Origin: Deltaproteobacteria bacterium | GTDB taxonomy: Bacteria > Desulfobacterota > Dissulfuribacteria > Dissulfuribacterales > QOAL01 | NCBI GenBank assembly: GCA_024275145.1 | Contig: JAJRZR010000111.1 | Location: forward strand, 7,466 to 71,465 | DNA: 64,000 bases | Direction of reading: 5' to 3' | Shown here: in pieces, positions 1 through 64,000 of the stretch | Position numbering within the stretch: the first letter of the stretch is position 1 | Layout of the letters: each line of letters opens with the position of its first letter | The notes under the pieces: model-generated | What the model was told of the DNA's origin: nothing | Database searches by the model: none | Seen by the model: the letters and a program-made list of their open reading frames with translations, nothing else | Program-made: the position numbers and the translations under genes

Positions 1-1299
1 GATGTGTTGTTCAGGAGTCTTGGGCTACTCATAGTGGACGAAGAACACAGGTTCGGGGTGAAGCACAAGGAAAGGCTCAAGAACCTGAAGAAGAACGTTG
101 ACTGCCTGACACTGACCGCGACCCCCATTCCCAGGACCTTACAGCTTTCACTTCTTGGGATAAGGGATCTGTCCACCATAAATACACCTCCAAGGGATCG
201 TGTTCCGGTAAAGACCTTTCTTGCCCAGTACGATGATACGCTCATTAGCTCTGCAATAAACAGGGAGCTGGAACGTGGTGGCCAGATATTTTTTGTACAC
301 AACCGGGTAAAGGGTATCTACAGGCTGATGGACCACCTGAGGGGGCTCGTACCAGGGGCAAGGATAGAGGTGGCACACGGCCAGATGGCTTCCTCGGAAC
401 TGGAGCGGATAATGATCGGCTTCGTGCGTGGCCAGATAGACTGCCTGCTATGTACCACGATCATAGAATCGGGCATTGATATCCCAACTGCCAATACGAT
501 GATAATAAACCGGGCGGACAAGCTAGGCCTTGCCGATCTTTACCAGCTAAGGGGAAGGGTGGGAAGAGGTGCTGAACAGGCCTTCGCATATTTTCTGGTG
601 CCTGACCTGGAACGTATGGGCAATGACGCCAGGAAGCGTTTGCGTGCCCTGATGGACATTTCCACCTCAGGCGGAGGGCTGCGCCTTGCCATGCAGGACC
701 TTAAGATCAGGGGGGCAGGTAATATCCTGGGGGTCTCCCAATCCGGCCAGATAGCCGACGTCGGTTACGATCTCTATTTGGACCTGCTACAAAAGGCAGT
801 GGAGGAGCTAAAGGGTACTGTAGAGGCGGAAGAAATAGAGCCTGAGGTCAATTTGGGGATACCTGCCATTATCCCCGAAGGGTACGTCCCGGATGTAGGG
901 GAAAGGCTTCATCTTTACAGGCGCCTTGCCCTTCTGAGGGATGATCAGGAGGTGCTCGAGTTCGCTCTGGAGCTCGAGGACCGTTTCGGCCAACTCCCCC
1001 ATGAGGCCAGGAATCTCCTTGCTTTCGTGGGCATCAAAAGGCAACTAAGGAAGATAAACGCCATACGCATGGACAGGGGTATTGTCGGTGGTAAGGCCCG
1101 GCTTATTGTTTGTTTCGGTGTGGAAGGTCCACCCGCCCCTGACAAGCTACTCAAGGCGGTTCAGAAAAGAAAAAAATGGGGTCTTTTGCCAGACTGCAGG
1201 CTCTTCATAGAAATAGAAGGCGGCATGAAAAAAGATGATCAGGTTCTTCAGGCCATTGAGAAATGTTTGCCTTATTTGGTTGAAGCCGCTACTAATTGA
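1..1299 (+). CDS. mfd: Transcription-repair coupling factor Mfd, C-terminal ~430 aa (5' end lies outside the window)
   Basis: The frame is open to the window edge. SF2 helicase motifs are present: LLIVDEEHRFG (DEEH box), LTATPIPRT and QLRGRVGRG. A TRCF-type C-terminal domain follows. Confidence 0.9.
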   Translation, partial: DVLFRSLGLLIVDEEHRFGVKHKERLKNLKKNVDCLTLTATPIPRTLQLSLLGIRDLSTINTPPRDRVPVKTFLAQYDDTLISSAINRELERGGQIFFVHNRVKGIYRLMDHLRGLVPGARIEVAHGQMASSELERIMIGFVRGQIDCLLCTTIIESGIDIPTANTMIINRADKLGLADLYQLRGRVGRGAEQAFAYFLVPDLERMGNDARKRLRALMDISTSGGGLRLAMQDLKIRGAGNILGVSQSGQIADVGYDLYLDLLQKAVEELKGTVEAEEIEPEVNLGIPAIIPEGYVPDVGERLHLYRRLALLRDDQEVLEFALELEDRFGQLPHEARNLLAFVGIKRQLRKINAIRMDRGIVGGKARLIVCFGVEGPPAPDKLLKAVQKRKKWGLLPDCRLFIEIEGGMKKDDQVLQAIEKCLPYLVEAATN

Positions 1300-1481
1300 T
1301 TGCAATACCAACAACATCGATGCTACGGTTGGGCCTGGTTATGTAGTTCGTCCACTGTGTTGCCAGGGACTTGAAGTATCCAAGTGCGTCCGCGCACCTT
1401 CCGCCATGCATCTTTGTCGGGTCTACAGACTGCATAACCAGGTTGAACCCGGACTATACAGAAGAAACCGAGGGAATTGGA

Positions 1482-2510
1482 ATGATGAATAGTATCCGTC
1501 GCGTAACCAGGCATGCCCCAGTGCCTGGAGTGGCTGTCTTTATCATGTATATGGTGGTGCACTTATTGCTTGCCAACAATCCTGATCCTGCCCTGGGGGC
1601 ACTGGTAGACAGGGTGGTGGCAGTGATCAATGGTCAGGTGATCACCCTGTCCGAGCTTGAGGAGCGGGCCAGGCCAATTCTGGACCAGTATCTTCATGAC
1701 GATGGAAGCCCCAAGGACATGCAGTCAAAGAGGATGGAGATATTGGCAAGGCTGCTTCCCCAACTTATTGATGAATATCTTGTACAGCAAGAGGTCAAGA
1801 AAAGGGGCATAGTCGTTAGCGAACAGGAGGTGCAAAGGGCGATAGACCGGATTTGCAAGGAAAATTCCATGTCACTGGATGAATTCAAGTCCAGGCTCCG
1901 GGCAGAAGGCCTGTCCATGGAGCAGTACAGAGAGCAGATCAGACAACAGATAGAGCGATCGAAGCTGATCGGCGCTGAGGTCAGCTCCAAGATCGTGGTC
2001 ACCGATGAACAGGTCAGGTCATATTTGGAAAAAAATGGTGGGCACAGGTCATACAAGGGACCTTATTATACGCTTGATCAGATATGTGTCACCCCTTCCA
2101 ATCCCGACGACCCGGTTGCGGTAAAAGAGGCCAAGGCCAGGGCAGAGAAGGCACTCGAGGAATTGAAAAGGGGAAGGCCCTTTGCCAAAGTGGCCAAAAT
2201 GTACTCAAGCCTGCCTTCGGCAAAGGATGGAGGCAGGCTGGGCGTGTTCAGTATGGACGAGATGGCTCCATTTGTGAAGAAGGCGGTAAGGGATCTCAAG
2301 CCTGGCCAATTTTCCGATGTTATCAAGACCCCTATGGGCTGGCAGATCCTTCATCTGGACAAGATATCCCGAACCGGCCCGAGGCAGGAATTCTCCAGGG
2401 CACAGATCGAGGATGCCAGGGAAAAACTTTACAGAAAGCAACTGAACGCCCGCTTCGAGGAATGGCTAGGGGAGCTGCGATCCAAATCGGCCATAAGGAT
2501 CCTGTTGTAG
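1482..2510 (+). CDS. SurA/PpiC-type peptidyl-prolyl cis-trans isomerase with an N-terminal membrane anchor
   Basis: ORF 1371..2510. I chose the internal ATG at 1482, which follows GAGGGAA and precedes the hydrophobic segment. A SurA-N-like region (INGQVITLSELEE) and a parvulin domain (FSDVIKTPMGWQILHL) are present. Confidence 0.8.
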   Translation: MMNSIRRVTRHAPVPGVAVFIMYMVVHLLLANNPDPALGALVDRVVAVINGQVITLSELEERARPILDQYLHDDGSPKDMQSKRMEILARLLPQLIDEYLVQQEVKKRGIVVSEQEVQRAIDRICKENSMSLDEFKSRLRAEGLSMEQYREQIRQQIERSKLIGAEVSSKIVVTDEQVRSYLEKNGGHRSYKGPYYTLDQICVTPSNPDDPVAVKEAKARAEKALEELKRGRPFAKVAKMYSSLPSAKDGGRLGVFSMDEMAPFVKKAVRDLKPGQFSDVIKTPMGWQILHLDKISRTGPRQEFSRAQIEDAREKLYRKQLNARFEEWLGELRSKSAIRILL

Positions 2511-2741
2511 TTTCACCGGGGAAATATGTCCTGTCGCTGGGTCTGTGGTTTCGTGTCATGGGCCGTAGTTTCAGGTGTACCTGAGCTGCAGGGTATCAGA
2601 GGTGATGGCAGGATCTTTGCTAGACGCAAACCGGAAACGCCCGGCAAGGTTCCAGCCCGAAAGCGTGGGCCATGTCTGATGTCTGCACGATTGGGCCTGG
2701 CAAGCACGAAGGTTCTAAATATAGATTGAGAGAAAACCATC

Positions 2742-3314
2742 ATGCCAAAGGAAACGATAGGTGAATACCTGAAGCGGGAGCGGGAGCTACGCCAGATTTC
2801 CCTTGAAGAGGTTTCACAGGGGACCAAGATTTCCATCAACAGATTGAAGGCCATTGAAATGGACAGGCTTGATGAGCTTCCTGCAGAGATATTCGTCCGT
2901 GGATTTATCAAGAGTTATGCCGAATTTATAGGGCTCGTACCGGAAGACGTTCTCTTGCGCTATCAGGAGGATGTTTCCCCGGACGATCAGGCATCCGAAG
3001 AAGTTAAACTCGTGGATAAGGCTACGATCAGAAGACGGAAAGAGATCGTATTGATTCTCTTGTTGATCCTTGCCGTACTGGCAGGAATAATATTCTGGTA
3101 TCATCATCATGAACGGACAGATAAAGAGGGCAGCAGGGCTCCAGGGACCATCTCTAGTAATACTACTACCATCTCCCCTGGAGATGCGGCTTCTTCAGCC
3201 TTGAAAGAAGAGGAAGTGCTACCGTCATTTGCCGACAAGGCCAGTCAGGCCTCTGGCGATTCCCAGGTAAAAAGTGAGGGCAATGGGTCATCCGCTTCTC
3301 CAGGCCGGCAGTGA
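2742..3314 (+). CDS. RodZ-like helix-turn-helix (XRE-type) membrane protein
   Basis: N-terminal IGEYLKRERELRQISLEEVSQGTKISINRLKAIE...FVRGFIKSYAEFIGL is followed by one transmembrane helix and a Ser/Ala-rich tail. Confidence 0.7.
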   Translation: MPKETIGEYLKRERELRQISLEEVSQGTKISINRLKAIEMDRLDELPAEIFVRGFIKSYAEFIGLVPEDVLLRYQEDVSPDDQASEEVKLVDKATIRRRKEIVLILLLILAVLAGIIFWYHHHERTDKEGSRAPGTISSNTTTISPGDAASSALKEEEVLPSFADKASQASGDSQVKSEGNGSSASPGRQ

Positions 3315-3383
3315 CGAATCCCCTGGCGATCCTGTCGCCTTACAGGTACATTTGCTTTTCGTGTTCATCTGTCAGGATAAATC

Positions 3384-4139
3384 GTGACCAGTAACCTTTT
3401 GAAGTGCCAGGCCTTTGTATTGGCTACACGGGATCTTGGCGAATCGGACAGACTTGTCACTCTGTTCACCCGCACCAATGGCCGGATAATGACCATTGCC
3501 AAGGGTGCCAAGAGGAGCCGCAGGCGTTTTGTGAACGCCCTGGAACCATGTACATTGATTCAGGCCAATATTGCCCTTCCCAGGACTACCGGACTGTCAA
3601 GGCTGGATAGTGCCGCTATCGAGGAGAGTTATCCGTCCATAAGGTCTGACTTCAAAGAATATCTATATGCCAGCCTGAGCTGCGAGCTGGTCAGTCTTTG
3701 GACCAGGGAAGGCTCACCGGACAAAGATATCTTTGATATCTTCAAATGGTATCTTGATGGCCTCTCCGATGGGACCGATCCTAAGGAGAGAACGCTATTT
3801 TTCAAGACACGTCTCCTGACCCTTGTAGGTTATGCGCCTGACTTTGGGTCCTGCATTCGATGCAAAGGCGCACCTGTAGGACCTATCCTGTTCAGGATTC
3901 CCGCGGGAGGGTTCATCTGCAAGGCCTGCCTCGAAGAAAAGGATGGGCGCGCCTCCAACATGGTAAATGCCGGGGTGATAGGTTCCCTACGGTTCATTCA
4001 GAAGGCCGATCCATCAAGGCTGTCGAGACTGCATCTGACAGGTCCGACAATGAACCAGGCATGGAATATTATAAAGGGCCTCCATTGTCACCATTTGCAG
4101 ACGATGCCTGCTTCGTATAAGGTTCTCTCTTCCATATAG
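3384..4139 (+). CDS. recO: DNA repair protein RecO
   Basis: GTG start. OB-fold N-terminus (AFVLATRDLGESDRLVTLFTRTNGRIMTIAKGAKRSRRRF) and a Cys4 zinc motif (CIRC...CKAC). Confidence 0.85.
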   Translation: MTSNLLKCQAFVLATRDLGESDRLVTLFTRTNGRIMTIAKGAKRSRRRFVNALEPCTLIQANIALPRTTGLSRLDSAAIEESYPSIRSDFKEYLYASLSCELVSLWTREGSPDKDIFDIFKWYLDGLSDGTDPKERTLFFKTRLLTLVGYAPDFGSCIRCKGAPVGPILFRIPAGGFICKACLEEKDGRASNMVNAGVIGSLRFIQKADPSRLSRLHLTGPTMNQAWNIIKGLHCHHLQTMPASYKVLSSI

Positions 4140-4372
4140 TCAGTATCCCATGTTATGTATTTTTCAACCCAAACTGTAGACACCCGGGGTGCGTAATCTA
4201 TCGTGAAAACACGGGCAACGTCTTCCTTTGTGCCTGGGTGTGCCCTCTTGGCAGGGGTGCCTGCACTAATGGCCGGTAGTAAAGGAGAGCAATAATCAAT
4301 AGCCGGTCAGGATCGACAATATTTGGTCGACTCTATTTGTGCCTCCTGGTAATACATGGAAGGGATTAATTT

Positions 4373-5116
4373 GTGAAGAATAAGGGAAAAAAGATCTTGG
4401 ACAATCACGTCAATGAAAAGGAACAATATGTCTTAAGCGGCCTGAGCGTTACCGAGAGTTGGCGTCTTTTCCGTATACTAGCCGAATTCGTTGATGGTTT
4501 CGAGGCCCTTTGCAAGATCTATCCGGCTGTTACCGTCTTTGGGTCTGCCAGGGTGGACCCGGGAAGTAGCGCATATCAAACGGCAGAGACTATTGCCAGG
4601 GGCCTTTCAAGGGCTGGCTATTCAATAGTGACAGGAGGCGGCCCGGGAGTCATGGAGGCTGCCAACAAGGGAGCTGCCGAGGCTGGAGGGGTCTCGGTGG
4701 GCCTCAACATAAAACTTCCACATGAACAGCGTCCCAACCCCTATGCCAATATCAGCCTTGGCTTCAGGTATTTTTTTGTAAGGAAGGTAATGCTGATAAG
4801 GTATGCGGTAGCCTTTGTATGCCTGCCCGGTGGCTATGGTACCCTTGATGAATTTTCAGAGGCCATAACACTTATACAGACCAGAAAGATAAAGCCCTTT
4901 CCTGTAATATTGGTGGGTAGTGACTATTGGAAGGGGTTCGTACAATGGTTGGACAAATCGATGCTCAGAAACGGCATGATACGACCAGAGGACCTGGAAC
5001 TTTTTCACGTGCTGGACGACCCGGATCAGGTAATAGACACGGTGAAAAGGCTTGCACCACAAGAGATGGCCGAGGTGGCTGCTACCTGCCCTGTGGGGGG
5101 GCGTTTTAAACCCTGA
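4373..5116 (+). CDS. LOG family (TIGR00730) nucleotide 5'-monophosphate nucleosidase-like protein
   Basis: Motifs VTGGGPGVMEAANKGA and PGGYGTLDEF. GTG start. Confidence 0.85.
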   Translation: MKNKGKKILDNHVNEKEQYVLSGLSVTESWRLFRILAEFVDGFEALCKIYPAVTVFGSARVDPGSSAYQTAETIARGLSRAGYSIVTGGGPGVMEAANKGAAEAGGVSVGLNIKLPHEQRPNPYANISLGFRYFFVRKVMLIRYAVAFVCLPGGYGTLDEFSEAITLIQTRKIKPFPVILVGSDYWKGFVQWLDKSMLRNGMIRPEDLELFHVLDDPDQVIDTVKRLAPQEMAEVAATCPVGGRFKP

Positions 5117-5570
5117 AAGGTCCGTTCCAGTCATTCTTTTTCTCACCCTTCTGTCCGCATAACCGTCTCCTCGATATCTCTATGCAGTCATCCTGGTTCA
5201 CACGCATTCATTCATTGAAGTCATTGGCCCCATCGGCCGATCAATAAAAGGAAGGTGATTTTCATCCTGGATCGCATGGCTTGCGAGTTTGTCAAAGGAT
5301 GCAAGGCATAGGGAAGGTGTATACCTGGGTATTTCGTGTCCTTGGTAACGCACGACGGCCCCTCAGCGGGTTGTAGGCCCTTTGGACATCGATTGCTACG
5401 TGTATGCAGATTAGTTGATAAGCACTTTTCAAGCGTGATTCAAGTCAACCTGATTAAGTCTAACTTGCTGAAATAGTAGCAAAAATAAGCGGTAAGGCAG
5501 ATAATATCGGGATAATGGACAGCCTGCATTCCACGTGCAGGGACTTATTTAAAAGTATCGAGGAGAAAGC

Positions 5571-7244
5571 GTGATAATGAGAGCGAATTTCTTTAAAAAT
5601 TTGACCGTCAAGGGACGTCTCGCGGGATTTGTTGGTTTTTTGCTGTCCCTGCTCGTGGCTTCAGGCCTTGGAGGGCTTAGCGGGATGCGCAGTGCCAACC
5701 ACGCCCTCTCCACGGTGTACAGGCATCAGGTGATCCCCTTGAAAAATCTTAAGGAGATTGAAGACCTGTTCAACAGGCAAATCATCGATACTACCCAAAG
5801 GGCCCTCAATGGACAACTTTCATGGGATGTGGCCAGACGGACAGTGGAACAGGCAAAGGAAGACATCCCAGGGAAATGGAAGCTGGTTTATGAGACAGAT
5901 GTGGATTCATCCGGGAATGAGTTCGAGGCCAGGAGGACAAAGGATCTGGCAGAGACTGCACCGTTGATCAAGGCGATAGAGGATGTCAGTCAGAAACTCA
6001 TAGCTGCCCTGCAGCAAAAGGACACGAAGAGGCTATCCGCCCTGATGACGAATGATCTGCTTCCCCTTGCCGAACCTCTCGGAGAAAAGGTCAATATCCT
6101 GCTAAACGATAGCCTGGCAAGTGCAAAAACCGAATATGAAAGGGTTCAAAAAAATTATAAAATCTCCAAATTTGCCTTCATCGCTACCCTGTTGATTGCC
6201 ATAGCGGTTTCACTGTTCGCCAGTTTCATGTTGATCAAGGGGATAGATAACTCCCTTTCATTGATAAGGGAGGCCATGGGACGCATGAAGGAAGGAGACC
6301 TTACCCAGCGCATCGAATATGACCGAAAAGATGAATTTGGGGAGCTTATAGAGGGCTTCAATTGCATGGCCGACTATCTTTCCACACTCATTTCACAGGT
6401 ACAGAAATCAGGTATCCAGCTTGCCAGCTCCATAACGGAATTTGCGGCTACGACCAAGGAGCAGGCCACCATGACCAACGAGCAGGCGGCGGCGGCAAAC
6501 CAGATAGCTGCTTCGACGAACGAGATCGCAGCGACTGCATCAAGTCTCAAGGATACTATGAACGAGGTGTTGAAAGTAGCAAGGGGAACTGCCAAGGCCG
6601 CAGCCAGTGGAAGGGAGGGCCTATCCAGCATAGATGATTCAATGGGCAGGATGGAGGAGGCCACGGGCACTATAGTGGCGAAACTTGGCATACTCAGTGA
6701 GAAGGCCGGCAAGATCGCAGGGGTAGTTCAGACTATCAACAAGGTGGCGGACCAGACCAACCTGCTGTCTCTGAATGCGGCCATCGAGGCGGAAAAGGCC
6801 GGCGATTATGGTTCGGGTTTTGCCGTGGTGGCCACAGAGATACGGCGCCTGGCCGATCAGACTGCGGTTGCGACCTATGATATCGAACAGATGGTGCAGG
6901 ACGTCCAGTCGGCCGTCTCCTCTGGCGTTATGGGGATGGATAAATTCGCAGAACAGGTCCATAGCAGCGTTATCAACATCCGGCAGATCGGGGCACAACT
7001 TTCTTCGATGATAAACGAAATCCAGGGCCTTATACCGCAAATAGAGGCAGTTAATGAGGGCATGGAGTCCCAGTCCCTGGGGGCCAAACAGATCAGTGAG
7101 GCAATCAGCCATCTGAACGAGGGGGCACAAAAGGCAGCGGCAGCAATCAACCAAACCAATTCGGTCATCTTCGAACTCAACAAATCTTCCTTGATCCTCC
7201 AGGATGAGGTCTCTAGATTCAAGGTGGACAAGGATCAGGCCTGA
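5571..7244 (+). CDS. Methyl-accepting chemotaxis protein (WspA-like): two transmembrane helices, a periplasmic domain, HAMP and an MCP signalling domain
   Basis: The highly conserved MCP hairpin NKVADQTNLLSLNAAIEAEKAG..GFAVVATEIRRLADQTA is present. HAMP lies after the second transmembrane helix. It is the first gene of the che-like operon. Confidence 0.9.
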   Translation: MIMRANFFKNLTVKGRLAGFVGFLLSLLVASGLGGLSGMRSANHALSTVYRHQVIPLKNLKEIEDLFNRQIIDTTQRALNGQLSWDVARRTVEQAKEDIPGKWKLVYETDVDSSGNEFEARRTKDLAETAPLIKAIEDVSQKLIAALQQKDTKRLSALMTNDLLPLAEPLGEKVNILLNDSLASAKTEYERVQKNYKISKFAFIATLLIAIAVSLFASFMLIKGIDNSLSLIREAMGRMKEGDLTQRIEYDRKDEFGELIEGFNCMADYLSTLISQVQKSGIQLASSITEFAATTKEQATMTNEQAAAANQIAASTNEIAATASSLKDTMNEVLKVARGTAKAAASGREGLSSIDDSMGRMEEATGTIVAKLGILSEKAGKIAGVVQTINKVADQTNLLSLNAAIEAEKAGDYGSGFAVVATEIRRLADQTAVATYDIEQMVQDVQSAVSSGVMGMDKFAEQVHSSVINIRQIGAQLSSMINEIQGLIPQIEAVNEGMESQSLGAKQISEAISHLNEGAQKAAAAINQTNSVIFELNKSSLILQDEVSRFKVDKDQA

Positions 7245-7246
7245 TC

Positions 7247-7711
7247 ATGTTACTTCTTCACTTTGAGATAGGAGAAGGCAAATATGCCCTACCAGCCGAG
7301 CGTGTGTTAAAGGTCCTGCCCTATATCAAGCTCAAAAAGATACCAAAGACCCCTGAGTTCGTGGCGGGTTTCATGAACTACCGCGGCAGGTTGATCCCTG
7401 TTATCGATCTTTGCTCCCTCATACTGGACAGGCCCTGTAACCCGTTTTTGAGCACCAGGATCATCCTGATTGACTATCCCTTCGGTAAAGAGGGGACTGC
7501 GCCCCTGGGCCTGATTGCAGAATGCGTTACCGAGGCTGTTCATGGAAACGAGTCAGACTTTGTATTCTCTGGCCTCAAGCACCAGGACAGCCCCTTTCTG
7601 GGAGGGGTTGCGCTGGATGAAGAAGGAATGGTGCAGTTCATAGAGACCAATCTCTTGTTACCAGGACAGGTTCGTGACATGCTTTTTAACTACGAAAATA
7701 TGAGGGCATGA
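7247..7711 (+). CDS. cheW: CheW-like coupling protein (WspB-like)
   Basis: A single CheW domain of 154 aa (YALPAERVLKVLPY...PEFVAGFMNYRGRLIPVIDL). It starts 3 nt after the MCP stop. Confidence 0.85.
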   Translation: MLLLHFEIGEGKYALPAERVLKVLPYIKLKKIPKTPEFVAGFMNYRGRLIPVIDLCSLILDRPCNPFLSTRIILIDYPFGKEGTAPLGLIAECVTEAVHGNESDFVFSGLKHQDSPFLGGVALDEEGMVQFIETNLLLPGQVRDMLFNYENMRA

Positions 7712-7721
7712 AGCGGAATTT

Positions 7722-9047
7722 ATGGCTGTCTCCACCATAGAAGACCTGCTTCGCGAGATCATAGGCCTTGATACAGATACAGTAGGTCGTGCCATGGTGG
7801 ATCTGTCTGTATCTCGCAGGATGAGGGTCCTTGGACTGACCAGCAAGAGGGAATACCTTACAAGGCTTCGCCATTCACAAAGGGAAAGGGATGCGCTTAT
7901 CGAGGAGGTGGTGGTACCGGAGACATGGTTCTTCAGGGACAGAAAGCCCTTCACCGCGCTTGCCAGATATGTAACGGAGATATTATTCCCCGACAAAATG
8001 ACGGACAGGATTCGTTTGTTGAGTATCCCTTGCTCCACTGGAGAGGAGCCATATTCGATGGCCATGTCACTTATTGAGGCCGGGGTGCCCAGGGACAGAT
8101 TTTTTATCGACGGGGTCGATGTAAGCCGGAAGGCCATATCCATGGCGAAGGCCGCAATCTTCAAGGAAAGATCATTCCGGGACTGTGACCCGGATATGCG
8201 TGAAAAATATTTCATAAGGATGGGTGATGACTATCGTCTTCGGGACGTAATCCGTTCAAAGGTGAATTTTATCCGGGGTAATATACTTGACAGGCGGTTC
8301 ATGTTCAGTCTCGGTTCATATGAGGTGATCTTTTGCCGCAACCTGTTGATCTATTTTGATGAAAAGACAAGGGCCAGGACCCTCAACGTACTTAGCGATC
8401 TGCTGGTGGATGAGGGCATGTTCATAGTAGGCCATGCCGAAGGAGGCCGGCTTTCCAACAAAGGGTTTGTAAGTACTCCGTTTGCCAAGGCCTTTGCCTT
8501 TTTCAAAAAGAGGGATCATCAAGATGACGCGAAGATTTTCAAAGTGGATGGGTATCAACAAGATCGTCTCTTTCCACCGGTCCTGGACAGATATCTTACC
8601 TACCTTGGTAGCAAGGCATCTTCCTCCGGAATTTTGAAGGCAATCCCCGGACAGATTGCCTCTTCAAGTAAGGAAAATAGGCAGGATATCCTTATATCCG
8701 CCAGGGATATGGCGGATAAAGGCCAGTTGGAGATGGCAGCGAGGCTATGTGAGAGATACCTGCAGGATAACGGGCCTTCCTCCCAGGCATATTTTCTGCT
8801 GGGTGTGATAAGTGATGCGGCCGGCAATTCAGGCCAGGCCCGGGATGCCTTCAGTAAGGCCATCTACCTGGATCCAAACCATTATGAATCCCTCATTTTT
8901 CTTTCATATCTTGCTGAAAAAAGAGGAGATATCGAAAGGGCAGATCTGTTCCGGCAGCGAGCGAGGAGAGCAAAGAACCGTATGGAGACCAAACATGGGG
9001 ATAAATCTGGTTCGCTGCACGGGGATTCAACGCAGAAGCTCGCCTAG
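7722..9047 (+). CDS. cheR: CheR-type chemoreceptor methyltransferase with a C-terminal TPR region (WspC-like)
   Basis: ETWFFRD, SIPCSTGEEPYSMAM and IFCRNLLIYFD SAM-methyltransferase motifs. TPR-like repeats occur in the last ~130 aa. Confidence 0.9.
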   Translation: MAVSTIEDLLREIIGLDTDTVGRAMVDLSVSRRMRVLGLTSKREYLTRLRHSQRERDALIEEVVVPETWFFRDRKPFTALARYVTEILFPDKMTDRIRLLSIPCSTGEEPYSMAMSLIEAGVPRDRFFIDGVDVSRKAISMAKAAIFKERSFRDCDPDMREKYFIRMGDDYRLRDVIRSKVNFIRGNILDRRFMFSLGSYEVIFCRNLLIYFDEKTRARTLNVLSDLLVDEGMFIVGHAEGGRLSNKGFVSTPFAKAFAFFKKRDHQDDAKIFKVDGYQQDRLFPPVLDRYLTYLGSKASSSGILKAIPGQIASSSKENRQDILISARDMADKGQLEMAARLCERYLQDNGPSSQAYFLLGVISDAAGNSGQARDAFSKAIYLDPNHYESLIFLSYLAEKRGDIERADLFRQRARRAKNRMETKHGDKSGSLHGDSTQKLA

Positions 9048-9057
9048 GGGGTCCATC

Positions 9058-9732
9058 ATGAATCAAGTACACATAGAAGATTGTTGGAATCATATAGGTG
9101 TATGGGGCAGCCGGAGGGACAGATGCCCAAGGTTGAAGGATGTTATCCACTGCCGGAACTGCGATGTCTATTCCCAGGCAGGAAGACGCCTGCTGGACAG
9201 GCCTTCCCCGGCAGAATACATGGAAGAATGGACCAGAATACTGGCCTCAAGTATTGAGGATCAAAGGGACAAGACATGCAGTGCCTTTGTATTCCGCATA
9301 GGTGAGGAATGGCTGGCACTCGGGGTGGATCTCATAAGAGAGGTGGCAGAGATGGACGTGGTTCACAGCCTACCACACCATGATGACTATTTTATAAAGG
9401 GTGTAGTCAATATACGAGGGAAGCTTGAGACCTGTATATCCCTGGGTGATGTGCTTGGAATTAATAAGGGAAAGCAAAAGGACAAACGTGCAGGTTTTAT
9501 ATCACCGGAACGGCTCGTTGTGATCGAACGGGATGGGATATGTCTGGTTTTTCCGGTAAGCGAGATAATGGGGATAATACGTTATCAGCCCCAGGCCCTG
9601 GAGGATGTACCTGTTACCGTTGCCAAGTCAAAGGCTGCATATACCAGGAATATGCTCAATATGGATGGAAAGGAGATAGGGTTGCTAGACGAGGAGCGTC
9701 TGTTTGATTTCATAATAAGGAGTGCCTTATGA
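9058..9732 (+). CDS. CheW-like protein with an N-terminal Cys-rich segment (WspD-like)
   Basis: ORF 8812..9732 overlaps cheR. The ATG at 9058 lies just after the cheR stop. A CheW domain (FVFRIGEEWLALGVDLIREV...IKGVVNIRGKL) is preceded by C-x13-C-x8-C-x2-C. Confidence 0.8.
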   Translation: MNQVHIEDCWNHIGVWGSRRDRCPRLKDVIHCRNCDVYSQAGRRLLDRPSPAEYMEEWTRILASSIEDQRDKTCSAFVFRIGEEWLALGVDLIREVAEMDVVHSLPHHDDYFIKGVVNIRGKLETCISLGDVLGINKGKQKDKRAGFISPERLVVIERDGICLVFPVSEIMGIIRYQPQALEDVPVTVAKSKAAYTRNMLNMDGKEIGLLDEERLFDFIIRSAL

Positions 9733-12140
9733 CAGGCTCCGGAGATGATCTGAGCGGATTCTCCATGCTGGATCTGTTCCGTATGGAGGCGGAAAGCCAG
9801 TGCAGCAACCTGACGGGAGGACTGCTCGATCTGGAACGGGATCCCACCTCTCCTGAGATGCTCGAATCCCTCATGCGTGCCGCCCATTCCATAAAGGGTG
9901 CAGCCCGTATAGTAGAGCTTGATCGTGCGGTACAACTGGCCCATGTAATGGAGAATGTCTTCGTGGCGGCACAACAGGGCAAGGTAGCGCTTGGAAGGTC
10001 TCACATCGATCTCCTGCTCAGTGCCGTGGATATGTTCATATCCATGTCCAACGTGACCGAGGAGGAGATGGATGCCTGGTTAGAGAAAAAAGCCAGTGAA
10101 ATCGATAGGTTGGTGGATGCGCTGACAGCTATATCGGAAGGAAGGTCTTTGTCGGCAGATTCGTCACAGGAGCCGGCGGTGGACCAGTCTGTTCCGGAAT
10201 CCGGGGATGGGCATGGAGACGAGGAAACCGACAGCGAGATCAAGGCCGGGGAACAGGTGCATGGGGACAATGACAAGGACTCAAAGGTCGATCCCATAAC
10301 CCGGAAAGATAGGTACCCTGATGTTTCTTCCCACACCGAGGGCGGAAATGCAGGCCCTGGGACAGGCAGACCAACGCTCAAGAAGGCCAATGGAAACGCT
10401 ATAGATAGGGCAGTACGCATATCGGCGGACAGCCTGGACAGGCTGATGGGGCTTTCAGGCGAGGTGCTCATAGAATCTCACTGGCTGCCTGCCTTCAGCG
10501 AGAAGATGCTGCGGTTGAAACATTGCCAGGACGATATGCTCAGGGAACTCGAGAGGTTGAGAGAGGTCATAGAGGTCAATCCAACCAATACACAGCTCAA
10601 GATACATCTTCTTGACGTGCGCAAGAAGGCTGAAAAGTGCCAGATCCTTTTCTCCAATTACCTGGCAGAGATTGAGGATCACGCCTCCAGATCGACCTAT
10701 CATTCCCATTGCCTGTATCAGGAGGTTATTGCAAGCCGGATGCGCCCGTTCTCAGACGGTATTCAAGGATTTCCAAGGATGGTGAGGGATCTTGCACGGG
10801 AACTTGGCAAGGAGGTGCGTTTCGAGATCATAGGCAGTGAAACCCTGGCAGACCGTGACATATTGGAGAAGATCAAGGCCCCGCTTAATCATCTACTCAG
10901 GAACGCTGTTGATCATGGAGTAGAGGCCCCTGAGGAACGAAAGAAGGCCGGTAAGCCGGTGGAGGCATTAATTACCCTGGAGGCCAGTCACAAGTCCGGT
11001 ATGTTGAATATTGTCATCAGCGATGACGGTAGGGGGGTTGATCTTGATGCGCTGCGCCGTTCAGTCGTTGACAAGAATTTGGTTTCCAAGGAGATGGCAG
11101 ATACACTTACCGAGGATGAACTCCTGGAATTTCTCTTCCTTCCCAGCTTTTCTACCCGAAAGAGGGTGAACAAGGTCTCGGGCAGGGGAGTAGGGCTGGA
11201 CGTGGTGCGCAGCATGGTGCAGGAGGTCAGGGGCACGGTGCGTATCTTTTCTGTTCCCGGCAAAGGGGTCCGTTTCGAGCTTCAACTTCCCTTGACCCTA
11301 TCAGTTGTGCGAGCACTCCTTGCGGAGGTTGCCGGTGAACCGTATGCCTTCCCCCTGGCTGCCATCAACTGTGCCATCATGCTGCCAAGTGATGAGATTG
11401 AGGAGCTGGAAGGCCGGCAGTATTTGATACACAACGGCAAGAGAATAGGCCTGGTATATGCCAGGCAGGTCTTTGAAAAGAGGGAGGAGGAGATATCCGA
11501 TAGCCTTGTATCGGTAATACTGCTGAGTGACCGTAACAGCAGTTACGGTCTCCTTGTCGATGGTTTTCTTGGTGTAAAGGAACTGGTGGTACAGACCCTC
11601 AACCTTCATATGGGCAAGGTGCAGGATATAAGTGCCGCTGCAATGCTTGAGAACGGGGCGCCTGTATTGATCGTTGACGTTGAAGACCTTGTACGGACCA
11701 TGGATGGTCTTATCAGCGGCAATACACTCAAAAAACTGGAAAGACATGTGGGACCTGATTCACGTAAGGTCAAACGTATTCTGGTCGTGGACGATTCCAT
11801 CACGGTACGTGAGGTGGAGCGGAAGCTTTTGACCTCAAAAGGATATTCGGTAGATGTGGCCGTGGACGGCATGGATGGTTGGAATGCCGTTCGTAATGGA
11901 CGCTATGACCTGGTTATAACCGACGTGGATATGCCTAGAATGGATGGGATAGAACTGGTCAGCCTGATAAAGGCGGATCCTGGGCTCAACACCGTTCCAG
12001 TAGTGATAGTTTCATATAAAGACCGTGAAGAGGATAGAAACAGGGGGCTTGAGGCAGGGGCAGATTTTTATCTGACCAAGGGGAGCTTTCATGATGAAAG
12101 CTTTGTGGAGGCCGTCAGGGATCTGATAGGAAATCCATAG
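9729..12140 (+). CDS. cheA: Hybrid CheA histidine kinase with a C-terminal receiver domain (WspE-like)
   Basis: Hpt (HSIKGAARIVE), HATPase (NHLLRNAVDHG, DDGRGVD, SGRGVGLDVV), a CheW-like P5 domain and REC (VVDDSITVRE...DLVITDVDMPRMDG). The start overlaps the upstream gene by 4 nt. Confidence 0.9.
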   Translation: MTGSGDDLSGFSMLDLFRMEAESQCSNLTGGLLDLERDPTSPEMLESLMRAAHSIKGAARIVELDRAVQLAHVMENVFVAAQQGKVALGRSHIDLLLSAVDMFISMSNVTEEEMDAWLEKKASEIDRLVDALTAISEGRSLSADSSQEPAVDQSVPESGDGHGDEETDSEIKAGEQVHGDNDKDSKVDPITRKDRYPDVSSHTEGGNAGPGTGRPTLKKANGNAIDRAVRISADSLDRLMGLSGEVLIESHWLPAFSEKMLRLKHCQDDMLRELERLREVIEVNPTNTQLKIHLLDVRKKAEKCQILFSNYLAEIEDHASRSTYHSHCLYQEVIASRMRPFSDGIQGFPRMVRDLARELGKEVRFEIIGSETLADRDILEKIKAPLNHLLRNAVDHGVEAPEERKKAGKPVEALITLEASHKSGMLNIVISDDGRGVDLDALRRSVVDKNLVSKEMADTLTEDELLEFLFLPSFSTRKRVNKVSGRGVGLDVVRSMVQEVRGTVRIFSVPGKGVRFELQLPLTLSVVRALLAEVAGEPYAFPLAAINCAIMLPSDEIEELEGRQYLIHNGKRIGLVYARQVFEKREEEISDSLVSVILLSDRNSSYGLLVDGFLGVKELVVQTLNLHMGKVQDISAAAMLENGAPVLIVDVEDLVRTMDGLISGNTLKKLERHVGPDSRKVKRILVVDDSITVREVERKLLTSKGYSVDVAVDGMDGWNAVRNGRYDLVITDVDMPRMDGIELVSLIKADPGLNTVPVVIVSYKDREEDRNRGLEAGADFYLTKGSFHDESFVEAVRDLIGNP

Positions 12141-12426
12141 GTCGTCGTTTTGGGAACGCATCTACAAGGCAAATTGACGGGAGCATCCCCCGCCATTCCT
12201 GCTTTTCCCCGGGATACACATCTTGCATCCCCTAAAGCCTGCTACCGACCGGGAGTAACAGGGACAGACGTGAGATGCTCTTAAAAATACATCCTGCCCT
12301 TTGGACTTGTTAACAGGTCCTTGGGCAGCGGTGCCAAAAAGGCACGGGGCCGCATGAAGGTTTGGGATAAAGGTTATTGGATAGTCTTTAGGGGCCGTAT
12401 ATCGGCCTGACAATGGAAATCACGCA

Positions 12427-13455
12427 ATGAGAATAGCGATTGTCAACGATTCGGTTATGGCGGTTGAGTGTCTCAAACGTATTCTCCTTACCACTGACAG
12501 GCACCAGATCGCCTGGGTCGCCCAAAATGGTTCAGAGGCGGTGAGTCGTTGTTCCAGCGACAAGCCGGATATCATATTGATGGACCTGCTCATGCCGGTG
12601 ATGGACGGTGTCGAGGCAACTAGGCGGATCATGCAAAACAGCCCCTGTGCCATCCTTATAGTTACAGCAAGTGTCAACGGCAGATCCGGCAAGGTCTTTC
12701 AGGCCATCAGGGCAGGTGCCATGGACGTGGTGAGGACCCCTACCTTTGACATCAATTCACAGGGGAAGGAGGCCGTACAACTTCTGAAGAAGATAGACAC
12801 TATTGGCAGGCTGGTCGCCACAGAAAGGGCAGGTGCGATCGCGTCTGCCAGGGACACGGTCACCGGGAGGAAGGACGAGGAAGGCGTCCTGGTGGTCATC
12901 GGTTCTTCCACCGGAGGACCACAGGCATTGGCAACGGTCTTGTCCTCCTTTCCGAAATCGTTTCCTGCCTCTGTAATCGTTGTTCAGCATGTAGACGAAC
13001 AGTTTGCCCCATCGCTTGCCTCATGGCTCGACAGTCGGACAGCACTGCCGGTTCAGACCATAAAAGAAGGTGACAGGCCTGTCCCAGGGATCATACAGCT
13101 TGCCTGCACGAATGACCATCTCATCATGACACCCGACAGGGCGTTTGCCTATTCTCGGAAGCCGGCGAGAAACGTGTTCCGTCCTTCGGTGGACGTATTT
13201 TTTGAGAGCGTGGCCCGCAATTGGAAAGGCAAGGGCATAGGGGTCCTGTTGACCGGGATGGGCAGGGATGGGGCAAAGGGACTCCTGGCACTGCGTGAGC
13301 GTGGCTGGCATACCATTAGCCAGGATCGGGACAGCAGTGTAATATACGGCATGCCCAAGGCCGCTGCAGAACTCAACGCGGCTGTCAAGGTGTTGCCCCT
13401 TTCAAATATCGGCGCTGCGCTGCTTCAGCGTATAGCGCTCAAGGATGTGGCCTGA
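12427..13455 (+). CDS. cheB: CheB-type protein-glutamate methylesterase with an N-terminal receiver (WspF-like)
   Basis: REC (IAIVNDS...DIILMDLLMPVMDG) followed by an esterase domain (VVIGSSTGGPQAL, VVQHV, LTGMGRDGA). Confidence 0.9.
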   Translation: MRIAIVNDSVMAVECLKRILLTTDRHQIAWVAQNGSEAVSRCSSDKPDIILMDLLMPVMDGVEATRRIMQNSPCAILIVTASVNGRSGKVFQAIRAGAMDVVRTPTFDINSQGKEAVQLLKKIDTIGRLVATERAGAIASARDTVTGRKDEEGVLVVIGSSTGGPQALATVLSSFPKSFPASVIVVQHVDEQFAPSLASWLDSRTALPVQTIKEGDRPVPGIIQLACTNDHLIMTPDRAFAYSRKPARNVFRPSVDVFFESVARNWKGKGIGVLLTGMGRDGAKGLLALRERGWHTISQDRDSSVIYGMPKAAAELNAAVKVLPLSNIGAALLQRIALKDVA

Positions 13456-13457
13456 GG

Positions 13458-14474
13458 ATGGAAGACAAGGCCGTCATGGAAAGAAAAGAGGGCTTTTCAC
13501 TCAAGGCCCATAAGATAGTCGTACTCCTCGTGGATGACCAGCGGCTCATCGCAGAGGCGGTGCGGCGTCTTCTGGCTGAGGCCGATGACATAGAGTTCCA
13601 TTATTGCAGTGATCCCGCCGACGCAATAAAAGAGGTACTCAGGATAAAGCCTACGGTGATCCTGCAGGATCTGGTGATGCCTGAAATCGATGGCCTAAGC
13701 CTAGTCAAATATTACAGAGCCCATCCCGAGATACGCAATATCCCCGTGATCGTCCTTTCGGTAAAGGAAGATCCAAAGATCAAGAGTGAGGCCTTTGCCA
13801 TCGGGGCAAACGACTACCTGGTGAAGCTACCGGACAAGATCGAACTGATCGCCAGGATCAGGTACCATTCGAAGGGCTATATCTACCAGTTGCAAAGGGA
13901 TGAGGCCTTCAAGGCCCTTCAGGAAAGCGAACGGCGTCTGGCCGAAATGAATCAGGTGCTGATGAAGCTTTCCTTTTTAGATGGGCTAACAGGGATATCC
14001 AACAGGAGACGGTTCGATGAGGCCCTCGAGGCAGAATGGAAGCGTGCCATCCGCAATGGTGCGCCGATCTCCCTGATACTGATGGATCTTGATTATTTCA
14101 AGCTTTACAATGATTACTATGGCCATCAAGATGGGGATGAATGCCTCAAGAAGGTTGCAAAGACCCTGGAGTCTTCAATCCAACGTTCCACCGACCTGGT
14201 GAGCCGTTATGGGGGCGAGGAATTTGTCGCCTTGTTGCCTGAAACCAACGCCAAGGGAGCTGTGATGCTTGCAGAGCGTATGCGCCGTAAGGTTCTCGAA
14301 CAAAGGATCCCACATGAAAAATCCAAGGTGAACGACCATGTCACCTTGAGCCTCGGTGTAGCCACTGCCATACCGGAGATCGGCTCAAGCCCTGATACCC
14401 TTTTAAAGGCCGCTGATGATGCCTTGTATAAGGCGAAGCAGGAGGGAAGGAATCGTGTGGGTGTTGCAGAGTGA
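13458..14474 (+). CDS. Response-regulator diguanylate cyclase (REC-GGDEF, WspR-like)
   Basis: REC (VLLVDDQ...ILQDLVMPEIDG), then a GGDEF domain with the active site RYGGEEF. An RxxD I-site (RSTD) lies 5 residues upstream. The gene starts 3 nt after the cheB stop. Confidence 0.9.
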   Translation: MEDKAVMERKEGFSLKAHKIVVLLVDDQRLIAEAVRRLLAEADDIEFHYCSDPADAIKEVLRIKPTVILQDLVMPEIDGLSLVKYYRAHPEIRNIPVIVLSVKEDPKIKSEAFAIGANDYLVKLPDKIELIARIRYHSKGYIYQLQRDEAFKALQESERRLAEMNQVLMKLSFLDGLTGISNRRRFDEALEAEWKRAIRNGAPISLILMDLDYFKLYNDYYGHQDGDECLKKVAKTLESSIQRSTDLVSRYGGEEFVALLPETNAKGAVMLAERMRRKVLEQRIPHEKSKVNDHVTLSLGVATAIPEIGSSPDTLLKAADDALYKAKQEGRNRVGVAE

Positions 14475-14545
14475 GAAAATCCTTGAATCCGTCTCTGTAT
14501 TTTCAAACCTCTCGTGGGCTTCATATGGCGGAGGATGCAGTTGGG

Positions 14546-15283
14546 TTAGTCCCGTGCCTGGTCCACGCATTTCAAGGCCATAGTGAAGAAGATGATACCC
14601 GTTAGGCCCACAAAGAGATAGGGCGAAAGGCCAGGAAGATTTCCAAATGCCGCCTGGCGAATGGCCTTGGATGCATGGGTGAGCGGCAGGATCCAGATAA
14701 TCTGCCCGGCCCAGTGAGGTAGGCGGTCTACAGGGAAAAACGTACCACCCAAAAAGGCCATGGGGGTAATCACGAAACTGGTAAGAAGGCTCTGGTCGGC
14801 ATGTGATTTGACAAGCATGGCCAGGGCGACCGCCAGTGAGGCAAACACAAAGCTGTTCAGCGCCACGGCAAGCCAAAACAGTGGATTCAGACAGTGGAGC
14901 CGTACGCCAAACAGCATGCCCAGGGTGAGTATAACCGTCACCGAAATGAGGGCCCGGCTCATGCCTGCCAAGACTTCACCGGCAACATAGGCTACGTTGC
15001 CTATGGGAGCAGCCTGGAACTCCTCGAATATGTGCCAGTAAAAGCGAGCTACGTTTATATCCGTTGCTATGGCAAAGGATTGGGTCATGCTACTCATGGC
15101 AACAAGGCCTGGTATGAGAAACTCTAGGTAGGTATGTCCCCCGAACCTTACAGACTTGCCCATGGCGTAGCCAAAGGCTATCAGGTAGAGCAGGGGTGAG
15201 ACGGACATGCTCAGGATCAACCGTTTGATCCTGCGTTTCAAAAGGAGCATCTCTCTCAGATAGATCGCTAAAAAACCACTCAA
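14546..15283 (-). CDS. ABC-2 type transporter permease
   Basis: A 245-aa polytopic membrane protein. It overlaps the upstream ATPase gene by 4 nt. Confidence 0.75.
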   Translation of the reverse strand: MSGFLAIYLREMLLLKRRIKRLILSMSVSPLLYLIAFGYAMGKSVRFGGHTYLEFLIPGLVAMSSMTQSFAIATDINVARFYWHIFEEFQAAPIGNVAYVAGEVLAGMSRALISVTVILTLGMLFGVRLHCLNPLFWLAVALNSFVFASLAVALAMLVKSHADQSLLTSFVITPMAFLGGTFFPVDRLPHWAGQIIWILPLTHASKAIRQAAFGNLPGLSPYLFVGLTGIIFFTMALKCVDQARD

Positions 15284-16119
15284 TTCTTTACCTTTTTCCC
15301 TGTAAGTGACAGGAAGGCATCTTCAAGATTTACCCTCCTGAGGGTGTAGCTGCCCCTGTGATTGGCCACGAAGGTATCGGCCTCTTTTCTATCCTTGAAG
15401 TAGACACTCTTCATCTGGCCGTCCTGCATGAGGTCGATGGCCCACTTGCCCGTACGGGCCATGAAGGCAGCGGGAGTGTCCAGTGCAGCTATCTTTCCCT
15501 TGTCTATGAAGGCCACACGGTCGGCAAGAAATTCTGCCTCCTCGATATAGTGAGTAGTAAGGAATATGGTAGTCCCTGAATGCTGTATCTGTTTGATAAG
15601 GCCCCATATTCGCCGTCTGATTCCAGGGTCCAACCCCACGGTGGGCTCGTCGAGAAAGAGGATCTTAGGGGAGTGCATGAGCGCCCTGGCGACCATGAGC
15701 CTTCGTTTCATACCCCCAGATAGTCTCTTGACAATGGTATCCTTCCTGGACATGAGATCTACGTATCCCAGGAGTTCCCTTATTCTTATTCGCCTGAGTG
15801 CCTTCTTCATCCCATACAACCGGCCATGGATGTCCATGTTCTCAAGAAGCGTAAGTTCCTGATCCAGGTTGATGGACTGCATGACAAGGCCGAACTGGCG
15901 TTTTGCGCGTAGGCTATCCCTTTCTATATGAAAGCCGTTCAGCCAGGCATTTCCACCGCTGAGCCTAGTAAGCCCGGTAAGTATACGTATAGTGGTGGTC
16001 TTACCCGCACCGTTTGGTCCAAGATAGGCAAAAAGTTCCCCGGGTTTGACGCAAAAGCTTACCTCATCAAGGGCATGGACGTGGCGGTATGTCTTCTTGA
16101 GCCCCTCTACCCTGATCAA
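15280..16119 (-). CDS. ABC transporter ATP-binding protein (ABC-2/DrrA-like)
   Basis: Walker A GPNGAGKTT, signature LSGGMKRRL and Walker B ILFLDEPT. Confidence 0.9.
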   Translation of the reverse strand: MIRVEGLKKTYRHVHALDEVSFCVKPGELFAYLGPNGAGKTTTIRILTGLTRLSGGNAWLNGFHIERDSLRAKRQFGLVMQSINLDQELTLLENMDIHGRLYGMKKALRRIRIRELLGYVDLMSRKDTIVKRLSGGMKRRLMVARALMHSPKILFLDEPTVGLDPGIRRRIWGLIKQIQHSGTTIFLTTHYIEEAEFLADRVAFIDKGKIAALDTPAAFMARTGKWAIDLMQDGQMKSVYFKDRKEADTFVANHRGSYTLRRVNLEDAFLSLTGKKVKN

Positions 16120-16409
16120 TGTGTAGTACCTGTCACTATGTTATCTGGATGGATCGTTTCGTCTTGTACAGGGTGGTATTGGAGATTGCATGGTGATGGA
16201 ACCTCGTTTACCTGCTCCATGATCTTCATCTTTGTGACCCCTTGCACTTGGATCGTTTCATTGTAATCAATCCTGCGACAAAGTAACAGCCTGGTTTCCA
16301 AGCAATCGCGAGGTAATCGGCTAAACCTTAGTACCCCCTCCGGCCCTGGTTGCAGGTCCTCCTGACATGAAAATACTGTCCTGATAAAGGGTGAAAGTAC
16401 CCATATATT

Positions 16410-18704
16410 CTATTCCGTGACCTCCTCGATTTCCCCCTCGGTTTCGAGATAGGCATCCCTCAGGCGTATCTTCATTTCATCTGACGCATTCCACATGCCA
16501 CGTTCTATGGCCTCGAGCAGTTTATCCAGTATGTTTTCCATGGCATATGGATTCACCCCCTTCATCCACCTTTGCATCTCGGGATCAAGGACGAATTTTT
16601 CAGCAAGCCTTTCATACATCCAGTCCTCTATGACCTGGGCAGTGGCGTCCCAGCCGAGGACCACGTCCATCATCTTGGAGATATCACCTGCCCCCTTGAA
16701 GCCGTGGCGTTTCATTCCTGCAAGCCACTTTGGATTGGCAAGCCTTGAGCGAAGTACATGCCTGGCCTCTTCCAGGGTGCTGCGCATCTTTATGCGTCTG
16801 GGATCGGCACTATCACCTACCATGGCAAGGGGTAGCTCACCACGGACTGAACCTGCTGCGGCGATAAGTCCTCCATAATAGTTATAGAAATCCGTGCAGG
16901 ACATCATGTCGTACTCCCTGGAATCCTCGTTTTTTACGGTTAGCTCCATGCGAGAAAGGAGATTCCGGAACGTAGAAATCTTTTGCGTGCCATAGCTTCC
17001 AGCGCCGTATGCATGGGCGCTGTAACGTATATAGTTGTTGGCCAGGTCTTCCCTGGTTTTCCAGTTCTTGGATTCTATAAGTTCAGCGACCCCTGCGCCG
17101 TAGGTGCCGGGAGGACATCCAAAGACCCTGAAGGTTGCCTCCCTGAGGGCCTCTTCCCTGCCCATTCCCGCCTTGGTGAGGTGCTCGACATCGGCAAGGG
17201 CATTTTTCCTGATCAGATTGCTCTCCAGTGGCTCTTCAAGCGCTGCGGCCATCTTTGCGGCATTGTCCAGGAGTTCAACAAGGTTCGGGAACGAATCCCT
17301 GAAAAACCCGGATATCCTGGCCACGACATCTATCCTGGGCCTTTTGAGCCTGGACAGCGGTATTACCTCCAGGCCGGTTACGTCACCGCTACCTCTGGCC
17401 CAAACCGGTCTCATCCCCATGAGGTAGAGTATCTCTGCGATATCATCCCCCCTGGTTCGCATGGTAGGGCCACCCCAGATGATGATGCCTATGCTTTCCG
17501 GATAGCGTCCATGGGTTTCGGCCAGATGCCTTTCAAGCAGGGCGTTAGCAAGCCTCTTGCCGGTCTCCCATGCGGCCCTGGTTGGGATTTTACCAGGATC
17601 CACCGAGTAAAAATTGCGTCCCGTTGGAAGTATATCCGCCTGGCCCCTGGTTGGAGCGCCTGACGGGCCTGGCGTTACGAAGCTGCCGGAAAGTCCGGCA
17701 AGGATTGCGGAGATCTCGTCTCTTGTCTGCTTGATCCTTGGAACGAGGTCTGAGCGTATGTAATCGAGAACCTTTTCCACCCGGGTGTCCCTTACACCAA
17801 GGTGATTTTCTACGATGTCGTCTCCATTGTATTGGGAGGCAGTATTGGCGATCAGGTCCTTGACAAGGGCAATTGCGGTGGCATGGGCCTCTTCAATAAT
17901 CTCTGCCCCGCTCCTGCCTTTACTGCCTGGCACTACCTTGCCCAGGGCCTCTATGAGGGTGTCATATTCATAGCCCATTGCCCTTAGGACAGCCTCTCTT
18001 AAGGATGGTGTCTGGCCGTTTGGAAGTCGTGTAAGCTGTACCGCATATTCGGTGAGCTCATCCCCCTCAGGTGGAACCCCGAGTATGTGGAGGCCATCAT
18101 TTATCATGGTGTCCGAAAGCTCGGCAAGATACCCATGGAGCCTTTCAAGAAAACCATCAAAATCTGAAAATGCCTCTTCCTCTGTGACATGAAGATCCTT
18201 GTCCAGGTCCGCTTTGGTTGCTGCCTGCCATATCATGGGTCGCAGGATAGGAATCTTGCCAGGGTCCTCCCTCAGGGCATCGGCATATTCCTTCAGCAGG
18301 TTTTCCAGGCTGGCAAGGTCTTCGTAAAGACCCGCTTTGGTAAATACCGGGGTGAGATGATCTATAATACAGCAGAACGAGCGCCGCTTGGCCTGGGTGC
18401 CCTCACTGGGATCGTTTATGATATATGGATAGATATTTGGAAGGTCCATGATCGCAAGATCCGGGTAACAATATCCTGAGAGTCCCAGGGCCTTTCCTGG
18501 AAGCCATTCCAGGGAGCCATGCTTGCCAACGTGTATGAGCGCATCGGCCCCGAAGACCTCCTTGATCCACCTGTAATGGGCCAGGTAGTTGTGGGGAGGG
18601 GAAAGATAGAAGTCGTGGTAGAGTTTCTCTATGTTTTCAAGGTATCCACGCGGCGGCTGGATGGTAATGAAGATGTTTCCATTGATTATGCCTGGAAACA
18701 GCAT
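16410..18704 (-). CDS. cobN: CobN-type (cobaltochelatase/Mg-chelatase H family) large subunit, C-terminal ~785 aa fragment
   Basis: CobN-like sequence throughout. My hand translation upstream of the listed ATG, in the same frame, gives ...YQKKTTEDWGKVPGRLFVHNGKMLFPGIINGNIFITIQPPRG. So the frame is open and CobN-like back to the A7 run at 18758..18764. Confidence 0.85.
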   Translation of the reverse strand: MLFPGIINGNIFITIQPPRGYLENIEKLYHDFYLSPPHNYLAHYRWIKEVFGADALIHVGKHGSLEWLPGKALGLSGYCYPDLAIMDLPNIYPYIINDPSEGTQAKRRSFCCIIDHLTPVFTKAGLYEDLASLENLLKEYADALREDPGKIPILRPMIWQAATKADLDKDLHVTEEEAFSDFDGFLERLHGYLAELSDTMINDGLHILGVPPEGDELTEYAVQLTRLPNGQTPSLREAVLRAMGYEYDTLIEALGKVVPGSKGRSGAEIIEEAHATAIALVKDLIANTASQYNGDDIVENHLGVRDTRVEKVLDYIRSDLVPRIKQTRDEISAILAGLSGSFVTPGPSGAPTRGQADILPTGRNFYSVDPGKIPTRAAWETGKRLANALLERHLAETHGRYPESIGIIIWGGPTMRTRGDDIAEILYLMGMRPVWARGSGDVTGLEVIPLSRLKRPRIDVVARISGFFRDSFPNLVELLDNAAKMAAALEEPLESNLIRKNALADVEHLTKAGMGREEALREATFRVFGCPPGTYGAGVAELIESKNWKTREDLANNYIRYSAHAYGAGSYGTQKISTFRNLLSRMELTVKNEDSREYDMMSCTDFYNYYGGLIAAAGSVRGELPLAMVGDSADPRRIKMRSTLEEARHVLRSRLANPKWLAGMKRHGFKGAGDISKMMDVVLGWDATAQVIEDWMYERLAEKFVLDPEMQRWMKGVNPYAMENILDKLLEAIERGMWNASDEMKIRLRDAYLETEGEIEEVTE

Positions 18705-20185
18705 TTTTCCATTGTGTACGAACAGCCTTCCTGGTACTTTGCCCCAGTCTTCGGTTGTTTTTTTCTGATACGTCCAGGAAGTCCCTTGTGCCAGGCATGG
18801 TATCTGTCTTCATCGGCTACCGCCTCGGCCCTTTCTGCCATATGTTCGGATGTGAGCCATCTGCCATCCCATGTCAGGCCTGACAGAAGCTCCCTAGCCA
18901 GCTCATCCCCGTTCTCGTACAGCCGTTCCACCTGGTAACCCTCTTCCTTCATTCTATCGAGGAGGTGCTTGACGCTCGTGAAGCTGTCAAGACCTGCTGC
19001 GCAACCGATCCGGTCGTTTCTGGGAGGATAGTTGTGAAAGACTATAGCCACCCTTTTTTCGTGGTTGCCGAGGTGCCTGAGCCTTGCCCAATTGAGGGCT
19101 ATCGAAACCATCTTCTCCACCCTGTCGGGGATGGGCACATTCCTGGCGAGAAGTGCACCGGTCAAAGGGTCTGTTTCGTCCTGCTCTCTGGAGGCCACCG
19201 GTACGGTGATCAGTGCCCCATCGAACTCGGGCTGTGCTGCAGAATAGGAGACATCCATTACGGATACACCCTGTATGTTTTCCTCCCAATACTTCCTGGT
19301 GTTCATCATGGTCATCGCCTGGATAAAGGGCACGTCGAGCCCCTGTAATATCTTCTTATACTCCGGTGCGGCAATGGTAAGGGAGAACATCATCGGGTTT
19401 ATGAGCACATCTATCCTTGGGCGTTCGCCATCCATGAAAAAGTGGCTGGCTATATAGTCTGCCCCATGGTTCCCAAGCACATTGTCCTTCCATCTATGGT
19501 GAAAGACCGGAATTACGTTTGCGCCTCTACGTTCGATCTCACGTATTATGGCATCTATGTATGAAAGATTGCCGTTTACCCAGTAGGACTGGTAAAACCA
19601 TAGTCCTGCTGTCACCCTTCCAGGTTTGACCCTCTGTGTCAGATACTCATAGAGACATGGAATGCCCGGAATGTCAGGGTGATAAATACCTTCATTTGGC
19701 AGCGGAGTCGGTGCTTCGGCCCTGTTTTTTTCCTCAAGGAGCAGGTTACGGAGGAACAGGAATAGGTTGTAAAAATTCAGGTGTCCGCCGTGGGTCAGGT
19801 AGGCGTTGATTGTATCCCACTGGGTAGTGCCAAAGGCATCTGAGAAGTCCCTTGCTGCACCAAGGCCGTCTTCGTCCCCGCCCGAGGCATATATGTGAAT
19901 GTACGGGGTCTTTTCACCCTTTCTACTTCTTTCATTCAGTTCATCCATTAGGATGTCGAAGGAAGGAAAGGATGCCTTGCCACCGTGTAATATTATCAAG
20001 ACTGCGTGGGCAGTTAGCGCATCCCTGACGAATGCCTTGACCTGCCTGTCAGAAGAAAGCTGCGTCTTTGTCCTTGCTCGTACCTCGACACAGCCTCCTT
20101 GTTCTCTAAACCTGCGCACCCCTGCGCTCAATGATGGGATTTCAGTTGCCGTGGCGCTGAAGTAAGAGATCCTCAGTGGCTTCAT
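18686..20185 (-). CDS. cobN: CobN-type chelatase, N-terminal ~475 aa fragment (leaves the CobN frame at an A7 run and terminates at 18686)
   Basis: ORF 18686..20293. I chose the start MKPLRISYFSATA at 20185, which forms an ATGA overlap with the upstream radical-SAM stop. N- plus C-fragments total about 1,260 aa, the usual CobN length. Confidence 0.8.
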   Translation of the reverse strand: MKPLRISYFSATATEIPSLSAGVRRFREQGGCVEVRARTKTQLSSDRQVKAFVRDALTAHAVLIILHGGKASFPSFDILMDELNERSRKGEKTPYIHIYASGGDEDGLGAARDFSDAFGTTQWDTINAYLTHGGHLNFYNLFLFLRNLLLEEKNRAEAPTPLPNEGIYHPDIPGIPCLYEYLTQRVKPGRVTAGLWFYQSYWVNGNLSYIDAIIREIERRGANVIPVFHHRWKDNVLGNHGADYIASHFFMDGERPRIDVLINPMMFSLTIAAPEYKKILQGLDVPFIQAMTMMNTRKYWEENIQGVSVMDVSYSAAQPEFDGALITVPVASREQDETDPLTGALLARNVPIPDRVEKMVSIALNWARLRHLGNHEKRVAIVFHNYPPRNDRIGCAAGLDSFTSVKHLLDRMKEEGYQVERLYENGDELARELLSGLTWDGRWLTSEHMAERAEAVADEDRYHAWHKGLPGRIRKKQPKTGAKYQEGCSYTMEKCCFQA

Positions 20186-21306
20186 CCCTGCCTCCTCTGT
20201 TCCGCTTCCCACAGGGCCTGATACATGACACACGTGAGCCCCTTGTGACCTCTGCCGTTGTAGTAGAGCCTGCTGGGACAGTCGCCAGGACAACGCCCTT
20301 CAAGGGGGCAGTACTCACACCAGATCCCCTTGGCCTCAAGACCGGTAAGTGATCTGCCGCTCAGGGTTTCTGGTTGTAGTTCATGCAGGTTTCCCAGATA
20401 AAAGTCCATGTCACCAGCGGTCTGAGAACACGGGAAAAGGGAGCCGTCAGGAAGGACAGCAAGGCTTTCACCAATGCAGGCATGGCAGTAAACGGCTGCC
20501 TTGGCCCGCGACGCCGGTCTTCTTATATTTTCAAGCTCCCGTAGGGTCAATGCCACGGAGCGTCTTTCGTTCACATATAACAGCGCATCATAGAGCCTTG
20601 ATATGCCGGCCTTGAGTGCCTGTTCATCCGGAGGGGCCACAGGTACCAGCGAGCCTTTTGCCCTTCCTTTGTTCACCAGTATGTCCAAGGCAAGTCCCCT
20701 GCAGGCAGGAAATGCCGAAAGCAGTAGCACGAGCTTGTCCAAAAATAGTACGTTATCCCTGGTAACCACAGCAGTAACCCTGAAGTCCATTCCAATTTCA
20801 TTCAATATTTTCATACAATATAGTGTATTATTAAAGTTTCCCCTTAAGAAATTGTGGACATCCTTTGGGCCATCGAGGCTTATTCCAATCTGTATGCCCA
20901 GTTCCCTGAATTTTTTGGCAGTATCAAGATCCATCATGGTCCCGTTGGTCTGCAAACCAATGGTGACGGGAAACCCTGCCTGCCTTATGACAAGGGCGAT
21001 CCAATGAACCAGCTCTATCTCCAGAAGGGGTTCTCCACCGCTGATCTGGACATGGAACGGTTTGCCGCAGGAGGAGGCGAGCAAGATGGCGCGCCAGGCG
21101 ATATCACGGCTCATGGCTGGTAGTCCCCGGGGATTACCTCGGTAGCAGTAGGAGCATTTCAGGTTGCAGGCATTGGTTACAAGCAATATGAGATACCTTG
21201 GTGGAGTCCGGTAAGGCGTCCCGGTATCCCTTAAGATCCGGGCATCATGTACAGGATTGGCCGTCGCCCTTTTGGCACGTTCAGACATTACATGGCGCAG
21301 ATTCAT
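20182..21306 (-). CDS. Radical SAM protein with a C-terminal SPASM domain (AhbD/NirJ/AslB-like architecture)
   Basis: CNLKCSYC (CxxxCxxC) radical-SAM cluster motif. The SPASM-type Cys pattern is YCHACIG...LPDGSLFPC...CEYCPLEGRCPGDC. Confidence 0.85.
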   Translation of the reverse strand: MNLRHVMSERAKRATANPVHDARILRDTGTPYRTPPRYLILLVTNACNLKCSYCYRGNPRGLPAMSRDIAWRAILLASSCGKPFHVQISGGEPLLEIELVHWIALVIRQAGFPVTIGLQTNGTMMDLDTAKKFRELGIQIGISLDGPKDVHNFLRGNFNNTLYCMKILNEIGMDFRVTAVVTRDNVLFLDKLVLLLSAFPACRGLALDILVNKGRAKGSLVPVAPPDEQALKAGISRLYDALLYVNERRSVALTLRELENIRRPASRAKAAVYCHACIGESLAVLPDGSLFPCSQTAGDMDFYLGNLHELQPETLSGRSLTGLEAKGIWCEYCPLEGRCPGDCPSRLYYNGRGHKGLTCVMYQALWEAEQRRQG

Positions 21307-21749
21307 CGGAGCACATCCTCCATTAAATCAAGAAGTTGCGGTATGCCTTGGCATACAGTTATCCTGGCCGCGTCCCTCCCAAAGCCCTTCCTCAATTCAT
21401 CGGCCGGCCTAAGAGAGAACACGGCGCACCCCATATTGAGTGCAGCCCTTACCAGTTCCAGGTTTGGCCGGTTCAGGGCGCCCGTTTTAAAACCCGAATC
21501 CACAAACACTGATGCCTGCCTTGCCAGTTCCAGTGCCCTGTTGACCTTTTCTTTGCCTATGACCTCCATGGGAGGGCATCCTGCAATACAGGCCCCAAGG
21601 GCTGAAGCCACATGATAGTCAAGGTCGTTTTCGTGGAGCACGCCGGTGGAGATGGAATAGCCACGCCTGACCAAGGACCTGAACAGCCCTGACCCTGAGG
21701 CCATCCCTGCTGCCACGAACACCTTTTTCCCGGTCCTATTTCCCGTCAT
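21303..21749 (-). CDS. Hypothetical 148-aa soluble protein (no family recognised)
   Basis: An ORF with plausible coding character, translationally coupled (ATGA) to the downstream radical-SAM gene. A Gly-rich N-terminus (KKVFVAAGMASGSG) hints at a nucleotide-binding-like fold. Confidence 0.55.
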   Translation of the reverse strand: MTGNRTGKKVFVAAGMASGSGLFRSLVRRGYSISTGVLHENDLDYHVASALGACIAGCPPMEVIGKEKVNRALELARQASVFVDSGFKTGALNRPNLELVRAALNMGCAVFSLRPADELRKGFGRDAARITVCQGIPQLLDLMEDVLR

Positions 21750-21791
21750 CTCAAGGCACCCGAGGGCAGGATCGAACCCGGCACCTGAAAG

Positions 21792-22523
21792 CTAGAAAAG
21801 ATGGGTAACGGTCTCTTTCTTGAGAAGTTCCTCAGGAGGCCCCCAACCCATGATGCCCCCATCCTTCACGAGCATCACCTGGTCGGATAACCTGGCAGCC
21901 AGGCCCACGTCGTGAAGTGATGCCACGACGGTGATGTCCCGCTCACGGCACAACCCCTGAAGGATTGCCATTACCTCCATGGAGTGCTTGAGATCAAGAT
22001 GCAGGGTGGGCTCGTCGAGGATGATGATGTCCGGTTCCTGGGCAAGCGCCCTGGCAATGAGCACCTTTTGTCTTTCACCATCGCTCAATGTCTCAAGGCG
22101 TCTGGTGGCAAGATCCCCTGCATGGACCATGGAAAGTGCCTCCAAGATTACCTTGCGGTCCGGTTCCGTAAGCCTTCCCATGAAATCCGTGTATGGATAC
22201 CGTCCAAGGGCCACAAACTCGAAGGCCGAAAAAAGTCCTGGCTGCACCTTGTCGGTAAGTACTATCGAGAGCAATCTGGCAAGCTCCTGGGAAGGAAACC
22301 CTTCAAGGGCCCTTTCCCTGAGCAGTATCACCCCTTTTATCGGAGGAAGCAGCCTGGCAAGGCTCCTCAACAAAGTGGTTTTCCCTGCCCCGTTGGGACC
22401 AAGAAGTGATATGAAACTGCCTCTGGGCAAGGCAAGATCTATATTGCTCAAGACACCCCTGATCCCGTATCCCACTTCGAGCCCTTTCGTTTCGATCGTA
22501 TAACTGCCTCTCTCCTGTCTCAC
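21792..22523 (-). CDS. Iron-complex/cobalamin-type ABC importer ATP-binding protein (BtuD/FepC-like)
   Basis: Walker A GPNGAGKTT, signature LSDGERQKV and Walker B IIILDEPT. It overlaps the permease gene by 4 nt. Confidence 0.9.
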   Translation of the reverse strand: MRQERGSYTIETKGLEVGYGIRGVLSNIDLALPRGSFISLLGPNGAGKTTLLRSLARLLPPIKGVILLRERALEGFPSQELARLLSIVLTDKVQPGLFSAFEFVALGRYPYTDFMGRLTEPDRKVILEALSMVHAGDLATRRLETLSDGERQKVLIARALAQEPDIIILDEPTLHLDLKHSMEVMAILQGLCRERDITVVASLHDVGLAARLSDQVMLVKDGGIMGWGPPEELLKKETVTHLF

Positions 22524-23548
22524 TCCATAACCCTCCGTCTGGTAAGAAGGCTTATGACTATAGGGGCGCCGAACAGGGCAGTTATCGCACTTATGGGAAG
22601 TTCTACAGGGGAGAATATGAGCCTTGCCGCCAGGTCACACAAGCTTGTCACGATCCCGCCGAGCAGGATGGTGGCTGGCACCAGGATACGGTTGTCTGAG
22701 GTTGCAAAACCCAGGCGTGCCATATGAGGTACTGCAAGCCCTATGAAGGCCACCGGTCCCGCCACTGCCGTCACCATGCCGGATAGGGAGCAGGCACAAA
22801 GGAGGATCAAGAAGCGCTGAATGCGTATGTTTACCCCCATGCTTGAGGCGTATGACTCTCCAAGAAGGAGGGCATTAAGGGATTTGCCAAGGGCTAGTGA
22901 GACAACGAGGAGCGCGCCTCCAAACAGGAGGAGCATCTTTATCTCGGACCATTTAAATCCGGAAAAGCTGCCGAGTTGCCACAGGACAAACCCTTTTATT
23001 TTCTCCTGTTCGGCAAACGCCACTAGGACGCTCGTGACTGCATGGCAAAGGTATCCCATCATGAGGCCGACGATCAGAAGCGTTATAGGGTTTTTCGTCT
23101 TCGAGGCAATGACCAGGATGATGGCAAGGACCCCGACCGCCCCTGCCAGGGCCGACAGGGTGGTAAGGAACGGGGTGAGGTGGGCGATGTTCAGGCTTAT
23201 GGAAGTGAGCATTACCAAAGAGACCATCAATATAGCCCCAGAGGATATACCCAGTATGAAGGGGCCGACTATCGGGTTCCTGAAAAAGACCTGGAGGAGA
23301 AGGCCTGAGACCGCAAGGCACGCACCTCCGAAGACAGCGGCAATGGTTCTAGGGATGCGGATGTTCCACACGATGAATCCATTGGTGCTTAATGTATCGT
23401 GTCCACTTATCATATGCATTAGGCTCGAGACCGGGATATCAATGGATCCTGACATGACGTTGACTGCCATACATGCAAGGAGGGCAACGAGGAGCAGTAT
23501 GAAGAGAAGAATGTGGCGCCTATTCTTTGGCAATACGTACCTATCCAT
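22520..23548 (-). CDS. FecCD-family ABC importer permease (BtuC-like)
   Basis: A 342-aa polytopic protein with typical FecCD features (RIPRTIAAVFGGACLAVSGLLLQ, GAPIVISLL). Confidence 0.9.
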   Translation of the reverse strand: MDRYVLPKNRRHILLFILLLVALLACMAVNVMSGSIDIPVSSLMHMISGHDTLSTNGFIVWNIRIPRTIAAVFGGACLAVSGLLLQVFFRNPIVGPFILGISSGAILMVSLVMLTSISLNIAHLTPFLTTLSALAGAVGVLAIILVIASKTKNPITLLIVGLMMGYLCHAVTSVLVAFAEQEKIKGFVLWQLGSFSGFKWSEIKMLLLFGGALLVVSLALGKSLNALLLGESYASSMGVNIRIQRFLILLCACSLSGMVTAVAGPVAFIGLAVPHMARLGFATSDNRILVPATILLGGIVTSLCDLAARLIFSPVELPISAITALFGAPIVISLLTRRRVME

Positions 23549-24671
23549 TATCCGTTGGGTCCTTGTCTGGAAGCTCTTTGAAAAATTTCAGGTGATATCC
23601 TGGGAAACGTTTAGGATTCAGTATCGCTGCCACTTCTTTTATGATTTCGTCCAACCTGTCTGCACTTTGTGCATAGGCTGGAAGCGGTGAATAGACCCTG
23701 CCCCTGGTCAGTGGGCCGATATCCTTCAGGAGGGGATTCGTCCTGGCCAAGGCCTCCTTTGATGTGGCCCCGGCCCCGGGGGTTTTGTACGTAAAGAGTA
23801 TGTCCGCCTTTTTCCCGCTGGAAAGAAACCTTTCCAGTGTTATCTCCATTCAGGAGGCCCCTGATATGTCCCTGAAGAGGTACTTTCCTCCGGCGAGCTG
23901 TATTATCTGTGCCGCCCATGAGTCTCCAGGTTCCACCATCACCCTTTTTTCGTATATGTCCCCCCATATCACCTTGGGAGGCCTTCCTGGAGAAAGATGC
24001 ATAGCACGAATCCGTGCTATAGCAGCCCGTAGCCTTGCCACATAACGCCCTGCGGCCTCTTCCCTTTGAAAGAAGAGGGCTAGGAACTGGACAAAACGCA
24101 TCCTGGTATCAAGATCCATGGCCTTGGCAGTGGATGTTATGACACCGGCCATGCCAAGTTCCTCGATCTTCGGTATGGCGGATTGATCCCAGGTGAATAC
24201 TACATCTGGTCTGATGGCCCTTAGCCTTTCGTAGTCCACGGCATTGGGTTCACCTACATAGGTGATCCGGCCATCCTTCATGCCTTGACTCACCTCCTCT
24301 ATGGTCCAGTCCTCCCTTTCCCTGGTAACACCGACTAGTGTGCTTTCAAGAACCCCTATGGCCTTGAGCAGGGACACCACATAACCTGAGTAGGCAACTA
24401 CCCGGCGGACCGGTATCTCTATGATCCGGTCTCCCTCATACCCTTTCGGTGGCCTCTGTCCCCTGGGAACCAAGAGCATGCGCCTCCCGGCACCATCACG
24501 GATTTCCTTGCACCCGTTTGGCAGACATGTGGCGGAAAATTCCCCGAGATCAAGGAAGTTGCGGGTAGCCTTGCGTTCCTTCATGCACCCTGGAAGGAAA
24601 ATGATGAAAAACAGTAGGAAGATGGTTGCTGTGTACCTATAGCCGGTTTTCAATGCTTGTTTACTGGGCAT
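23541..24671 (-). CDS. BtuF/FecB-type periplasmic substrate-binding lipoprotein, interrupted by an in-frame TGA at 23850..23852
   Basis: ORFs 23850..24764 and 23541..23849 are contiguous in one frame and separated only by TGA. The lipobox FLPGC follows MPSKQALKTGYRY (start chosen at 24671). Both halves look like one class-8 PBP (..AGGKYLFRDISGAS*MEITLERFLSSGKKADILF..). Confidence 0.7.
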
Positions 24672-24702
24672 AAGTGTTTTTTCCTGTAAGCCTGACGGTA
24701 TC

Positions 24703-25545
24703 TTATTTTCCTTCACCATGGTTCCTCGGGCCACGTGAAGGTTTGGACCCTTTGATAAATACACGAAATAGATAGAGTGCCAGCCCGATCGTGAAGAGCA
24801 GGGTGCCTGAAAAATAAAGGATCGTTCCCCTGTCCCTTTTCACTAGTAGCCGTACATATGGGGTGTCGTTCATGGAGGATCTGCTCTTCGGGCCAAAGTC
24901 CTCTAGATAAAAGCCAAGACCATTGAAGAAAAAGGGGGAGTTTATGCCGATTGCCCTGGCCACGGTTGTTTCGCCGGACTTTAGGCCGATGGTGAAATGG
25001 ACCGAGATGGTACGGCCATTGAGGTATTTCAGGCGGTTTCCCCGGTAGTAGTCTATGTCAGATGAAACGAGCTCCAGGTATATGTCAGTGCCGGGGATCC
25101 TGGTGCTTTCACCTTTGACTGCAATTACACTTGAGGCGTACCTGCCAGGGAATGTATAGCTTGCTAGAAGGCCAAAAAGTATGACTAACAATGCATAATG
25201 CATTATGTGTACGAATAGTTTCGATATGAGACCGGCACGATTTCGGTATATTCTGTAAAGAAAGAGGACCTTGGATGTTGTACATGTAAGGGTATTTACC
25301 GCTAGTATAAACAGGAGTACGAACAACAAGAATAACCACAAGGTCTTCCAGGGGTGGATGGCGGCATACGTGAAGCCCCAGCGTATGAGTCCAAGGTGGT
25401 TGAGTGGATTAAAGAGATCCTCGTTTTCCCTGAGGCAGAGATAGCCGGCTGCCAGATCCACAGTCACCAGGGACATCGTCAATACGGCAAGGGGGACGCC
25501 TTTCAGGACAGGCCATATCCTTTCAAGGGTTACAGCCATGGCCAC
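24703..25545 (-). CDS. ResB/Ccs1-like membrane protein (short, 280 aa)
   Basis: N-terminal transmembrane helices with the pattern LFLLFVLLFILAVNTLTCT typical of ResB, then a soluble segment and a C-terminal transmembrane helix. It overlaps the upstream CcsA-like gene. Confidence 0.6.
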   Translation of the reverse strand: MAMAVTLERIWPVLKGVPLAVLTMSLVTVDLAAGYLCLRENEDLFNPLNHLGLIRWGFTYAAIHPWKTLWLFLLFVLLFILAVNTLTCTTSKVLFLYRIYRNRAGLISKLFVHIMHYALLVILFGLLASYTFPGRYASSVIAVKGESTRIPGTDIYLELVSSDIDYYRGNRLKYLNGRTISVHFTIGLKSGETTVARAIGINSPFFFNGLGFYLEDFGPKSRSSMNDTPYVRLLVKRDRGTILYFSGTLLFTIGLALYLFRVFIKGSKPSRGPRNHGEGK

Positions 25546-26297
25546 CTCATCAGTCCGTTGATATCAGGCGGGGAAAAGGGGCCAAGGTTTGGATACCATT
25601 GGAAGAGCACGACAAGCCCCGCCCCCAAGACTGCGGCAAGTGCCCGTCTTCTCATACCCCATCCCCTCAGAAGATCGAGGTGAAGGTAGCAGCCATAATA
25701 AAACCAGGTGGACATGGACAGGGTTATCAGTGGATCGTCCCAGACCACGGGGCTTCCCCATCCCAGGTATGACCAGATTTCACCAGAGAAGATAGACAAT
25801 GTGTCCAGTGCAAAGCCCCATATGGCCCAATGGTTGAAGATGGGTCTAGTAGTGCCTCTGTCCTTAAGATAGGAAAGGGCCAGAAGGCCTGAAATTATGA
25901 AGCAGGCATCCGCCATGACGCCTGTGAGGAAGAAGATATGGGAAAATATGGTCCTTGATTTCCAAAATGGAAGGTAGAAGTCCTTGGGGAAGAATAGCGC
26001 TCCCAGTGACAGCAGGGCAAGGAGGCCTAGTAGCCAGCGGGATTCCTTTCCCTGGTAAAGGACCGATCCGCTAAGCAGGATTCCCACCAAGGACGGCAGG
26101 AAGAACGGCATCTGGTACATTGGTAAAAAGGGCCAGGAATGATAGTATCTGGCCGCATCCGATAGCAGGTTTGCCAGGATTGCCAATACGAAAAGCGGTA
26201 TGGAGGCCGCTGGAGCAGGTGACGGCATCATGGAGGTGCACCATGCCATGGTATACAGGATGGCAGCCATGGCAAACGGGGCATGCAGCGAAGGCAT
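25530..26297 (-). CDS. CcsA/ResC-like haem-handling protein (cytochrome c assembly family, WWD motif)
   Basis: Trp-rich motif GWGSPVVWDDPLITLSMSTWFYYGCYLHL. The protein is polytopic. I chose the start at ATG 26297, which has an AAGGA RBS, 7 nt after the receptor stop. The longer ORF would overlap the receptor by 86 nt. Confidence 0.75.
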   Translation of the reverse strand: MPSLHAPFAMAAILYTMAWCTSMMPSPAPAASIPLFVLAILANLLSDAARYYHSWPFLPMYQMPFFLPSLVGILLSGSVLYQGKESRWLLGLLALLSLGALFFPKDFYLPFWKSRTIFSHIFFLTGVMADACFIISGLLALSYLKDRGTTRPIFNHWAIWGFALDTLSIFSGEIWSYLGWGSPVVWDDPLITLSMSTWFYYGCYLHLDLLRGWGMRRRALAAVLGAGLVVLFQWYPNLGPFSPPDINGLMRWPWL

Positions 26298-26304
26298 CTT
26301 GTCC

Positions 26305-28224
26305 TTAGAACCTGTATTCCAACCCCGCCTTGGCCATGCGGGGCATATCATAGTAGACATACCTGTTCGATGCCTCGGGACGCCTTTCACCTGTGGTTAC
26401 AAGGGTATCATCAAAGAGATTGTCCACGCCAAAGGTCAGGAAAAGATGTGGATTTACCCTGTATTTCCCTGTAAGGTACAGGCAGCTAAGGTCATTCAAA
26501 TCCCGTTCCCTTTTGAAGAGGTGATAGGTTCGGATGTCCAGATAAAACGTGCCGTCATCATAGGTGACCGCCGTGGAAAGCTGGATTTTGGGACCTGCCT
26601 GATAGTCCCTGCCTGATATATCCTCTGCTTTCGGATCGGCCCAGTAACCGCACAGGGACAGGCTCATGTTGGAAACCACTGAATCAACTTGACTGAATGG
26701 TTGCAATCTGGTTTGCCATTCAATGCCTGTAGATCTATATGAGCCGGCATTATAATAGTGAAGCGGGTAACCCTGGGAACGGTCGATCTCTATCTTGTCG
26801 TTATAGTTCATATAGAAACCAGCTAGCCTTATAGAGATCAGTGGGCTGTCCCATTTAAGCCCCACGTCATAGGTCCAGCCCTTTTCAGGTCCTAGGTTGG
26901 GATTTCCTTCCAGGAAGGTGCTTAAGTAGTAGAGGTTGTTGAACGTGGGGGCCTTGAAGGCCTTGCCTGCATTGGCAAAGAACGAAAGCTCCCTATTTGT
27001 CTCGTAGATAATGGCAAGGGTTGGAAGTAACCTTTCATAGTCTTCGGCCCCATATTTACCATCTATGAACTGCTCCCTTATCCCCAGGCTAGCAGTTATG
27101 TGGCCTGAAAAGGTATACTTAGCGTAGCCGAATACGGAGTAGTCATAACGCCTCTTGTATCCATATTGGTTGTTGTAGTCCGCATCTCTGCGGATATAAT
27201 CGGCACCGGTCACAATGGAGAGGTCCTTGAACGAAAAGTCGTAATTGATCTCTCCACCCCAGTTCCAGTTTTTGTTCATGTTTACTGACCTTGCCTGCCT
27301 CCATGCCCGTTTCCTTCTACTATATTTCCACTTCCTATTGGCATAGTTCATGTAGTCATTGAAGAAAAAGCCCTTGGCCAGGAGCCTGTTCCCTTTGTAT
27401 TTGATGTCTGCAAAATGTTTGAATTGCCGTTGATGGGAAATAGCCAGCGGATCTGGTCCACTTTCCTTGTCATTAATCTTGATATAGCCGGTATTGTTAT
27501 GGGAAAAGATGTAGTCAAGGGACAGATTGTCAGTAAGACTCACTCCGGCATTGAAATTGTATACATTGAGATCAGTGGTATTGTAATGATAGTCCTTGCT
27601 GAAATTATCAGAAAGATGGGCCTGTCCCCCTATGTGTTGATAGCCTAAATTAACAATGAAGTTTTTTCCGTAACAACTGATTGAATTGTTCAGATATTTA
27701 AAGTCACCTGCTTCAATTTTTACGTCTGCACCTTTTTTCTTTATCCTTGTCCTGGTGATTATATTGATGATTCCGGTCATGGCGTCCGCCCCATAGAGGG
27801 TGGATGCGGCTCCGCGGACGATCTCGACTTGCTTGATTGCATTAAGCGGAATCATATTGAGATCATAGGATTTGCTGGAGGCGTTTTGTATCGGAAGGCC
27901 ATTTATCAAGACAAGTTCCCCGCCATAGACCCCTCTTAGTAAAAGTTCACTGTTCATGCCCCCATGGCTCGTGCCAAGTACCCCGAGTGATTTATAGGCA
28001 AGGCCACCGCTTCGTTTTAGGGCATCTATCAAGTTTGTGGCACCACTCGCCATGAGTTCCTTCCGGTTTATGACCGTGACGTACTTGGCAGTGTCTTTTT
28101 CCTGTACCTCAACCTTCTCGGCAGTGACGATGACCGGTCCTATCTCCACCAAGGACCCGGCGTATGCTGGCAATGCTGTCAAGGTGGACATCAAAAACGA
28201 AAAAAATAAGGCAAAAAATCGCAT
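26305..28224 (-). CDS. TonB-dependent outer-membrane receptor (BtuB-like by context)
   Basis: Signal peptide MRFFALFFSFLMSTLTALPAYA after an AGGAGG RBS. TonB-box/plug region (VIVTAEK...). The C-terminal beta-barrel ends ...AGLEYRF. It lies directly downstream of the cobalamin riboswitch. Confidence 0.9.
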   Translation of the reverse strand: MRFFALFFSFLMSTLTALPAYAGSLVEIGPVIVTAEKVEVQEKDTAKYVTVINRKELMASGATNLIDALKRSGGLAYKSLGVLGTSHGGMNSELLLRGVYGGELVLINGLPIQNASSKSYDLNMIPLNAIKQVEIVRGAASTLYGADAMTGIINIITRTRIKKKGADVKIEAGDFKYLNNSISCYGKNFIVNLGYQHIGGQAHLSDNFSKDYHYNTTDLNVYNFNAGVSLTDNLSLDYIFSHNNTGYIKINDKESGPDPLAISHQRQFKHFADIKYKGNRLLAKGFFFNDYMNYANRKWKYSRRKRAWRQARSVNMNKNWNWGGEINYDFSFKDLSIVTGADYIRRDADYNNQYGYKRRYDYSVFGYAKYTFSGHITASLGIREQFIDGKYGAEDYERLLPTLAIIYETNRELSFFANAGKAFKAPTFNNLYYLSTFLEGNPNLGPEKGWTYDVGLKWDSPLISIRLAGFYMNYNDKIEIDRSQGYPLHYYNAGSYRSTGIEWQTRLQPFSQVDSVVSNMSLSLCGYWADPKAEDISGRDYQAGPKIQLSTAVTYDDGTFYLDIRTYHLFKRERDLNDLSCLYLTGKYRVNPHLFLTFGVDNLFDDTLVTTGERRPEASNRYVYYDMPRMAKAGLEYRF

Positions 28225-28371
28225 ATCATCCTCCTGCCTCCTGATTCCCACGGTATCGCCAGGTTTTGCAGGTACGTGTCGGAAACTTGATGCTGGCAGG
28301 GTCTATTCCCAATTGGCGGGGGAAGAAAACAGGGCATGGATAGAGGGTAGGGGTTGCCTTGCAGGGCTTAT

Positions 28372-28408
28372 AAACGAAAAAGCCCGGCATCGCGCAACGA
28401 TCCGGACT
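28372..28408 (-). terminator. Intrinsic terminator in the riboswitch expression platform
   Basis: The minus strand reads GUCCGGAUCG-UUGCG-CGAUGCCGGGC followed by UUUUUCGUUU. That is about 10 bp of stem with one bulge plus a U-tract, between the aptamer and the receptor start codon. Confidence 0.6.
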
Positions 28409-28465
28409 TTTGTTACAAAAAAGATACCCGGACAGGCCTTTAGCCGCGAAGCCTTCCTTCTTCCC

Positions 28466-28647
28466 CCTAGGCCGGTATCCCGGCTTGTGGATCGTTCTAC
28501 TGACTGCGCCTTCCCATGGCCAGGTTTGCTTGAACCGGCAAAGATGCCACAGTGGCTATGTGCAGCCTTCGTCCCCACTTACGGTTGCGGGCCAGCGCCG
28601 GATTTTCACCGGCTTCCCGATTAATTCTGCAACGGCAGAAACCTAGG
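28466..28647 (-). promoter_or_regulatory. Cobalamin (B12) riboswitch aptamer
   Basis: The minus strand carries AAUCGGGAAGCCGGUGAAAAUCCGGCGCUGGCCCGCAACCGUAA, then GCCACUG, then AUGGGAAGGCG, then a B12-box-like AGUCAGUAGAAC. A CCUAGG/CCUAGG pair closes P1 (28642-28647 with 28466-28471). Confidence 0.9.
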
Positions 28648-29049
28648 GTGGATATATATAAGATATGTGTTTTCAATGGCGTTTGTTTACGAACGCCTCG
28701 CTTATGCCGCCTATTGAGCACAAGGCATAAAATTCAAACAATGTTAACCTAAGGTTTGATTATGTCAAGGGCCAACTGGTGTGTCGAGCCAGCCATTACG
28801 GGCCTGGACGCTTTTACTGCATGCGCTCATAGGGCTTGGAGCTTTTACCTTCTATGGTCTGGCCATAAGGACATGGCGAAGATATGGTAATAGGGCCTGT
28901 TCAGGCCTGGACTTCCCGGGTAGATTGTCTGGTGACGATCAGGGGAGCCCTTTGAAAAGGATTTGCCGTTAAGATACATCCTGTCCTTGAGCCATGTTTT
29001 CGTGCCCGGAGATGCGGCGTCAAGGGTGGGGCTGCATAAAGGCTTGACA

Positions 29050-29838
29050 ATGAAGAACGCGGGATTCGCGCTATATCCCATAAACGATACAGGCGATAGA
29101 GGGCATTTTCGGCTCATGGTCTCCAGACAGGACATGTTGCTGCCAGGCTTCGTGGAGCTTTTGTTGAAAGACCGTGATGAAATAGGGCGGTTGACCACGG
29201 CCAGATCCATTTCTACTGTCCCCAGCACCAGTGTTTTCATGCTCAGTTTCAGGGACAGGGCTTACTATTTCAAGTATTTTAACCTAGAGGAGCTTACCAA
29301 GCGCATAAAGGCGGTATTCAGGGGGTCAAGGGCGTTTATGGCATGGAAGGGGGCCAATATATTGAGCAGTGCAGGGTGCGATACGCCCAGGGTCGTGGCG
29401 GTCAGGGAATTTACAGGAATCAAAAGGGGTATGCCATCACTCCTGGTTACAGAGGCGTATGAAGGCCTTTCCTTGAGGATTCTTAGCCGAACCAGGCCTA
29501 TGTCAGCAAAGGTACAAAGGGATATGGCCAGGGCCCTTGGAGCAGATCTTGCCAGGATGCACAACAAGGGGGTTGTCCACGGAGACCTGCATCCTGGCAA
29601 TGTGCTCGTCAAGGAGAAAGGCGGTCGGTATTACTTTGCCTACCTGGATACTGAAAGGGCAACCGTCAGGGGTGGGGAGAAAGGGATATTGAGGGATCTT
29701 GCGTTGTTGAATCATCCAAATCTCGGCTCGATCACACCTATGGCACGTACGTATTTTCTACTGTCCTATTCCAGGCACCGTGGGTTTTCAGCAGGGCAGG
29801 CCAGGATTTTGATGGGAAAGGTTGCCGGGCTCAGCTAA
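29050..29838 (+). CDS. Lipopolysaccharide kinase (Kdo/WaaP) family protein
   Basis: Protein-kinase-like catalytic loop VVHGDLHPGNVLV and downstream YLDTER. The internal ATG at 29050 was chosen as the start. Confidence 0.75.
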   Translation: MKNAGFALYPINDTGDRGHFRLMVSRQDMLLPGFVELLLKDRDEIGRLTTARSISTVPSTSVFMLSFRDRAYYFKYFNLEELTKRIKAVFRGSRAFMAWKGANILSSAGCDTPRVVAVREFTGIKRGMPSLLVTEAYEGLSLRILSRTRPMSAKVQRDMARALGADLARMHNKGVVHGDLHPGNVLVKEKGGRYYFAYLDTERATVRGGEKGILRDLALLNHPNLGSITPMARTYFLLSYSRHRGFSAGQARILMGKVAGLS

Positions 29839-29865
29839 AGGCGTTACAGGCGATAAGGACCGGAT

Positions 29866-31122
29866 ATGCGGGATGAACATTTGATAGAAAATACATGTCG
29901 GGTAAGGATAAAGGCAAGGATTGCCTATGTGCTTACCAGATTCCCTCAACCAACGGAGACCTTCATATTGAACGAACTCATGGAGATGCGGCGCCAGGGC
30001 CTGGAATACGAACTCTTTGCCTTTCATGTCAACCAGGATCTGGCCTCCTTGTCCCCTTACAGCGCGATCACCCCCAGACAGATCCCAAGGCCCTTGACAC
30101 GAGAGGTGCTCGCTGCCGCGGCATGGGCCCTGCGGTCCAGGCCCACGGTATTGGCAAGGCTTCTGAGACGCAGGGTATGCCGCAGGACACATCATCTCTT
30201 CCAGGCCATGTACCTTGGAAGGCTGGCTGCCCATGGACGTATTGGACATTTTCATGCTCACTATGCATATCATTCCACGTCAGCCGCCAGGGCAGCGGCG
30301 TGTATAGGTAGGGTGGGATACAGTTTTACGGCCCATGCCAATGACATATATAAGTCACGGTGGCAGCTCAAGGAAAAGATAGAAGAAAGCGTGTTTTGCG
30401 CCACATGTACTGGTTATAATGCAAGATTTTTGAAAGAGAGGTTCGCGGCCGGGTGTCCTGAAAAGATCCTGAAGATCTATCATGGGATCGACCTAAACAT
30501 GTTTCGTGACCAGGCAAGAGGGCAGCAGGGTCCTGCAGGTGATGGCTGCCTGAACGTGGTGTCCATAGGTCGGCTCAGGGAGAAAAAGGGATTTCCCTAT
30601 CTCCTCAGGGCATGCAGTTTATTGAAGAAAAAGGGAATCGTCCTTTCATTGAAGATAATAGGAGATGGGCCGGACAGGCCATCCCTTGAGGCCATGATCA
30701 AGGATCTGGGGCTTGGTGGCATGGTGGAGCTTATGGGGCACATACCCCATGCCAGTGTCAAGGTCGTACTGGAAAGGGCAGATGTATTTGTACTCCCCTG
30801 CATAGTGGCTACTGATGGAAGTATGGATGGATTGCCCAACGTAATCCTAGAGGCCATGGCCATGGGGCTTCCAGTGGTATCGACTGACATATCAGCCATA
30901 CCTGAGGCAGTGCTTCATGGCGAAACTGGCCTTTTGGTGCAACCCGCCGATCCGGTTGCATTGGCCGATGCCCTCGCTTCCATCTGGAGAGCGCCGGAGA
31001 TGGGGGCAAAGATGGGCCGGGCCGGTAGGGAGGTGATAAGGAAACGCTTTGGTTTGGAAGAGAACACAAGAAGGCTTATCAGAGAGTTTGAGAGGGTACT
31101 GGCGGGTGTCTCTTCATCTTAG
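29866..31122 (+). CDS. Glycosyltransferase family 4 (GT-B, RfaG-like)
   Basis: C-terminal GT1/GT4 signature: VFVLPC...DGLPNVILEAMAMGLPVVSTDISAIPEAV..GETGLLV. Confidence 0.85.
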   Translation: MRDEHLIENTCRVRIKARIAYVLTRFPQPTETFILNELMEMRRQGLEYELFAFHVNQDLASLSPYSAITPRQIPRPLTREVLAAAAWALRSRPTVLARLLRRRVCRRTHHLFQAMYLGRLAAHGRIGHFHAHYAYHSTSAARAAACIGRVGYSFTAHANDIYKSRWQLKEKIEESVFCATCTGYNARFLKERFAAGCPEKILKIYHGIDLNMFRDQARGQQGPAGDGCLNVVSIGRLREKKGFPYLLRACSLLKKKGIVLSLKIIGDGPDRPSLEAMIKDLGLGGMVELMGHIPHASVKVVLERADVFVLPCIVATDGSMDGLPNVILEAMAMGLPVVSTDISAIPEAVLHGETGLLVQPADPVALADALASIWRAPEMGAKMGRAGREVIRKRFGLEENTRRLIREFERVLAGVSSS

Positions 31123-31127
31123 TGTGT

Positions 31128-31823
31128 ATGGAAGGCTTTAAAAAGATAAGGGCAGGATCTCTCAGGATCCTGTTGAGGGATGGCTATTATTCATCGGATC
31201 TCCTGGAGGCATTGGCCGCACCTGATTACCTAATCGACCAGGCATCCAGGCTGTACAAGGATTCAAAACGGACCATCGCCGGACGGGTCGAGATAGGGGG
31301 GCAGGATTTCTTTTTGAAACGTTACAATCTGAGGGGTCCAATCCATACCATGCGGCGCTGCCTTCGTCCGTCCAGGCCTGTACAGGTGGCCAATACGGCC
31401 CTGCACCTGTTAAATAACCAAGTGTCCTCACCATCCCCTGTGGCGGTAATAGAACGTTACCGCCTCGGCATCAAACTTGAGACATACCTTTTGACCGAAT
31501 TCATACCCTCTAAGCGGGTAAGGGACCTGCTGTCCAGTGGATTGACCAGGCAGGAAAGGAACACGATAATATCAAGGGTTGCGGGATTGGTCGCCGCCAT
31601 TCACAAGGCAAGGGTTGTCCATGGCGACCTGAAGGCAAACAATATAATAATTCAGGAACATAGTGAAGGTTGCCGGCCATGGATTGTGGATTTGGACGGT
31701 GCCAGGATCAAGTGGTGGTTTTCTCAAGGAGACAGGGTAGAGGACCTAGGCAGGCTGCTAAATTCCTTCCTGGATATGCTACCAGTCTACCTGTTCTACA
31801 GATTTTTTTACTCCTATCTGTAA
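31128..31823 (+). CDS. Lipopolysaccharide kinase (Kdo/WaaP) family protein, second copy
   Basis: VVHGDLKANNIII catalytic loop and IVDLDGA. ATG at 31128, which is 6 nt inside the listed ORF. Confidence 0.75.
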   Translation: MEGFKKIRAGSLRILLRDGYYSSDLLEALAAPDYLIDQASRLYKDSKRTIAGRVEIGGQDFFLKRYNLRGPIHTMRRCLRPSRPVQVANTALHLLNNQVSSPSPVAVIERYRLGIKLETYLLTEFIPSKRVRDLLSSGLTRQERNTIISRVAGLVAAIHKARVVHGDLKANNIIIQEHSEGCRPWIVDLDGARIKWWFSQGDRVEDLGRLLNSFLDMLPVYLFYRFFYSYL

Positions 31824-32018
31824 TCGGCAGGTATCCAGGCTGGTAGGGAAGAAAAAAGGCGGATGCTGTATGGGATAGAAAGGGTGGCTACCATGCACCG
31901 GAGACGCCAGCAGAACAAGAGGTCTTGATCTGGACCGGATGTACAGGGATATATCTTTTACAGCTATCTGGATAGAAGGCAGGAGCCTTCAAAAATCCAA
32001 ATACCATGCCATGGACCG

Positions 32019-33308
32019 TTGGCGGTTCGATTTTTGATGATACAGGATACAACAACTGAGACAAAGGAGGGAAGGATATCAGTCTGTTTATGGATAGGTC
32101 CTCTTGCCTGGCTTTCCTTCCTGCTTTTCATATTCTTGTTGCCTTTCAGGGGGCAGCTGGGATCGATCCTGTCCATACCCAGGAGCCTGCTCCTGTTTTT
32201 CATGGTGTTGGGTCTTGTAAGGAGTGCGGCCCTGGGCCGTTGGGTGAGAACCGGGCTCGATTGGCCCATATGGACCTACTGTATCGTCATGTTGGTCTCT
32301 GCCTTCCTTTCAGTGGACGTAAGGTATAGCGTCTCGTCGGTGGTGCACGATCTCGTTCCCTTTCTCATCGTTTTTCATACCGGGGCCTGCCTGATAATAA
32401 ACCCCGGCCGGATGCGCCAATTCATTTGGATGATACTGACCGCCTCCGCTTTGGTTTTGTTCCTGGGCTTCTTTCCCCCAACCATTCAGGATGGAAGGCT
32501 TCAGGGTATCTTCCCGGTGGCTACGAGATATGGAAAGTACCTGGATTTGTTGATTCCTGTGACCATAGCGTCGTTTTTGAACGTCAATGGTGCCAGGCTT
32601 GCCGTTCCCATTTTTCTCCTTGCTGCCGGGCAGGTCGGCGCTCTGGCCTGGAATGCCACCAGGGGGGCCATCATAGGTATATTTTCATCCTTGCTGTTCA
32701 TGTCCGTTTTCCGGAGAAAGATACTTGTTGCACTGGTACTTACGCTCATAGGCGGGGGGCTTTTCCTGGGAATATGGCCTGCCACGGATTACGACCTTGT
32801 CAGGGTGGAGGGGCTTTTCAGATCTCCAGCCAGACTCATTGCAAGTGATCCGGCGCTCAAAGACAGAAAGGGATATTTCAGGACCAGTATTTCGTTCATC
32901 CGGGAAAGGCCTGTCCTGGGCTGGGGCTATGGAAGACGGATAGCCCGCTTCGTCAGTGCGGCACATGACGAACAGTGGTACTTGAAAAGGGATCTGAAGC
33001 CTTTAAAATGGCACGCCCACAATATGATCCTTGAGATTCTGCTTGAAGGTGGAATCCTTGGGCTCGTCGCTGCGATGTGGATCTCGTGGAGATATGTGTC
33101 AATTGTCTATGAGGTTCTTGTAAGGCACAGAATATTCAACAGGGAGCCGGTTGTCCTTGGATTAGTTGGGGCGATTATGGCTATATCGATACATTCCATG
33201 GTATCCGTGCCACAATGGTCCAATACCCTCTTGGCCGTAAGTTACATTAGTGTTACAGTCGGCTATTTTTCAAAAAAATCCTGTGCCGGATGTGGCCAAC
33301 CGATTTGA
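32019..33308 (+). CDS. O-antigen ligase (Wzy_C) family membrane protein
   Basis: About 10-12 predicted transmembrane helices. The Wzy_C-like loop is WNATRGAIIG...HAHNMILEILLEGGILGL. The start codon is uncertain. Confidence 0.7.
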   Translation: MAVRFLMIQDTTTETKEGRISVCLWIGPLAWLSFLLFIFLLPFRGQLGSILSIPRSLLLFFMVLGLVRSAALGRWVRTGLDWPIWTYCIVMLVSAFLSVDVRYSVSSVVHDLVPFLIVFHTGACLIINPGRMRQFIWMILTASALVLFLGFFPPTIQDGRLQGIFPVATRYGKYLDLLIPVTIASFLNVNGARLAVPIFLLAAGQVGALAWNATRGAIIGIFSSLLFMSVFRRKILVALVLTLIGGGLFLGIWPATDYDLVRVEGLFRSPARLIASDPALKDRKGYFRTSISFIRERPVLGWGYGRRIARFVSAAHDEQWYLKRDLKPLKWHAHNMILEILLEGGILGLVAAMWISWRYVSIVYEVLVRHRIFNREPVVLGLVGAIMAISIHSMVSVPQWSNTLLAVSYISVTVGYFSKKSCAGCGQPI

Positions 33309-33784
33309 CTATGGTATGATTCCAGACATTCATGCGGCCGTGTCCTTGGCTCGGCGTCTACCCCCAGTGCATGAAAAAACACGGTCCCGGGGCTGGATGC
33401 ACTTTAACAGTAAAATCCGGATCATACAGCTCGCAAGCTTGCCAGAGAGCGGGGCGGAGGACGCATAGACATACTTCGATACTTCAGTTATGCGACAACA
33501 AAGTGGATTCGGCAAAATCGCAAGCCCTTTACGGCTTCAAGTGCCGGGCGTTTTTGCTGTTGTAACTTGTATCATTTGGGTGAATAACCCTATTATATTT
33601 AATAATACATTGAAATTATAAAATAAATTGTTTTGTTTGGCAATTAAAGTGCATAACCCGGGTAAAATTGTACGTTATCGGGCTTGCCTAAGTAGACGTG
33701 CTTTCTTGTTGCCAGGTCCTGGTGGAACCCTGGGAACGAGGGATCGGGAGATTATGGATCCGGTGGGATCAAGGAGGAACAGTA

Positions 33785-34846
33785 ATGGCCAGGCGTTATT
33801 ACGGGTTGTCGGCAACGATCTTTTTTCTGCTAATGGGTGCCCTTTACACCAATGGTTCCTTTGCAGGCATAAGGATTACCGGTGCAGGTGCCACGTTTCC
33901 TTACCCTATCTATGCCAAGTGGGCCTACAGTTACGGCAAGGTGACGGGCGTAAGGATCAACTATCAGTCAATAGGATCAGGCGGTGGTATACAGCAGATC
34001 AAGGCAGGCACCGTTGACTTTGGGGCCTCCGATGCCCCGCTCGAAACAGAGGAGCTGGAAAAGTTTGGGTTGATACAATTTCCAATGGTGATAGGTGGAG
34101 TAGTTCCGGTATTCAACCTAAAGGGAATCAAGGGTGGACAACTTAGGATGACAGGGGAGGTTCTGGCATCGATATATCTTGGCAAGATAAGGAAATGGGA
34201 TGATCCAAGGCTTGTCGCCCTGAATCCAGGGCTCAAGCTGCCCTCTAGATCCATAACGGTGGTCCACCGTTCCGATGGATCGGGTACCACCTGGATATTT
34301 ACCAGGTATCTGAGCCAGGTTAGCGATGAATGGAAGAAAAAAGCCGGTTTTGGCAAGGCGGTTCAATGGCCGGCCGGGGTAGGAGGCAAGGGCAACGAAG
34401 GGGTGGCCGCCTATGCCAAGCGCATAAACGGTGCCCTTGGTTATGTTGAATACGCCTATGCCAAGCAAAACAGGCTCAATCCGGTGGCACTCAAAAACCG
34501 GGATGGAAACTTTGTGCTGCCATCCGCCCAGACCTTTGAGGCAGCTGCAAGTAATGCCGATTGGGAACATACCCCTGGTCTAGGGGTCGTTCTTACCAAC
34601 CAGCCGGGCAGGGATTCATGGCCTGTCACTGGTGCCTCGTTCATCCTCATGCGTAAGGATCAAAGCAACCTTGAAAAGGCGCAAGAAGTGCTTAAATTTT
34701 TTGATTGGTGCTACCATAATGGCCGTCAGTCCGCGTTAAAACTGGATTATATCCCTGTGCCCTTGAATGTTGTGGGTATAGTGGAAAAACTCTGGGCATA
34801 TAGCCTCAAGGCATCTGGAAGACCTGTATGGCTCGCAAGACAGTAG
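33785..34846 (+). CDS. pstS: Phosphate ABC transporter substrate-binding protein PstS
   Basis: AGGAGG RBS before the ATG at 33785. Signal peptide, then GAGATFPYPIYAKW, YQSIGSGGGI and RSDGSGTT motifs. Confidence 0.9.
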   Translation: MARRYYGLSATIFFLLMGALYTNGSFAGIRITGAGATFPYPIYAKWAYSYGKVTGVRINYQSIGSGGGIQQIKAGTVDFGASDAPLETEELEKFGLIQFPMVIGGVVPVFNLKGIKGGQLRMTGEVLASIYLGKIRKWDDPRLVALNPGLKLPSRSITVVHRSDGSGTTWIFTRYLSQVSDEWKKKAGFGKAVQWPAGVGGKGNEGVAAYAKRINGALGYVEYAYAKQNRLNPVALKNRDGNFVLPSAQTFEAAASNADWEHTPGLGVVLTNQPGRDSWPVTGASFILMRKDQSNLEKAQEVLKFFDWCYHNGRQSALKLDYIPVPLNVVGIVEKLWAYSLKASGRPVWLARQ

Positions 34847-35097
34847 TGCGGTGGTTGCCCCAGGTCCGGTGGAAAATATTACCCATGAAAATGCACCTTT
34901 CATCAGGACTGTGGTGTATGTCCTGGGGGGCGGCGTCGAGGGTACGAGCCGTATGAAGGTTTGGTTACGGAACATGTACGGGCCCTTTTTGGTGGAACCT
35001 GTGACATGCAGTGCAAGCTCTATCCCTTGTTTACCTGTTATATTTGGCCTTGATGAGGGATATCTCCAGGTTACAGAAGAGGGGAAAATAGGACCCG

Positions 35098-36036
35098 ATG
35101 TCTGAAGATAGCCGTTCGAAGAGGCATCCTCCATGGGTGGAGGCGCTGTTCAAGGGCCTGACCAAGGGCGCCGGCAGCATGATCCTTGTGCTCCTTGCGG
35201 TTATGATGGTAGTGCTTTTCTATGATGCATGGCCATCGATCAAACAGTTCAAGCTGGGCTTTCTCGTCTCGACCAGTTGGAATCCGGTAACTCATCAATT
35301 CGGCGCACTGACCACAATAATCGGTACCCTGGTTTCAACGGCCCTGGCCATGTTGCTCGCCGTACCCCTTGCCGGTGGAGTGGCACTTTTCTTAACCGAA
35401 TTGTCGCCTGTGGTCCTGAGACCGATATTTAGTACGGCGATAGAGCTGCTCGCAGCAATTCCTTCGATAATCTACGGCATGTGGGGATTGTTTACCCTTG
35501 CCCCCCTGCTTGCAGACCATGTCCAACCCTGGATGACCGAACACCTGGGTTTTATCCCACTTTTCCAAGGACCTCCGATGGGAATCGGCATGTTCACTGC
35601 GGGTATAGTGCTTGCGATCATGATCCTGCCTTTCATGGCCTCGGTCATAAGGGATGTCTTTTTGATGACCCCGCAGGTACTCAAGGAGTCCGCCTATGGA
35701 TTGGGCGCTACCACCTGGGAGGTGGTCTGGCAGGTGGTCTTTCCCTATGGCAGGAGAGGGGTGGTGGTGGGGCTCTTTCTGGGGCTGGGGAGGGCTATGG
35801 GTGAGACAATGGCCGTCACCTTCGTTATCGGTAATGCCCACGAATTGTCCTGGTCCCTGTTCAACCCTGCAAACACCATCGCCTCAACCCTTGCGAACGA
35901 GTTTACAGAGGCATCCGACAGGCTCTATCTTTCGGCCCTAGTCGAATTGGGTCTGGTCTTGTTCCTTATCACGTTTATTGTCCTCGGTCTTGCCGAATGG
36001 TGGCTGAAACATTCGGCCCCTAGGGAGAAGAGATGA
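35098..36036 (+). CDS. pstC: Phosphate ABC transporter permease PstC
   Basis: Polytopic protein with an EAA-like loop (ESAYGLGATTWEVVWQVVFP). Confidence 0.9.
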   Translation: MSEDSRSKRHPPWVEALFKGLTKGAGSMILVLLAVMMVVLFYDAWPSIKQFKLGFLVSTSWNPVTHQFGALTTIIGTLVSTALAMLLAVPLAGGVALFLTELSPVVLRPIFSTAIELLAAIPSIIYGMWGLFTLAPLLADHVQPWMTEHLGFIPLFQGPPMGIGMFTAGIVLAIMILPFMASVIRDVFLMTPQVLKESAYGLGATTWEVVWQVVFPYGRRGVVVGLFLGLGRAMGETMAVTFVIGNAHELSWSLFNPANTIASTLANEFTEASDRLYLSALVELGLVLFLITFIVLGLAEWWLKHSAPREKR

Positions 36037-36878
36037 TGAGACCAAGATCGGTCCGTATCAGGAGATCCATAAACGTACTCGCCCTGGTCTGTTCCCTTGT
36101 GGCTGCCCTAATAGGCCTGGTATTCCTCATATGGATACTGGCTGAGGTGATTGTAAAGGGTGCTTCATGCATAAACTGGGATTTCTTTACCCAACTGCCG
36201 GTTCCTCCAGGGGAAGAGGGTGGTGGACTGGCCAATGCGATGCTAGGTACGGTCATCATTACAGTCGTTGCAACGCTCCTGGGGGTGCCCCTTGGGATAT
36301 TGGCAGGTACATATCTGTCTGAATTTGGACGTAACAGGTTTGGAGATACCATTCGATTCTTATCCAATATCTTTGTCAGTGCACCATCAATTGTCATAGG
36401 TGTATTCGTCTATGCCATCCTGGTGGTCCCCTTGGGTGGATTTTCAGGACTTGCAGGCGGTGTATCCCTTGCAATCATAATGCTGCCCGTTGTTACCCGG
36501 ACCACTGAAGAAATGTTACGTCTTGTACCCAACAGTGTCAGGGAGGCGGCCCTCGCCCTTGGGGCGCCCTACTGGCATGTAGTGTGGCAGGTGGTATATC
36601 GGAGTGCAAGGGCTGGTATGTTGACAGGGATCATACTTGCCATAGCAAGGGTATCCGGTGAAACAGCACCCCTTCTTTTTACGGCCTTAAACAGTCCTTA
36701 TTGGCCTGAGGGTCTCATGGAGCCCATGGCAAATCTTACAGTTACCATTTTCAACTATGCCATGTCCCCCTATGATGACTGGCAGGTCAAGGCATGGGGG
36801 GCATCCCTGCTGATTATGCTGGCCGTGCTGGCCATGAATATAATTGCCAGGGTGTTCGTCCATAGGATGGGCAAATAG
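36033..36878 (+). CDS. pstA: Phosphate ABC transporter permease PstA
   Basis: 4-nt overlap with pstC. EAALALGAPYWHVVWQVV loop. Confidence 0.9.
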   Translation: MMRPRSVRIRRSINVLALVCSLVAALIGLVFLIWILAEVIVKGASCINWDFFTQLPVPPGEEGGGLANAMLGTVIITVVATLLGVPLGILAGTYLSEFGRNRFGDTIRFLSNIFVSAPSIVIGVFVYAILVVPLGGFSGLAGGVSLAIIMLPVVTRTTEEMLRLVPNSVREAALALGAPYWHVVWQVVYRSARAGMLTGIILAIARVSGETAPLLFTALNSPYWPEGLMEPMANLTVTIFNYAMSPYDDWQVKAWGASLLIMLAVLAMNIIARVFVHRMGK

Positions 36879-37129
36879 CTTGGCGTCCCAGGGGCGTGCT
36901 TCCATGCCCTTGGATGCGACATGTATGCGTGGATCGCATGAGGTTTTAGAGACAGATCTTTAAGGAATATCCATGTTGAGATCCCTGGCCACCCTCCTTG
37001 AGGGCAACGTTGTTATCTGGCAAGGGAGGGAGGCAGAGATTCCATGCAGCCCTTTCAGGATACGGATGATAGGGATGTTCCACCGTTTCCTGGCAGGCTT
37101 GAAGTTAGACGTGTGGCTACAGGAGATCC

Positions 37130-37906
37130 ATGATGTTTCTTCCCCCTGAAGTGGCGGTCAAGATAAGCGTCCGCAATCTTAATTTTTATTATGGAAAGGT
37201 CCAGGCACTATTTGACAATAGTCTGGATATAGCCGAAAAGAAGGTGACTGCCTTTATCGGTCCGTCCGGGTGTGGAAAGTCTACCCATATCCGTACATAT
37301 AATCGTATGTATTCCCTTTATCCTGATCACCGGGCGGAGGGCGAGGTCAAGATCGATGGCAAGAATATATTGGAAGACGATGTTGATCTGATCGATTTGA
37401 GGACCAGGGTGGGCATGGTCTTTCAGAAACCCACCCCCTTTCCCATGTCCATATTCGATAATGTAGCCTATGGCATCAGGCTGAAGGGCCGATTCAGCAA
37501 GTCCGAGCTGGAAGGCAGGGTGGAGCAGGCATTAAAGGACGCTGCACTATGGGACGAGGTAAAGGAAAATATACATACTATAGGAACCGCACTCTCGGGA
37601 GGGCAGCAGCAACGCCTATGTCTTGCCAGGGCCATCGCCGTTGAGCCGGAGGTAATACTCATGGATGAACCCTGTTCCGCCCTTGATCCGGTAGCTACCT
37701 ATAAGATAGAGGATCTGATCGACCGTTTGAAGGAACGCTTTACCATCATAATCGTTACCCATAACATGCAGCAGGCAGCCAGAGTGTCGGACTATACCGC
37801 CTTTTTTTATTTGGGGCGGTGTGTGGAATTTGGTCCCACTGATCAACTCTTTACCAAGCCGGTCAAGAAGGAGACCGAGGACTATATCACCGGTCGTTTT
37901 GGATAG
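37130..37906 (+). CDS. pstB: Phosphate ABC transporter ATP-binding protein PstB
   Basis: Walker [10 protein letters not shown], signature LSGGQQQRL and Walker [12 protein letters not shown]. PstB-typical FYYG near the N-terminus. Confidence 0.9.
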
Positions 37907-37908
37907 TC

Positions 37909-38556
37909 ATGTCGATCATCACCATAGATGGCCCTGCAGGGGCCGGTAAGAGCACGGTCAGCAAGGAGCTGGCTCGCCGTCTCGGGTTTACCTACCTCGA
38001 CACCGGTGCCATGTACCGGGCAGCGGCCTGGTTTGCCAGATCACGTGGTATAGACTGCCGGGATTCCAAGGCCGTTTCATCCATATGCCCTGATCTTGAT
38101 ATTCATTTCGAAGATCAGCGCATTCATGTTAACGGGAAGGATGTCTCACACTTGATACGCACCCAGGAAATGGATGCCTTGTCGTCGGCAATCTCCCGTA
38201 TACCCGAATTGAGGGAGCAGTTGACCAGGATTCAGCGGGAAATGGGGCGGAAGGGAAACCTGGTGGCAGAGGGCAGGGACATGGGTACAGTGGTATTTCC
38301 GGATGCCGATTTCAAGTTCTTTCTTATGGCCTCAGCAGAAGAAAGGGCCATGAGGAGAAAAATTCAACTTGATAGTTCGGGTGAAAAAGTGTTATATGAA
38401 AATATATTGTTGCAAATAAAAGCTAGGGATCGGGCCGATGCCAACCGTTCCGTTGCCCCACTCAGGCCTGCTCCGGACGCTGAGATCATTGATTCTACCG
38501 GACTTGATGTCGATGATGTCATAGGAATAATGCTTGCAAAGATAAAAGGGAAATAG
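37909..38556 (+). CDS. cmk: Cytidylate kinase
   Basis: IITIDGPAGAGKSTVSKELARRLGFTYLDTGAMYRA. Confidence 0.9.
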   Translation: MSIITIDGPAGAGKSTVSKELARRLGFTYLDTGAMYRAAAWFARSRGIDCRDSKAVSSICPDLDIHFEDQRIHVNGKDVSHLIRTQEMDALSSAISRIPELREQLTRIQREMGRKGNLVAEGRDMGTVVFPDADFKFFLMASAEERAMRRKIQLDSSGEKVLYENILLQIKARDRADANRSVAPLRPAPDAEIIDSTGLDVDDVIGIMLAKIKGK

Positions 38557-38570
38557 GTTGCCGAGTTAGT

Positions 38571-39014
38571 ATGGAAAAGACGTTTCGTATTGATGAGTGC
38601 CTGGGGTTTATAGCCAACCGGCTGGTCAAGGTTTTTCACCGGGCATTCGATGAAAAGCTTACAGAATTTGGCCTGACCAGTGCCCAGTTCTGCGTGCTGG
38701 CAAAGTTGCTTGAAGAGGAGGGTCTTACCCAAACAGAGCTTGCCAACAGGTTGTATATAGAAAGTCCTACCCTGGTAAGGACCCTCGACAAGATGGAAGA
38801 GGCCGGTATCATAGAGCGCCGGCGTGACCCCAAGGACCGTAGGGCATACCACATATTCCTGCTGCCAAAGGGCAAAACCTTGAAGGATATGGTCCAGAAG
38901 GTGGGAAGACAGGTCCATGAAGAAGCTACCGATGGACTTACCAAGGAAGAGGTGGCAAATTTGAGGCTTTACCTATACAGGATCTGGAAAAATTTGGATA
39001 AGCCAAGGTCGTGA
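38571..39014 (+). CDS. MarR family transcriptional regulator
   Basis: Winged-HTH pattern: LTSAQFCVLAKLLEEEGLTQTELANRLYIESPTLVRTLDKMEEAGIIERRRDPKDRR. Confidence 0.85.
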   Translation: MEKTFRIDECLGFIANRLVKVFHRAFDEKLTEFGLTSAQFCVLAKLLEEEGLTQTELANRLYIESPTLVRTLDKMEEAGIIERRRDPKDRRAYHIFLLPKGKTLKDMVQKVGRQVHEEATDGLTKEEVANLRLYLYRIWKNLDKPRS

Positions 39015-39067
39015 TCCGAAAATTTTTTCCAAATTTAGATAGATATCTAATGTTTTGAGGTGAGATT

Positions 39068-39460
39068 TTGAGCAAAAAAATAAAATATCCCCGTCACTGG
39101 ATTTTCCTGATTGCTATTCTTTCCTTTATCGGCTTGTTGCTCGGATCGTGCACCAAGCGAGGGGTCATAGTCACCAAGGGGGCCCCAGAGGAACGGGAAG
39201 GCTATCAGGGATGGATAATGCTGGGTGATGCCGACGGCTCTCATATATACAACGAACTTTGTACCAGGGATCTGGCCAGGATCATCTCCATGGCCTCTCT
39301 CGATCCTGACGAAGGCCAGCAGCTATCCAATGCCATTTGCGGTAGCGATCCCTCTCCGGCCAAGGCCAAGGCCTTTTATGATAGGCTGTCCGATCCCAAA
39401 CGTGTGGATTTGTTCAAGGCCTTCGAGTTTTACGGTTATCATATAAACGGTTATGGGTGA
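39068..39460 (+). CDS. Hypothetical lipoprotein
   Basis: Signal peptide with lipobox LLLGSC. No recognisable family. TTG start as listed. Confidence 0.5.
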   Translation: MSKKIKYPRHWIFLIAILSFIGLLLGSCTKRGVIVTKGAPEEREGYQGWIMLGDADGSHIYNELCTRDLARIISMASLDPDEGQQLSNAICGSDPSPAKAKAFYDRLSDPKRVDLFKAFEFYGYHINGYG

Positions 39461-39574
39461 TAACCGCCCCTTGGCGGCCTGGCAGGCCGCCCATGCATCC
39501 CGGATTCTATACCGCTTGTCCCAATCCCAAACCTTCATGCGCCAGTAGCGTTGACACTGCATGGGGGTTTGAGC

Positions 39575-40315
39575 TTATTGACCTGCCGTATCTTCGGAAA
39601 ATAGCCTTTTCATGGTCAGCGCATCGAGTGCAGCACTGCCGTCATCCGTATTGTCGAAATAAATAAATGTATTTCTGCCCCAATTGACAATAGTTTCCTT
39701 ACATCCCATTAGCGATTCCTCTCCGTAGGAGCCGTGATAGAGGCTTCTAGGGCCATGGAGGCGAATATAGGCGGTATCAGATGTCGTCTTGAGGCTCATT
39801 GGGTAGCGGCCCGCGGTATCACTTACTACCCAGGTAATATTTCTCTCCTTGAATATCTTCCATACCTCGTCGCAGTGCCATGAGACATGTCTTGCCTCAA
39901 AGGCTGCGTTGATTTCGTGTGGCAATAGATCCAGGAACCTGATCAGCAAGTCCCGTTCATATTTCAGGCTTGGGGGTAATTGAAAGAGGCAAACGGCAAG
40001 CTTTTCTGATAGCAGTCTGGCGCTATGCCAGAATTTTTTGATGGATTCCCGCTCCACCTTCAGGCGCTTGATGTGGGTGATATATCTGGAGACCTTGACT
40101 GACCACAGAAAACCCGTCGGTGTGCGATCGTGCCAGCCATTCCATGTGGAATCAGGAAAGGACCTGTAGAAGGATGCATTCAACTCAACCGTGTCGAGCA
40201 ATCTGGCGTAGGTTTCCAGGAACCTGCGTTTGGGCGTTCCTGGCGGATATAACCTGCCTAGGAAGCTTTCATAGTTCCATCCACTGGTTCCAATATGTAC
40301 ACTAGGGGCACCCAC
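39575..40315 (-). CDS. DUF72 (UPF0759) family protein
   Basis: N-terminal IGTSGWNYESF and an overall DUF72-like sequence. The GTG start lies 1 nt after the kinase stop. Confidence 0.8.
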   Translation of the reverse strand: MGAPSVHIGTSGWNYESFLGRLYPPGTPKRRFLETYARLLDTVELNASFYRSFPDSTWNGWHDRTPTGFLWSVKVSRYITHIKRLKVERESIKKFWHSARLLSEKLAVCLFQLPPSLKYERDLLIRFLDLLPHEINAAFEARHVSWHCDEVWKIFKERNITWVVSDTAGRYPMSLKTTSDTAYIRLHGPRSLYHGSYGEESLMGCKETIVNWGRNTFIYFDNTDDGSAALDALTMKRLFSEDTAGQ

Positions 40316-40316
40316 C

Positions 40317-42485
40317 TCAGGTCATGGAGAGGATTTTCTGCATAAGCTCGGTCAGGTCCTTCAATCTGAAGGGCTTACACAATACGGCATCAACTCCCTT
40401 TGCCGACAGATCCTGATCCTCGTATTGGGCCCCCCAGCCGGTAAGCAGGATGACCCTTGGCGGCTTTTGTTTTCCCTTTGCCGTGGCGGCCACATCCCAT
40501 CCATTTATCCCGGGCATACCAAGGTCGGTAAGGACCACATCAAAATCGCCTTTTTCCAGAAAATTCACTGCCTTTCTCGAGTCGGTGAATCCCTCTACCT
40601 TGTGCCCCAGGCCTTCCAGCATAATAGTAAGGAGATCAACGATCTGTTCTTCGTCGTCCACGGCCAGAATCCTCAGTGGCGTCATGCATTTTTCCTCCTC
40701 TTTGGAAGGGATGCTAGAGGAAATTTCCTTTACCAGCGGCAACCGGATTTTGAATTTGGATCCTCTACCTACCTTGCTTTCTACGGTTATTATCCCGCCA
40801 GCGCTTGCGACAAGACCAAATGAAACACTGAGTCCCAGGCCCGAATTGCCAACATCCTTGGTTGTAAAATAGGGATCGAATATTCTGGCCTTGACCTCAT
40901 CATTCATACCCGTTCCGGTATCCTGAATCTCGAGTTCGGCGTAAGACTCCCTCGTATGCGCCCGGAATGACAGTGTTCCGCCTGCTGGCATGGCATCTGT
41001 CGCATTAAATACTATGTTTGTAATGACCTCCCTGAGTTCTGAGGGATGCATTGCCACCCAGATATTTTTATTCAGATCCAATTTAATGTCAATTTTTATT
41101 CCTTCCCTTTCGCAATCATCCTTCCACTTGGGCCGTGTAAGCTCAAGGGTATCCTTCACCACAGCCGCAAGGTTCGCCTGAATCTTTTCATCCGTCTTAT
41201 GGCCTTGGCCAAAGCCAGTAAAGGCCTGAAGCCTGCGTACTGAATGTGCACCATCGGTCACGGCCATTTCGATATTTTTGAGCCGTTTGAGCAGTTCTGT
41301 ATCGTTAATGCTCATCTCTAGCAGTTCCACATTCCCCAGGACCGTGGCCAGAAGATTGTTGAAATCATGGGCCACCCCACCTGCCATGGAGCCAAGCGCC
41401 TTCAATTTTTCTGCCTGTAGCAGCTTTTCCGTGAGCTGTTTCTGCTCACTAAGATCATGAATGACCAGCATATAACCAAGTTCTTCACGTGCGTTTCCCT
41501 TGAGAGGATGCAGGAATATATCCGCTGGAAAGGTGCTGCCGTTTCGCCTCAACAGGTCCACACTGGTTATTTTGAACAGCCTACCGGCACGCAAGGCCTT
41601 TCTAAGCTCTGCATAATCGGCTGCATCCTTGAACAACTTGGAAAGATTGTTGCCAACGATATAGCCTTCCGGGGATGAGAATATCCTAGACAATGCGCGG
41701 TTGACATGGCGTACGGTGCCGTTTCTCTCCAGAAGGCAGATACCCTGGGGTGCCGATTCTATTACCTGCTGCATATAGGCCAGGGATTCCCTCAGCTCCT
41801 CGTTGATGTGTCTCAGTTCCGTGGTCTTTGAATCCACCAGGTACTGAAGTTGATTGTGGCTGGCTGCAAGCTTTTCATGCAGTTCAGTTGCCTGAAGCAG
41901 GTGTCCAATGACACCGGCAAGTATTACCAGGTCCCTGCGTCTGTTGAGTGGCATTGATACGGGCCACGAGGCACTCAGGTTTATAACACCCTGGCAGGCA
42001 AGGGGAAGACATGCCAGGCTTACCGGGGGATTTATCCTGGAGCCTGGAAGCTCGGGCAACGGTCCTTCCTTGCGGCTGTCCTCAACAAAGGCAGGTGTTT
42101 GGGATTCATAGACCTGCCAGGCTATACCATGCCCCCTCTTGAATGTGAGTTTTCGATTGTACCCTTGCTCGGGTGCACCGGGCAATATGTGCTCTATCCC
42201 CTTTGCTGCAACAAGTTTCAATATGTCGTCCTTGGAATCATAGAGCAGGATAGATGCGTTCTCGAAGCCGCTTTCCTCGATGAGGATATCGACCACGCTC
42301 TTACACGCCTCTTCACAGGAAAGCCCCTCTATTATGCATTCTGCCAGGCGAAATACGATACCCATGGCCTGCATTTCCTTCCACTTCTCTTCCCTAGCAC
42401 GAAGGAATGCGGCTTTCAGTCTGTCCAAATTACATAGAGGGACCATGGCGCCGGTGTGTTTTGTTCCATGTTCTTCAATCGCCAT
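40317..42485 (-). CDS. Hybrid sensor histidine kinase (GAF-like, PAS, HisKA, HATPase, REC)
   Basis: H-box GGVAHDFNNLL. N/G boxes NIVFNATDAM, DTGTGM and GLGLSVS. C-terminal REC (ILAVDDE...DVVLTDLGMPGINGWD). Start chosen at 42485; the alternative is 42521. Confidence 0.85.
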   Translation of the reverse strand: MAIEEHGTKHTGAMVPLCNLDRLKAAFLRAREEKWKEMQAMGIVFRLAECIIEGLSCEEACKSVVDILIEESGFENASILLYDSKDDILKLVAAKGIEHILPGAPEQGYNRKLTFKRGHGIAWQVYESQTPAFVEDSRKEGPLPELPGSRINPPVSLACLPLACQGVINLSASWPVSMPLNRRRDLVILAGVIGHLLQATELHEKLAASHNQLQYLVDSKTTELRHINEELRESLAYMQQVIESAPQGICLLERNGTVRHVNRALSRIFSSPEGYIVGNNLSKLFKDAADYAELRKALRAGRLFKITSVDLLRRNGSTFPADIFLHPLKGNAREELGYMLVIHDLSEQKQLTEKLLQAEKLKALGSMAGGVAHDFNNLLATVLGNVELLEMSINDTELLKRLKNIEMAVTDGAHSVRRLQAFTGFGQGHKTDEKIQANLAAVVKDTLELTRPKWKDDCEREGIKIDIKLDLNKNIWVAMHPSELREVITNIVFNATDAMPAGGTLSFRAHTRESYAELEIQDTGTGMNDEVKARIFDPYFTTKDVGNSGLGLSVSFGLVASAGGIITVESKVGRGSKFKIRLPLVKEISSSIPSKEEEKCMTPLRILAVDDEEQIVDLLTIMLEGLGHKVEGFTDSRKAVNFLEKGDFDVVLTDLGMPGINGWDVAATAKGKQKPPRVILLTGWGAQYEDQDLSAKGVDAVLCKPFRLKDLTELMQKILSMT

Positions 42486-43407
42486 GTCTCCCGCTCCCGT
42501 TAGGCCCGAAAAGGACGGCAAAGAAATCGGCTACGACCTTGTCCAGACCCCTTTCTGCGTCCGTAAATTGGCTTAGCTCCTCCTCGGATATCCCTGCAAG
42601 GGTCAAGACCTCGGAGGCAGGTACCTGGATAGCCCCGGGTGTGCCTGGTGATTCAAAGGATTTGGATATGAAGGATGCAATCTGTACGAGTGATGCCTCC
42701 CTGGTAAACTTGCCTGCCTTTGTGGGGTTATGGTGGTAAAGGATCACCTCCCTTACGGGATCCGGCAGGCCCCATCTGACTGCAAGCCATGACCCGATCG
42801 TCGTGTGAGGTGAGCCGGTAACCAGTTCCGCCTCGAAGAGGCTGAGGCCCGAGTTCCTTTGTTGCAGTATGATCCTTTCAAAATAATCATGCATGACACT
42901 TGCAATGACAAGCCTTCCCAGATCGTGTAACAGGCCGAATAGATAGGCCTCTTCCGTGGCTAGCCAGTCCATCTTGGCCGCCATGTTCCTTGAAAGTATT
43001 GCCGTTAACAGACAATGGCGCCAGAAACTCGGCACATCAAAGGACGGTGCGAAGTTCATTCCCTTGAACTGTTGCGAAAGGCAGGTGGTGAGACATATGT
43101 TCTTTACCTCCTCCATACCGATGAAGACTATCGCCCTGTCGATACTGTTGATTTTTCCCCTGAGGCCATAAAAGGCACTGTTGGCTATTTTGAGCACCTG
43201 TGAAGCTATGCTTGGGTCCTTTTCTATTGCCTTCGTCACGGCCCTGGGGGTACAGGATTCCTGGTTGAGTAACCCGAGTAGACGTACCAATGCAGAGTCG
43301 GGCGCCGGGAGTGATTCAAGCTCGAGTACTCTTTCCCGGATGTCCAGAAAGATCTCGTTAGAGAGCACTTCTTGTGAAATATCCGTACTGTTGTCCATGG
43401 ATTCCAT
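42475..43407 (-). CDS. HDOD domain signalling protein
   Basis: HDOD pattern: DPSIASQVLKIANSAFYGL...IDRAIVFIGMEEVKNI...GLLHDLGRLV. Confidence 0.8.
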   Translation of the reverse strand: MESMDNSTDISQEVLSNEIFLDIRERVLELESLPAPDSALVRLLGLLNQESCTPRAVTKAIEKDPSIASQVLKIANSAFYGLRGKINSIDRAIVFIGMEEVKNICLTTCLSQQFKGMNFAPSFDVPSFWRHCLLTAILSRNMAAKMDWLATEEAYLFGLLHDLGRLVIASVMHDYFERIILQQRNSGLSLFEAELVTGSPHTTIGSWLAVRWGLPDPVREVILYHHNPTKAGKFTREASLVQIASFISKSFESPGTPGAIQVPASEVLTLAGISEEELSQFTDAERGLDKVVADFFAVLFGPNGSGRHGD

Positions 43408-43650
43408 CTTTAAGCGCCATCTTTTTTATTTCATTGGTGCCCTTAAATCCTTTATCGGAAGGAGCGATTCAATACTCAAATGGTGATGGTTTACCTTAAG
43501 ACAGATATGTACCCCATGGACGCTGCAATTATTTTTACATTGAGGTTGCCCTGCTGCGGCGTACTTGTTATAAATAAGCTATTCATGGAACCTTTATTCC
43601 ATCTAAAAAACACATTCAGATTAAGTAAGGGGATATCTATAAAGGAAATT

Positions 43651-43800
43651 ATGTTGTACAGCGTTGCTATTGTAAGGGGTCACCTGTTCCCCAAACCATA
43701 TCCCAGGTTGAATTCTGTAAGGGTACCTGTTGAAATAAGCTCTTTTCTTTGTCGATGGTGGCGGCAGTTGTCTCCCATGGTGACCTGTCCACACCTTTAA
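43651..43800 (+). CDS. Candidate trp operon leader peptide (49 aa, tandem Trp codons)
   Basis: ATG at 43651 after AAGGAAA. The peptide ...SSFLCRWWRQLSPMVTCPHL has TGG TGG at 43756..43761. The stop at 43798-43800 lies 31 nt before the attenuator hairpin. The start codon and length are uncertain. Confidence 0.4.
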   Translation: MLYSVAIVRGHLFPKPYPRLNSVRVPVEISSFLCRWWRQLSPMVTCPHL

Positions 43801-43831
43801 TTTCGATATACCAACAATATGCAGGCTTAAA

Positions 43832-43870
43832 GGCCGTGGACACGTAACATGTGTACCCGGCCTTTTTTTT
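43832..43870 (+). terminator. Intrinsic terminator / attenuator immediately upstream of trpE
   Basis: GGCCGTGGACACG-TAA-CATGTGTACCCGGCC (an imperfect stem of about 11 bp) followed by T8. It ends 45 nt before the trpE ATG. Confidence 0.65.
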
Positions 43871-43914
43871 GACGCCAACAAAGGGATCAAAATGGATTTT
43901 ATGGGACGAGAACA

Positions 43915-45393
43915 ATGATTAACCCGGATCTTAAACGATTCAAGGAACTGGCAGGGCAGGGAAACCTGATCCCGGTCTGCAGGACTATCGGAATGGATCT
44001 TGATACACCTGTATCCCTTTTTGCCAAGCTATGCAAGGATGAAAAGTATGCGTTTCTCCTGGAGAGCCTGGAAGGCGGGGAGAGATGGGGCAGGTACAGC
44101 TTCCTGGGGCTGGATCCATTCATCGTGTTCAGTTCCTCTGGCCAAGAGGTCCGTATCGAGAGGGATGGCAGGGTTCATCATATCCACACATCGAATCCAT
44201 TAGAGACGCTACGGGGCCTGATGGGGGATTTCAGGCCGGCAGGCACCTCCGGTCTGCCCCGTTTTTATGGAGGAGCGGTTGGTTATCTAGGATATGATAT
44301 GGTCCGTTTCATGGAGAGATTACCCAGGTTGCTTGAGGACAGGACAGGATTTAGTGATTCGGCCTTGATGTTTCCTCGCCTGGTATTGGTATATGACAAC
44401 CTGAAACAGACCCTCACCATCATCGTCAATCTGTTGATTGATGATGGTTCCAGCCTCGAATCGGTTTACAGAGAAGGAGTTGGGTCGATAGATGAGATGA
44501 TCCAAAGGATAGGCAGGGGATTGGACTATCAGGTGATACCGGCAAAGGCTAAGGTTACTACCCAGTTGGAACCTGAAATCGTCCAAGGCGATTTTGAGGA
44601 CATGGTTGGCAAGGCCAAGGAGTACATAAAGGCAGGTGATATTATACAGGTGGTACTGTCCCAAAGATTCTCAGGCAGGAACCATATACCCACCTTTGAT
44701 CTGTATCGTTCACTCAGGAGGATAAATCCTTCACCCTATCTCTATTATCTCAAAATGGCGGATGAGACCATTGTGGGTTCATCCCCTGAGATCCTTGTGA
44801 GACTTACTGCTGAAACCATCGAGGTCAGGCCCATTGCCGGTACCCGCCCAAGAGGCAGGGACGATGCAGAGGACAGGCGGTTGGAGCAGGAACTTCTTGC
44901 CGATCCAAAGGAAAGGGCCGAGCATCTCATGCTGGTGGATCTGGGCCGGAATGATGTAGGGAGAGTGGCCGAGCTGGGCAGTGTCCGCGTTGAGGACCTT
45001 ATGACCATCGAACGTTACTCCCATGTCATGCACATAGTCAGTGGGGTAAAGGGAAGGCTTGCAAGGGGCAGGGACATGTTTGACGTGCTAAGGGCGTGTT
45101 TCCCGGCTGGAACCGTTAGCGGCGCTCCAAAGATAAGGGCCATGGAGATTATAGAGGAGCTTGAGCATTTTAGACGTGGCCCCTATGCCGGGGCTGTAGG
45201 TTATTTTGGGTTTTCCGGGAACATGGATCTTGCTATCACCATAAGGACCCTGTGTCAGAAGGCAGACATGCTGTATCTGCAGGCGGGGGCGGGTATCGTG
45301 GCAGATTCCGATCCTGCCAGGGAGTGGGAGGAAACCATCAACAAGGGAAAGGCCCTTATGCGGGCACTGAAGGCGGCGGAAGGGATGGATTGA
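43915..45393 (+). CDS. trpE: Anthranilate synthase component I
   Basis: LLESLEGGERWGRYSF, IAGTRPRG, GAVGYFGFSGNMDLAITIRT. Confidence 0.95.
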   Translation: MINPDLKRFKELAGQGNLIPVCRTIGMDLDTPVSLFAKLCKDEKYAFLLESLEGGERWGRYSFLGLDPFIVFSSSGQEVRIERDGRVHHIHTSNPLETLRGLMGDFRPAGTSGLPRFYGGAVGYLGYDMVRFMERLPRLLEDRTGFSDSALMFPRLVLVYDNLKQTLTIIVNLLIDDGSSLESVYREGVGSIDEMIQRIGRGLDYQVIPAKAKVTTQLEPEIVQGDFEDMVGKAKEYIKAGDIIQVVLSQRFSGRNHIPTFDLYRSLRRINPSPYLYYLKMADETIVGSSPEILVRLTAETIEVRPIAGTRPRGRDDAEDRRLEQELLADPKERAEHLMLVDLGRNDVGRVAELGSVRVEDLMTIERYSHVMHIVSGVKGRLARGRDMFDVLRACFPAGTVSGAPKIRAMEIIEELEHFRRGPYAGAVGYFGFSGNMDLAITIRTLCQKADMLYLQAGAGIVADSDPAREWEETINKGKALMRALKAAEGMD

Positions 45394-45438
45394 CAACCTT
45401 TGTGTTTCGATGGAATCCGGATTTCAAGGACAAGGCAC

Positions 45439-46002
45439 ATGATAGTTATTATAGATAACTATGACTCCTTCACATACAATATCGTCCAGGCAATAGGTGA
45501 GCTTGGGGCCCAGATGAAGGTGGTCAGAAACGATGAGATCACAGTTGACCAGATCGAGGGATTAGAGCCAACGCATCTATTGGTGTCACCTGGTCCGTGT
45601 ACACCCGAACAGGCGGGCATCTCGGTGGAGGCGATTAGACGGTTTGCCGGAAGGCTCCCGATCCTTGGGGTATGTCTTGGACATCAATCCATTGGTGCGG
45701 CTTTTGGTGGACGGATAATCAGGGCAGACAGATTGATGCACGGCAAGACCTCCATGATCAGACACGATGGCAAGGGCTTATTTCACGGGCTTGCCAACCC
45801 GTTCGAGGCCATGCGGTATCATTCCCTCCTGGTGGAGGAGGATAGTCTTCCCACCTGTCTGGTGGCAACGGCCTGGTCTGGGCAGGGCGAGCTCATGGGG
45901 ATTCGTCACCGGGAACTGCCCATAGAGGGGGTACAATTCCATCCTGAATCAATCATGACCCCTGAAGGCATTAAATTGCTCAAAAATTTCGTGGAGATGT
46001 AG
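45439..46002 (+). CDS. trpG: Anthranilate synthase component II (glutamine amidotransferase)
   Basis: MIVIIDNYDSFTYN, catalytic GVCLGHQ, and HPES near the C-terminus. Confidence 0.95.
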   Translation: MIVIIDNYDSFTYNIVQAIGELGAQMKVVRNDEITVDQIEGLEPTHLLVSPGPCTPEQAGISVEAIRRFAGRLPILGVCLGHQSIGAAFGGRIIRADRLMHGKTSMIRHDGKGLFHGLANPFEAMRYHSLLVEEDSLPTCLVATAWSGQGELMGIRHRELPIEGVQFHPESIMTPEGIKLLKNFVEM

Positions 46003-47031
46003 ATGGAGGCAATAAGACAGGCCATATCCCTTCTGGTAGATGGTATGGACATGACGGCAGACAATATACGCCCGGTCATGGAAGAGATAATGGATGGGAG
46101 GGCCACTCCTGCCCAGATCGGCGCTTTTTTGACAGCGCTTCGGATCAAGGGGGAGACAGTTGAGGAGATAACCGGCGCTGCCCTGGTGATGCAGGAGAAG
46201 GCGATAAGGATAGATCTGTTATCGCGGCCAGGGGAGAAATTGGTAGATACATGTGGTACCGGGGGCGATGGAGCAAGTACCTTTAATGTCTCCACCACTG
46301 CGGCCTTTGTCGTGGCAGGGGCGGGTATAAAGGTCGCAAAGCACGGTAACAGGTCGGTGTCAAGCAGATCGGGTAGCGCCGACGTACTGGAGAAATTGGG
46401 GGTAAGGCTCGATATTCCACCGGAAAGGGTGGCAGCCTCCATTGAGCAGGTAGGTATAGGTTTTCTGTTTGCCCCGACCCTGCATCCTGCCATGAAACAT
46501 GCCATTGGGCCCAGAAGGGAAATAGGTATAAGGACGATTTTCAATATCCTTGGGCCCCTGACCAACCCTGCCAGGGCGAATATACAGGTGTTGGGGGTGT
46601 TTACGGGAGGGTTGGTAAGGCCCTTGGCCGAAGTGCTTGGGCACATGGGTCTCGAAAAGGCATGGGTGGTGCACGGCGAAGGCGGACTTGATGAGATAAG
46701 CTTGCTGGGAAGCACAAGGGTGGCCCAGTGGGACGGAACAGGGGTGAGTGAGTTTACTATAAATCCGGAGATGGTCGGCCTCGCCACTTGCAGGCCCGAG
46801 GACTTGGCAGGTGGCAGCCCTGATGAAAACGCCATCATCCTCCGGGAGATCCTGCAAGGGAAAAGGGGGCCCAGGCGGGACATGGTCTTGATGAACGCTG
46901 GCGCAGCCATATTCCTGGCAGGTAAGGCCGGAGACCTTGGCCATGGCATCGATGAGGCCCGAAGAAGCATAGATTCAGGAGCCGCCATGTCAAGGTTAGA
47001 CGAATTGATAAGGTTTTCACAATCTGCGTAG
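46003..47031 (+). CDS. trpD: Anthranilate phosphoribosyltransferase
   Basis: DTCGTGGDG, KHGNRSVSS.SGSADVLE. Confidence 0.95.
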   Translation: MEAIRQAISLLVDGMDMTADNIRPVMEEIMDGRATPAQIGAFLTALRIKGETVEEITGAALVMQEKAIRIDLLSRPGEKLVDTCGTGGDGASTFNVSTTAAFVVAGAGIKVAKHGNRSVSSRSGSADVLEKLGVRLDIPPERVAASIEQVGIGFLFAPTLHPAMKHAIGPRREIGIRTIFNILGPLTNPARANIQVLGVFTGGLVRPLAEVLGHMGLEKAWVVHGEGGLDEISLLGSTRVAQWDGTGVSEFTINPEMVGLATCRPEDLAGGSPDENAIILREILQGKRGPRRDMVLMNAGAAIFLAGKAGDLGHGIDEARRSIDSGAAMSRLDELIRFSQSA

Positions 47032-47046
47032 GTGCTGGTGTGACCG

Positions 47047-47811
47047 ATGACTATACTTGATACTATCGTTTCCCATAAGAGACACGAGGTGGCAAATGCC
47101 AAGAAGAGGGGCTTGATAGGTCCTGAAAGGGATGTCCCGGGTCACAGAGGTTTTCGTGATGCCCTGGTTCAAGACCATGGACTCAGTATCATCGCGGAGG
47201 TCAAGAAGGCATCCCCTTCAAAGGGCCTGCTATGCCCTGATTTCAATCCGAAGGCCCTGGCCCTGGACTATCGATCAGGCGGAGCTGCTGCGGTCTCGGT
47301 ACTCACTGACCAGAGATTCTTTCAGGGAGATATCAGATACCTGGCACTGGTTAAGGAGGAAGCAGATCTTCCTGTCCTTAGAAAGGATTTCATCATAGAC
47401 CACTTCCAGATAGAGGAGGCGCGTGTATGGGGGGCCGATGCTGTATTGCTTATTGTGGCCATCCTTGAGGACAGCCAGTTAAATGAGTTCATGGCCCATG
47501 GGAGGGAGCTCAGCCTTGACTGCCTGGTTGAGGTCCATGACCAGGCCGAGGCCGAGCGTGCGTTGAAGGCAGGGGCGGATCTCATAGGGGTCAATAACCG
47601 CAATCTTGCTGATTTTACAGTAGATCTCAATACGACCTTTACCATAAGGCAACAGGTGCCCCTGGATGTGCCTATGGTCAGTGAAAGCGGCATATCCACC
47701 AGGGACGATATAGAAAGCCTGGCAAGGGCAGGGGTTCAGGCCGCCCTTATAGGCGAATCCCTGGTAAGGGCAAAGGACAGGATAAACAAGCTAAAGGGTT
47801 TCTTGCTGTAG
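47047..47811 (+). CDS. trpC: Indole-3-glycerol phosphate synthase
   Basis: IIAEVKKASPSKG, LRKDFIID.FQI.EAR..GADAVLLI, IGVNNRNL. Confidence 0.95.
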   Translation: MTILDTIVSHKRHEVANAKKRGLIGPERDVPGHRGFRDALVQDHGLSIIAEVKKASPSKGLLCPDFNPKALALDYRSGGAAAVSVLTDQRFFQGDIRYLALVKEEADLPVLRKDFIIDHFQIEEARVWGADAVLLIVAILEDSQLNEFMAHGRELSLDCLVEVHDQAEAERALKAGADLIGVNNRNLADFTVDLNTTFTIRQQVPLDVPMVSESGISTRDDIESLARAGVQAALIGESLVRAKDRINKLKGFLL

Positions 47812-47850
47812 CCGGATAGCCCTTAGATCTACACAATTTTTGGCAGAAAG

Positions 47851-48477
47851 ATGCATACCATCAGGATAAAGATCTGCGGCATTACCGATCCTGTTCAGGC
47901 GGTTGAGATAGCAAGGGCAGGGGCCCATGCAATAGGTTTGGTTTTTGCCAAAAGTCCCCGAAGGGTCTCGATAGAAACCGCCAAGGAGATAGTGAAGGTC
48001 TTACCCCCGATGGTCCAGGCAATTGGTGTATTCGTGGATGAAGCCCCCGAGAGGATTAGGGAGACAATGGATTATTGCGGGCTGGATATGGTTCAGCTAC
48101 ACGGAGACGAATCACCAGAGACGTGCAAAGCTCTTGCTCCCAGGGTTATCAAGGCAGTTCGCATAAGGACGTCCGTGGATCTGGAAGGCATTCAGCGTTT
48201 TAAGCCCTTTGTACGGGGATTCTTGTTGGATGCATGGTCCCCACAGGCCGTGGGCGGGACAGGGGAAACGTTCGATTGGTCAATAGCCATAGAGGCCGGG
48301 AGGAGACTTGAGCGTCCAGTGATCCTTGCAGGGGGGCTTTGTCCTCAAAATGTTGCCAAGGCCATAGAACTGATCAGGCCCTGGGGAGTGGATGTAAGCT
48401 CCGGGGTAGAGGACAAACCCGGTGTGAAAAACCTTGCAAAGGTGAAGAGTTTTATAGACGAGGTAGAAGGACGATGA
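47851..48477 (+). CDS. trpF: Phosphoribosylanthranilate isomerase
   Basis: IKICGIT, VQLHGDE, GGTGETFDW, LAGGL. Confidence 0.9.
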   Translation: MHTIRIKICGITDPVQAVEIARAGAHAIGLVFAKSPRRVSIETAKEIVKVLPPMVQAIGVFVDEAPERIRETMDYCGLDMVQLHGDESPETCKALAPRVIKAVRIRTSVDLEGIQRFKPFVRGFLLDAWSPQAVGGTGETFDWSIAIEAGRRLERPVILAGGLCPQNVAKAIELIRPWGVDVSSGVEDKPGVKNLAKVKSFIDEVEGR

Positions 48478-48500
48478 AAGGTTGGTTTTCATCGATTTAA

Positions 48501-49745
48501 ATGAAAATTATCAAAAAAATTTTTACAGGGGAAGAGAAATTGAAAGGATCCTTATCCAAACCCGATTCTAGGGGACATTTTGGCATTTTTGGTGGAAGGT
48601 ATGTGCCTGAAACCCTTATGCCAGCATTGCAGGAGCTTGAGAGGGCATACAAGGCCGCCCGCAGGGACTCTACCTTTAAAAGGGAGTTAAACGGCATACT
48701 CAAGGATTATGTAGGACGCCCGACCCCCCTTTACGAGGCCAGGCGTCTGGGCGAGGCGCTGGGTGGCATAAGGGTCTTCCTCAAGAGGGAGGACCTTACC
48801 CATACAGGGGCCCACAAGATCAACAACACTATAGGCCAGATCATATTGGCTAGGCGGATGGGGAAAACCAGGATCATTGCCGAAACCGGGGCTGGCCAGC
48901 ATGGTGTGGCAACGGCGACCGCTGCCTCGTTGATGGGACTGAAATGCGAGGTGTACATGGGCCGCAAGGATACAGTGCGCCAGGCCATGAACGTTTTCCG
49001 CATGGAGTTGACCGGTGCAAGGGTAATACCGGTGGATTCAGGGACAATGACCTTGAAGGACGCAATAAATGAGGCAATAAGGGACTGGGTGACCAATGTG
49101 GCCAATACCCATTATATCATTGGTTCCGTGGTGGGGCCTCATCCGTATCCTGTGATGGTCCGGGATTTCCAGAGCGTGATAGGCAGGGAGGCCAGGGCCC
49201 AGATCAAGCGGGTTACAGGTCGTCTGCCAGACGTGATAGTAGCGTGTGTGGGAGGAGGCAGTAATGCCATGGGCATATTCTATCCCTTCAGCAGGGATGA
49301 GGAGGTTAGGCTCATAGGGGTGGAGGCCGCTGGAGAGGGTATAGATACAGAACACCATTCAGCCACCCTGACCGTTGGAAATCCTGGTGTCTTGCACGGG
49401 ACCATGAGCTATCTCCTTCAGGACAAATGGGGGCAGATAAAGGGTGCCCATTCCGTGGCTCCAGGCCTGGATTACCCGGGGGTTGGACCTGAGCACAGTG
49501 CCTTCAAGGATAGTGGTCGCGCCGAGTACGTGGCCGTTGACGACGAAGCGGCGCTCAAGGGCTTCAGGCTCCTTTCAGAGACGGAAGGCATAATCCCTGC
49601 CCTGGAAAGCGCCCATGCAATCGCCTACCTAGAGTCGTTGGCCTCAAGGCTCAAACGGGGAAGTATAGTCCTTGTCAATCTCTCTGGAAGGGGTGACAAG
49701 GACGTGGAGACGGTGGCAGAGATTTTCAAAGGGAGGACAGCCTGA
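48501..49745 (+). CDS. trpB: Tryptophan synthase beta chain
   Basis: [37 protein letters not shown]. Confidence 0.95.
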
Positions 49746-50569
49746 TGAACCGTATCGACAAGATGTTTTCCACTCTTAGAAGGAGGAACGAGGCCGCTCT
49801 CATTCCCTTTGTTACTACCGGGGACCCGGATCTGCCTTCTACAGAGGCCATATGCCTAGAGATGGCAGAAAAGGGGGCTGACTTGATCGAGCTGGGCCTT
49901 CCCTTCTCGGATCCCCTGGCCGATGGTCCTACCATTCAGGCGGCCAGCCAAAGGGCATTGAAAAACAATATTACTCCCCTGGACCTTTTCGAAATGGTGG
50001 CACGCATACGGCGTAAGACCGGCATCCCGTTGGTGCTGATGGGATATTTCAACCCTGTCTACCGGTACGGGCTTGAAAGGTTTGCAAGGGATGCTGCCGA
50101 GGCAGGCCTCGATGGTACCATCATTCCTGATCTTCCCCTTGAGGAGGCAGGCTCATGGATAAAGGCTGCAAAGACGGCAGGCCTTGCCAATATCCTTTTG
50201 GTTGCCCCCAATACCCCGGAAGCCAGGTTGGAAAGGATTGCCAAGGCCACTTCCGGGTTTCTTTACTATGTTTCGGTAACCGGTATCACCGGTGCCAGGA
50301 CGACCCTACCGGACAACCTGGCCCAGGGGCTTCAGGCCGCCAAGAGGCACTGCAGGAAGCCCGTTGCAGTGGGCTTTGGCATATCCAGGCCGGATCAGGT
50401 TGAAATGCTTTCTCAGGTTGCCGATGGCATCATAGTGGGAAGCGCTATCGTGAGAATTATTGAAGAAAACACCGTTTCAGATGGATCGATCCCTGGCAGG
50501 GCACTTGAGGCCAAGGGAAAAGTAGGTGATTTTGTGAAAGAATTAAAAAGTGCCACATTGAGGAGCTGA
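49745..50569 (+). CDS. trpA: Tryptophan synthase alpha chain
   Basis: IPFVTTGDPD, ELGLPFSDPLADGPTIQ, YYVSVTGITG. Its ATG overlaps the trpB stop. Confidence 0.95.
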   Translation: MNRIDKMFSTLRRRNEAALIPFVTTGDPDLPSTEAICLEMAEKGADLIELGLPFSDPLADGPTIQAASQRALKNNITPLDLFEMVARIRRKTGIPLVLMGYFNPVYRYGLERFARDAAEAGLDGTIIPDLPLEEAGSWIKAAKTAGLANILLVAPNTPEARLERIAKATSGFLYYVSVTGITGARTTLPDNLAQGLQAAKRHCRKPVAVGFGISRPDQVEMLSQVADGIIVGSAIVRIIEENTVSDGSIPGRALEAKGKVGDFVKELKSATLRS

Positions 50570-50769
50570 TGCCCTGGATGGTTGGGAGCATTTCCATGTC
50601 TTTTACAAAAACAGGGCGTTCCGGTTTGAAAAAGGGCAGGCTGCCGTGTAGGGACCATGAAGACAACCAGCGAGGGTGAGAGCTGTGTGTTTTCATGCCG
50701 GGGGGATCCTCATCGTACCGATGGGTAAGGGCACGCATGAAGACACGACATACATGAAAAGGTAGTACC

Positions 50770-52143
50770 TTGTCCTTCAAGAGAGTCCTCAATATAATCT
50801 TTTACAGGGAGCCCAATGACCGGATTGATCTTTTCAAGATCTTTCCCAGGTTGAAGCGGTTTTTCAAGAGACGACGGCTCCATTTCCTCATAAGGACCAT
50901 AGGTGACCTTGTCTTCGCCTTTATCATACTGGTTGGCCTTTTTGGGCCACAGGATCCTGGGCGTAACTGTATCCTGTTTCTGTCGTGGGGACTTTGGTGG
51001 CCAACGGTTGTCCTGAGTTGGTTCTTCGTTGGCAGGATGTGGTGTGGCTTTTGTCCCTTTCCAGGGGCAGGGAGAATTGTTCAGCGTCTAGGGCTTACCT
51101 TCAACCTTCCGATTCCTCCGGCCCTGAGAAGATACGGTATCCACTGGTCAGTGGCACTGCTTGCGCTCATTATCTGGATAGAGGAATCTACCGGGATAAA
51201 GGAATCCCCAAGGGGGACTGCCCTGTTGCTACTGGCGATACTTTCAGGCGCGACGTTCAGTGCGGTCTTTTTCCCGAAGCAGGCATGGTGTAGGTATCTG
51301 TGTCCCATGGGCCGTTTGATTGGTGTTGCGTCCACGCTTTCACTCACAGAATTCCGTCCCGATCACGAAAAATGCCGGACCTGTAAAACCTTTGCCTGTA
51401 AACGGGGGGCCGAAGGTATTCCAGGTTGCCCGGTCTATCTGGGTGCCTTCAACGTGAGAAACAACCTGGATTGCCTTGTATGTGGCCATTGCATAGAGCT
51501 TTGTGACAAGGATTCTCCCCAGTTGAATCTCAGGAATCCGTTCACCGAACTTATAACAAACAAGGGCAGGTTCATAACCTGTTCATATATAATCCCTTTC
51601 CTCATGGGGTCTCAACTAACGAGATTCTTTGAGGACGGCGGCCTTGCCATACATGCCAGATACGCATCTGCCTGGCCTGGCCAGATGATAATATATTCAG
51701 CGGTAATGGTTGCAGGGTTTCTCTATGCCCATTCGTTCATACGTTTTGGTGCAAACCTGTTTGGTATCACCGAAGACGAGCTGTTTGGGAAATTTTCCCC
51801 CATGGTGCCTATCTTTGTCCCCATGGCATTTGCCGGTGAACTTGCCTATCGACTCGGTTATGCCTTTACCTCTGCCCAGGACTTCCTTCCCACAATGGGC
51901 AGGCAATTTGGTATAGGCTGTCTGGAGGAGTTGGGTTTTCATGTCCCGACGTGGGCATATCCTGCAATTGACCTTCCCGTTATGACAATAGGAACGATTG
52001 CAGGGTTATTCGTCTTGCATGAATTTGTAAACGAGGATTTTGAAGGGCTTGTATCCGTCAGTCGTTACCGGGCAATCCAGGTGTTGATACTTCTAATGGC
52101 CTGCTCGTATCTGTTCCTGATGGGAACCACTTGGCGGATCTGA
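50770..52143 (+). CDS. Integral-membrane 4Fe-4S ferredoxin-type protein (NapH/YccM-like polyferredoxin)
   Basis: Membrane-embedded CGFCPFPG and CRYLCPMG motifs, plus CRTC..C and CLVCGHCIELC clusters. Multiple transmembrane helices. TTG start as listed. Confidence 0.7.
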   Translation: MSFKRVLNIIFYREPNDRIDLFKIFPRLKRFFKRRRLHFLIRTIGDLVFAFIILVGLFGPQDPGRNCILFLSWGLWWPTVVLSWFFVGRMWCGFCPFPGAGRIVQRLGLTFNLPIPPALRRYGIHWSVALLALIIWIEESTGIKESPRGTALLLLAILSGATFSAVFFPKQAWCRYLCPMGRLIGVASTLSLTEFRPDHEKCRTCKTFACKRGAEGIPGCPVYLGAFNVRNNLDCLVCGHCIELCDKDSPQLNLRNPFTELITNKGRFITCSYIIPFLMGSQLTRFFEDGGLAIHARYASAWPGQMIIYSAVMVAGFLYAHSFIRFGANLFGITEDELFGKFSPMVPIFVPMAFAGELAYRLGYAFTSAQDFLPTMGRQFGIGCLEELGFHVPTWAYPAIDLPVMTIGTIAGLFVLHEFVNEDFEGLVSVSRYRAIQVLILLMACSYLFLMGTTWRI

Positions 52144-52185
52144 TGGTTGTCCAGGCAGGCGGTTTCACCCCTTAGCTATCGCCGC

Positions 52186-52665
52186 TTAGCTATCGCCGCG
52201 GCCAATCCTGCCCTCGGGATCCTCTGCCAGTCTACCTGTCTTGCCCTCTTGGATGGCCTCCCTTGCCAGCCGGTCTGCCTCCTCGTTCTCCCTGTGCCCC
52301 GCATGTCCCCTTACCCACTTCCAGCTTACCCTGTGTCTTTGGCACAACTGGTCCAGGCGCTCCCAAAGATCCCTGTTCTTGACCGGTGTCTTGTTGGCAG
52401 TAAGCCAGCCTCTGGATTTCCAGGGACCCATCCACCGGGTTATTCCTTGCCTTACGTAGTTGGAATCGGTCGTAACGGTTACCTTGCACGGGCGTTTAAG
52501 TGCCTCGAGAGCCCTTATGGCCGCAAGGAGTTCCATCCTGTTGTTGGTTGTATTGGAAGACCAGCCCTTGAGCCTTTTTTCATGATGTCCATAGCGCATG
52601 ATAGCCCCCCATCCACCAGGTCCAGGATTACCGGAGCAGGCTCCATCCGTGTATATTTCAACCAT
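52186..52665 (-). CDS. rnhA: Ribonuclease HI
   Basis: [44 protein letters not shown]. Confidence 0.9.
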
Positions 52666-53398
52666 CTTCAGACATCCCACCTGCCCGTAAGTCCCCTGTA
52701 CGCCTGCCGGTGTAGATCGTTACGATGCCCATGGTAAGCGGCCAGTACCTTACCTGCCTGAAGCCCACCTTTTCCATTAATTTCGCCACCGTCTTAGGCG
52801 CAGGGAAGGCATCTATGGACTCTGCCAGGTACCTGTAGGCCTCTTTGTCCCCTGATATAATTCCGGCAGTGAATGGAAGGATGTTATGCAGATAAAATTT
52901 GTAGATCGGACGAAACAGTGGGTTATCAGGGCGTGAAAATTCAAGGATTACAAGTTTTCCTCCGTATTTCAGCACCCTGAACATCTCCTTGAGGCCCTTT
53001 TCCAAGTTGCCAAGGTTTCTCACACCAAAGGCAACGGTAATGCCGTGGAATGTCTTTCCTGGCAGTGGTAATTCCTCTCCGTCACCGCAAATGATATTGA
53101 TTCCTTCCCTGCCTTTTGTCCTGCTAGCCCCGAATTGCAGCATGTCATAACAGAAGTCAACCGCAGCGACTTGACACCCATGCTGCCTGATCAATTCGAG
53201 ACTCAATGGAAGGGTCCCAGCGCATAGATCCAGGATCGGTCCCGAAGCAAATCCGGTAAGTTCCCTGGCGGCTATACGTCTCCAGTAATGATCCACGTAG
53301 CAGCTTAAAATGGAATTGAGCAGGTCATATTTCGGAGAGACCGATGAAAATTTATCCTTGACGAAGTATTTTTTCCTGTTTTCCTTGAACAGCACCAT
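52658..53398 (-). CDS. ubiE: Demethylmenaquinone/ubiquinone methyltransferase UbiE/MenG
   Basis: [10 protein letters not shown]...HYWRR and the SAM motif ILDLCAGT. The start was trimmed to 53398, just after the mqnA stop. Confidence 0.85.
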
Positions 53399-53400
53399 CT

Positions 53401-54228
53401 TTATCCCCCTATAAAGGTAATATGCCTGTTCAAGGGGGCGGAGCATGCATCTACCAGAAGTTCAAAAAAGCGCTCAAGGCCCCTCTGTTTTTCCGCGGTG
53501 AACTCCAACTCTATCCCCTTCAGATAACTTAGGCATTGGGCTGGAGACATAGGTATTCTACCTGCCACTTGTTGGCTGATTTTCTTTAGCTCCATCTGCC
53601 CGACGTTATAACATTGTAGGAGGCGCTGCTTCAGTGACAGGACCAGCTCTGCCCTGTCTGTCCAGCATTCCTTCCTAACCGCCCACACAGCAAACACAAA
53701 GGGCAGCCCTGTCTGCTCGAGCCATATCTCGGCAAGGTCAAAGTGAAACAATCCATTCTGGTCCCGTAGCCTCAGTGCCTCGTCCCCTATGGCCAGGTAG
53801 GCCCCAGCCTTGTTGTTTTGCATGAAGTCACGGAATTTTCCGGTTTCGTAACGCGGTCTAAGGCCATAAAAAAGTTCCAGTATAAGCCTTAGCAGGCTGA
53901 CCGATGTAGCTGATTGTGGCGTGAGATAGATAAGGGCCGATCCCAGGGCATTCAAGGGCCTTTTGCTGAACAGGGTTACACTGTTAACTGCCCCAGTGGC
54001 ACTTATGCACAGATTTGGAAGGAGCAGATAACGATCGCTGTTGAGTCCATAGGAAAAGGAGGATATGATCCCTGCATCTATTTCCCCGCGCAGCAGCTTT
54101 TCATTCAATAGGGTAGGATAGCCCTCCAGTACAGACCATCCTTCAAGTGGCCCCATCTCCTTCCAGGGTATATAGATATGGGATGTGTTTATGTAATTGA
54201 CCATACCTAGGATGCATTTCCTGTCCAT
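53401..54228 (-). CDS. mqnA: Chorismate dehydratase MqnA (futalosine pathway)
   Basis: LGMVNYINTSHIY...LLNEKLLRGEIDAGIISSFSY is the MqnA/DUF178 PBP-like pattern. It sits next to other mqn genes. Confidence 0.8.
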   Translation of the reverse strand: MDRKCILGMVNYINTSHIYIPWKEMGPLEGWSVLEGYPTLLNEKLLRGEIDAGIISSFSYGLNSDRYLLLPNLCISATGAVNSVTLFSKRPLNALGSALIYLTPQSATSVSLLRLILELFYGLRPRYETGKFRDFMQNNKAGAYLAIGDEALRLRDQNGLFHFDLAEIWLEQTGLPFVFAVWAVRKECWTDRAELVLSLKQRLLQCYNVGQMELKKISQQVAGRIPMSPAQCLSYLKGIELEFTAEKQRGLERFFELLVDACSAPLNRHITFIGG

Positions 54229-54256
54229 AGTCCCTGGAATCTCCCTCCGTGCACAT

Positions 54257-55546
54257 TCAGAACCGGCCATCATCCCCTTCTTCCACTATCATGGCCCTAG
54301 CAGCCTGCTTCCTGGCCGTATCAAGAACCAGAAAGTCCATAATCTCCGAAGAGGAAAGCTTTCCAGGCTGTACGACGAGGAATGCCGCCTTCTTGCCCCT
54401 TTCCAGGGTTCCATACATCATATCAAGACCAATGGCCCTGGCTCCGCCCAGGGTAGCGGCCTCGAATATGGCCTCGGTGGACAGGCGTGGATCCGTTGCC
54501 GCCAGGGCAGCCATTTCTTCGAATATAGACAATCTATCGTTACTTGCGTAGCTATCGGTTCCAAGTGCCATGTTTACGCCAACCCTTTTGAGGTCAAACG
54601 CCTTGGGAAACCCCACCCCTATATGCATATTACTTTTGGGGCATAGGCATACAGAGGCATGGCTTCGGACCAGTATCTCGATATCGGCCGGGTCCAGATG
54701 GACACAATGGACACAAATAGTCCGGCTATCAAGGAGTCCAAGTCTGTCCAGATAGCGTACAGGGGTTGTCCGCGGTATTTCATAGTCAAGAGGCCAGTGG
54801 CCCCTTTCCTCAATCAGCTCCCTGATCGGCCCTGACCCTGAATAGAGGAAGTCGATTTCTTCGGAGGATTCGGCAACGTGAATGGAAAAGGGCAGTCCGT
54901 TGTGATGGTTCCATGCCTTTATGAGTTTCAGGGCATCAGGGGTTACCGAGTAAAGGGAATGGGCGGATAATGCGAAATTGAAATCATTATGTGGCGATCC
55001 ATTCCCTGCAATGCCCAACGCGCTGTTCAGTAGTCTCTGCAGGCCTACAAGATCGTCACCCTTGGGCGCAATGACCTCGTGAAAGAAGATGCCGCTGAAA
55101 GGCCAGTAGGTGCTGCTGGCACCGGCCAGATCTGGCACAAGGCCTGTATTGCCCGTATCAGCCAACACCCCTGTTCCGTCTTCCACGAGTTCAATTGCCG
55201 CCGCTTCGATTGCGGCCAGTGCCTCCCGATGATCGATCCGCTCCCTGGCAGTTATCAAGCGCCTTACCCATGTGACAAAGGAACCGGACGACGGAACGAG
55301 ATTCCTTAGTGGTGACAATTCCAGGTGACTGTGGGCATTTATAAGTACAGGTGTGATAATGGCTTCGCCGTGATCAATGATCTCCCCGAGATAGCGGGAG
55401 CGTATCGAGGTGGCACGGGCCACGTCTACGATTTTCCCGCCAAAGGTTACAAGCCCGCCGTATTCTATGGGAGGACGGTCAACTGGTACTACCCACTTGG
55501 CTATATGCAACCTGAGTGCCTGGTCGCTATACACGCTGCTTGTCAA
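54257..55546 (-). CDS. Amidohydrolase-superfamily deaminase (possible aminodeoxyfutalosine deaminase)
   Basis: Metal-binding LINAHSHLE, then HVAES and GTDS motifs. The function is inferred only from position between mqn genes. Confidence 0.65.
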   Translation of the reverse strand: MTSSVYSDQALRLHIAKWVVPVDRPPIEYGGLVTFGGKIVDVARATSIRSRYLGEIIDHGEAIITPVLINAHSHLELSPLRNLVPSSGSFVTWVRRLITARERIDHREALAAIEAAAIELVEDGTGVLADTGNTGLVPDLAGASSTYWPFSGIFFHEVIAPKGDDLVGLQRLLNSALGIAGNGSPHNDFNFALSAHSLYSVTPDALKLIKAWNHHNGLPFSIHVAESSEEIDFLYSGSGPIRELIEERGHWPLDYEIPRTTPVRYLDRLGLLDSRTICVHCVHLDPADIEILVRSHASVCLCPKSNMHIGVGFPKAFDLKRVGVNMALGTDSYASNDRLSIFEEMAALAATDPRLSTEAIFEAATLGGARAIGLDMMYGTLERGKKAAFLVVQPGKLSSSEIMDFLVLDTARKQAARAMIVEEGDDGRF

Positions 55547-56612
55547 GTTCCTGTCCCTGTATCCCTGCCAGGGTATAGTCCATCAATCTTTGCCTGGGTT
55601 CAAAGCCGGCTCCACGAACGAAGTGGCGGATCTCCCTTTCCGAAAGACGGTGGCTTACCCCTGTGGCAGCTACGACATTTTCCTCGATCATGGTGCTTCC
55701 AAAGTCATTTGCCCCAAAATACAGGGCAATCTGGGCGATTTTAGGCCCCTGGGTCACCCAAGATGCCTGAATATTGGCTATGTTGTCCAGAAATATTCTT
55801 GAAATGGCCAGGGTTTTTAGATATTCGTACGCCGTAGCCGGCCTGACATCGATGGCCGTATTCCTGGGTTGGAATGGCCATGGTATAAATGCCGTAAATC
55901 CCCCTGTGCGATCCTGCAGCTCCCTGATTTTCTTGAGATGTTGAATCCTGTCCCGGACGGTCTCCACGTGGCCGAACATCATTGTGGCGGTGGTTTTAAG
56001 CCCAAGTTCATGGGCCTTTTCCATGACATATAACCACTGTTCACTGGTTGCTTTCCTCGGCGCTATCTGTCTTCTTACCCTGTCTACCAGGATTTCTGCA
56101 CCACCCCCTGGAATGGAATCAAGACCGGCTGCAATCAGGCGTTTGAGCACATCCTCCACCGAATATCCAGATATCTGTGAAAAATGCCAGATCTCAGGTG
56201 GAGAAAAGCAGTGGCAGTGAACCCCTGTCTTTTTTATGAATCTTAGCATGTCTTCATAGAATGAAAGGGGAAGGTCGGGATGAAGACCACCCTGAAGCAA
56301 TACCTGCGTGCCTCCGAGGGCCTTCGTCTCCTCTATCTTTTTGGCAAGCTCGTCCCTGCCCAAGACGTAACCCTTTTTGTCTCCAGGGGCACAAAAATAT
56401 GCACAAAACTTGCAGCCTGATATGCATTCGTTGGTGTAGTTAATATTTCTATCAATTATATAGGTTACTACGGGTTCGGGATGAAGCTGTAATCTGGTTT
56501 CATGTGCCAGTTGCCCAAGCGTGTTGAGATCCGCTTTTTCATAGAGGTCAAGGGCATCGTCCGGCTCAAGACGCTTTCCAGCCCTTATTTTTTTGAAAGC
56601 TCGATTATCCAT
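55527..56612 (-). CDS. Radical SAM enzyme of the MqnC/MqnE (CofH-like) family
   Basis: NINYTNECISGCKFCAY cluster motif and a TIM-barrel-like remainder. I cannot distinguish MqnC from MqnE by eye. Confidence 0.8.
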   Translation of the reverse strand: MDNRAFKKIRAGKRLEPDDALDLYEKADLNTLGQLAHETRLQLHPEPVVTYIIDRNINYTNECISGCKFCAYFCAPGDKKGYVLGRDELAKKIEETKALGGTQVLLQGGLHPDLPLSFYEDMLRFIKKTGVHCHCFSPPEIWHFSQISGYSVEDVLKRLIAAGLDSIPGGGAEILVDRVRRQIAPRKATSEQWLYVMEKAHELGLKTTATMMFGHVETVRDRIQHLKKIRELQDRTGGFTAFIPWPFQPRNTAIDVRPATAYEYLKTLAISRIFLDNIANIQASWVTQGPKIAQIALYFGANDFGSTMIEENVVAATGVSHRLSEREIRHFVRGAGFEPRQRLMDYTLAGIQGQELDKQRV

Positions 56613-56733
56613 GTTTTCTGCCGTAGGATTTGGTCATTTCACTGGATATGACCGGGAAGAAATAGGGAATGGTCTTTATCAGGAGTCGTTTTGCCAAAGG
56701 AGACTGCCATGGAGGGATACATCAATAGCTTGT

Positions 56734-57819
56734 TCAAACCGTGTTATAGAGTGTATCCCTTTCCACAGGTTCTCTGCCGGCCTGTCGGATTAGATGCTCT
56801 ATCTCGCTCCTGGATATTGCCTGGGCGGTCTCTCCTCCTGCCATATGGGTGATTTTCTCTTCCATCACCGTTCCATCTAGGTCATCTGCTCCAAAGGAAA
56901 GTGCAATTTGTGCTACCTTGGGGCCAAGCATCACCCAGTAGGCCTTTATGTGAGGGAAATTATACAAGATGAGCCTGGCAACCGCGATATTCCTGAGATC
57001 CTCTATGCCACCAGTAGGTGCAAGATCATCAAGGGCCGTATTCTTGGGATGAAATGCCAGTGGTATGAAGCACATGAAGCCACCTGTTTCTTCTTGCGCA
57101 TCCCTCAAGGCTAACAAGTGCTCCACCTTTTCCTCCGGTGATTCTATGTGCCCATAAAGCATGGTGGCATTGGTTTTGATGCCTATTCTGTGCGCGGTCT
57201 TGGCTACCTCTAGCCATTCCCGGCCTGACAACTTTTCCGGGCAGAGTCTTTCCCTTATTCTGTGGCTGAAGACCTCTGCTCCACCTCCAGGTATGGACCC
57301 AAGGCCTGCATCCCTGAGATCCTTCAGGGTATCTGCGACGGTTTTTCCTCCCTTGGCTGCAATGTGGGCTATCTCTACACACGTAAAGGCCTGGATATGT
57401 ATCTCTGGTCGTTCTTTCTTTATGGCCCTCAGCATTTCCACATAATATTCATAGGGAAGATCGGGATGTATGCCGCCGACTATGTGCACCTCCTTGACTG
57501 GTTCGTCCTTTCTTTCCCTTATCTTTTCGACTACTTCGTTGATATCCATCTCATAGGCCTGCGGATGGCCCTTTTCCTTTCCAAATGCACAGAATTTGCA
57601 GAGATTCATGCAGACGTTTGAGTAATTTATGTGTTGATTGTAGACATAATAGGCCTGATTGCCGTTTAGGCGTTCCCTGACCATGTTGGCAAGAAATCCA
57701 ATGAGTGGAATGTCCTTGCTGGTATACAATCTTAGTCCGTCCTCCCGGTTGAGCGGGATATCCTCCTGTACCTTTCGATATATTTCCCAAAGGCCTGCGT
57801 CTTTAATGGCCGTTTCCAT
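56734..57819 (-). CDS. Radical SAM enzyme of the MqnC/MqnE (CofH-like) family, second paralogue
   Basis: HINYSNVCMNLCKFCAF. It is collinear with the neighbouring paralogue over its full length. Confidence 0.8.
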   Translation of the reverse strand: METAIKDAGLWEIYRKVQEDIPLNREDGLRLYTSKDIPLIGFLANMVRERLNGNQAYYVYNQHINYSNVCMNLCKFCAFGKEKGHPQAYEMDINEVVEKIRERKDEPVKEVHIVGGIHPDLPYEYYVEMLRAIKKERPEIHIQAFTCVEIAHIAAKGGKTVADTLKDLRDAGLGSIPGGGAEVFSHRIRERLCPEKLSGREWLEVAKTAHRIGIKTNATMLYGHIESPEEKVEHLLALRDAQEETGGFMCFIPLAFHPKNTALDDLAPTGGIEDLRNIAVARLILYNFPHIKAYWVMLGPKVAQIALSFGADDLDGTVMEEKITHMAGGETAQAISRSEIEHLIRQAGREPVERDTLYNTV

Positions 57820-58005
57820 ACGATCTTTTGTCTCCTCTCGTGGATGAAATTTCAGTCCAGCCTTTTCAGGATGGGTTTGTCCAGGGCCATGGATGGATTC
57901 CCCCGGGGGAAGCCCGGTCTTTTGTCAGTAACCATGGAGACGTACCTAGTCGCCTGGTTGGTCAGTACCGGGTCATGCCGCCAGGCAGGGCCACTTATTG
58001 GGGGC

Positions 58006-58578
58006 TCATTGTGTTACGGAAGCTGGCTTTTCAGGGGCCTTGTATTCAGCCTCATCACCTTCAGGGGCGGGTTGTACGTCCTTGATAAGGATCTCAAATT
58101 TTAATATTTGGCCGGAAAGCGGATGGTTAAAATCAACCATGAGCGCTCCGTCCATTATGGAGCGCACGATGGCCGGTCGTTTGATCCCGAACTCATCTGG
58201 CGCCTTTATCACCTTGCCGACATCGACTTCACCGGAAATCCGCTCTGAGGCCACCAGGACCTGTTTCTTGGGGTCGTAAACCCCGTAGGCATATTCCGGC
58301 GGCACAGTCACTACACGTTGATCCCCGGGCCCTAGCCCGACTATGGCCTCTTCAACCGGTGGTGGAAAATCTCCCTTACCACAGATGATGGCCACTGGCC
58401 CACCAGATTTTTCCGACGAATCAACCACCTTACCCGTGGCTAGCCTGACCTTGTATTCCATGAGTACCACCATGCCAGGAGCTGCCTTCATTTTTCCTGT
58501 GTCGGCATTGCCGGTTTTTTCCATTGGATGTGTAGTGGAGATGTCCTTTGGCATATTCAAATCGGTGTGTTTGTTCAT
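58006..58578 (-). CDS. FKBP-type peptidyl-prolyl isomerase (SlyD/SlpA-like)
   Basis: VVLMEYKVRL..GKVVDSS...VTVPPEYAYG...ALMVDFNHPLSGQILKFEILI. Confidence 0.8.
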   Translation of the reverse strand: MNKHTDLNMPKDISTTHPMEKTGNADTGKMKAAPGMVVLMEYKVRLATGKVVDSSEKSGGPVAIICGKGDFPPPVEEAIVGLGPGDQRVVTVPPEYAYGVYDPKKQVLVASERISGEVDVGKVIKAPDEFGIKRPAIVRSIMDGALMVDFNHPLSGQILKFEILIKDVQPAPEGDEAEYKAPEKPASVTQ

Positions 58579-58631
58579 AGGTCTGTTTTACTGCCATTAA
58601 GACAATTTCTTTTGTGGCTGTTTCCCCATGC

Positions 58632-59048
58632 CTAATTGGACCGTTTCTTGGCCGGTATCGGAATCTTCATAAAAGAGATTCCCTCGTTGCGGAGGATCTT
58701 CTCTTCCTGTTTCGTGGCGATGCCTCGAATGTTTTTTGGCTCGGTTACACCGTAATGCATCTTCAAGGCCTCTTTGGCAAAGTCAGTCCCGACATCCACC
58801 GTATTGTTTTCGATGACCGAGTAAAGTCTTTCCATTACCTTCATGAGGGAAGAGGCGGAATCTAGACCATCACCTGCAGTTTTCCCGGTCCGTACGGCCA
58901 CTGCTGAAAAGGCCTTCTCGATGTGGTTGCTGCCACAAACAGGGCAGGCAAGCAAACCCTCGTTTTTTTGTTTTTCAAAGCTAAAGCTGTCCTTGAACCA
59001 GGCTTCAAAAACATGGTCCTTTTCACATCGCAGATCGAACGCAATCAT
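58632..59048 (-). CDS. DUF1178 family zinc-ribbon protein
   Basis: MIAFDLRCEKDHVFEAWFKDSFSFEKQKNEGLLACPVCGS is the characteristic DUF1178 N-terminus. Confidence 0.75.
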   Translation of the reverse strand: MIAFDLRCEKDHVFEAWFKDSFSFEKQKNEGLLACPVCGSNHIEKAFSAVAVRTGKTAGDGLDSASSLMKVMERLYSVIENNTVDVGTDFAKEALKMHYGVTEPKNIRGIATKQEEKILRNEGISFMKIPIPAKKRSN

Positions 59049-59389
59049 GATGCCTTAGAAATAGCATTTTGTTAATCATGATGCAATCTGCTTCTATTAT
59101 CTAGACGTGAAAACCTTTTTTTGCTAAATAGATAAAGGTGGTCGAGTAATCTTAGCAGGTTTTTTGACAATCGGGAACTTCGTTCAAAGGCAGGGCACAC
59201 TGGAGAAAAGGCCTTGGCACCTTGCTGGATTTTCAAAGGCTGTTCTTGCCTGCAATGAAGCTATTGGACAAAAGGACTATTGTGGATCCTTGTGTCTCCC
59301 CTGTCTTTGCAGGTGCGTAACGTTCCCAAATGAATGCCTGCCAGGTATGGGCACATTTTCGTGGCAACCTGGCCAAGGAGAGGTTGGAG

Positions 59390-60163
59390 ATGGTTACTAG
59401 CTCTTTTGTGTCAATGGTCAGTTCCTTGGTGTGTACTTTTTTTCTATCCCTTGCCTTTGTGGCCGGTTCAGTAGCCAATGCCGGTATCTGGGAAAAGATA
59501 AACAAGGTATCGGGGGCCATCGGTCTTCGTGAGAGTGCCAACGGTACCGTTGCTACACCGAGCAATGACGAGATCTCCGATGGTCTTAGGCAGGCCCTTG
59601 AAGTGGCTGCCTCAAAGGCAGTTGAGCAGGCCTCGTCCAGGAGGGGTTTTTTGAAAAATCTCGATATTCACATACCGCTTCCAGGTTTTCTCAATAGACC
59701 TGTCCAGCTCCTGAGGAAGGTTGGTATGGAGCCCCAGGCGGACTCCATTGAAATAGCAATGAATAAGGCCGCAGAGGAGGCATCTTCCCAGGCCCTTCCG
59801 GTTTTTACAAAGACTATAAGGTCTATGTCATTTGAAGATGTCCAAAAGGTCTGGAAGGGCGGTGATAGCGCTGCGACCGGTTACCTGATGGCGCATACTC
59901 GTGGCGAGCTCTATGAAAGATTCGTCCCGATAGTGCAGCAGGCCATCAACCAGGTGGGGCTTGTATCCATTTATCATTCCTTTGCGAGACAGCCCGGGGT
60001 TGAGGCGGCCATAAACGGGACACGCTTTGATTTGAACGAATATGTCACCAACAAGACATTGGACGGCCTGTTCAAACTACTTGCACAACAGGAGAAAGAG
60101 ATAAGGGAGAACCCTGCGGCCAGGACTACAGAGCTCCTGAAGAGGGTATTTGGAGGACATTGA
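59390..60163 (+). CDS. DUF4197 domain secreted protein
   Basis: AAGGAGAGG RBS and ATG at 59390, then a signal peptide. DUF4197-like ISDGLRQALEVA...NKAAEEA...DSAATGYL...LDGLFKLLAQQEKEIRENPAARTTELLKRVFG. Confidence 0.75.
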   Translation: MVTSSFVSMVSSLVCTFFLSLAFVAGSVANAGIWEKINKVSGAIGLRESANGTVATPSNDEISDGLRQALEVAASKAVEQASSRRGFLKNLDIHIPLPGFLNRPVQLLRKVGMEPQADSIEIAMNKAAEEASSQALPVFTKTIRSMSFEDVQKVWKGGDSAATGYLMAHTRGELYERFVPIVQQAINQVGLVSIYHSFARQPGVEAAINGTRFDLNEYVTNKTLDGLFKLLAQQEKEIRENPAARTTELLKRVFGGH

Positions 60164-60282
60164 CGGCAAGAATCCTTCACGGCTCGAAGTTAGGCCGCGA
60201 TTCAGGATAATTGCCAAGGGATTGCCCTGGTGGGTGTGTGGCCTTTTATACTGTTATAGGTGTACCTGATAGGAGGATTTTG

Positions 60283-61107
60283 ATGGAAAATATGTTGGAC
60301 AGTGCAAGGATATGGCTTGTTGCATACTCAACCAAGGTTCTTGCCGCGATATTGGTATTTATTGTGGGTAAATGGATATCCAGAAAGATTGCAAGCCTCG
60401 TCGGCAGGATCATCACACGGAACAACGTGGATGTCACGTTGATTCCCTTCTTTGAGAGCCTGACATATTATTCCCTGCTGGTCCTCGTTGTAATAGCTGC
60501 TGCCTCTCAATTGGGGATCAACACCACATCGTTTCTGACGATTGTTGGTGCTGCAGGCCTTGCCATAGGCCTTGCACTAAAGGATTCCCTTTCCAATTTT
60601 GCCTCAGGGGTCATGCTCATTTTGTTCAGACCATTCAAAGTAGGGGACGTGGTATCGGCAGGAGGTGTTACCGGCAAGGTGGTGGCCATCAGTATCTTCA
60701 ATACAATACTGTTCACCCCTGACAATCAAAAGATCATCGTTCCTAATAGCAAGATTACAGCAGATGTCATTACAAATGTTACTGCCAATGATACCCGGCG
60801 TATCGACCTCGTTATAGGCATCGGGTATGATGACGATATCGATGCCGCCAGGCAGATACTTAGCCGGCTTATTGCTGAGGACAAACGTATACTTCCAGAG
60901 CCTGAAGCAGTTATCGCCCTTTCAGAACTAGCCGATAGCAGCGTCAACTTCGTAGTGAGACCATGGGTCAAGGGAAGCGATTACTGGGACGTTCGTTTTG
61001 ATCTCACCGAGAAGATAAAAAAGGCCTTCGACGAGGCCAACATAGGCATACCATATCCTCAGCAGGACGTGCACCTGTATGTAGAGAAGTATACGCCGGC
61101 CGCTTAG
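60283..61107 (+). CDS. Small-conductance mechanosensitive channel (MscS family)
   Basis: AGGAGG RBS and ATG at 60283. Three transmembrane helices, then LKDSLSNFASGVMLILFRPFKVGDVV..GG.TGKVV.I.IF.T. Confidence 0.85.
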   Translation: MENMLDSARIWLVAYSTKVLAAILVFIVGKWISRKIASLVGRIITRNNVDVTLIPFFESLTYYSLLVLVVIAAASQLGINTTSFLTIVGAAGLAIGLALKDSLSNFASGVMLILFRPFKVGDVVSAGGVTGKVVAISIFNTILFTPDNQKIIVPNSKITADVITNVTANDTRRIDLVIGIGYDDDIDAARQILSRLIAEDKRILPEPEAVIALSELADSSVNFVVRPWVKGSDYWDVRFDLTEKIKKAFDEANIGIPYPQQDVHLYVEKYTPAA

Positions 61108-61135
61108 GCAGGGATAATGCCTTCCAGTGCCTGGA

Positions 61136-61318
61136 TCAAGATGCAGAAAACTTCTTTTCGAGAAATTCGCATTCCTTTGGGGTTAGATCGAAACGTATCT
61201 CTGTCTCTTTGATGATGTCCTTTCGTCTTTTTTCCGGATGTTCCTTGCACATTGTTGACATCCATTTAACCGCCTTTCTCAACCTGTCACCTTCCGGTAA
61301 CAATTCTTCCGTGCTCAT
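61136..61318 (-). CDS. Hypothetical small protein (60 aa)
   Basis: A charged, helical-looking ORF with no recognisable family. Confidence 0.35.
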   Translation of the reverse strand: MSTEELLPEGDRLRKAVKWMSTMCKEHPEKRRKDIIKETEIRFDLTPKECEFLEKKFSAS

Positions 61319-61528
61319 AAAACCACCTCTGTAGACGTTTCATTGCCATTTAGTCCGGGTTGCCTCCGGCAAGTGTCAGGTCAGACCATGACTTCCGTGG
61401 GCCATGCACCCCTGGAGCATTAAGGATCAAAAGACCGATGGAGGGGACATTTTCACGGTAAAATCATTATAACACAATCCGCAAACAATAGGGGGATCAT
61501 GACAGGACATCTTGACAGGAGGTTTTTA

Positions 61529-61575
61529 ACCCATTATATAGTGTTCAATATTGTATTGATCCCAATATATAGACA
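61529..61575 (+). promoter_or_regulatory. Tandem NrdR boxes upstream of nrdD
   Basis: ACCCATTATATAGTGT (61529-61544) and TCCCAATATATAGACA (61560-61575). Both resemble the 16-bp NrdR palindrome acaCwAtATaTwGtgt. Their starts are 31 bp apart. Confidence 0.6.
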
Positions 61576-61785
61576 TTAAAAGGGCCTTTTAAAAAAATCT
61601 TTCACTGGAAGATCAAATGTTCAGGTCTGTTTTTTGGTCCTTGTGTAGGTACCCCTGAACATGAATATACAGCCCCGATGAGGGCTATATTTTCACGGTA
61701 AAATTGAACAGGGATGAAACCCGTCCTGTATCCGTTTTTTCAATATATCGATATATCGACCCAGCCCTGGATGCAAGGAGGAGAA

Positions 61786-63912
61786 ATGAGGTCAGAAGGT
61801 GGTCTGTCGACCGATCAGAAAACCAAGATATTTTCACACATAAAAAAACGCGACGGCAGGGTGGTGCCATTTGAGGCATCAAAGATCATTCAGGCTATCC
61901 TCAAGGCCGGAAGGGCAACAGGGGAATTTGCTGAGCCGGAGGCGAAACGTCTCACCATCCGGGTATTGACCCTGGCTCAGACGGTTTTTGATGGTTCCAG
62001 CCCAACGGTTGAAGAGATACAGGATTTGGTGGAAGAGGTGCTTCTGGCCTCTCCTTTCAAACAGACCGCCAAGGCCTATATACTCTACCGGGACCAGCAT
62101 GCAAGGATCAGGGAGATGGTCAGGAAGGCCGATGTTGACCTGATTGAAAAATACTTGGAGCGGCTTGACTGGAAGGTCAAGGAAAACAGTAACATGTCGT
62201 ATTCACTACAGGGGCTCAACAATTATATATCGAGTGAGATCAGTAAGATATATTGGCTAAACGAAATATATACCCCTGAGGTCAGAAAGGCCCACTCCTC
62301 AGGTGATATCCACATACACGACCTTGGGCAGTTGTCCGTATACTGTGTAGGTTGGGATCTACAGGACCTTTTGCTGTCCGGTTTCCGGGGAGCACCTGGA
62401 AAGGCGGAAAGCAGCCCGGCTAGGCATTTCAGAAGCGCTCTTGGGCAGATAGTCAACTTTTTTTATACGTTGCAGGGTGAGGCTGCAGGTGCCCAGGCCT
62501 TTTCCAATTTTGACACCCTCCTTGCACCCTTTATACGTTACGATGGCCTTGAGTACAGGGAGATAAAGCAGGCGCTTCAGGAATTTGTCTTCAACGTCAA
62601 TGTACCCACCAGGGTGGGATTTCAGACCCCGTTTACCAATCTCACCATGGATCTGCAGCCGCCGGCTAGCCTGGCAAATCAGAATGTTATAATCGGGGGA
62701 AGGCCCAGGGCCGAAACCTACGGGGAATTCCAGCGGGAAATGACCATGTTGAATAGCGCATTCCTTGAGGTGATGTCCGAGGGAGATGCCAGTGGACGTG
62801 TCTTTACCTTTCCCATACCCACTTACAACATAACCCCGGATTTCGATTGGGAGGCCCCTGGATTGGACAAGCTATGGGAAGTTACTGCCAAATATGGGAT
62901 CCCCTACTTCGCCAATTTCGTCAATTCCGACCTGTCCCCTGATGATGCGAGATCCATGTGTTGCCGACTGCGTCTGGATCTAAGGTTCCTGGAAAAACGC
63001 GGTGGGGGGCTTTTCGGGGCAAACCCTCTTACCGGCTCCATAGGTGTGGTAACCCTCAATATGGCAGCCATTGGTTATCGCGCCAAGGACGAGCGAGAGT
63101 TCTTTGAAGGGGTTGACCGCCTCATGGAGATTGCGCGTACCAGTCTGGAAACCAAAAGAAAGGTGCTTGAACATTTTGCCGACAGGGGACTTTATCCTTA
63201 CATAAGATTTTACTTGCGCAGGGTCAAGGAACGCTTCGGCAGGTATTGGAACAATCATTTCTCAACCATTGGACTCATAGGGGTAAACGAGGCATGTTTA
63301 AATCTGCTTGGATGCGACATTGGAAGCAGTAAGGGAAGGCAGTTTGGGATCAGGATACTGGATCATATGCGGAAGCGCCTTCAGCTCTTCCAACAGGAGA
63401 CAGGAAATCTCTATAACCTGGAAGCCACACCTGGTGAGGGGACCGCGTACAGGCTGGCCAAGATAGATCAAGAACGTTATCCCGCCATGAGGGTAGTAAA
63501 CAAGGAGATTAGCGGAACCGCCTTCTATACCAACTCTACCCAACTGCCTGTAGACTATACCCACGATGTTTTTGAGGTTCTTGACCTGCAAGACCCGCTC
63601 CAATCCCGCTATACTGGTGGAACGGTATTGCACGTATTTCTCGGGGAGGCCGTTCCAGATCCAGGAGCTGTGAAGGAATTCATTAGGACCGTATGTGCAA
63701 ACTATTCCCTGCCATATTTTACCATTACACCCACATTTTCTATCTGTGAAAATCATGGGTATATCCGGGGTGAGCATTCGAACTGCCCCGTGTGTGGTAA
63801 TAAGACCGAGGTATATTCCAGGGTGGTGGGCTATTTGCGGCCGGTACACCAATGGAATGAAGGCAAACAGGCTGAATTTTCCATGCGCTCAACCTATGCA
63901 CTCAGAAAATGA
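61786..63912 (+). CDS. nrdD: Anaerobic ribonucleoside-triphosphate reductase (class III) with an N-terminal ATP-cone
   Basis: AGGAGG RBS and ATG at 61786. ATP-cone (IKKRDGRVVPFEASKI), a C-terminal Zn ribbon (CENHG...CPVCG) and the glycyl-radical motif SRVVGYLRP. Confidence 0.9.
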   Translation: MRSEGGLSTDQKTKIFSHIKKRDGRVVPFEASKIIQAILKAGRATGEFAEPEAKRLTIRVLTLAQTVFDGSSPTVEEIQDLVEEVLLASPFKQTAKAYILYRDQHARIREMVRKADVDLIEKYLERLDWKVKENSNMSYSLQGLNNYISSEISKIYWLNEIYTPEVRKAHSSGDIHIHDLGQLSVYCVGWDLQDLLLSGFRGAPGKAESSPARHFRSALGQIVNFFYTLQGEAAGAQAFSNFDTLLAPFIRYDGLEYREIKQALQEFVFNVNVPTRVGFQTPFTNLTMDLQPPASLANQNVIIGGRPRAETYGEFQREMTMLNSAFLEVMSEGDASGRVFTFPIPTYNITPDFDWEAPGLDKLWEVTAKYGIPYFANFVNSDLSPDDARSMCCRLRLDLRFLEKRGGGLFGANPLTGSIGVVTLNMAAIGYRAKDEREFFEGVDRLMEIARTSLETKRKVLEHFADRGLYPYIRFYLRRVKERFGRYWNNHFSTIGLIGVNEACLNLLGCDIGSSKGRQFGIRILDHMRKRLQLFQQETGNLYNLEATPGEGTAYRLAKIDQERYPAMRVVNKEISGTAFYTNSTQLPVDYTHDVFEVLDLQDPLQSRYTGGTVLHVFLGEAVPDPGAVKEFIRTVCANYSLPYFTITPTFSICENHGYIRGEHSNCPVCGNKTEVYSRVVGYLRPVHQWNEGKQAEFSMRSTYALRK

Positions 63913-63916
63913 TTTG

Positions 63917-64000
63917 GTGATAGGTGGCTTCCAGCCCTTTACCCTCTCGGATTTTCCAGGCCGTCCGGCGGCCATTGTCTTCACCCAGGGCTGTAACTTC
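63917..64000 (+). CDS. nrdG: Anaerobic RNR activating protein NrdG, N-terminal 28 codons (continues past the window end)
   Basis: Hand translation from GTG 63917 gives VIGGFQPFTLSDFPGRPAAIVFTQGCNF. This is typical of an NrdG N-terminus running into the CxxxCxxC motif. Confidence 0.7.
   Translation, partial: MIGGFQPFTLSDFPGRPAAIVFTQGCNF

Follow-up and report, generated by a model that had tools for sequence, protein, structure and literature searches.

A cobalamin riboswitch-led gene unit of Desulfobacterota combining a B12-type importer, a predicted selenoprotein, CcsBA-like proteins and CobN

CcsA and ResB are haem handlers, CbiZ is a corrinoid-salvage enzyme and the known substrate of CobN is a metal-free intermediate of the late-insertion pathway. 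WWD-domain proteins with conserved histidines are tetrapyrrole handlers, and a second periplasmic histidine is part of the definition of this family (PMC6299221). The CobN homologues HmuS and BtuS strip iron from haem and adjoin TonB-dependent receptors (PMC12583661; PMC6460266); HmuS takes iron from haem once it is imported to the periplasm (PMC12583661), and for BtuS a membrane-anchored, periplasmic location is predicted (PMC6460266). In BtuF, six residues, W196 among them, make up the corrinoid cavity, and the beta side of the corrin is turned towards the C-lobe (PMC5269720). The 64-kb stretch of DNA analysed in this study (hereafter the window) joins a B12-type importer, whose binding protein is a predicted selenoprotein, with relatives of haem handlers and a cobalt chelatase. 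We could not find this combination described: no paper that connects ResB/CcsA with btu genes, cobN or a cobalamin riboswitch came up in the literature search, in agreement with a preliminary description of this DNA that did not recognise a described pathway.

Gene unit and its conservation

28741-28787 (-): two overlapping sigma-70-like promoter matches, 5' of the riboswitch (consensus matches only)
28453-28661 (-): cobalamin riboswitch aptamer RF00174 (Rfam, 120.3 bits)
26305-28224 (-): TonB-dependent outer-membrane receptor, BtuB-like (Plug and beta-barrel domains)
25530-26297 (-): CcsA-like WWD-domain membrane protein (PF01578, 49 bits)
24703-25545 (-): short ResB/CcsB-like membrane protein, 280 aa (PF05140, 24.6 bits, equal to the cut-off)
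23541-24671 (-): class III periplasmic binding lipoprotein, BtuF-like, predicted selenoprotein (PF01497, spanning the TGA)
23850-23852 (-): in-frame UGA, putative selenocysteine (aligned TGA/Cys column)
23818-23837 (-): SECIS-like hairpin CUGGAAAG-GUUU-CUUUCCAG, beginning 12 nt after the UGA
22520-23548 (-): FecCD/BtuC-type ABC permease (PF01032, 256 bits)
21792-22523 (-): BtuD/FecE-type ABC ATPase, ended by an in-frame TAG (21792-21794)
21303-21749 (-): detached MJ0874-like C-terminal ATPase domain, 148-aa ORF (NF007082 residues 269-350)
20182-21306 (-): radical SAM enzyme (PF04055) with a C-terminal CX2CX5CX3C (SPASM-type) motif
16410-20185 (-): CobN, class I chelatase large subunit (PF02514, 1327 bits once one A is added)
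18758-18764 (-): A7 run, CobN -1 frameshift site (A_AAA_AAA in register)
14546-16119 (-): ABC-2 type exporter pair, ATPase 15280-16119 (DrrA/NodI-like) and permease 14546-15283 (DrrB/NodJ-like)

The riboswitch heads the gene unit. The Rfam covariance model was matched over its full length (positions 1-189; E = 1.3e-29; gathering score 31.5), and the riboswitch recognised earlier at 28647-28466 lies inside this call. The sigma-70-like matches, TCGACA-17-CATAAT (with TG) and TTGACA-16-TAACAT, are to the consensus only and lie in a region where such matches are rarer than in shuffled versions of it.

Open reading frames, Pfam identities and junctions were re-derived, and the coordinates and junctions of the preliminary description agree with the ORF map and Pfam; its ten co-oriented genes are nine ORFs by its own list. 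The receptor and CcsA-like genes are separated by 7 nt, the CcsA-like and ResB-like genes overlap, and 31 nt separate the latter from the binding-protein (Peripla_BP_2) gene. Overlaps of 8 nt and 4 nt join binding protein to permease (FecCD) and permease to ATPase; the ATPase is followed after 42 nt by the 148-aa ORF, and ATGA overlaps join this ORF to the radical SAM gene and the radical SAM gene to CobN. A gap of 290 nt separates CobN from the co-oriented ABC-2 pair downstream. In the syntenic relative L085 this pair likewise comes after CobN, and it lies within the riboswitch-led clusters of L017, L022, L031, L060, L073, L076, L079 and L087; because it recurs in related loci, it probably belongs to the unit as an accessory part.

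A total of 82 species-level loci, found via the CcsA-like protein, were used for the survey, in which gene counts are lower bounds since contigs end. Among these loci the CcsA-like, ResB-like, binding-protein, permease and ATPase genes followed one another in a nearly invariant order. The ResB-like gene adjoins the CcsA-like gene in all 82, the binding protein is present in at least 76, the permease and ATPase in at least 74 and CobN in at least 59; the receptor gene occurs in 42 and is absent from L085. An upstream co-oriented cobalamin riboswitch was found in 73 of the 82 loci (Rfam re-check, 12/12). Starting in reverse from the binding-protein side, two look-ups both found CcsA/ResB directly upstream. 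The gene set spans several orders, plus some Betaproteobacteria and one Rhodospirillaceae MAG.

Gene order and riboswitch are thus conserved in the neighbourhood survey, the test set beforehand for accidental juxtaposition, and the B12-linked module of the preliminary description is upheld. An accidental neighbourhood, or a split into several independent transcription units of unrelated function, has a next to negligible probability: promoter and terminator scans were uninformative on this point, order and riboswitch are kept across the 82 species-level loci of several orders, and start and stop codons overlap. The juxtaposition of these genes is not accidental.

We read the unit as a conserved corrinoid (cobalt tetrapyrrole) acquisition and processing system repressed by the cobalamin riboswitch. 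The probability of this reading is roughly 0.55, and its mechanism is one that we infer.

The importer and its binding protein

Receptor, permease and ATPase tail resemble corrinoid transport proteins. The top NCBIfam match of the receptor is TonB-B12 (TIGR01779, 134 bits, under the equivalog cut-off) and that of the permease is BtuC (PRK03784, 202 bits, under cut-off); none of the window's proteins reached the NCBIfam BtuF, BtuB or BtuC equivalog cut-offs. The 148-aa ORF, previously called unknown, gave no Pfam or PDB match when scanned by itself; its match is to the 'corrinoid ABC transporter ATPase' family (NF007082; archaeal BtuD), over residues 269-350, and it represents the MJ0874-like domain at the C-terminus of the ATPase. 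The two share one frame with only the TAG between them, and they form a single ORF in 71 of 72 other loci, relatives having ABC_tran fused to PF27219 MJ0874 in proteins of 398-422 aa. The TAG is private to the window, and L085 has aspartic acid there. The tail domain could be made separately, because an ATG with a conserved methionine lies 42 nt past the TAG.

The binding protein bears an LPGC lipobox visible in its sequence. The ORF and Pfam identity given earlier for this BtuF-like gene hold, and the in-frame TGA that interrupts it (23850-23852) had been overlooked; the source annotation ends the protein at this codon (P0061, 289 aa). In the codon column, all 73 distinct loci carry either TGA (12) or TGC/TGT (61), i.e. 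the TGA is aligned with that of 11 other species and with an invariant cysteine in 61 loci. Downstream of the TGA, the TGA loci share 55-78% identity, and changes fall chiefly at third codon positions. A restart after the TGA is unlikely because the other TGA loci continue with ATT or CTG. The hairpin has 7.4 of 8 pairs in the TGA loci, with a GUUU loop in 12/12, compared with 4.3 of 8 pairs and variable loops at the same position in the Cys loci (Mann-Whitney p = 1.7e-7, phylogeny not corrected for). A compensatory change (G-C to A-U) is present in the hairpin of L011 and L012, and synonymous changes give L040 (TGA) two pairs more than its sibling L058 (TGC). The binding protein is therefore predicted to be a selenoprotein in which UGA is read as selenocysteine.

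The Cys/Sec aligns with the tryptophan of SWTKVSMEE in 4ovk, a motif equivalent to VPW196PQVSREQ of BtuF; it thus aligns, by this two-step motif alignment, with the corrinoid-contacting Trp196 of E. coli BtuF, an equivalence left on the motif alignment since hhalign and hmmsearch against BtuF aligned the N-lobe only. Compared with BtuF, the binding protein retains Trp85, whose equivalent is an invariant tryptophan in a pocket with many invariant aromatic residues, and would replace Trp196 by Cys/Sec. In Foldseek, the AF2 model built for the Cys homologue P0063 (pLDDT 87) matched binding proteins for haem and siderophores, among them ShuT and CeuE. Binders of corrinoid, haem and siderophores score alike, at about 1e-12, and are not separable by fold, which tells against the corrinoid reading to the extent that its ligand is predicted only.

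Cobalt supply is an alternative for such a pocket: receptor, binding protein and ABC module would import cobalt as a chelate or sulfide-type complex, Cys/Sec would bind the metal directly, and CobN-ChlID and CbiK would be fed for de novo B12 synthesis. Cobalt transporters are commonly gated by B12 riboswitches (Rodionov 2004, PMC545781). In addition, Sec/Cys in substrate-binding proteins of the SAO system is read as a metal ligand, class III binding proteins also transport metal chelates, and two different types of cobalt chelatase are neighbours of these transport genes, CobN in 59 of 82 loci and CbiK in five. We consider this reading unlikely, since WWD-domain proteins with conserved histidines handle tetrapyrroles, CbiZ recurs, the Trp85 equivalent and the invariant pocket aromatics are retained, and the ATPase tail matches corrinoid BtuD.

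The CcsA-like and ResB-like pair

The motif GExWSYLGWGxPVVWDDP is invariant in the CcsA-like protein. The WWD motif is preceded by a histidine in 94% of loci and followed by one in 100%; across the loci no conserved histidine was found in the C-terminal tail. The protein thus keeps the histidine before WWD and the membrane-embedded histidine of the family and differs from it by lacking the second periplasmic one. Its AF2 model (pLDDT 85) has H. hepaticus CcsBA 7s9z and 7s9y as the top two Foldseek matches. Judged from motifs and predicted fold, it is a non-canonical member of the haem-handling superfamily. In the ResB-like family PF05140 was matched in 30 of 30 members (best E = 3.6e-14), and the invariant residues are W56, W70, C88, H113, H116, D238 and G247, the two histidines lying in the membrane. 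Pfam matches, fold match and conserved histidine pattern are in common with CcsBA, and the best reading is a new, non-canonical CcsBA-like pair with a putative tetrapyrrole-handling function.

The conserved histidines near the cytoplasm (H113/H116 of the ResB-like protein and the CcsA-like histidine after WWD) suggest export, as in CcsBA, rather than import, and an ABC importer and a CcsBA-like channel seem redundant in one unit. A Ccm-like chaperone would account for such an arrangement: the pair would move a metal-tetrapyrrole outward to the WWD site and load it onto the lipoprotein Cys/Sec, by coordination or covalently, with release or recycling by the ABC transporter in the role of CcmAB for CcmC-CcmE. 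With the family-defining second periplasmic histidine missing, a partner could supply the ligand at one axial position, the pair and lipoprotein genes are always adjacent and translationally tight, and the recurring ABC-2 pair resembles CcmAB. This chaperone is decidedly unlikely, however; neither CXXCH nor a histidine beside the Cys/Sec was found in the aligned loci, the FecCD/BtuC permease is of importer type, the outer-membrane receptor and TonB system point to uptake from outside, and the bound cofactor is predicted only.

CobN, its neighbours and the proposed pathway

The preliminary description treated CobN as one ORF; a frameshift splits it into 18686-20293 and 16410-18704. Addition of one A at the A7 run restores a 1258-aa CobN. 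Among 61 CobN-bearing loci, split frames occur in the window only, and L085 has an intact 1258-aa CobN with no A-run at this site. TAG and frameshift are thus both private to the window copy, which may be partly inactive; two such lesions in the very copy analysed also count against the corrinoid reading. That it is a decaying remnant in this genome only, with both lesions real and the module partly non-functional, is possible though doubtful. The TAG is unique among 72 loci and the frameshift among 61, L085 is intact at both sites, and a generally error-ridden assembly is unlikely because the ORF map shows the rest of the window without obviously broken genes. Against decay, A7 in place of A8 is typical of assembly or slippage errors, the register of A_AAA_AAA would allow a -1 slippage that gives exactly the intact CobN, the tail domain could start at the ATG past the TAG, and the remaining genes of the unit are undamaged.

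Comparison with the closest solved structures gave 785 bits to CobN 7c6o, 692 to 9uk9, 512 to ChlH and 372 to HmuS; by these scores the window's CobN is of the true-CobN type, and the metal removal suggested earlier for it, i.e. a dechelatase role, finds no support. Haem or iron acquisition as in the Bacteroidota Hmu/BtuS systems, with haem imported and CobN acting as dechelatase, is accordingly very improbable. HmuS/BtuS beside TonB-dependent receptors are its precedent, CcsA and ResB handle haem, and haem binders are among the nearest folds of the binding protein; nevertheless, 73 of the 82 loci are headed by a cobalamin riboswitch instead of iron regulation, CobN scores far higher to true CobN than to HmuS, no obvious signal peptide is seen at its N-terminus as read, unlike the periplasmic HmuS/BtuS setting, and relatives have ATP-dependent ChlI/ChlD partners and CbiZ and CbiK neighbours.

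ChlD or ChlI/ChlD adjoins CobN in more than 23 loci. No ChlI, ChlD, CobS or CobT was found in the 64 kb by tblastn and by Pfam on other large ORFs, as the preliminary description had noted for AAA+ partners. We know of no role of a CobN-type chelatase in corrinoid salvage, a point against the corrinoid reading. The radical SAM gene is present in 28 of 82 loci, mostly directly upstream of CobN. Its full-length NCBIfam matches are rSAM/SPASM maturases, and its PDB matches are CteB 5wgg and anSME 4k37; peptide- or protein-modifying SPASM enzymes match better (PapB best, 90 bits) than AhbD (61 bits), and the specific AhbD/NirJ-like assignment made earlier was rejected. CbiZ occurs in or beside 6 of 82 loci, also in L087, CbiK in five loci, and TonB-ExbBD genes recur in related loci; these genes reinforce the corrinoid context.

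In the corrinoid acquisition and processing system that we favour, the unit would be expressed when corrinoid is scarce, and the BtuB-like receptor would carry corrinoid into the periplasm. The class III lipoprotein would capture it, with Cys/Sec at the place of BtuF Trp196, in the beta-side lobe, as a candidate axial ligand to cobalt. The BtuC/BtuD-type ABC module, whose ATPase normally has the archaeal-BtuD C-terminal domain, would partner the binding protein, and the minimal CcsBA-like pair, as obligatory partner, would hold or pass the metal-tetrapyrrole at or through the inner membrane. Cytoplasmic CobN, with ChlI/ChlD in relatives, would insert or re-insert cobalt, and radical SAM enzyme, CbiZ, CbiK and ABC-2 exporter would be variable accessories for remodelling. 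The gene set is typical of Desulfobacterota, occurring in about 80 species of sulfate-reducer type, in which it may serve to acquire and process corrinoids.

Cobalamin riboswitch and conservation of the unit

The Rfam search across the 64 kb of the window gave a single family match, one complete cobalamin riboswitch, which confirms the canonical riboswitch placed by the preliminary description at the head of a minus-strand gene string. Two promoter-like sites lie just 5' of it. All of the open reading frames and junctions described earlier were found, and their Pfam identities stand; the string counts nine ORFs rather than the ten co-oriented genes claimed. Pfam matched them to a TonB-dependent receptor, PF01578 (CcsA-like), PF05140 (ResB-like, exactly at the threshold), Peripla_BP_2 (the class III BtuF-like lipoprotein, here called the binding protein), a FecCD permease, an ABC ATPase, a radical SAM enzyme and CobN, while the 148-aa ORF 3' of the ATPase had no match. 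Three features had been missed: a TGA in the binding-protein gene, a -1 frameshift in CobN and a TAG between the ATPase and the 148-aa ORF.

Features of the unit in the window
28453-28661, minus strand: cobalamin riboswitch RF00174, 120.3 bits against a gathering threshold of 31.5, model positions 1-189
26305-28224, minus strand: TonB-dependent receptor gene, between the riboswitch and the CcsA-like gene
23541-24671, minus strand: binding-protein gene
23850-23852, minus strand: TGA in the binding-protein gene
23818-23837, minus strand: SECIS-like hairpin, 8-bp stem and GUUU loop, beginning 12 nt after the UGA
21792-21794, minus strand: in-frame TAG between the ATPase and the 148-aa ORF, which share one frame
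18758-18764, minus strand: A7 run at the CobN -1 frameshift; one A inserted gives a 1258-aa CobN

Homologues of the CcsA-like protein served as queries against one genome per species, giving 80 loci; together with a further related locus (L001) and the window, 82 distinct loci were compared. Genes were counted by tblastn and ORF clustering; since many contigs break off within the cluster, the counts are minima.

Table. Genes found with the CcsA-like gene (lower bounds, 82 loci)
ResB-like: at least 82 of 82
Binding protein: at least 76 of 82
Permease/ATPase: at least 74 of 82
CobN: at least 59 of 82
TonB-dependent receptor: at least 42 of 82
Radical SAM: at least 28 of 82
ChlD-like: at least 23 of 82

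The order CcsA-ResB-binding protein-permease-ATPase was nearly invariant across the 82 loci, and CcsA/ResB were again found directly 5' in two look-ups begun from the binding-protein side. Other recurring neighbours are ExbB/ExbD/TonB/DUF3450/TPR genes and an ABC-2 ATPase/permease pair, and CbiK occurs in five loci and CbiZ in six, as well as in L087, a locus reached from the binding-protein side. In the window the ABC-2 pair (14546-16119) lies 290 nt 3' of CobN, and it also follows CobN in L085, the syntenic relative of the window. The hosts are mostly Desulfobacterota/Thermodesulfobacteriota, with a few Betaproteobacteria and one Rhodospirillaceae MAG, and the nearest named relatives of the window are Deltaproteobacteria/Thermodesulfobacteriota MAGs. 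Searching by exact sequence found no record of the window's radical SAM enzyme, of its CcsA-like protein or of the homologue P0036. Isolates carrying the unit include Desulfocarbo indianensis, Desulfogranum japonicum, Desulfocicer vacuolatum, Desulfatibacillum alkenivorans and Desulfobulbus rhabdoformis; Desulfobacula toluolica is a further cultured carrier.

Using an nhmmer profile seeded with two Rfam-confirmed aptamers, a co-oriented cobalamin riboswitch was found 5' of the CcsA-like gene in 73 of the 82 loci, at a distance of 900 nt or less in 47 of these. All 12 nhmmer matches checked with Rfam, from 11 loci, were confirmed (88-130 bits), as were the aptamers of three other related loci (L001-L003), so that 14 related loci were Rfam-checked in all. 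From the position of the riboswitch and this conservation, cobalamin control of the downstream genes is predicted. The survey of neighbourhoods and riboswitch co-occurrence in related genomes shows that the gene combination is not accidental, and chance juxtaposition of the genes is extremely improbable. Overall, a cobalamin riboswitch heads a conserved unit in which a cysteine of the binding protein is invariant (predicted as Sec in the window), the CcsBA-like pair is always present and CobN is usually present.

Variations in riboswitch arrangement were also observed. Two loci carry two tandem same-strand cobalamin aptamers 5' of the receptor gene of the cluster (L013, 5264-5768; L024, 335-850). 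Four loci carry back-to-back cobalamin riboswitches on opposite strands (L032, 3882-4374; L033, 8930-9394; L034, 8922-9467; L046, 2390-2833), which suggests divergent B12-regulated operons with a common intergenic region. In L057, from a Desulfohalobiaceae MAG, five copies of CRISPR repeats (RF01315; 86-385, minus strand) lie just 5' of the riboswitch-led cluster, and a second riboswitch heads the uptake and chelatase genes, which lie on the other strand.

Other genes of the window were recorded as well. The anaerobic ribonucleotide reductase gene nrdD lies at 61714-63912 (plus strand), and Rfam found no second riboswitch in the window; nrdDG is regulated by a B12 riboswitch in some delta-proteobacteria (PMC545781). 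Menaquinone/futalosine-type genes, unrelated to the unit, occupy 52658-57819 (minus strand; UbiE methyltransferase, VitK2_biosynth, an amidohydrolase and two CofH/MqnC-type radical SAM enzymes). Within the trp operon, a 398-aa minus-strand ORF without a Pfam match (45394-47102) is probably spurious and hides plus-strand trpG/trpD. A chemotaxis cluster on the plus strand (5571-14474; MCP, CheW, CheR-like, a second CheW-like, CheA-CheY hybrid, CheB and then a response-regulator diguanylate cyclase) adjoins the ABC-2 genes.

The binding protein and its Cys/Sec column

Comparison of the binding-protein genes revealed TGA in 12 distinct loci and TGC or TGT in 61 at the column of window 23850-23852, with no other residue among the 73 loci. 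In the other TGA loci, the approximately 100 codons 3' of this position share 55-78% identity with the window, which equals or exceeds the conservation of the 5' part, and the differences after the TGA are concentrated at third codon positions. A split gene with a restart after the TGA was considered; it is implausible, since ATT or CTG directly follows the TGA in the loci other than the window. Since minimum free energy 3' of the TGA did not separate TGA from Cys loci (-11.2 against -10.0 kcal/mol), base pairs of the hairpin were counted in a fixed register. The TGA loci reach 7.4 of 8 pairs, each with the GUUU loop, compared with 4.3 of 8 pairs and varied loops in the Cys loci (p = 1.7e-7, uncorrected for phylogeny). 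Loci L011 and L012 show a compensatory double change from G-C to A-U in the hairpin, and between the TGA locus L040 and its Cys sibling L058 a synonymous change of GAA CGG to GAG AGG adds two pairs in L040. The binding protein is thus named here as a predicted selenoprotein with Sec at the UGA. At window residue 383, a covariation of His to Asn with Sec was not borne out, and no tRNA gene was found anywhere in the window.

Public annotation stops these proteins at the TGA, as in the records P0061 (289 aa) and P0062 (273 aa), and in L085 the post-TGA tail is annotated as a 118-aa gene of its own. No NCBIfam model names the present family of binding proteins. Haft and Gwadz described the Sec-containing substrate-binding proteins SaoB and SaoX, which belong to a different family, and knew of no others at the time. 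The present family resembles these in having Sec at the presumed ligand-contact site of an ABC substrate-binding protein and in having database genes cut at the TGA, but SaoB and SaoX are of another fold family and carry CU or UxP motifs. For a catalogued BtuF selenoprotein, the motif given in the entry is CxxU, whereas the family of the window reads G-x-[SA]-U-[ILM]-E; because glycine rather than cysteine stands at -3, the entry, as far as its motif tells, probably concerns a different site or family.

The binding protein matches PF01497 with 57 bits, and a Cys homologue modelled with AF2 (pLDDT 87) shows the two-lobe class III fold. Comparison of this model with the PDB gave 194 matches at E <= 1e-3, and the top 50 are all class III binding proteins. 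Haem binders (ShuT, PhuT, BhuT, RhuT) and siderophore binders match about equally well, near 1e-12, so the fold gives no ligand identity. In the profile alignment the Cys/Sec lies opposite the tryptophan of SWTKVSMEE in 4ovk, and the same motif is found in E. coli BtuF as VPW196PQVSREQ. The corrinoid cavity of BtuF is formed by Y50, W66, W85, F162, F168 and W196, and the C-lobe that carries W196 faces the beta side of the corrin (PMC5269720). Through the 4ovk alignment and the shared motif we infer that Cys/Sec takes the W196 position; the equivalence is indirect because hhalign and hmmsearch of the family profile against E. coli BtuF aligned the N-lobe alone, which leaves Y50, F162 and F168 unplaced. 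If this equivalence holds, the thiolate or selenolate would be well sited as a ligand to the metal in a bound tetrapyrrole.

Likeness to the BtuB-BtuFCD systems (E. coli; BtuCDF of Halobacterium) extends over the RF00174 leader, the TonB-dependent receptor, the class III binding protein, the FecCD/BtuC permease and the BtuD-type ATPase, whose tail is homologous to that of archaeal BtuD; the equivalent of BtuF W85 is an invariant tryptophan. The window unit nevertheless misses every NCBIfam Btu equivalog cut-off (20 bits against 234 for the BtuF model), the binding protein is a lipoprotein about 110 residues longer than BtuF with Trp66 not kept and Trp196 replaced by invariant Cys/Sec, and the unit always includes the CcsA/ResB-like pair and, in most cases, CobN.

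BtuM is a vitamin B12 transporter whose cysteine binds cobalt and removes cyanide. The binding protein would share with it a thiolate ligand to corrinoid cobalt in an uptake protein, but BtuM is an ECF-S-like membrane protein and not a periplasmic binding protein. We know of no Sec forms of BtuM.

The CcsA/ResB-like pair

The CcsA-like protein passes PF01578, and its WWD motif (GExWSYLGWGxPVVWDDP) is invariant or nearly so and lies in a loop between two helices of the AF2 model (pLDDT 85). The top two Foldseek matches of this model are structures of CcsBA from H. hepaticus (7s9z and 7s9y; probability 1.00, query-normalised TM-score 0.55, E = 3e-3 to 9e-3). By sequence, neither the CcsA-like nor the ResB-like profile matched any PDB entry. 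PF05140 was matched by all 30 ResB-like members tested. The ResB-like protein of the window (280 aa) matches it only at profile positions 147-274 of 486 and is without the large periplasmic domain, a region of 535 residues in CcsBA.

By definition, members of the CcsA/CcmC/CcmF family have two periplasmic histidines, P-His1 and P-His2, flanking the WWD motif, and CcsBA adds one membrane histidine in each half (PMC6299221). The CcsA-like protein has a histidine before WWD in 94% of the loci. Its sole conserved histidine after WWD, present in 100%, falls within the next helix, 18 residues from the start of that helix and close to the cytoplasm, and its C-terminal periplasmic tail has no conserved His, Cys or Met; a conserved second periplasmic histidine is thus absent. 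In the ResB-like protein H113 and H116 are invariant at the start of the third predicted helix. Each partner accordingly offers one membrane histidine (TM-His1, TM-His2), assigned by position in the model and not by structural superposition. On these models the pair would keep a bis-His site near the cytoplasm and one outer histidine while missing a defining ligand, and for the latter reason the pair is called CcsBA-like and is not taken as a cytochrome c synthetase. It shares with CcsBA/ResBC both Pfam families, adjacent genes and the best fold match, but it stands in a B12 regulon beside an ABC importer, and across the loci there is no recurring gene for a CXXCH client, a cytochrome, ResA or CcdA.

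The CcmABC(D)E system offers a second comparison. It likewise combines an ABC ATPase/permease with a WWD protein in the membrane and with a periplasmic, membrane-anchored acceptor in which one residue is the key ligand. In sequence, CcmE is unrelated to the binding protein, and the ABC module of the unit is of the type II importer class. The analogy is a functional one and speculation only. It underlies a main rival explanation, Ccm-like loading, where the pair would hand a tetrapyrrole over to the Cys/Sec lipoprotein; we regard this as improbable. A broader proposal, which is tentative and in our judgement doubtful, is that the pair may form the first branch of the haem-handling superfamily that serves a cobalt tetrapyrrole, as a Ccm-like loading station where the Cys/Sec of the lipoprotein supplies the axial ligand missing with the second periplasmic histidine, the corrinoid being passed among pair, selenoprotein and ABC module and not simply pumped as by BtuFCD.

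Chelatase, radical SAM enzyme and role of the unit

With one A inserted, the CobN of 1258 aa matches PF02514 with 1327 bits over profile positions 2-1089 of 1090. It is closest to solved CobN (7c6o, 785 bits; second structure, 692) compared with ChlH (512) and HmuS (372), and no signal peptide is visible at its N-terminus. As the preliminary description had stated, the window lacks an AAA+ partner: ChlI, ChlD, CobS and CobT were not found in the 64 kb by tblastn, and Pfam scans of the other large ORFs selected gave housekeeping genes and likewise none of these four. L085 likewise has no ChlI/ChlD or CobS/CobT near CobN. In many relatives either ChlD with an intact ChlI-like AAA+ module and VWA, or separate ChlI and ChlD, adjoins CobN, which fits the known arrangement of single chlD genes beside cobN (PMC9227772). 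The large subunit and these neighbours thus resemble CobNST and CobN-ChlID; the differences are the occurrence in anaerobes (some with CbiK next door), the position inside an uptake operon and, in the window, the missing partner and the frameshift.

CobN-like genes beside btu genes were placed by Rodionov in the 'salvage of metalloporphyrins' under the name BtuS, in the form in which the idea is cited in PMC6460266. A CobN homologue beside a TonB-dependent receptor is also the feature shared with BtuS/HmuS of Bacteroidota, and a haem or Hmu-like role was therefore weighed. HmuS belongs to a haem-uptake operon, acts on haem imported to the periplasm and needs a membrane fraction and NADH. The window CobN looks cytoplasmic, is far nearer to CobN than to HmuS in sequence, has AAA+ partner genes adjoining in relatives and follows a B12 leader; it falls outside the HmuS/BtuS dechelatase subgroup, and a haem role is very unlikely.

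The radical SAM enzyme shows CX3CX2C (CNLKCSYC) and a C-terminal CX2CX5CX3C (CEYCPLEGRCPGDC) in translation, matches PF04055 and has full-length NCBIfam matches to rSAM/SPASM families, with no match to the Pfam SPASM model at E <= 0.01. The earlier suggestion of an AhbD/NirJ-like enzyme was not upheld, since AhbD (61 bits, cut-off 500), NirJ2 (57) and AhbC (54) all score below PapB (90) and DynA (79). The best matches are thus peptide- or protein-modifying SPASM enzymes, and the closest structures are CteB and anSME. Where present, the gene usually lies directly 5' of CobN. In L087 (13344-20325) the ATPase is followed by ChlD, ChlI, the ABC-2 pair, the radical SAM gene and CbiZ, with no CobN within 10 kb, so the radical SAM enzyme and AAA+ subunits can occur without an adjacent CobN. 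The 148-aa ORF matches the C-terminal extension of the NCBIfam archaeal corrinoid BtuD model, and in 71 of 72 other loci this domain, PF27219 (MJ0874), forms one protein with the ATPase; a PDB sequence search with it gave no match.

At the DNA level L085 and the window are about 81% identical, and both flanks are common to the two, with LPS and pst genes on one side and, on the other, the GGDEF regulator that stands beside the ABC-2 genes of the window and also borders the cluster in L085. Its ATPase is fused and its CobN is an intact 1258 aa. The receptor gene of the window is absent from L085, where only a 109-aa ORF was called at 7991-8176, a lineage-specific insertion or loss. Pyrrolysine was rejected for the TAG, which stands in a linker, occurs in one of 72 loci and corresponds to Asp in L085 and L001. 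At the frameshift, -1 slippage on the in-register A_AAA_AAA would yield an intact CobN. Programmed frameshifting or transcriptional slippage was also rejected, because the window is alone among 61 loci in this frameshift and its nearest relative, L085, has no A-run and reads GGGGAAAAGATAACC; the A7 run is therefore not a conserved recoding site. The intact genes of L085, the uniqueness of the frameshift and a rest of the window that appears intact mark both lesions as private to the lineage or the assembly of the window, as either error or decay.

The receptor and permease best match Btu models, the ATPase tail resembles the one in archaeal BtuD, CbiZ occurs nearby and BtuF W85 is kept, and on these grounds the cargo of the unit would be a corrinoid. 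The Cys/Sec of the binding protein would ligate its cobalt, the membrane pair would hold or pass it, and CobN-ChlID would act in the cytoplasm on the corrinoid or a metal-free relative. We put the probability of this reading at roughly 55%. The other main rival is an importer of a cobalt chelate that feeds the chelatases, which we consider unlikely.

Uptake operons under a B12 riboswitch are already known, as are CobN-like genes next to btu genes. Within the literature searched, no paper joined ResB/CcsA with btu genes, cobN or the riboswitch, and none reported an obligatory CcsBA-like pair in such operons, Cys/Sec in place of a corrin-contact tryptophan, or a true-CobN chelatase with a SPASM enzyme in a salvage context.

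Corrinoid traffic shapes anaerobic microbial communities, and corrinoid uptake machinery outside E. coli and Bacteroides is mostly deduced from BtuFCD look-alikes. Among sulfate reducers and their relatives the unit constitutes a widespread variant that is marked by a riboswitch; three of its parts, the binding protein, the CcsBA-like pair and the chelatase, are unexplained. The binding protein adds a predicted selenoprotein family that gene callers now cut short at TGA, and the replacement of a corrin-stacking tryptophan by an invariant cysteine (Sec in one clade) predicts direct thiolate or selenolate ligation of cobalt. The pair, if its tetrapyrrole is a corrinoid, would extend a superfamily thought to be haem-only. 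In anaerobes, an ATP-dependent CobN-type chelatase within a salvage operon hints that corrinoid recycling includes a step of metal insertion or re-metalation, one that is on no pathway chart.

Follow-up and report, generated by a model that had tools for sequence, protein, structure and literature searches.

An interrupted binding-protein gene in a cobalamin-riboswitch operon

The 64-kb stretch of DNA analysed here (hereafter the window) carries on its minus strand a ten-gene operon headed by a cobalamin riboswitch (28453..28661; RF00174, 120.3 bits). The operon runs, in order, through genes for a TonB-dependent receptor, CcsA-like and ResB-like proteins, a binding protein, a FecCD permease, an ABC ATPase, a 148-aa ORF, a radical SAM enzyme and a CobN-type chelatase. 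The first operon gene, for the outer-membrane receptor (26305..28251), has matches to Pfam Plug and TonB_dep_Rec_b-barrel, and between it and the binding-protein gene lies the CcsA-like (PF01578) and ResB-like (PF05140) membrane pair (24703..26390; Pfam), which also precedes the gene in loci L002-L004. On the other side are the permease (22520..23548; Pfam FecCD, 256 bits) and ATPase (21792..22523; Pfam ABC_tran, 96 bits) of the cognate importer, and then the MJ0874-like 148-aa ORF, the radical SAM enzyme and the chelatase, the last in two ORFs (16410..21749); all are on the minus strand, and the downstream gene order is the same in L002. A cobalamin riboswitch was also found upstream of the binding-protein gene, on the same strand and in flanks of ~3 kb, in 10 of the 16 orthologous loci tested, Sec (TGA) and Cys forms alike, and in L030 and L032 it directly precedes that gene. 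The family therefore belongs to the B12 regulon.

The binding-protein gene is divided into two ORFs, 23850..24764 and 23541..23849, and the ORF listing bears out the initial annotation in that they share one frame, with a TGA alone between them (23852-23850, minus strand). The codons around it read GGG GCC TCC TGA ATG GAG ATA ACA CTG GAA AGG TTT CTT TCC AGC GGG. Read through the TGA, the gene spans 23541..24671 (minus strand) and encodes a 376-aa lipoprotein precursor of the Peripla_BP_2 type. Its start is probably the ATG at 24671, which matches the start of an 81%-identical relative (the public gene call starts at the ATG at 24719), and its stop is the TAG at 23543-23541. The TGA is codon 274 of the 376-aa form, or 305 in the numbering of P0001, the 407-aa read-through of both ORFs, and a single Pfam Peripla_BP_2 (PF01497) match spans it (P0001 residues 122-358; 56.3 bits against a cut-off of 27.5). 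The protein is probably a lipoprotein, since an invariant Cys (LPGC) closes a hydrophobic stretch. When the AF2 model (pLDDT 83) was compared with known structures using Foldseek, the top matches were class III binding proteins of the haem, B12 and siderophore kinds, including BtuF, BhuT and CeuE. The Pfam score, the Foldseek fold, and the FecCD and ABC_tran genes directly downstream all place the protein in this class. A PDB sequence search gave remote matches only (4ovk, 4ljs and 2r7a), and in 4ovk a Trp is aligned beside the TGA column.

Two more interruptions are present in the same operon. An in-frame TAG splits an ATPase-MJ0874 fusion at a position where a relative has Asp, and a frame break in cobN yields its two ORFs in the window genome; neither was found in the close relative L002, as far as the L002 locus reaches. 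These may be assembly errors or real lesions, and the operon might be decaying in the window organism, though the TGA is ancestral. Pyrrolysine at the TAG was considered and rejected, as no PylS scored above the cut-off.

The interrupted column holds cysteine or TGA throughout the family

A search of 5.8 billion proteins returned the window protein's own truncated call (289 aa) and the 81%-identical relative, whose 273 aa terminate at exactly the same residue (...GAS). The next matches were hundreds of full-length proteins of 360-390 aa with 47-55% identity; in 15 of 15 that were aligned, Cys occupies the TGA column, in the motif G-[ST]-[SA]-C-[IV]-E-I-[ST]-x-E-R-F-L. We also used the DNA of loci from three sources, namely relatives' genomes, a set with one genome per species (80 loci) and metagenomes (80 loci), and placed the column in each by pairwise alignment. 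Across 166 orthologous loci the codon was TGC (82), TGT (49) or TGA (35), and no other; TGG was never seen. The 35 TGA loci represent 27 distinct contexts spread over several families of Desulfobacterota, and the TGA form is common in the sulfate-reducing Desulfobacterota of vents and sediments. Their motif is G-x-[SAH]-U-[IML]-E-I, with Gly at -3 in all contexts listed (U marks the TGA; in anticipation of the reading reached below, we refer to these as Sec forms). The same TGA occurs in independent assemblies from ENA, NCBI, JGI and Logan, and a ~91% relative in one public run (Logan contigs of a hydrothermal vent metagenome that is not the source sample) has it too. TGA matches in two distant paralogues, L011 and L012, were set aside as merely the terminal stops of those genes. 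Public calls split the Sec forms into a fragment of 273-289 aa and an ORF of about 100-118 aa, and the protein database entries for these forms are split products only.

The initial annotation had aligned the TGA with a conserved Trp of E. coli BtuF, in the segment VPWPQVSRE. This stands at the superfamily level, by motif spacing, but not within the protein's own family, where all 166 loci have Cys or TGA; the Trp alignment is misleading, because the close homologues all have Cys.

A hairpin resembling bacterial SECIS elements accompanies the UGA

We confirmed on the sequence that a perfect 8-bp hairpin, CUGGAAAG-GUUU-CUUUCCAG, begins 12 nt 3' of the TGA (23818..23837, minus strand), as described in the initial annotation. 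Its 5' arm (CUGGAAAG) occupies 23837-23830, the apical loop (GUUU) 23829-23826 and the 3' arm (CUUUCCAG) 23825-23818, and it encodes the peptide L-E-R-F-L-S-S. RNAfold predicts the same 8-bp stem, with a minimum free energy (MFE) of -11.7 kcal/mol. There are 32 perfect 8-bp hairpins on the two strands of the 64-kb window, which puts the chance of finding the start of one 8-16 nt behind a given codon at ~0.002. Taken by itself, the 81-nt segment has a weak folding z-score (-1.5), so that the real support for the hairpin is comparative.

The published bSECIS model specifies a loop of 3-9 nt, a stem of 4-16 bp, a G within the first two loop positions, a distance of 16-37 nt between UGA and loop, and an MFE of -7.5 kcal/mol or lower (PMC13188914). 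The window hairpin agrees with all four published bSECIS criteria, having a 4-nt loop that opens with G then U, an 8-bp stem, a UGA-to-loop distance of 20 nt and the MFE given above. Variant loops (GUUC, GGUU and AGUUUC) are seen in other Sec forms, with energies of -8.1 to -12.9 kcal/mol. The element likewise resembles those of E. coli fdhF and fdnG and the consensus model (PMC13188914) in being a coding-region hairpin immediately 3' of the UGA, with a small apical loop opening in G-U and a UGA-to-loop distance within 16-37 nt; unlike the E. coli elements, its stem is shorter and perfect, lacks a bulged U and is unrelated in sequence.

A stem of at least 7 bp that starts 11-12 nt after the UGA is present in 12 of 12 distinct genome-derived Sec forms, as opposed to 3 of 66 Cys forms (Mann-Whitney p=3e-8). 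Both kinds encode L-E-R/K-F-L at the hairpin position. The hairpin lies inside a conserved peptide motif and part of its conservation is at the protein level; the difference between Sec and Cys forms arises because their codon choice differs. Of 27 Sec forms, 17 have Arg AGG and 10 have Lys AAG as the stem codon, and none has CGN, so that AGG is the sole Arg codon in the stem in 17 of the 17 forms having Arg there, whereas among 115 Cys forms CGN accounts for 101 and AGG for 3. Similarly, the codon that pairs with GGA is Ser TCC in 25 of the 27 Sec forms and Tyr TAC or TAT in 88 of the 115 Cys forms.

The initial annotation had also proposed a covariance check of the hairpin in orthologues, and here the hairpin proved to be conserved together with the UGA, with two pairs changed on both sides. 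In an alignment of 23 distinct 45-nt windows from Sec forms, standard pairs fill 95.7% of cells, compared with 40-66% when the partners are offset by 1-3 columns. Seventeen sequences have A-U at pair 21-30 and 6 have G-C (GAA>GAG with CTT>CTC, each a silent third-position change); at pair 23-28, 14 have G-C and 2 have A-U; and one-sided changes in stem pairs lead to G-U or U-G wobbles. None of 500 shuffles equalled the observed paired fraction or covariation score. The stem is maintained by synonymous codon choice and compensatory changes, that is, by selection at the RNA level.

Constraint downstream of the UGA and the selenocysteine machinery

Nearly all Sec loci keep the 96 codons 3' of the UGA free of stops; three single stops occur there, and these are probably the genes' own terminators, which give shorter C-termini. 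In this downstream part the Sec loci share 0.55-0.88 amino-acid identity with the window, L038 (0.30) being the one exception, and the identity is at least as high as that of the 80 codons upstream in nearly all comparisons, and downstream dN/dS is 0.07-0.12 where dS is not saturated. Purifying selection acts on the frame beyond the UGA.

All four components of the selenocysteine pathway, which the initial annotation had suggested looking for, were found in the genome above curated cut-offs: SelA (530 bits), SelB (352 bits against a cut-off of 242), SelD (379 bits) and a tRNA-Sec with anticodon TCA, on contig C111. The selD gene has a UGA of its own at the canonical site, followed after 11 nt by a hairpin. 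TGA does serve as an ordinary stop elsewhere, as had been noted from the end of another gene in the window: it terminates 553 of 1248 open frames of at least 300 codons and is the genome's commonest ordinary stop, which rules out a global reassignment of UGA.

Repeated exchange of cysteine and selenocysteine

A maximum-likelihood tree of 143 distinct proteins, computed with the column masked, places the window protein in a group of 32 rows (25 Sec and 7 Cys); a second clade holds 111 rows, all but one of them Cys (110 Cys and 1 Sec). At least 4-5 Cys/Sec exchanges are required by this tree. Repeated exchange of this kind is typical of true selenoprotein families. The lone Sec form of the second clade, L076, is nested deep among Cys forms as the sister of L050 (Cys), and TGC>TGA plus three synonymous changes are all that separates the two over the 45 nt that start at the codon. 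Two of the changes in L076 (GAA>GAG and CGG>AGG) extend the stem from 6 to 8 bp, with a GGUU loop and a register that is off by one base, so that the pair offers a snapshot of a Cys codon becoming a new Sec site with a SECIS. Three Cys forms of the Sec-rich set (L185, L188 and L189) keep a hairpin-like sequence without the loop G, in what looks like a relic of reversion from Sec to Cys.

Given a column of TGC, TGT or TGA in 166 loci, followed by open and constrained codons, the TGA at 23850..23852 (minus strand) is very likely a selenocysteine codon, specifying Sec274, and from these sequence comparisons the gene is almost certainly an intact selenoprotein gene in which incorporation is predicted. 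The initial annotation had listed a nonsense pseudogene or sequence error, leaky read-through and an atypical Sec site as alternatives; the last of these is supported by the Sec/Cys pair, the bSECIS hairpin and selABCD, and the lean away from Sec with which it was offered does not hold. The findings that were named as counting against Sec (orthologues uniformly TGG, no conserved hairpin, or a genome without selABC) are contradicted on every count.

Selenium insertion at this UGA, as we infer it, would follow an entirely known route. The hairpin, 12 nt after the UGA and with its GUUU loop 20 nt after it, would recruit SelB-GTP-Sec-tRNA(Sec) as the ribosome arrives, and Sec would be inserted at the UGA instead of termination. 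The product would be one exported lipoprotein of 376 aa, the putative substrate-binding subunit of a TonB/ABC importer under the control of a cobalamin riboswitch.

Alternative explanations for the UGA

Had a mutation from TGG or TGC to TGA killed the gene, the pseudogene would sit well with an operon in decay that has two more interruptions, the in-frame TAG in the ATPase-MJ0874 fusion and cobN in two ORFs. Those interruptions have no bearing on the ancestral nature of the TGA, and the TGA itself is common to 35 loci (27 contexts), including relatives with uninterrupted ATPase and cobN genes where the locus reaches; downstream dN/dS is about 0.1, indicating purifying selection, and the hairpin co-occurs only with the TGA. 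A dead gene is thus highly improbable, and the chance that 23850-23852 contains a sequencing or assembly error is negligible: the window does come from a 120-contig assembly, but the identical TGA is found in the independent ENA, NCBI, JGI and Logan assemblies. The recurrence of the TGA in 27 distinct contexts, together with the purifying selection downstream, excludes both of these suggestions of the initial annotation.

A functional gene might also be made without Sec. Translation could stop at the TGA and restart at the adjoining ATG (TGA-ATG), so that two polypeptides assemble; such an ATG follows the TGA in the window and in a same-genus relative, and gene callers do annotate two ORFs. 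But the next codon in most other Sec forms is ATT, ATC or CTG, which are not start codons, so that re-initiation at ATG, possible in the window, is not the general mechanism. The second piece would moreover have no signal peptide for export, and the Cys forms are single chains; we give a split gene a very small probability. A near-cognate tRNA (Trp, Cys or Arg) might also decode the UGA in a SECIS-independent manner, with the hairpin merely slowing termination. It is generally known that structure beyond a stop codon can stimulate read-through; relatives have Cys at the column, and Cys-tRNA is a near-cognate of UGA. We consider this very unlikely: the genome has the full Sec machinery, the hairpin is spaced like a SelB-binding element and shows the G-U loop signature of such elements, and Cys and Sec have been exchanged independently and repeatedly, as in true selenoproteins. 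TGA is also one step from TGC or TGT, so that selection for Cys would simply fix Cys. Insertion of selenocysteine thus remains our preferred reading of the UGA.

Predicted position of Sec274 in the binding protein and its possible role

The class III fold is common to the window protein and E. coli BtuF (PDB 1N2Z and 1N4A; Foldseek E=2e-12), and as for BtuF of BtuCD-F there is a FecCD-type permease, an ABC ATPase, a TonB-dependent receptor and cobalamin-riboswitch control. The likeness is remote, and the protein scores 19.8 bits against a cut-off of 234 with the BtuF equivalog model NCBIfam NF002894. Unlike BtuF, it has an extra N-terminal beta-rich region, is a probable lipoprotein, and replaces an aromatic residue by an invariant Cys/Sec. 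The aromatic residue is Trp196 according to the motif x-V/I-S/T-x-E-x-x-L, in which the spacing U-x5-E-x2-L of the window protein corresponds to W196-x5-E-x2-L of BtuF (using a BtuF sequence checked against the PDB chains). An hhalign alignment to E. coli BtuF is anchored on F-K/R-D and ends at D299/D192, six residues short of the column, and the match of Sec to Trp196 therefore rests on ungapped motif spacing and predicted secondary structure.

Six residues of the BtuF cavity, Trp196 among them, touch cobalamin and cobinamide, and the beta side of the corrin is turned towards the C-lobe (PMC5269720). By this alignment, Sec274 would lie in the ligand cleft, at the position of Trp196 and on the C-lobe side, and in this family Sec would occupy a position of corrinoid contact in an importer under B12-riboswitch control. 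The same genome has a canonical riboswitch-controlled BtuF-like gene, with Tyr at the column. With that gene also present, the substrate or role of the Sec protein is probably another one, and its ligand may be a distinct corrinoid-related compound.

Sec274 may bind the metal centre of a corrinoid-type substrate. A bolder version, which we put forward as a speculation and judge on balance unlikely, is that Sec274 is an axial cobalt ligand of the incoming corrinoid and captures it for salvage, in parallel to the canonical BtuF. If true, a periplasmic binding protein would contain a biological Co-Se bond; the captured molecules might be incomplete or ligand-exchanged corrinoids, or a related metallo-tetrapyrrole, with salvage via the CcsA/ResB-like pair, the radical SAM enzyme and the CobN-type chelatase. 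For the possible function of an invariant Cys/Sec in a corrinoid pocket there is a precedent in BtuM of Thiobacillus denitrificans, a B12 transporter in which a Cys thiolate is an axial cobalt ligand (PMC6072759); ligation by Sec274 in the window protein is conjectural, and BtuM differs in being an unrelated membrane protein (ECF S-component-like) that has no Sec.

Comparison with known selenoproteins

To our knowledge, selenoproteins are nearly all redox enzymes, and proposals of selenium in the ligand pocket of a transporter's binding protein concern very few families, SaoB and SaoX among them. The present family is absent from the 119-family selenoprotein catalogue of 2026, and NCBIfam release 20 has no model for it. 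A predicted selenoprotein has been listed as 'Cobalamin-binding protein BtuF' (cd01144, motif CxxU; PMC9312934, PMC13188914); reviews credit this to Peng 2016, in the main text and supplements of which we found no description of a 'BtuF' selenoprotein. The cd01144 entry belongs to the same BtuF/TroA-like superfamily as the window protein, but the window family has Gly at -3 and hence no CxxU, and is set apart from that entry by its described motif. We rate it as a new selenoprotein family whose recoding mechanism is entirely known.

Close parallels are SaoB and SaoX, which were described as the first selenoproteins among binding proteins (Haft & Gwadz, bioRxiv 10.1101/2022.07.06.499078; J Bacteriol 2023). 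In these, as in the window family, Sec/Cys is found in the predicted pocket of an ABC binding protein, where it is a proposed metal ligand and not a redox catalyst. They differ in their amino-acid-type fold class, in their CU and UxP motifs (S-U-M/I/L in the window family), in their neighbours, which include SaoL, SaoP and SaoE, and in not belonging to a B12 regulon; an NCBIfam search with the window protein gave no match to NF040727 or NF040735 (SaoB/SaoX). The saoB and saoX genes are likewise split at the TGA by public annotation, and because public calls cut every Sec form of the window family, annotation pipelines and selenoprotein catalogues should add it. The family offers a concrete, testable case of possible Cys/Sec-metal ligation in cofactor uptake.

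Cys/Sec exchange among orthologues of the binding protein

One likely case of exchange at the Sec column is a sister pair of orthologous loci from Desulfobacterales MAGs, L076 (Sec form) and L050 (Cys form), which are ~88% identical. In L076 as compared with L050, synonymous changes near the codon lengthen the stem, which has 8 bp instead of 6 and a register displaced by 1 nt, and from these sequences L076 appears to have switched from Cys to Sec recently and independently. The opposite direction is suggested by three metagenome contigs, L185, L188, and L189, which are Cys forms within a Sec-rich clade and retain a hairpin-like sequence; in L185 this reads UUGGAAAA-AUUU-UUUUCCAG, the loop G having been lost, and it is more degraded in L188 and L189. 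These sequences may be relics from a Sec ancestor.

SelD of the same genome (contig C57:9178-10104) has its own UGA and is likewise a selenoprotein, with the context …KASG-U-ASKIGPG…. A small hairpin, AGGUC-CGGGU-GACCU, begins 11 nt past this UGA, a spacing that matches that of the binding-protein gene (12 nt).

Neighboring genes of the operon

A CcsA-like and ResB-like membrane pair lies within the B12-riboswitch operon (24703-26390, minus strand), the CcsA-like protein carrying WGSPVVWDDP as its WWD-type motif. Proteins of the CcsA/ResB type are usually haem-handling parts of cytochrome c synthase. The pair is conserved, adjoining the binding-protein gene in the orthologous loci L002-L004 as well.

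Two genes on the same strand are interrupted. The ABC ATPase and MJ0874-domain gene has an in-frame TAG (21792-21794), and a 148-aa ORF begins anew 14 codons past it; the counterpart in L002, a locus whose binding protein is 81% identical, is one 406-aa chain with both domains and has Asp at the TAG column. Pyrrolysine is ruled out because no PylS was found in the genome at the profile cut-off. The TAG has three readings: the gene has undergone fission, it carries a nonsense lesion, or the assembly is wrong at this point. The CobN-type chelatase is divided between two ORFs (18686..20293 and 16410..18704, overlapping at 18686-18704) that match positions 2-349 and 373-1089 of the profile, respectively, and this split is a frame break; the L002 CobN gene call (1258 aa) is unbroken within the portion of the locus covered.

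Relationship to BtuF

A second cobalamin-riboswitch-controlled Peripla_BP_2 gene is located on contig C31 (19554-20835), so the organism has two B12-regulated binding-protein systems. The C31 gene has no in-frame stop and encodes Tyr at the column of E. coli BtuF Trp196, and its product is nearer to canonical BtuF than is the Sec protein. In the latter, the 407-aa read-through product P0001, a conserved beta-rich N-terminal region (residues 70-117; 24360-24560) with the motif EVRDGAGRxLVLVPRG lies ahead of the Peripla_BP_2 domain; BtuF lacks any such region.
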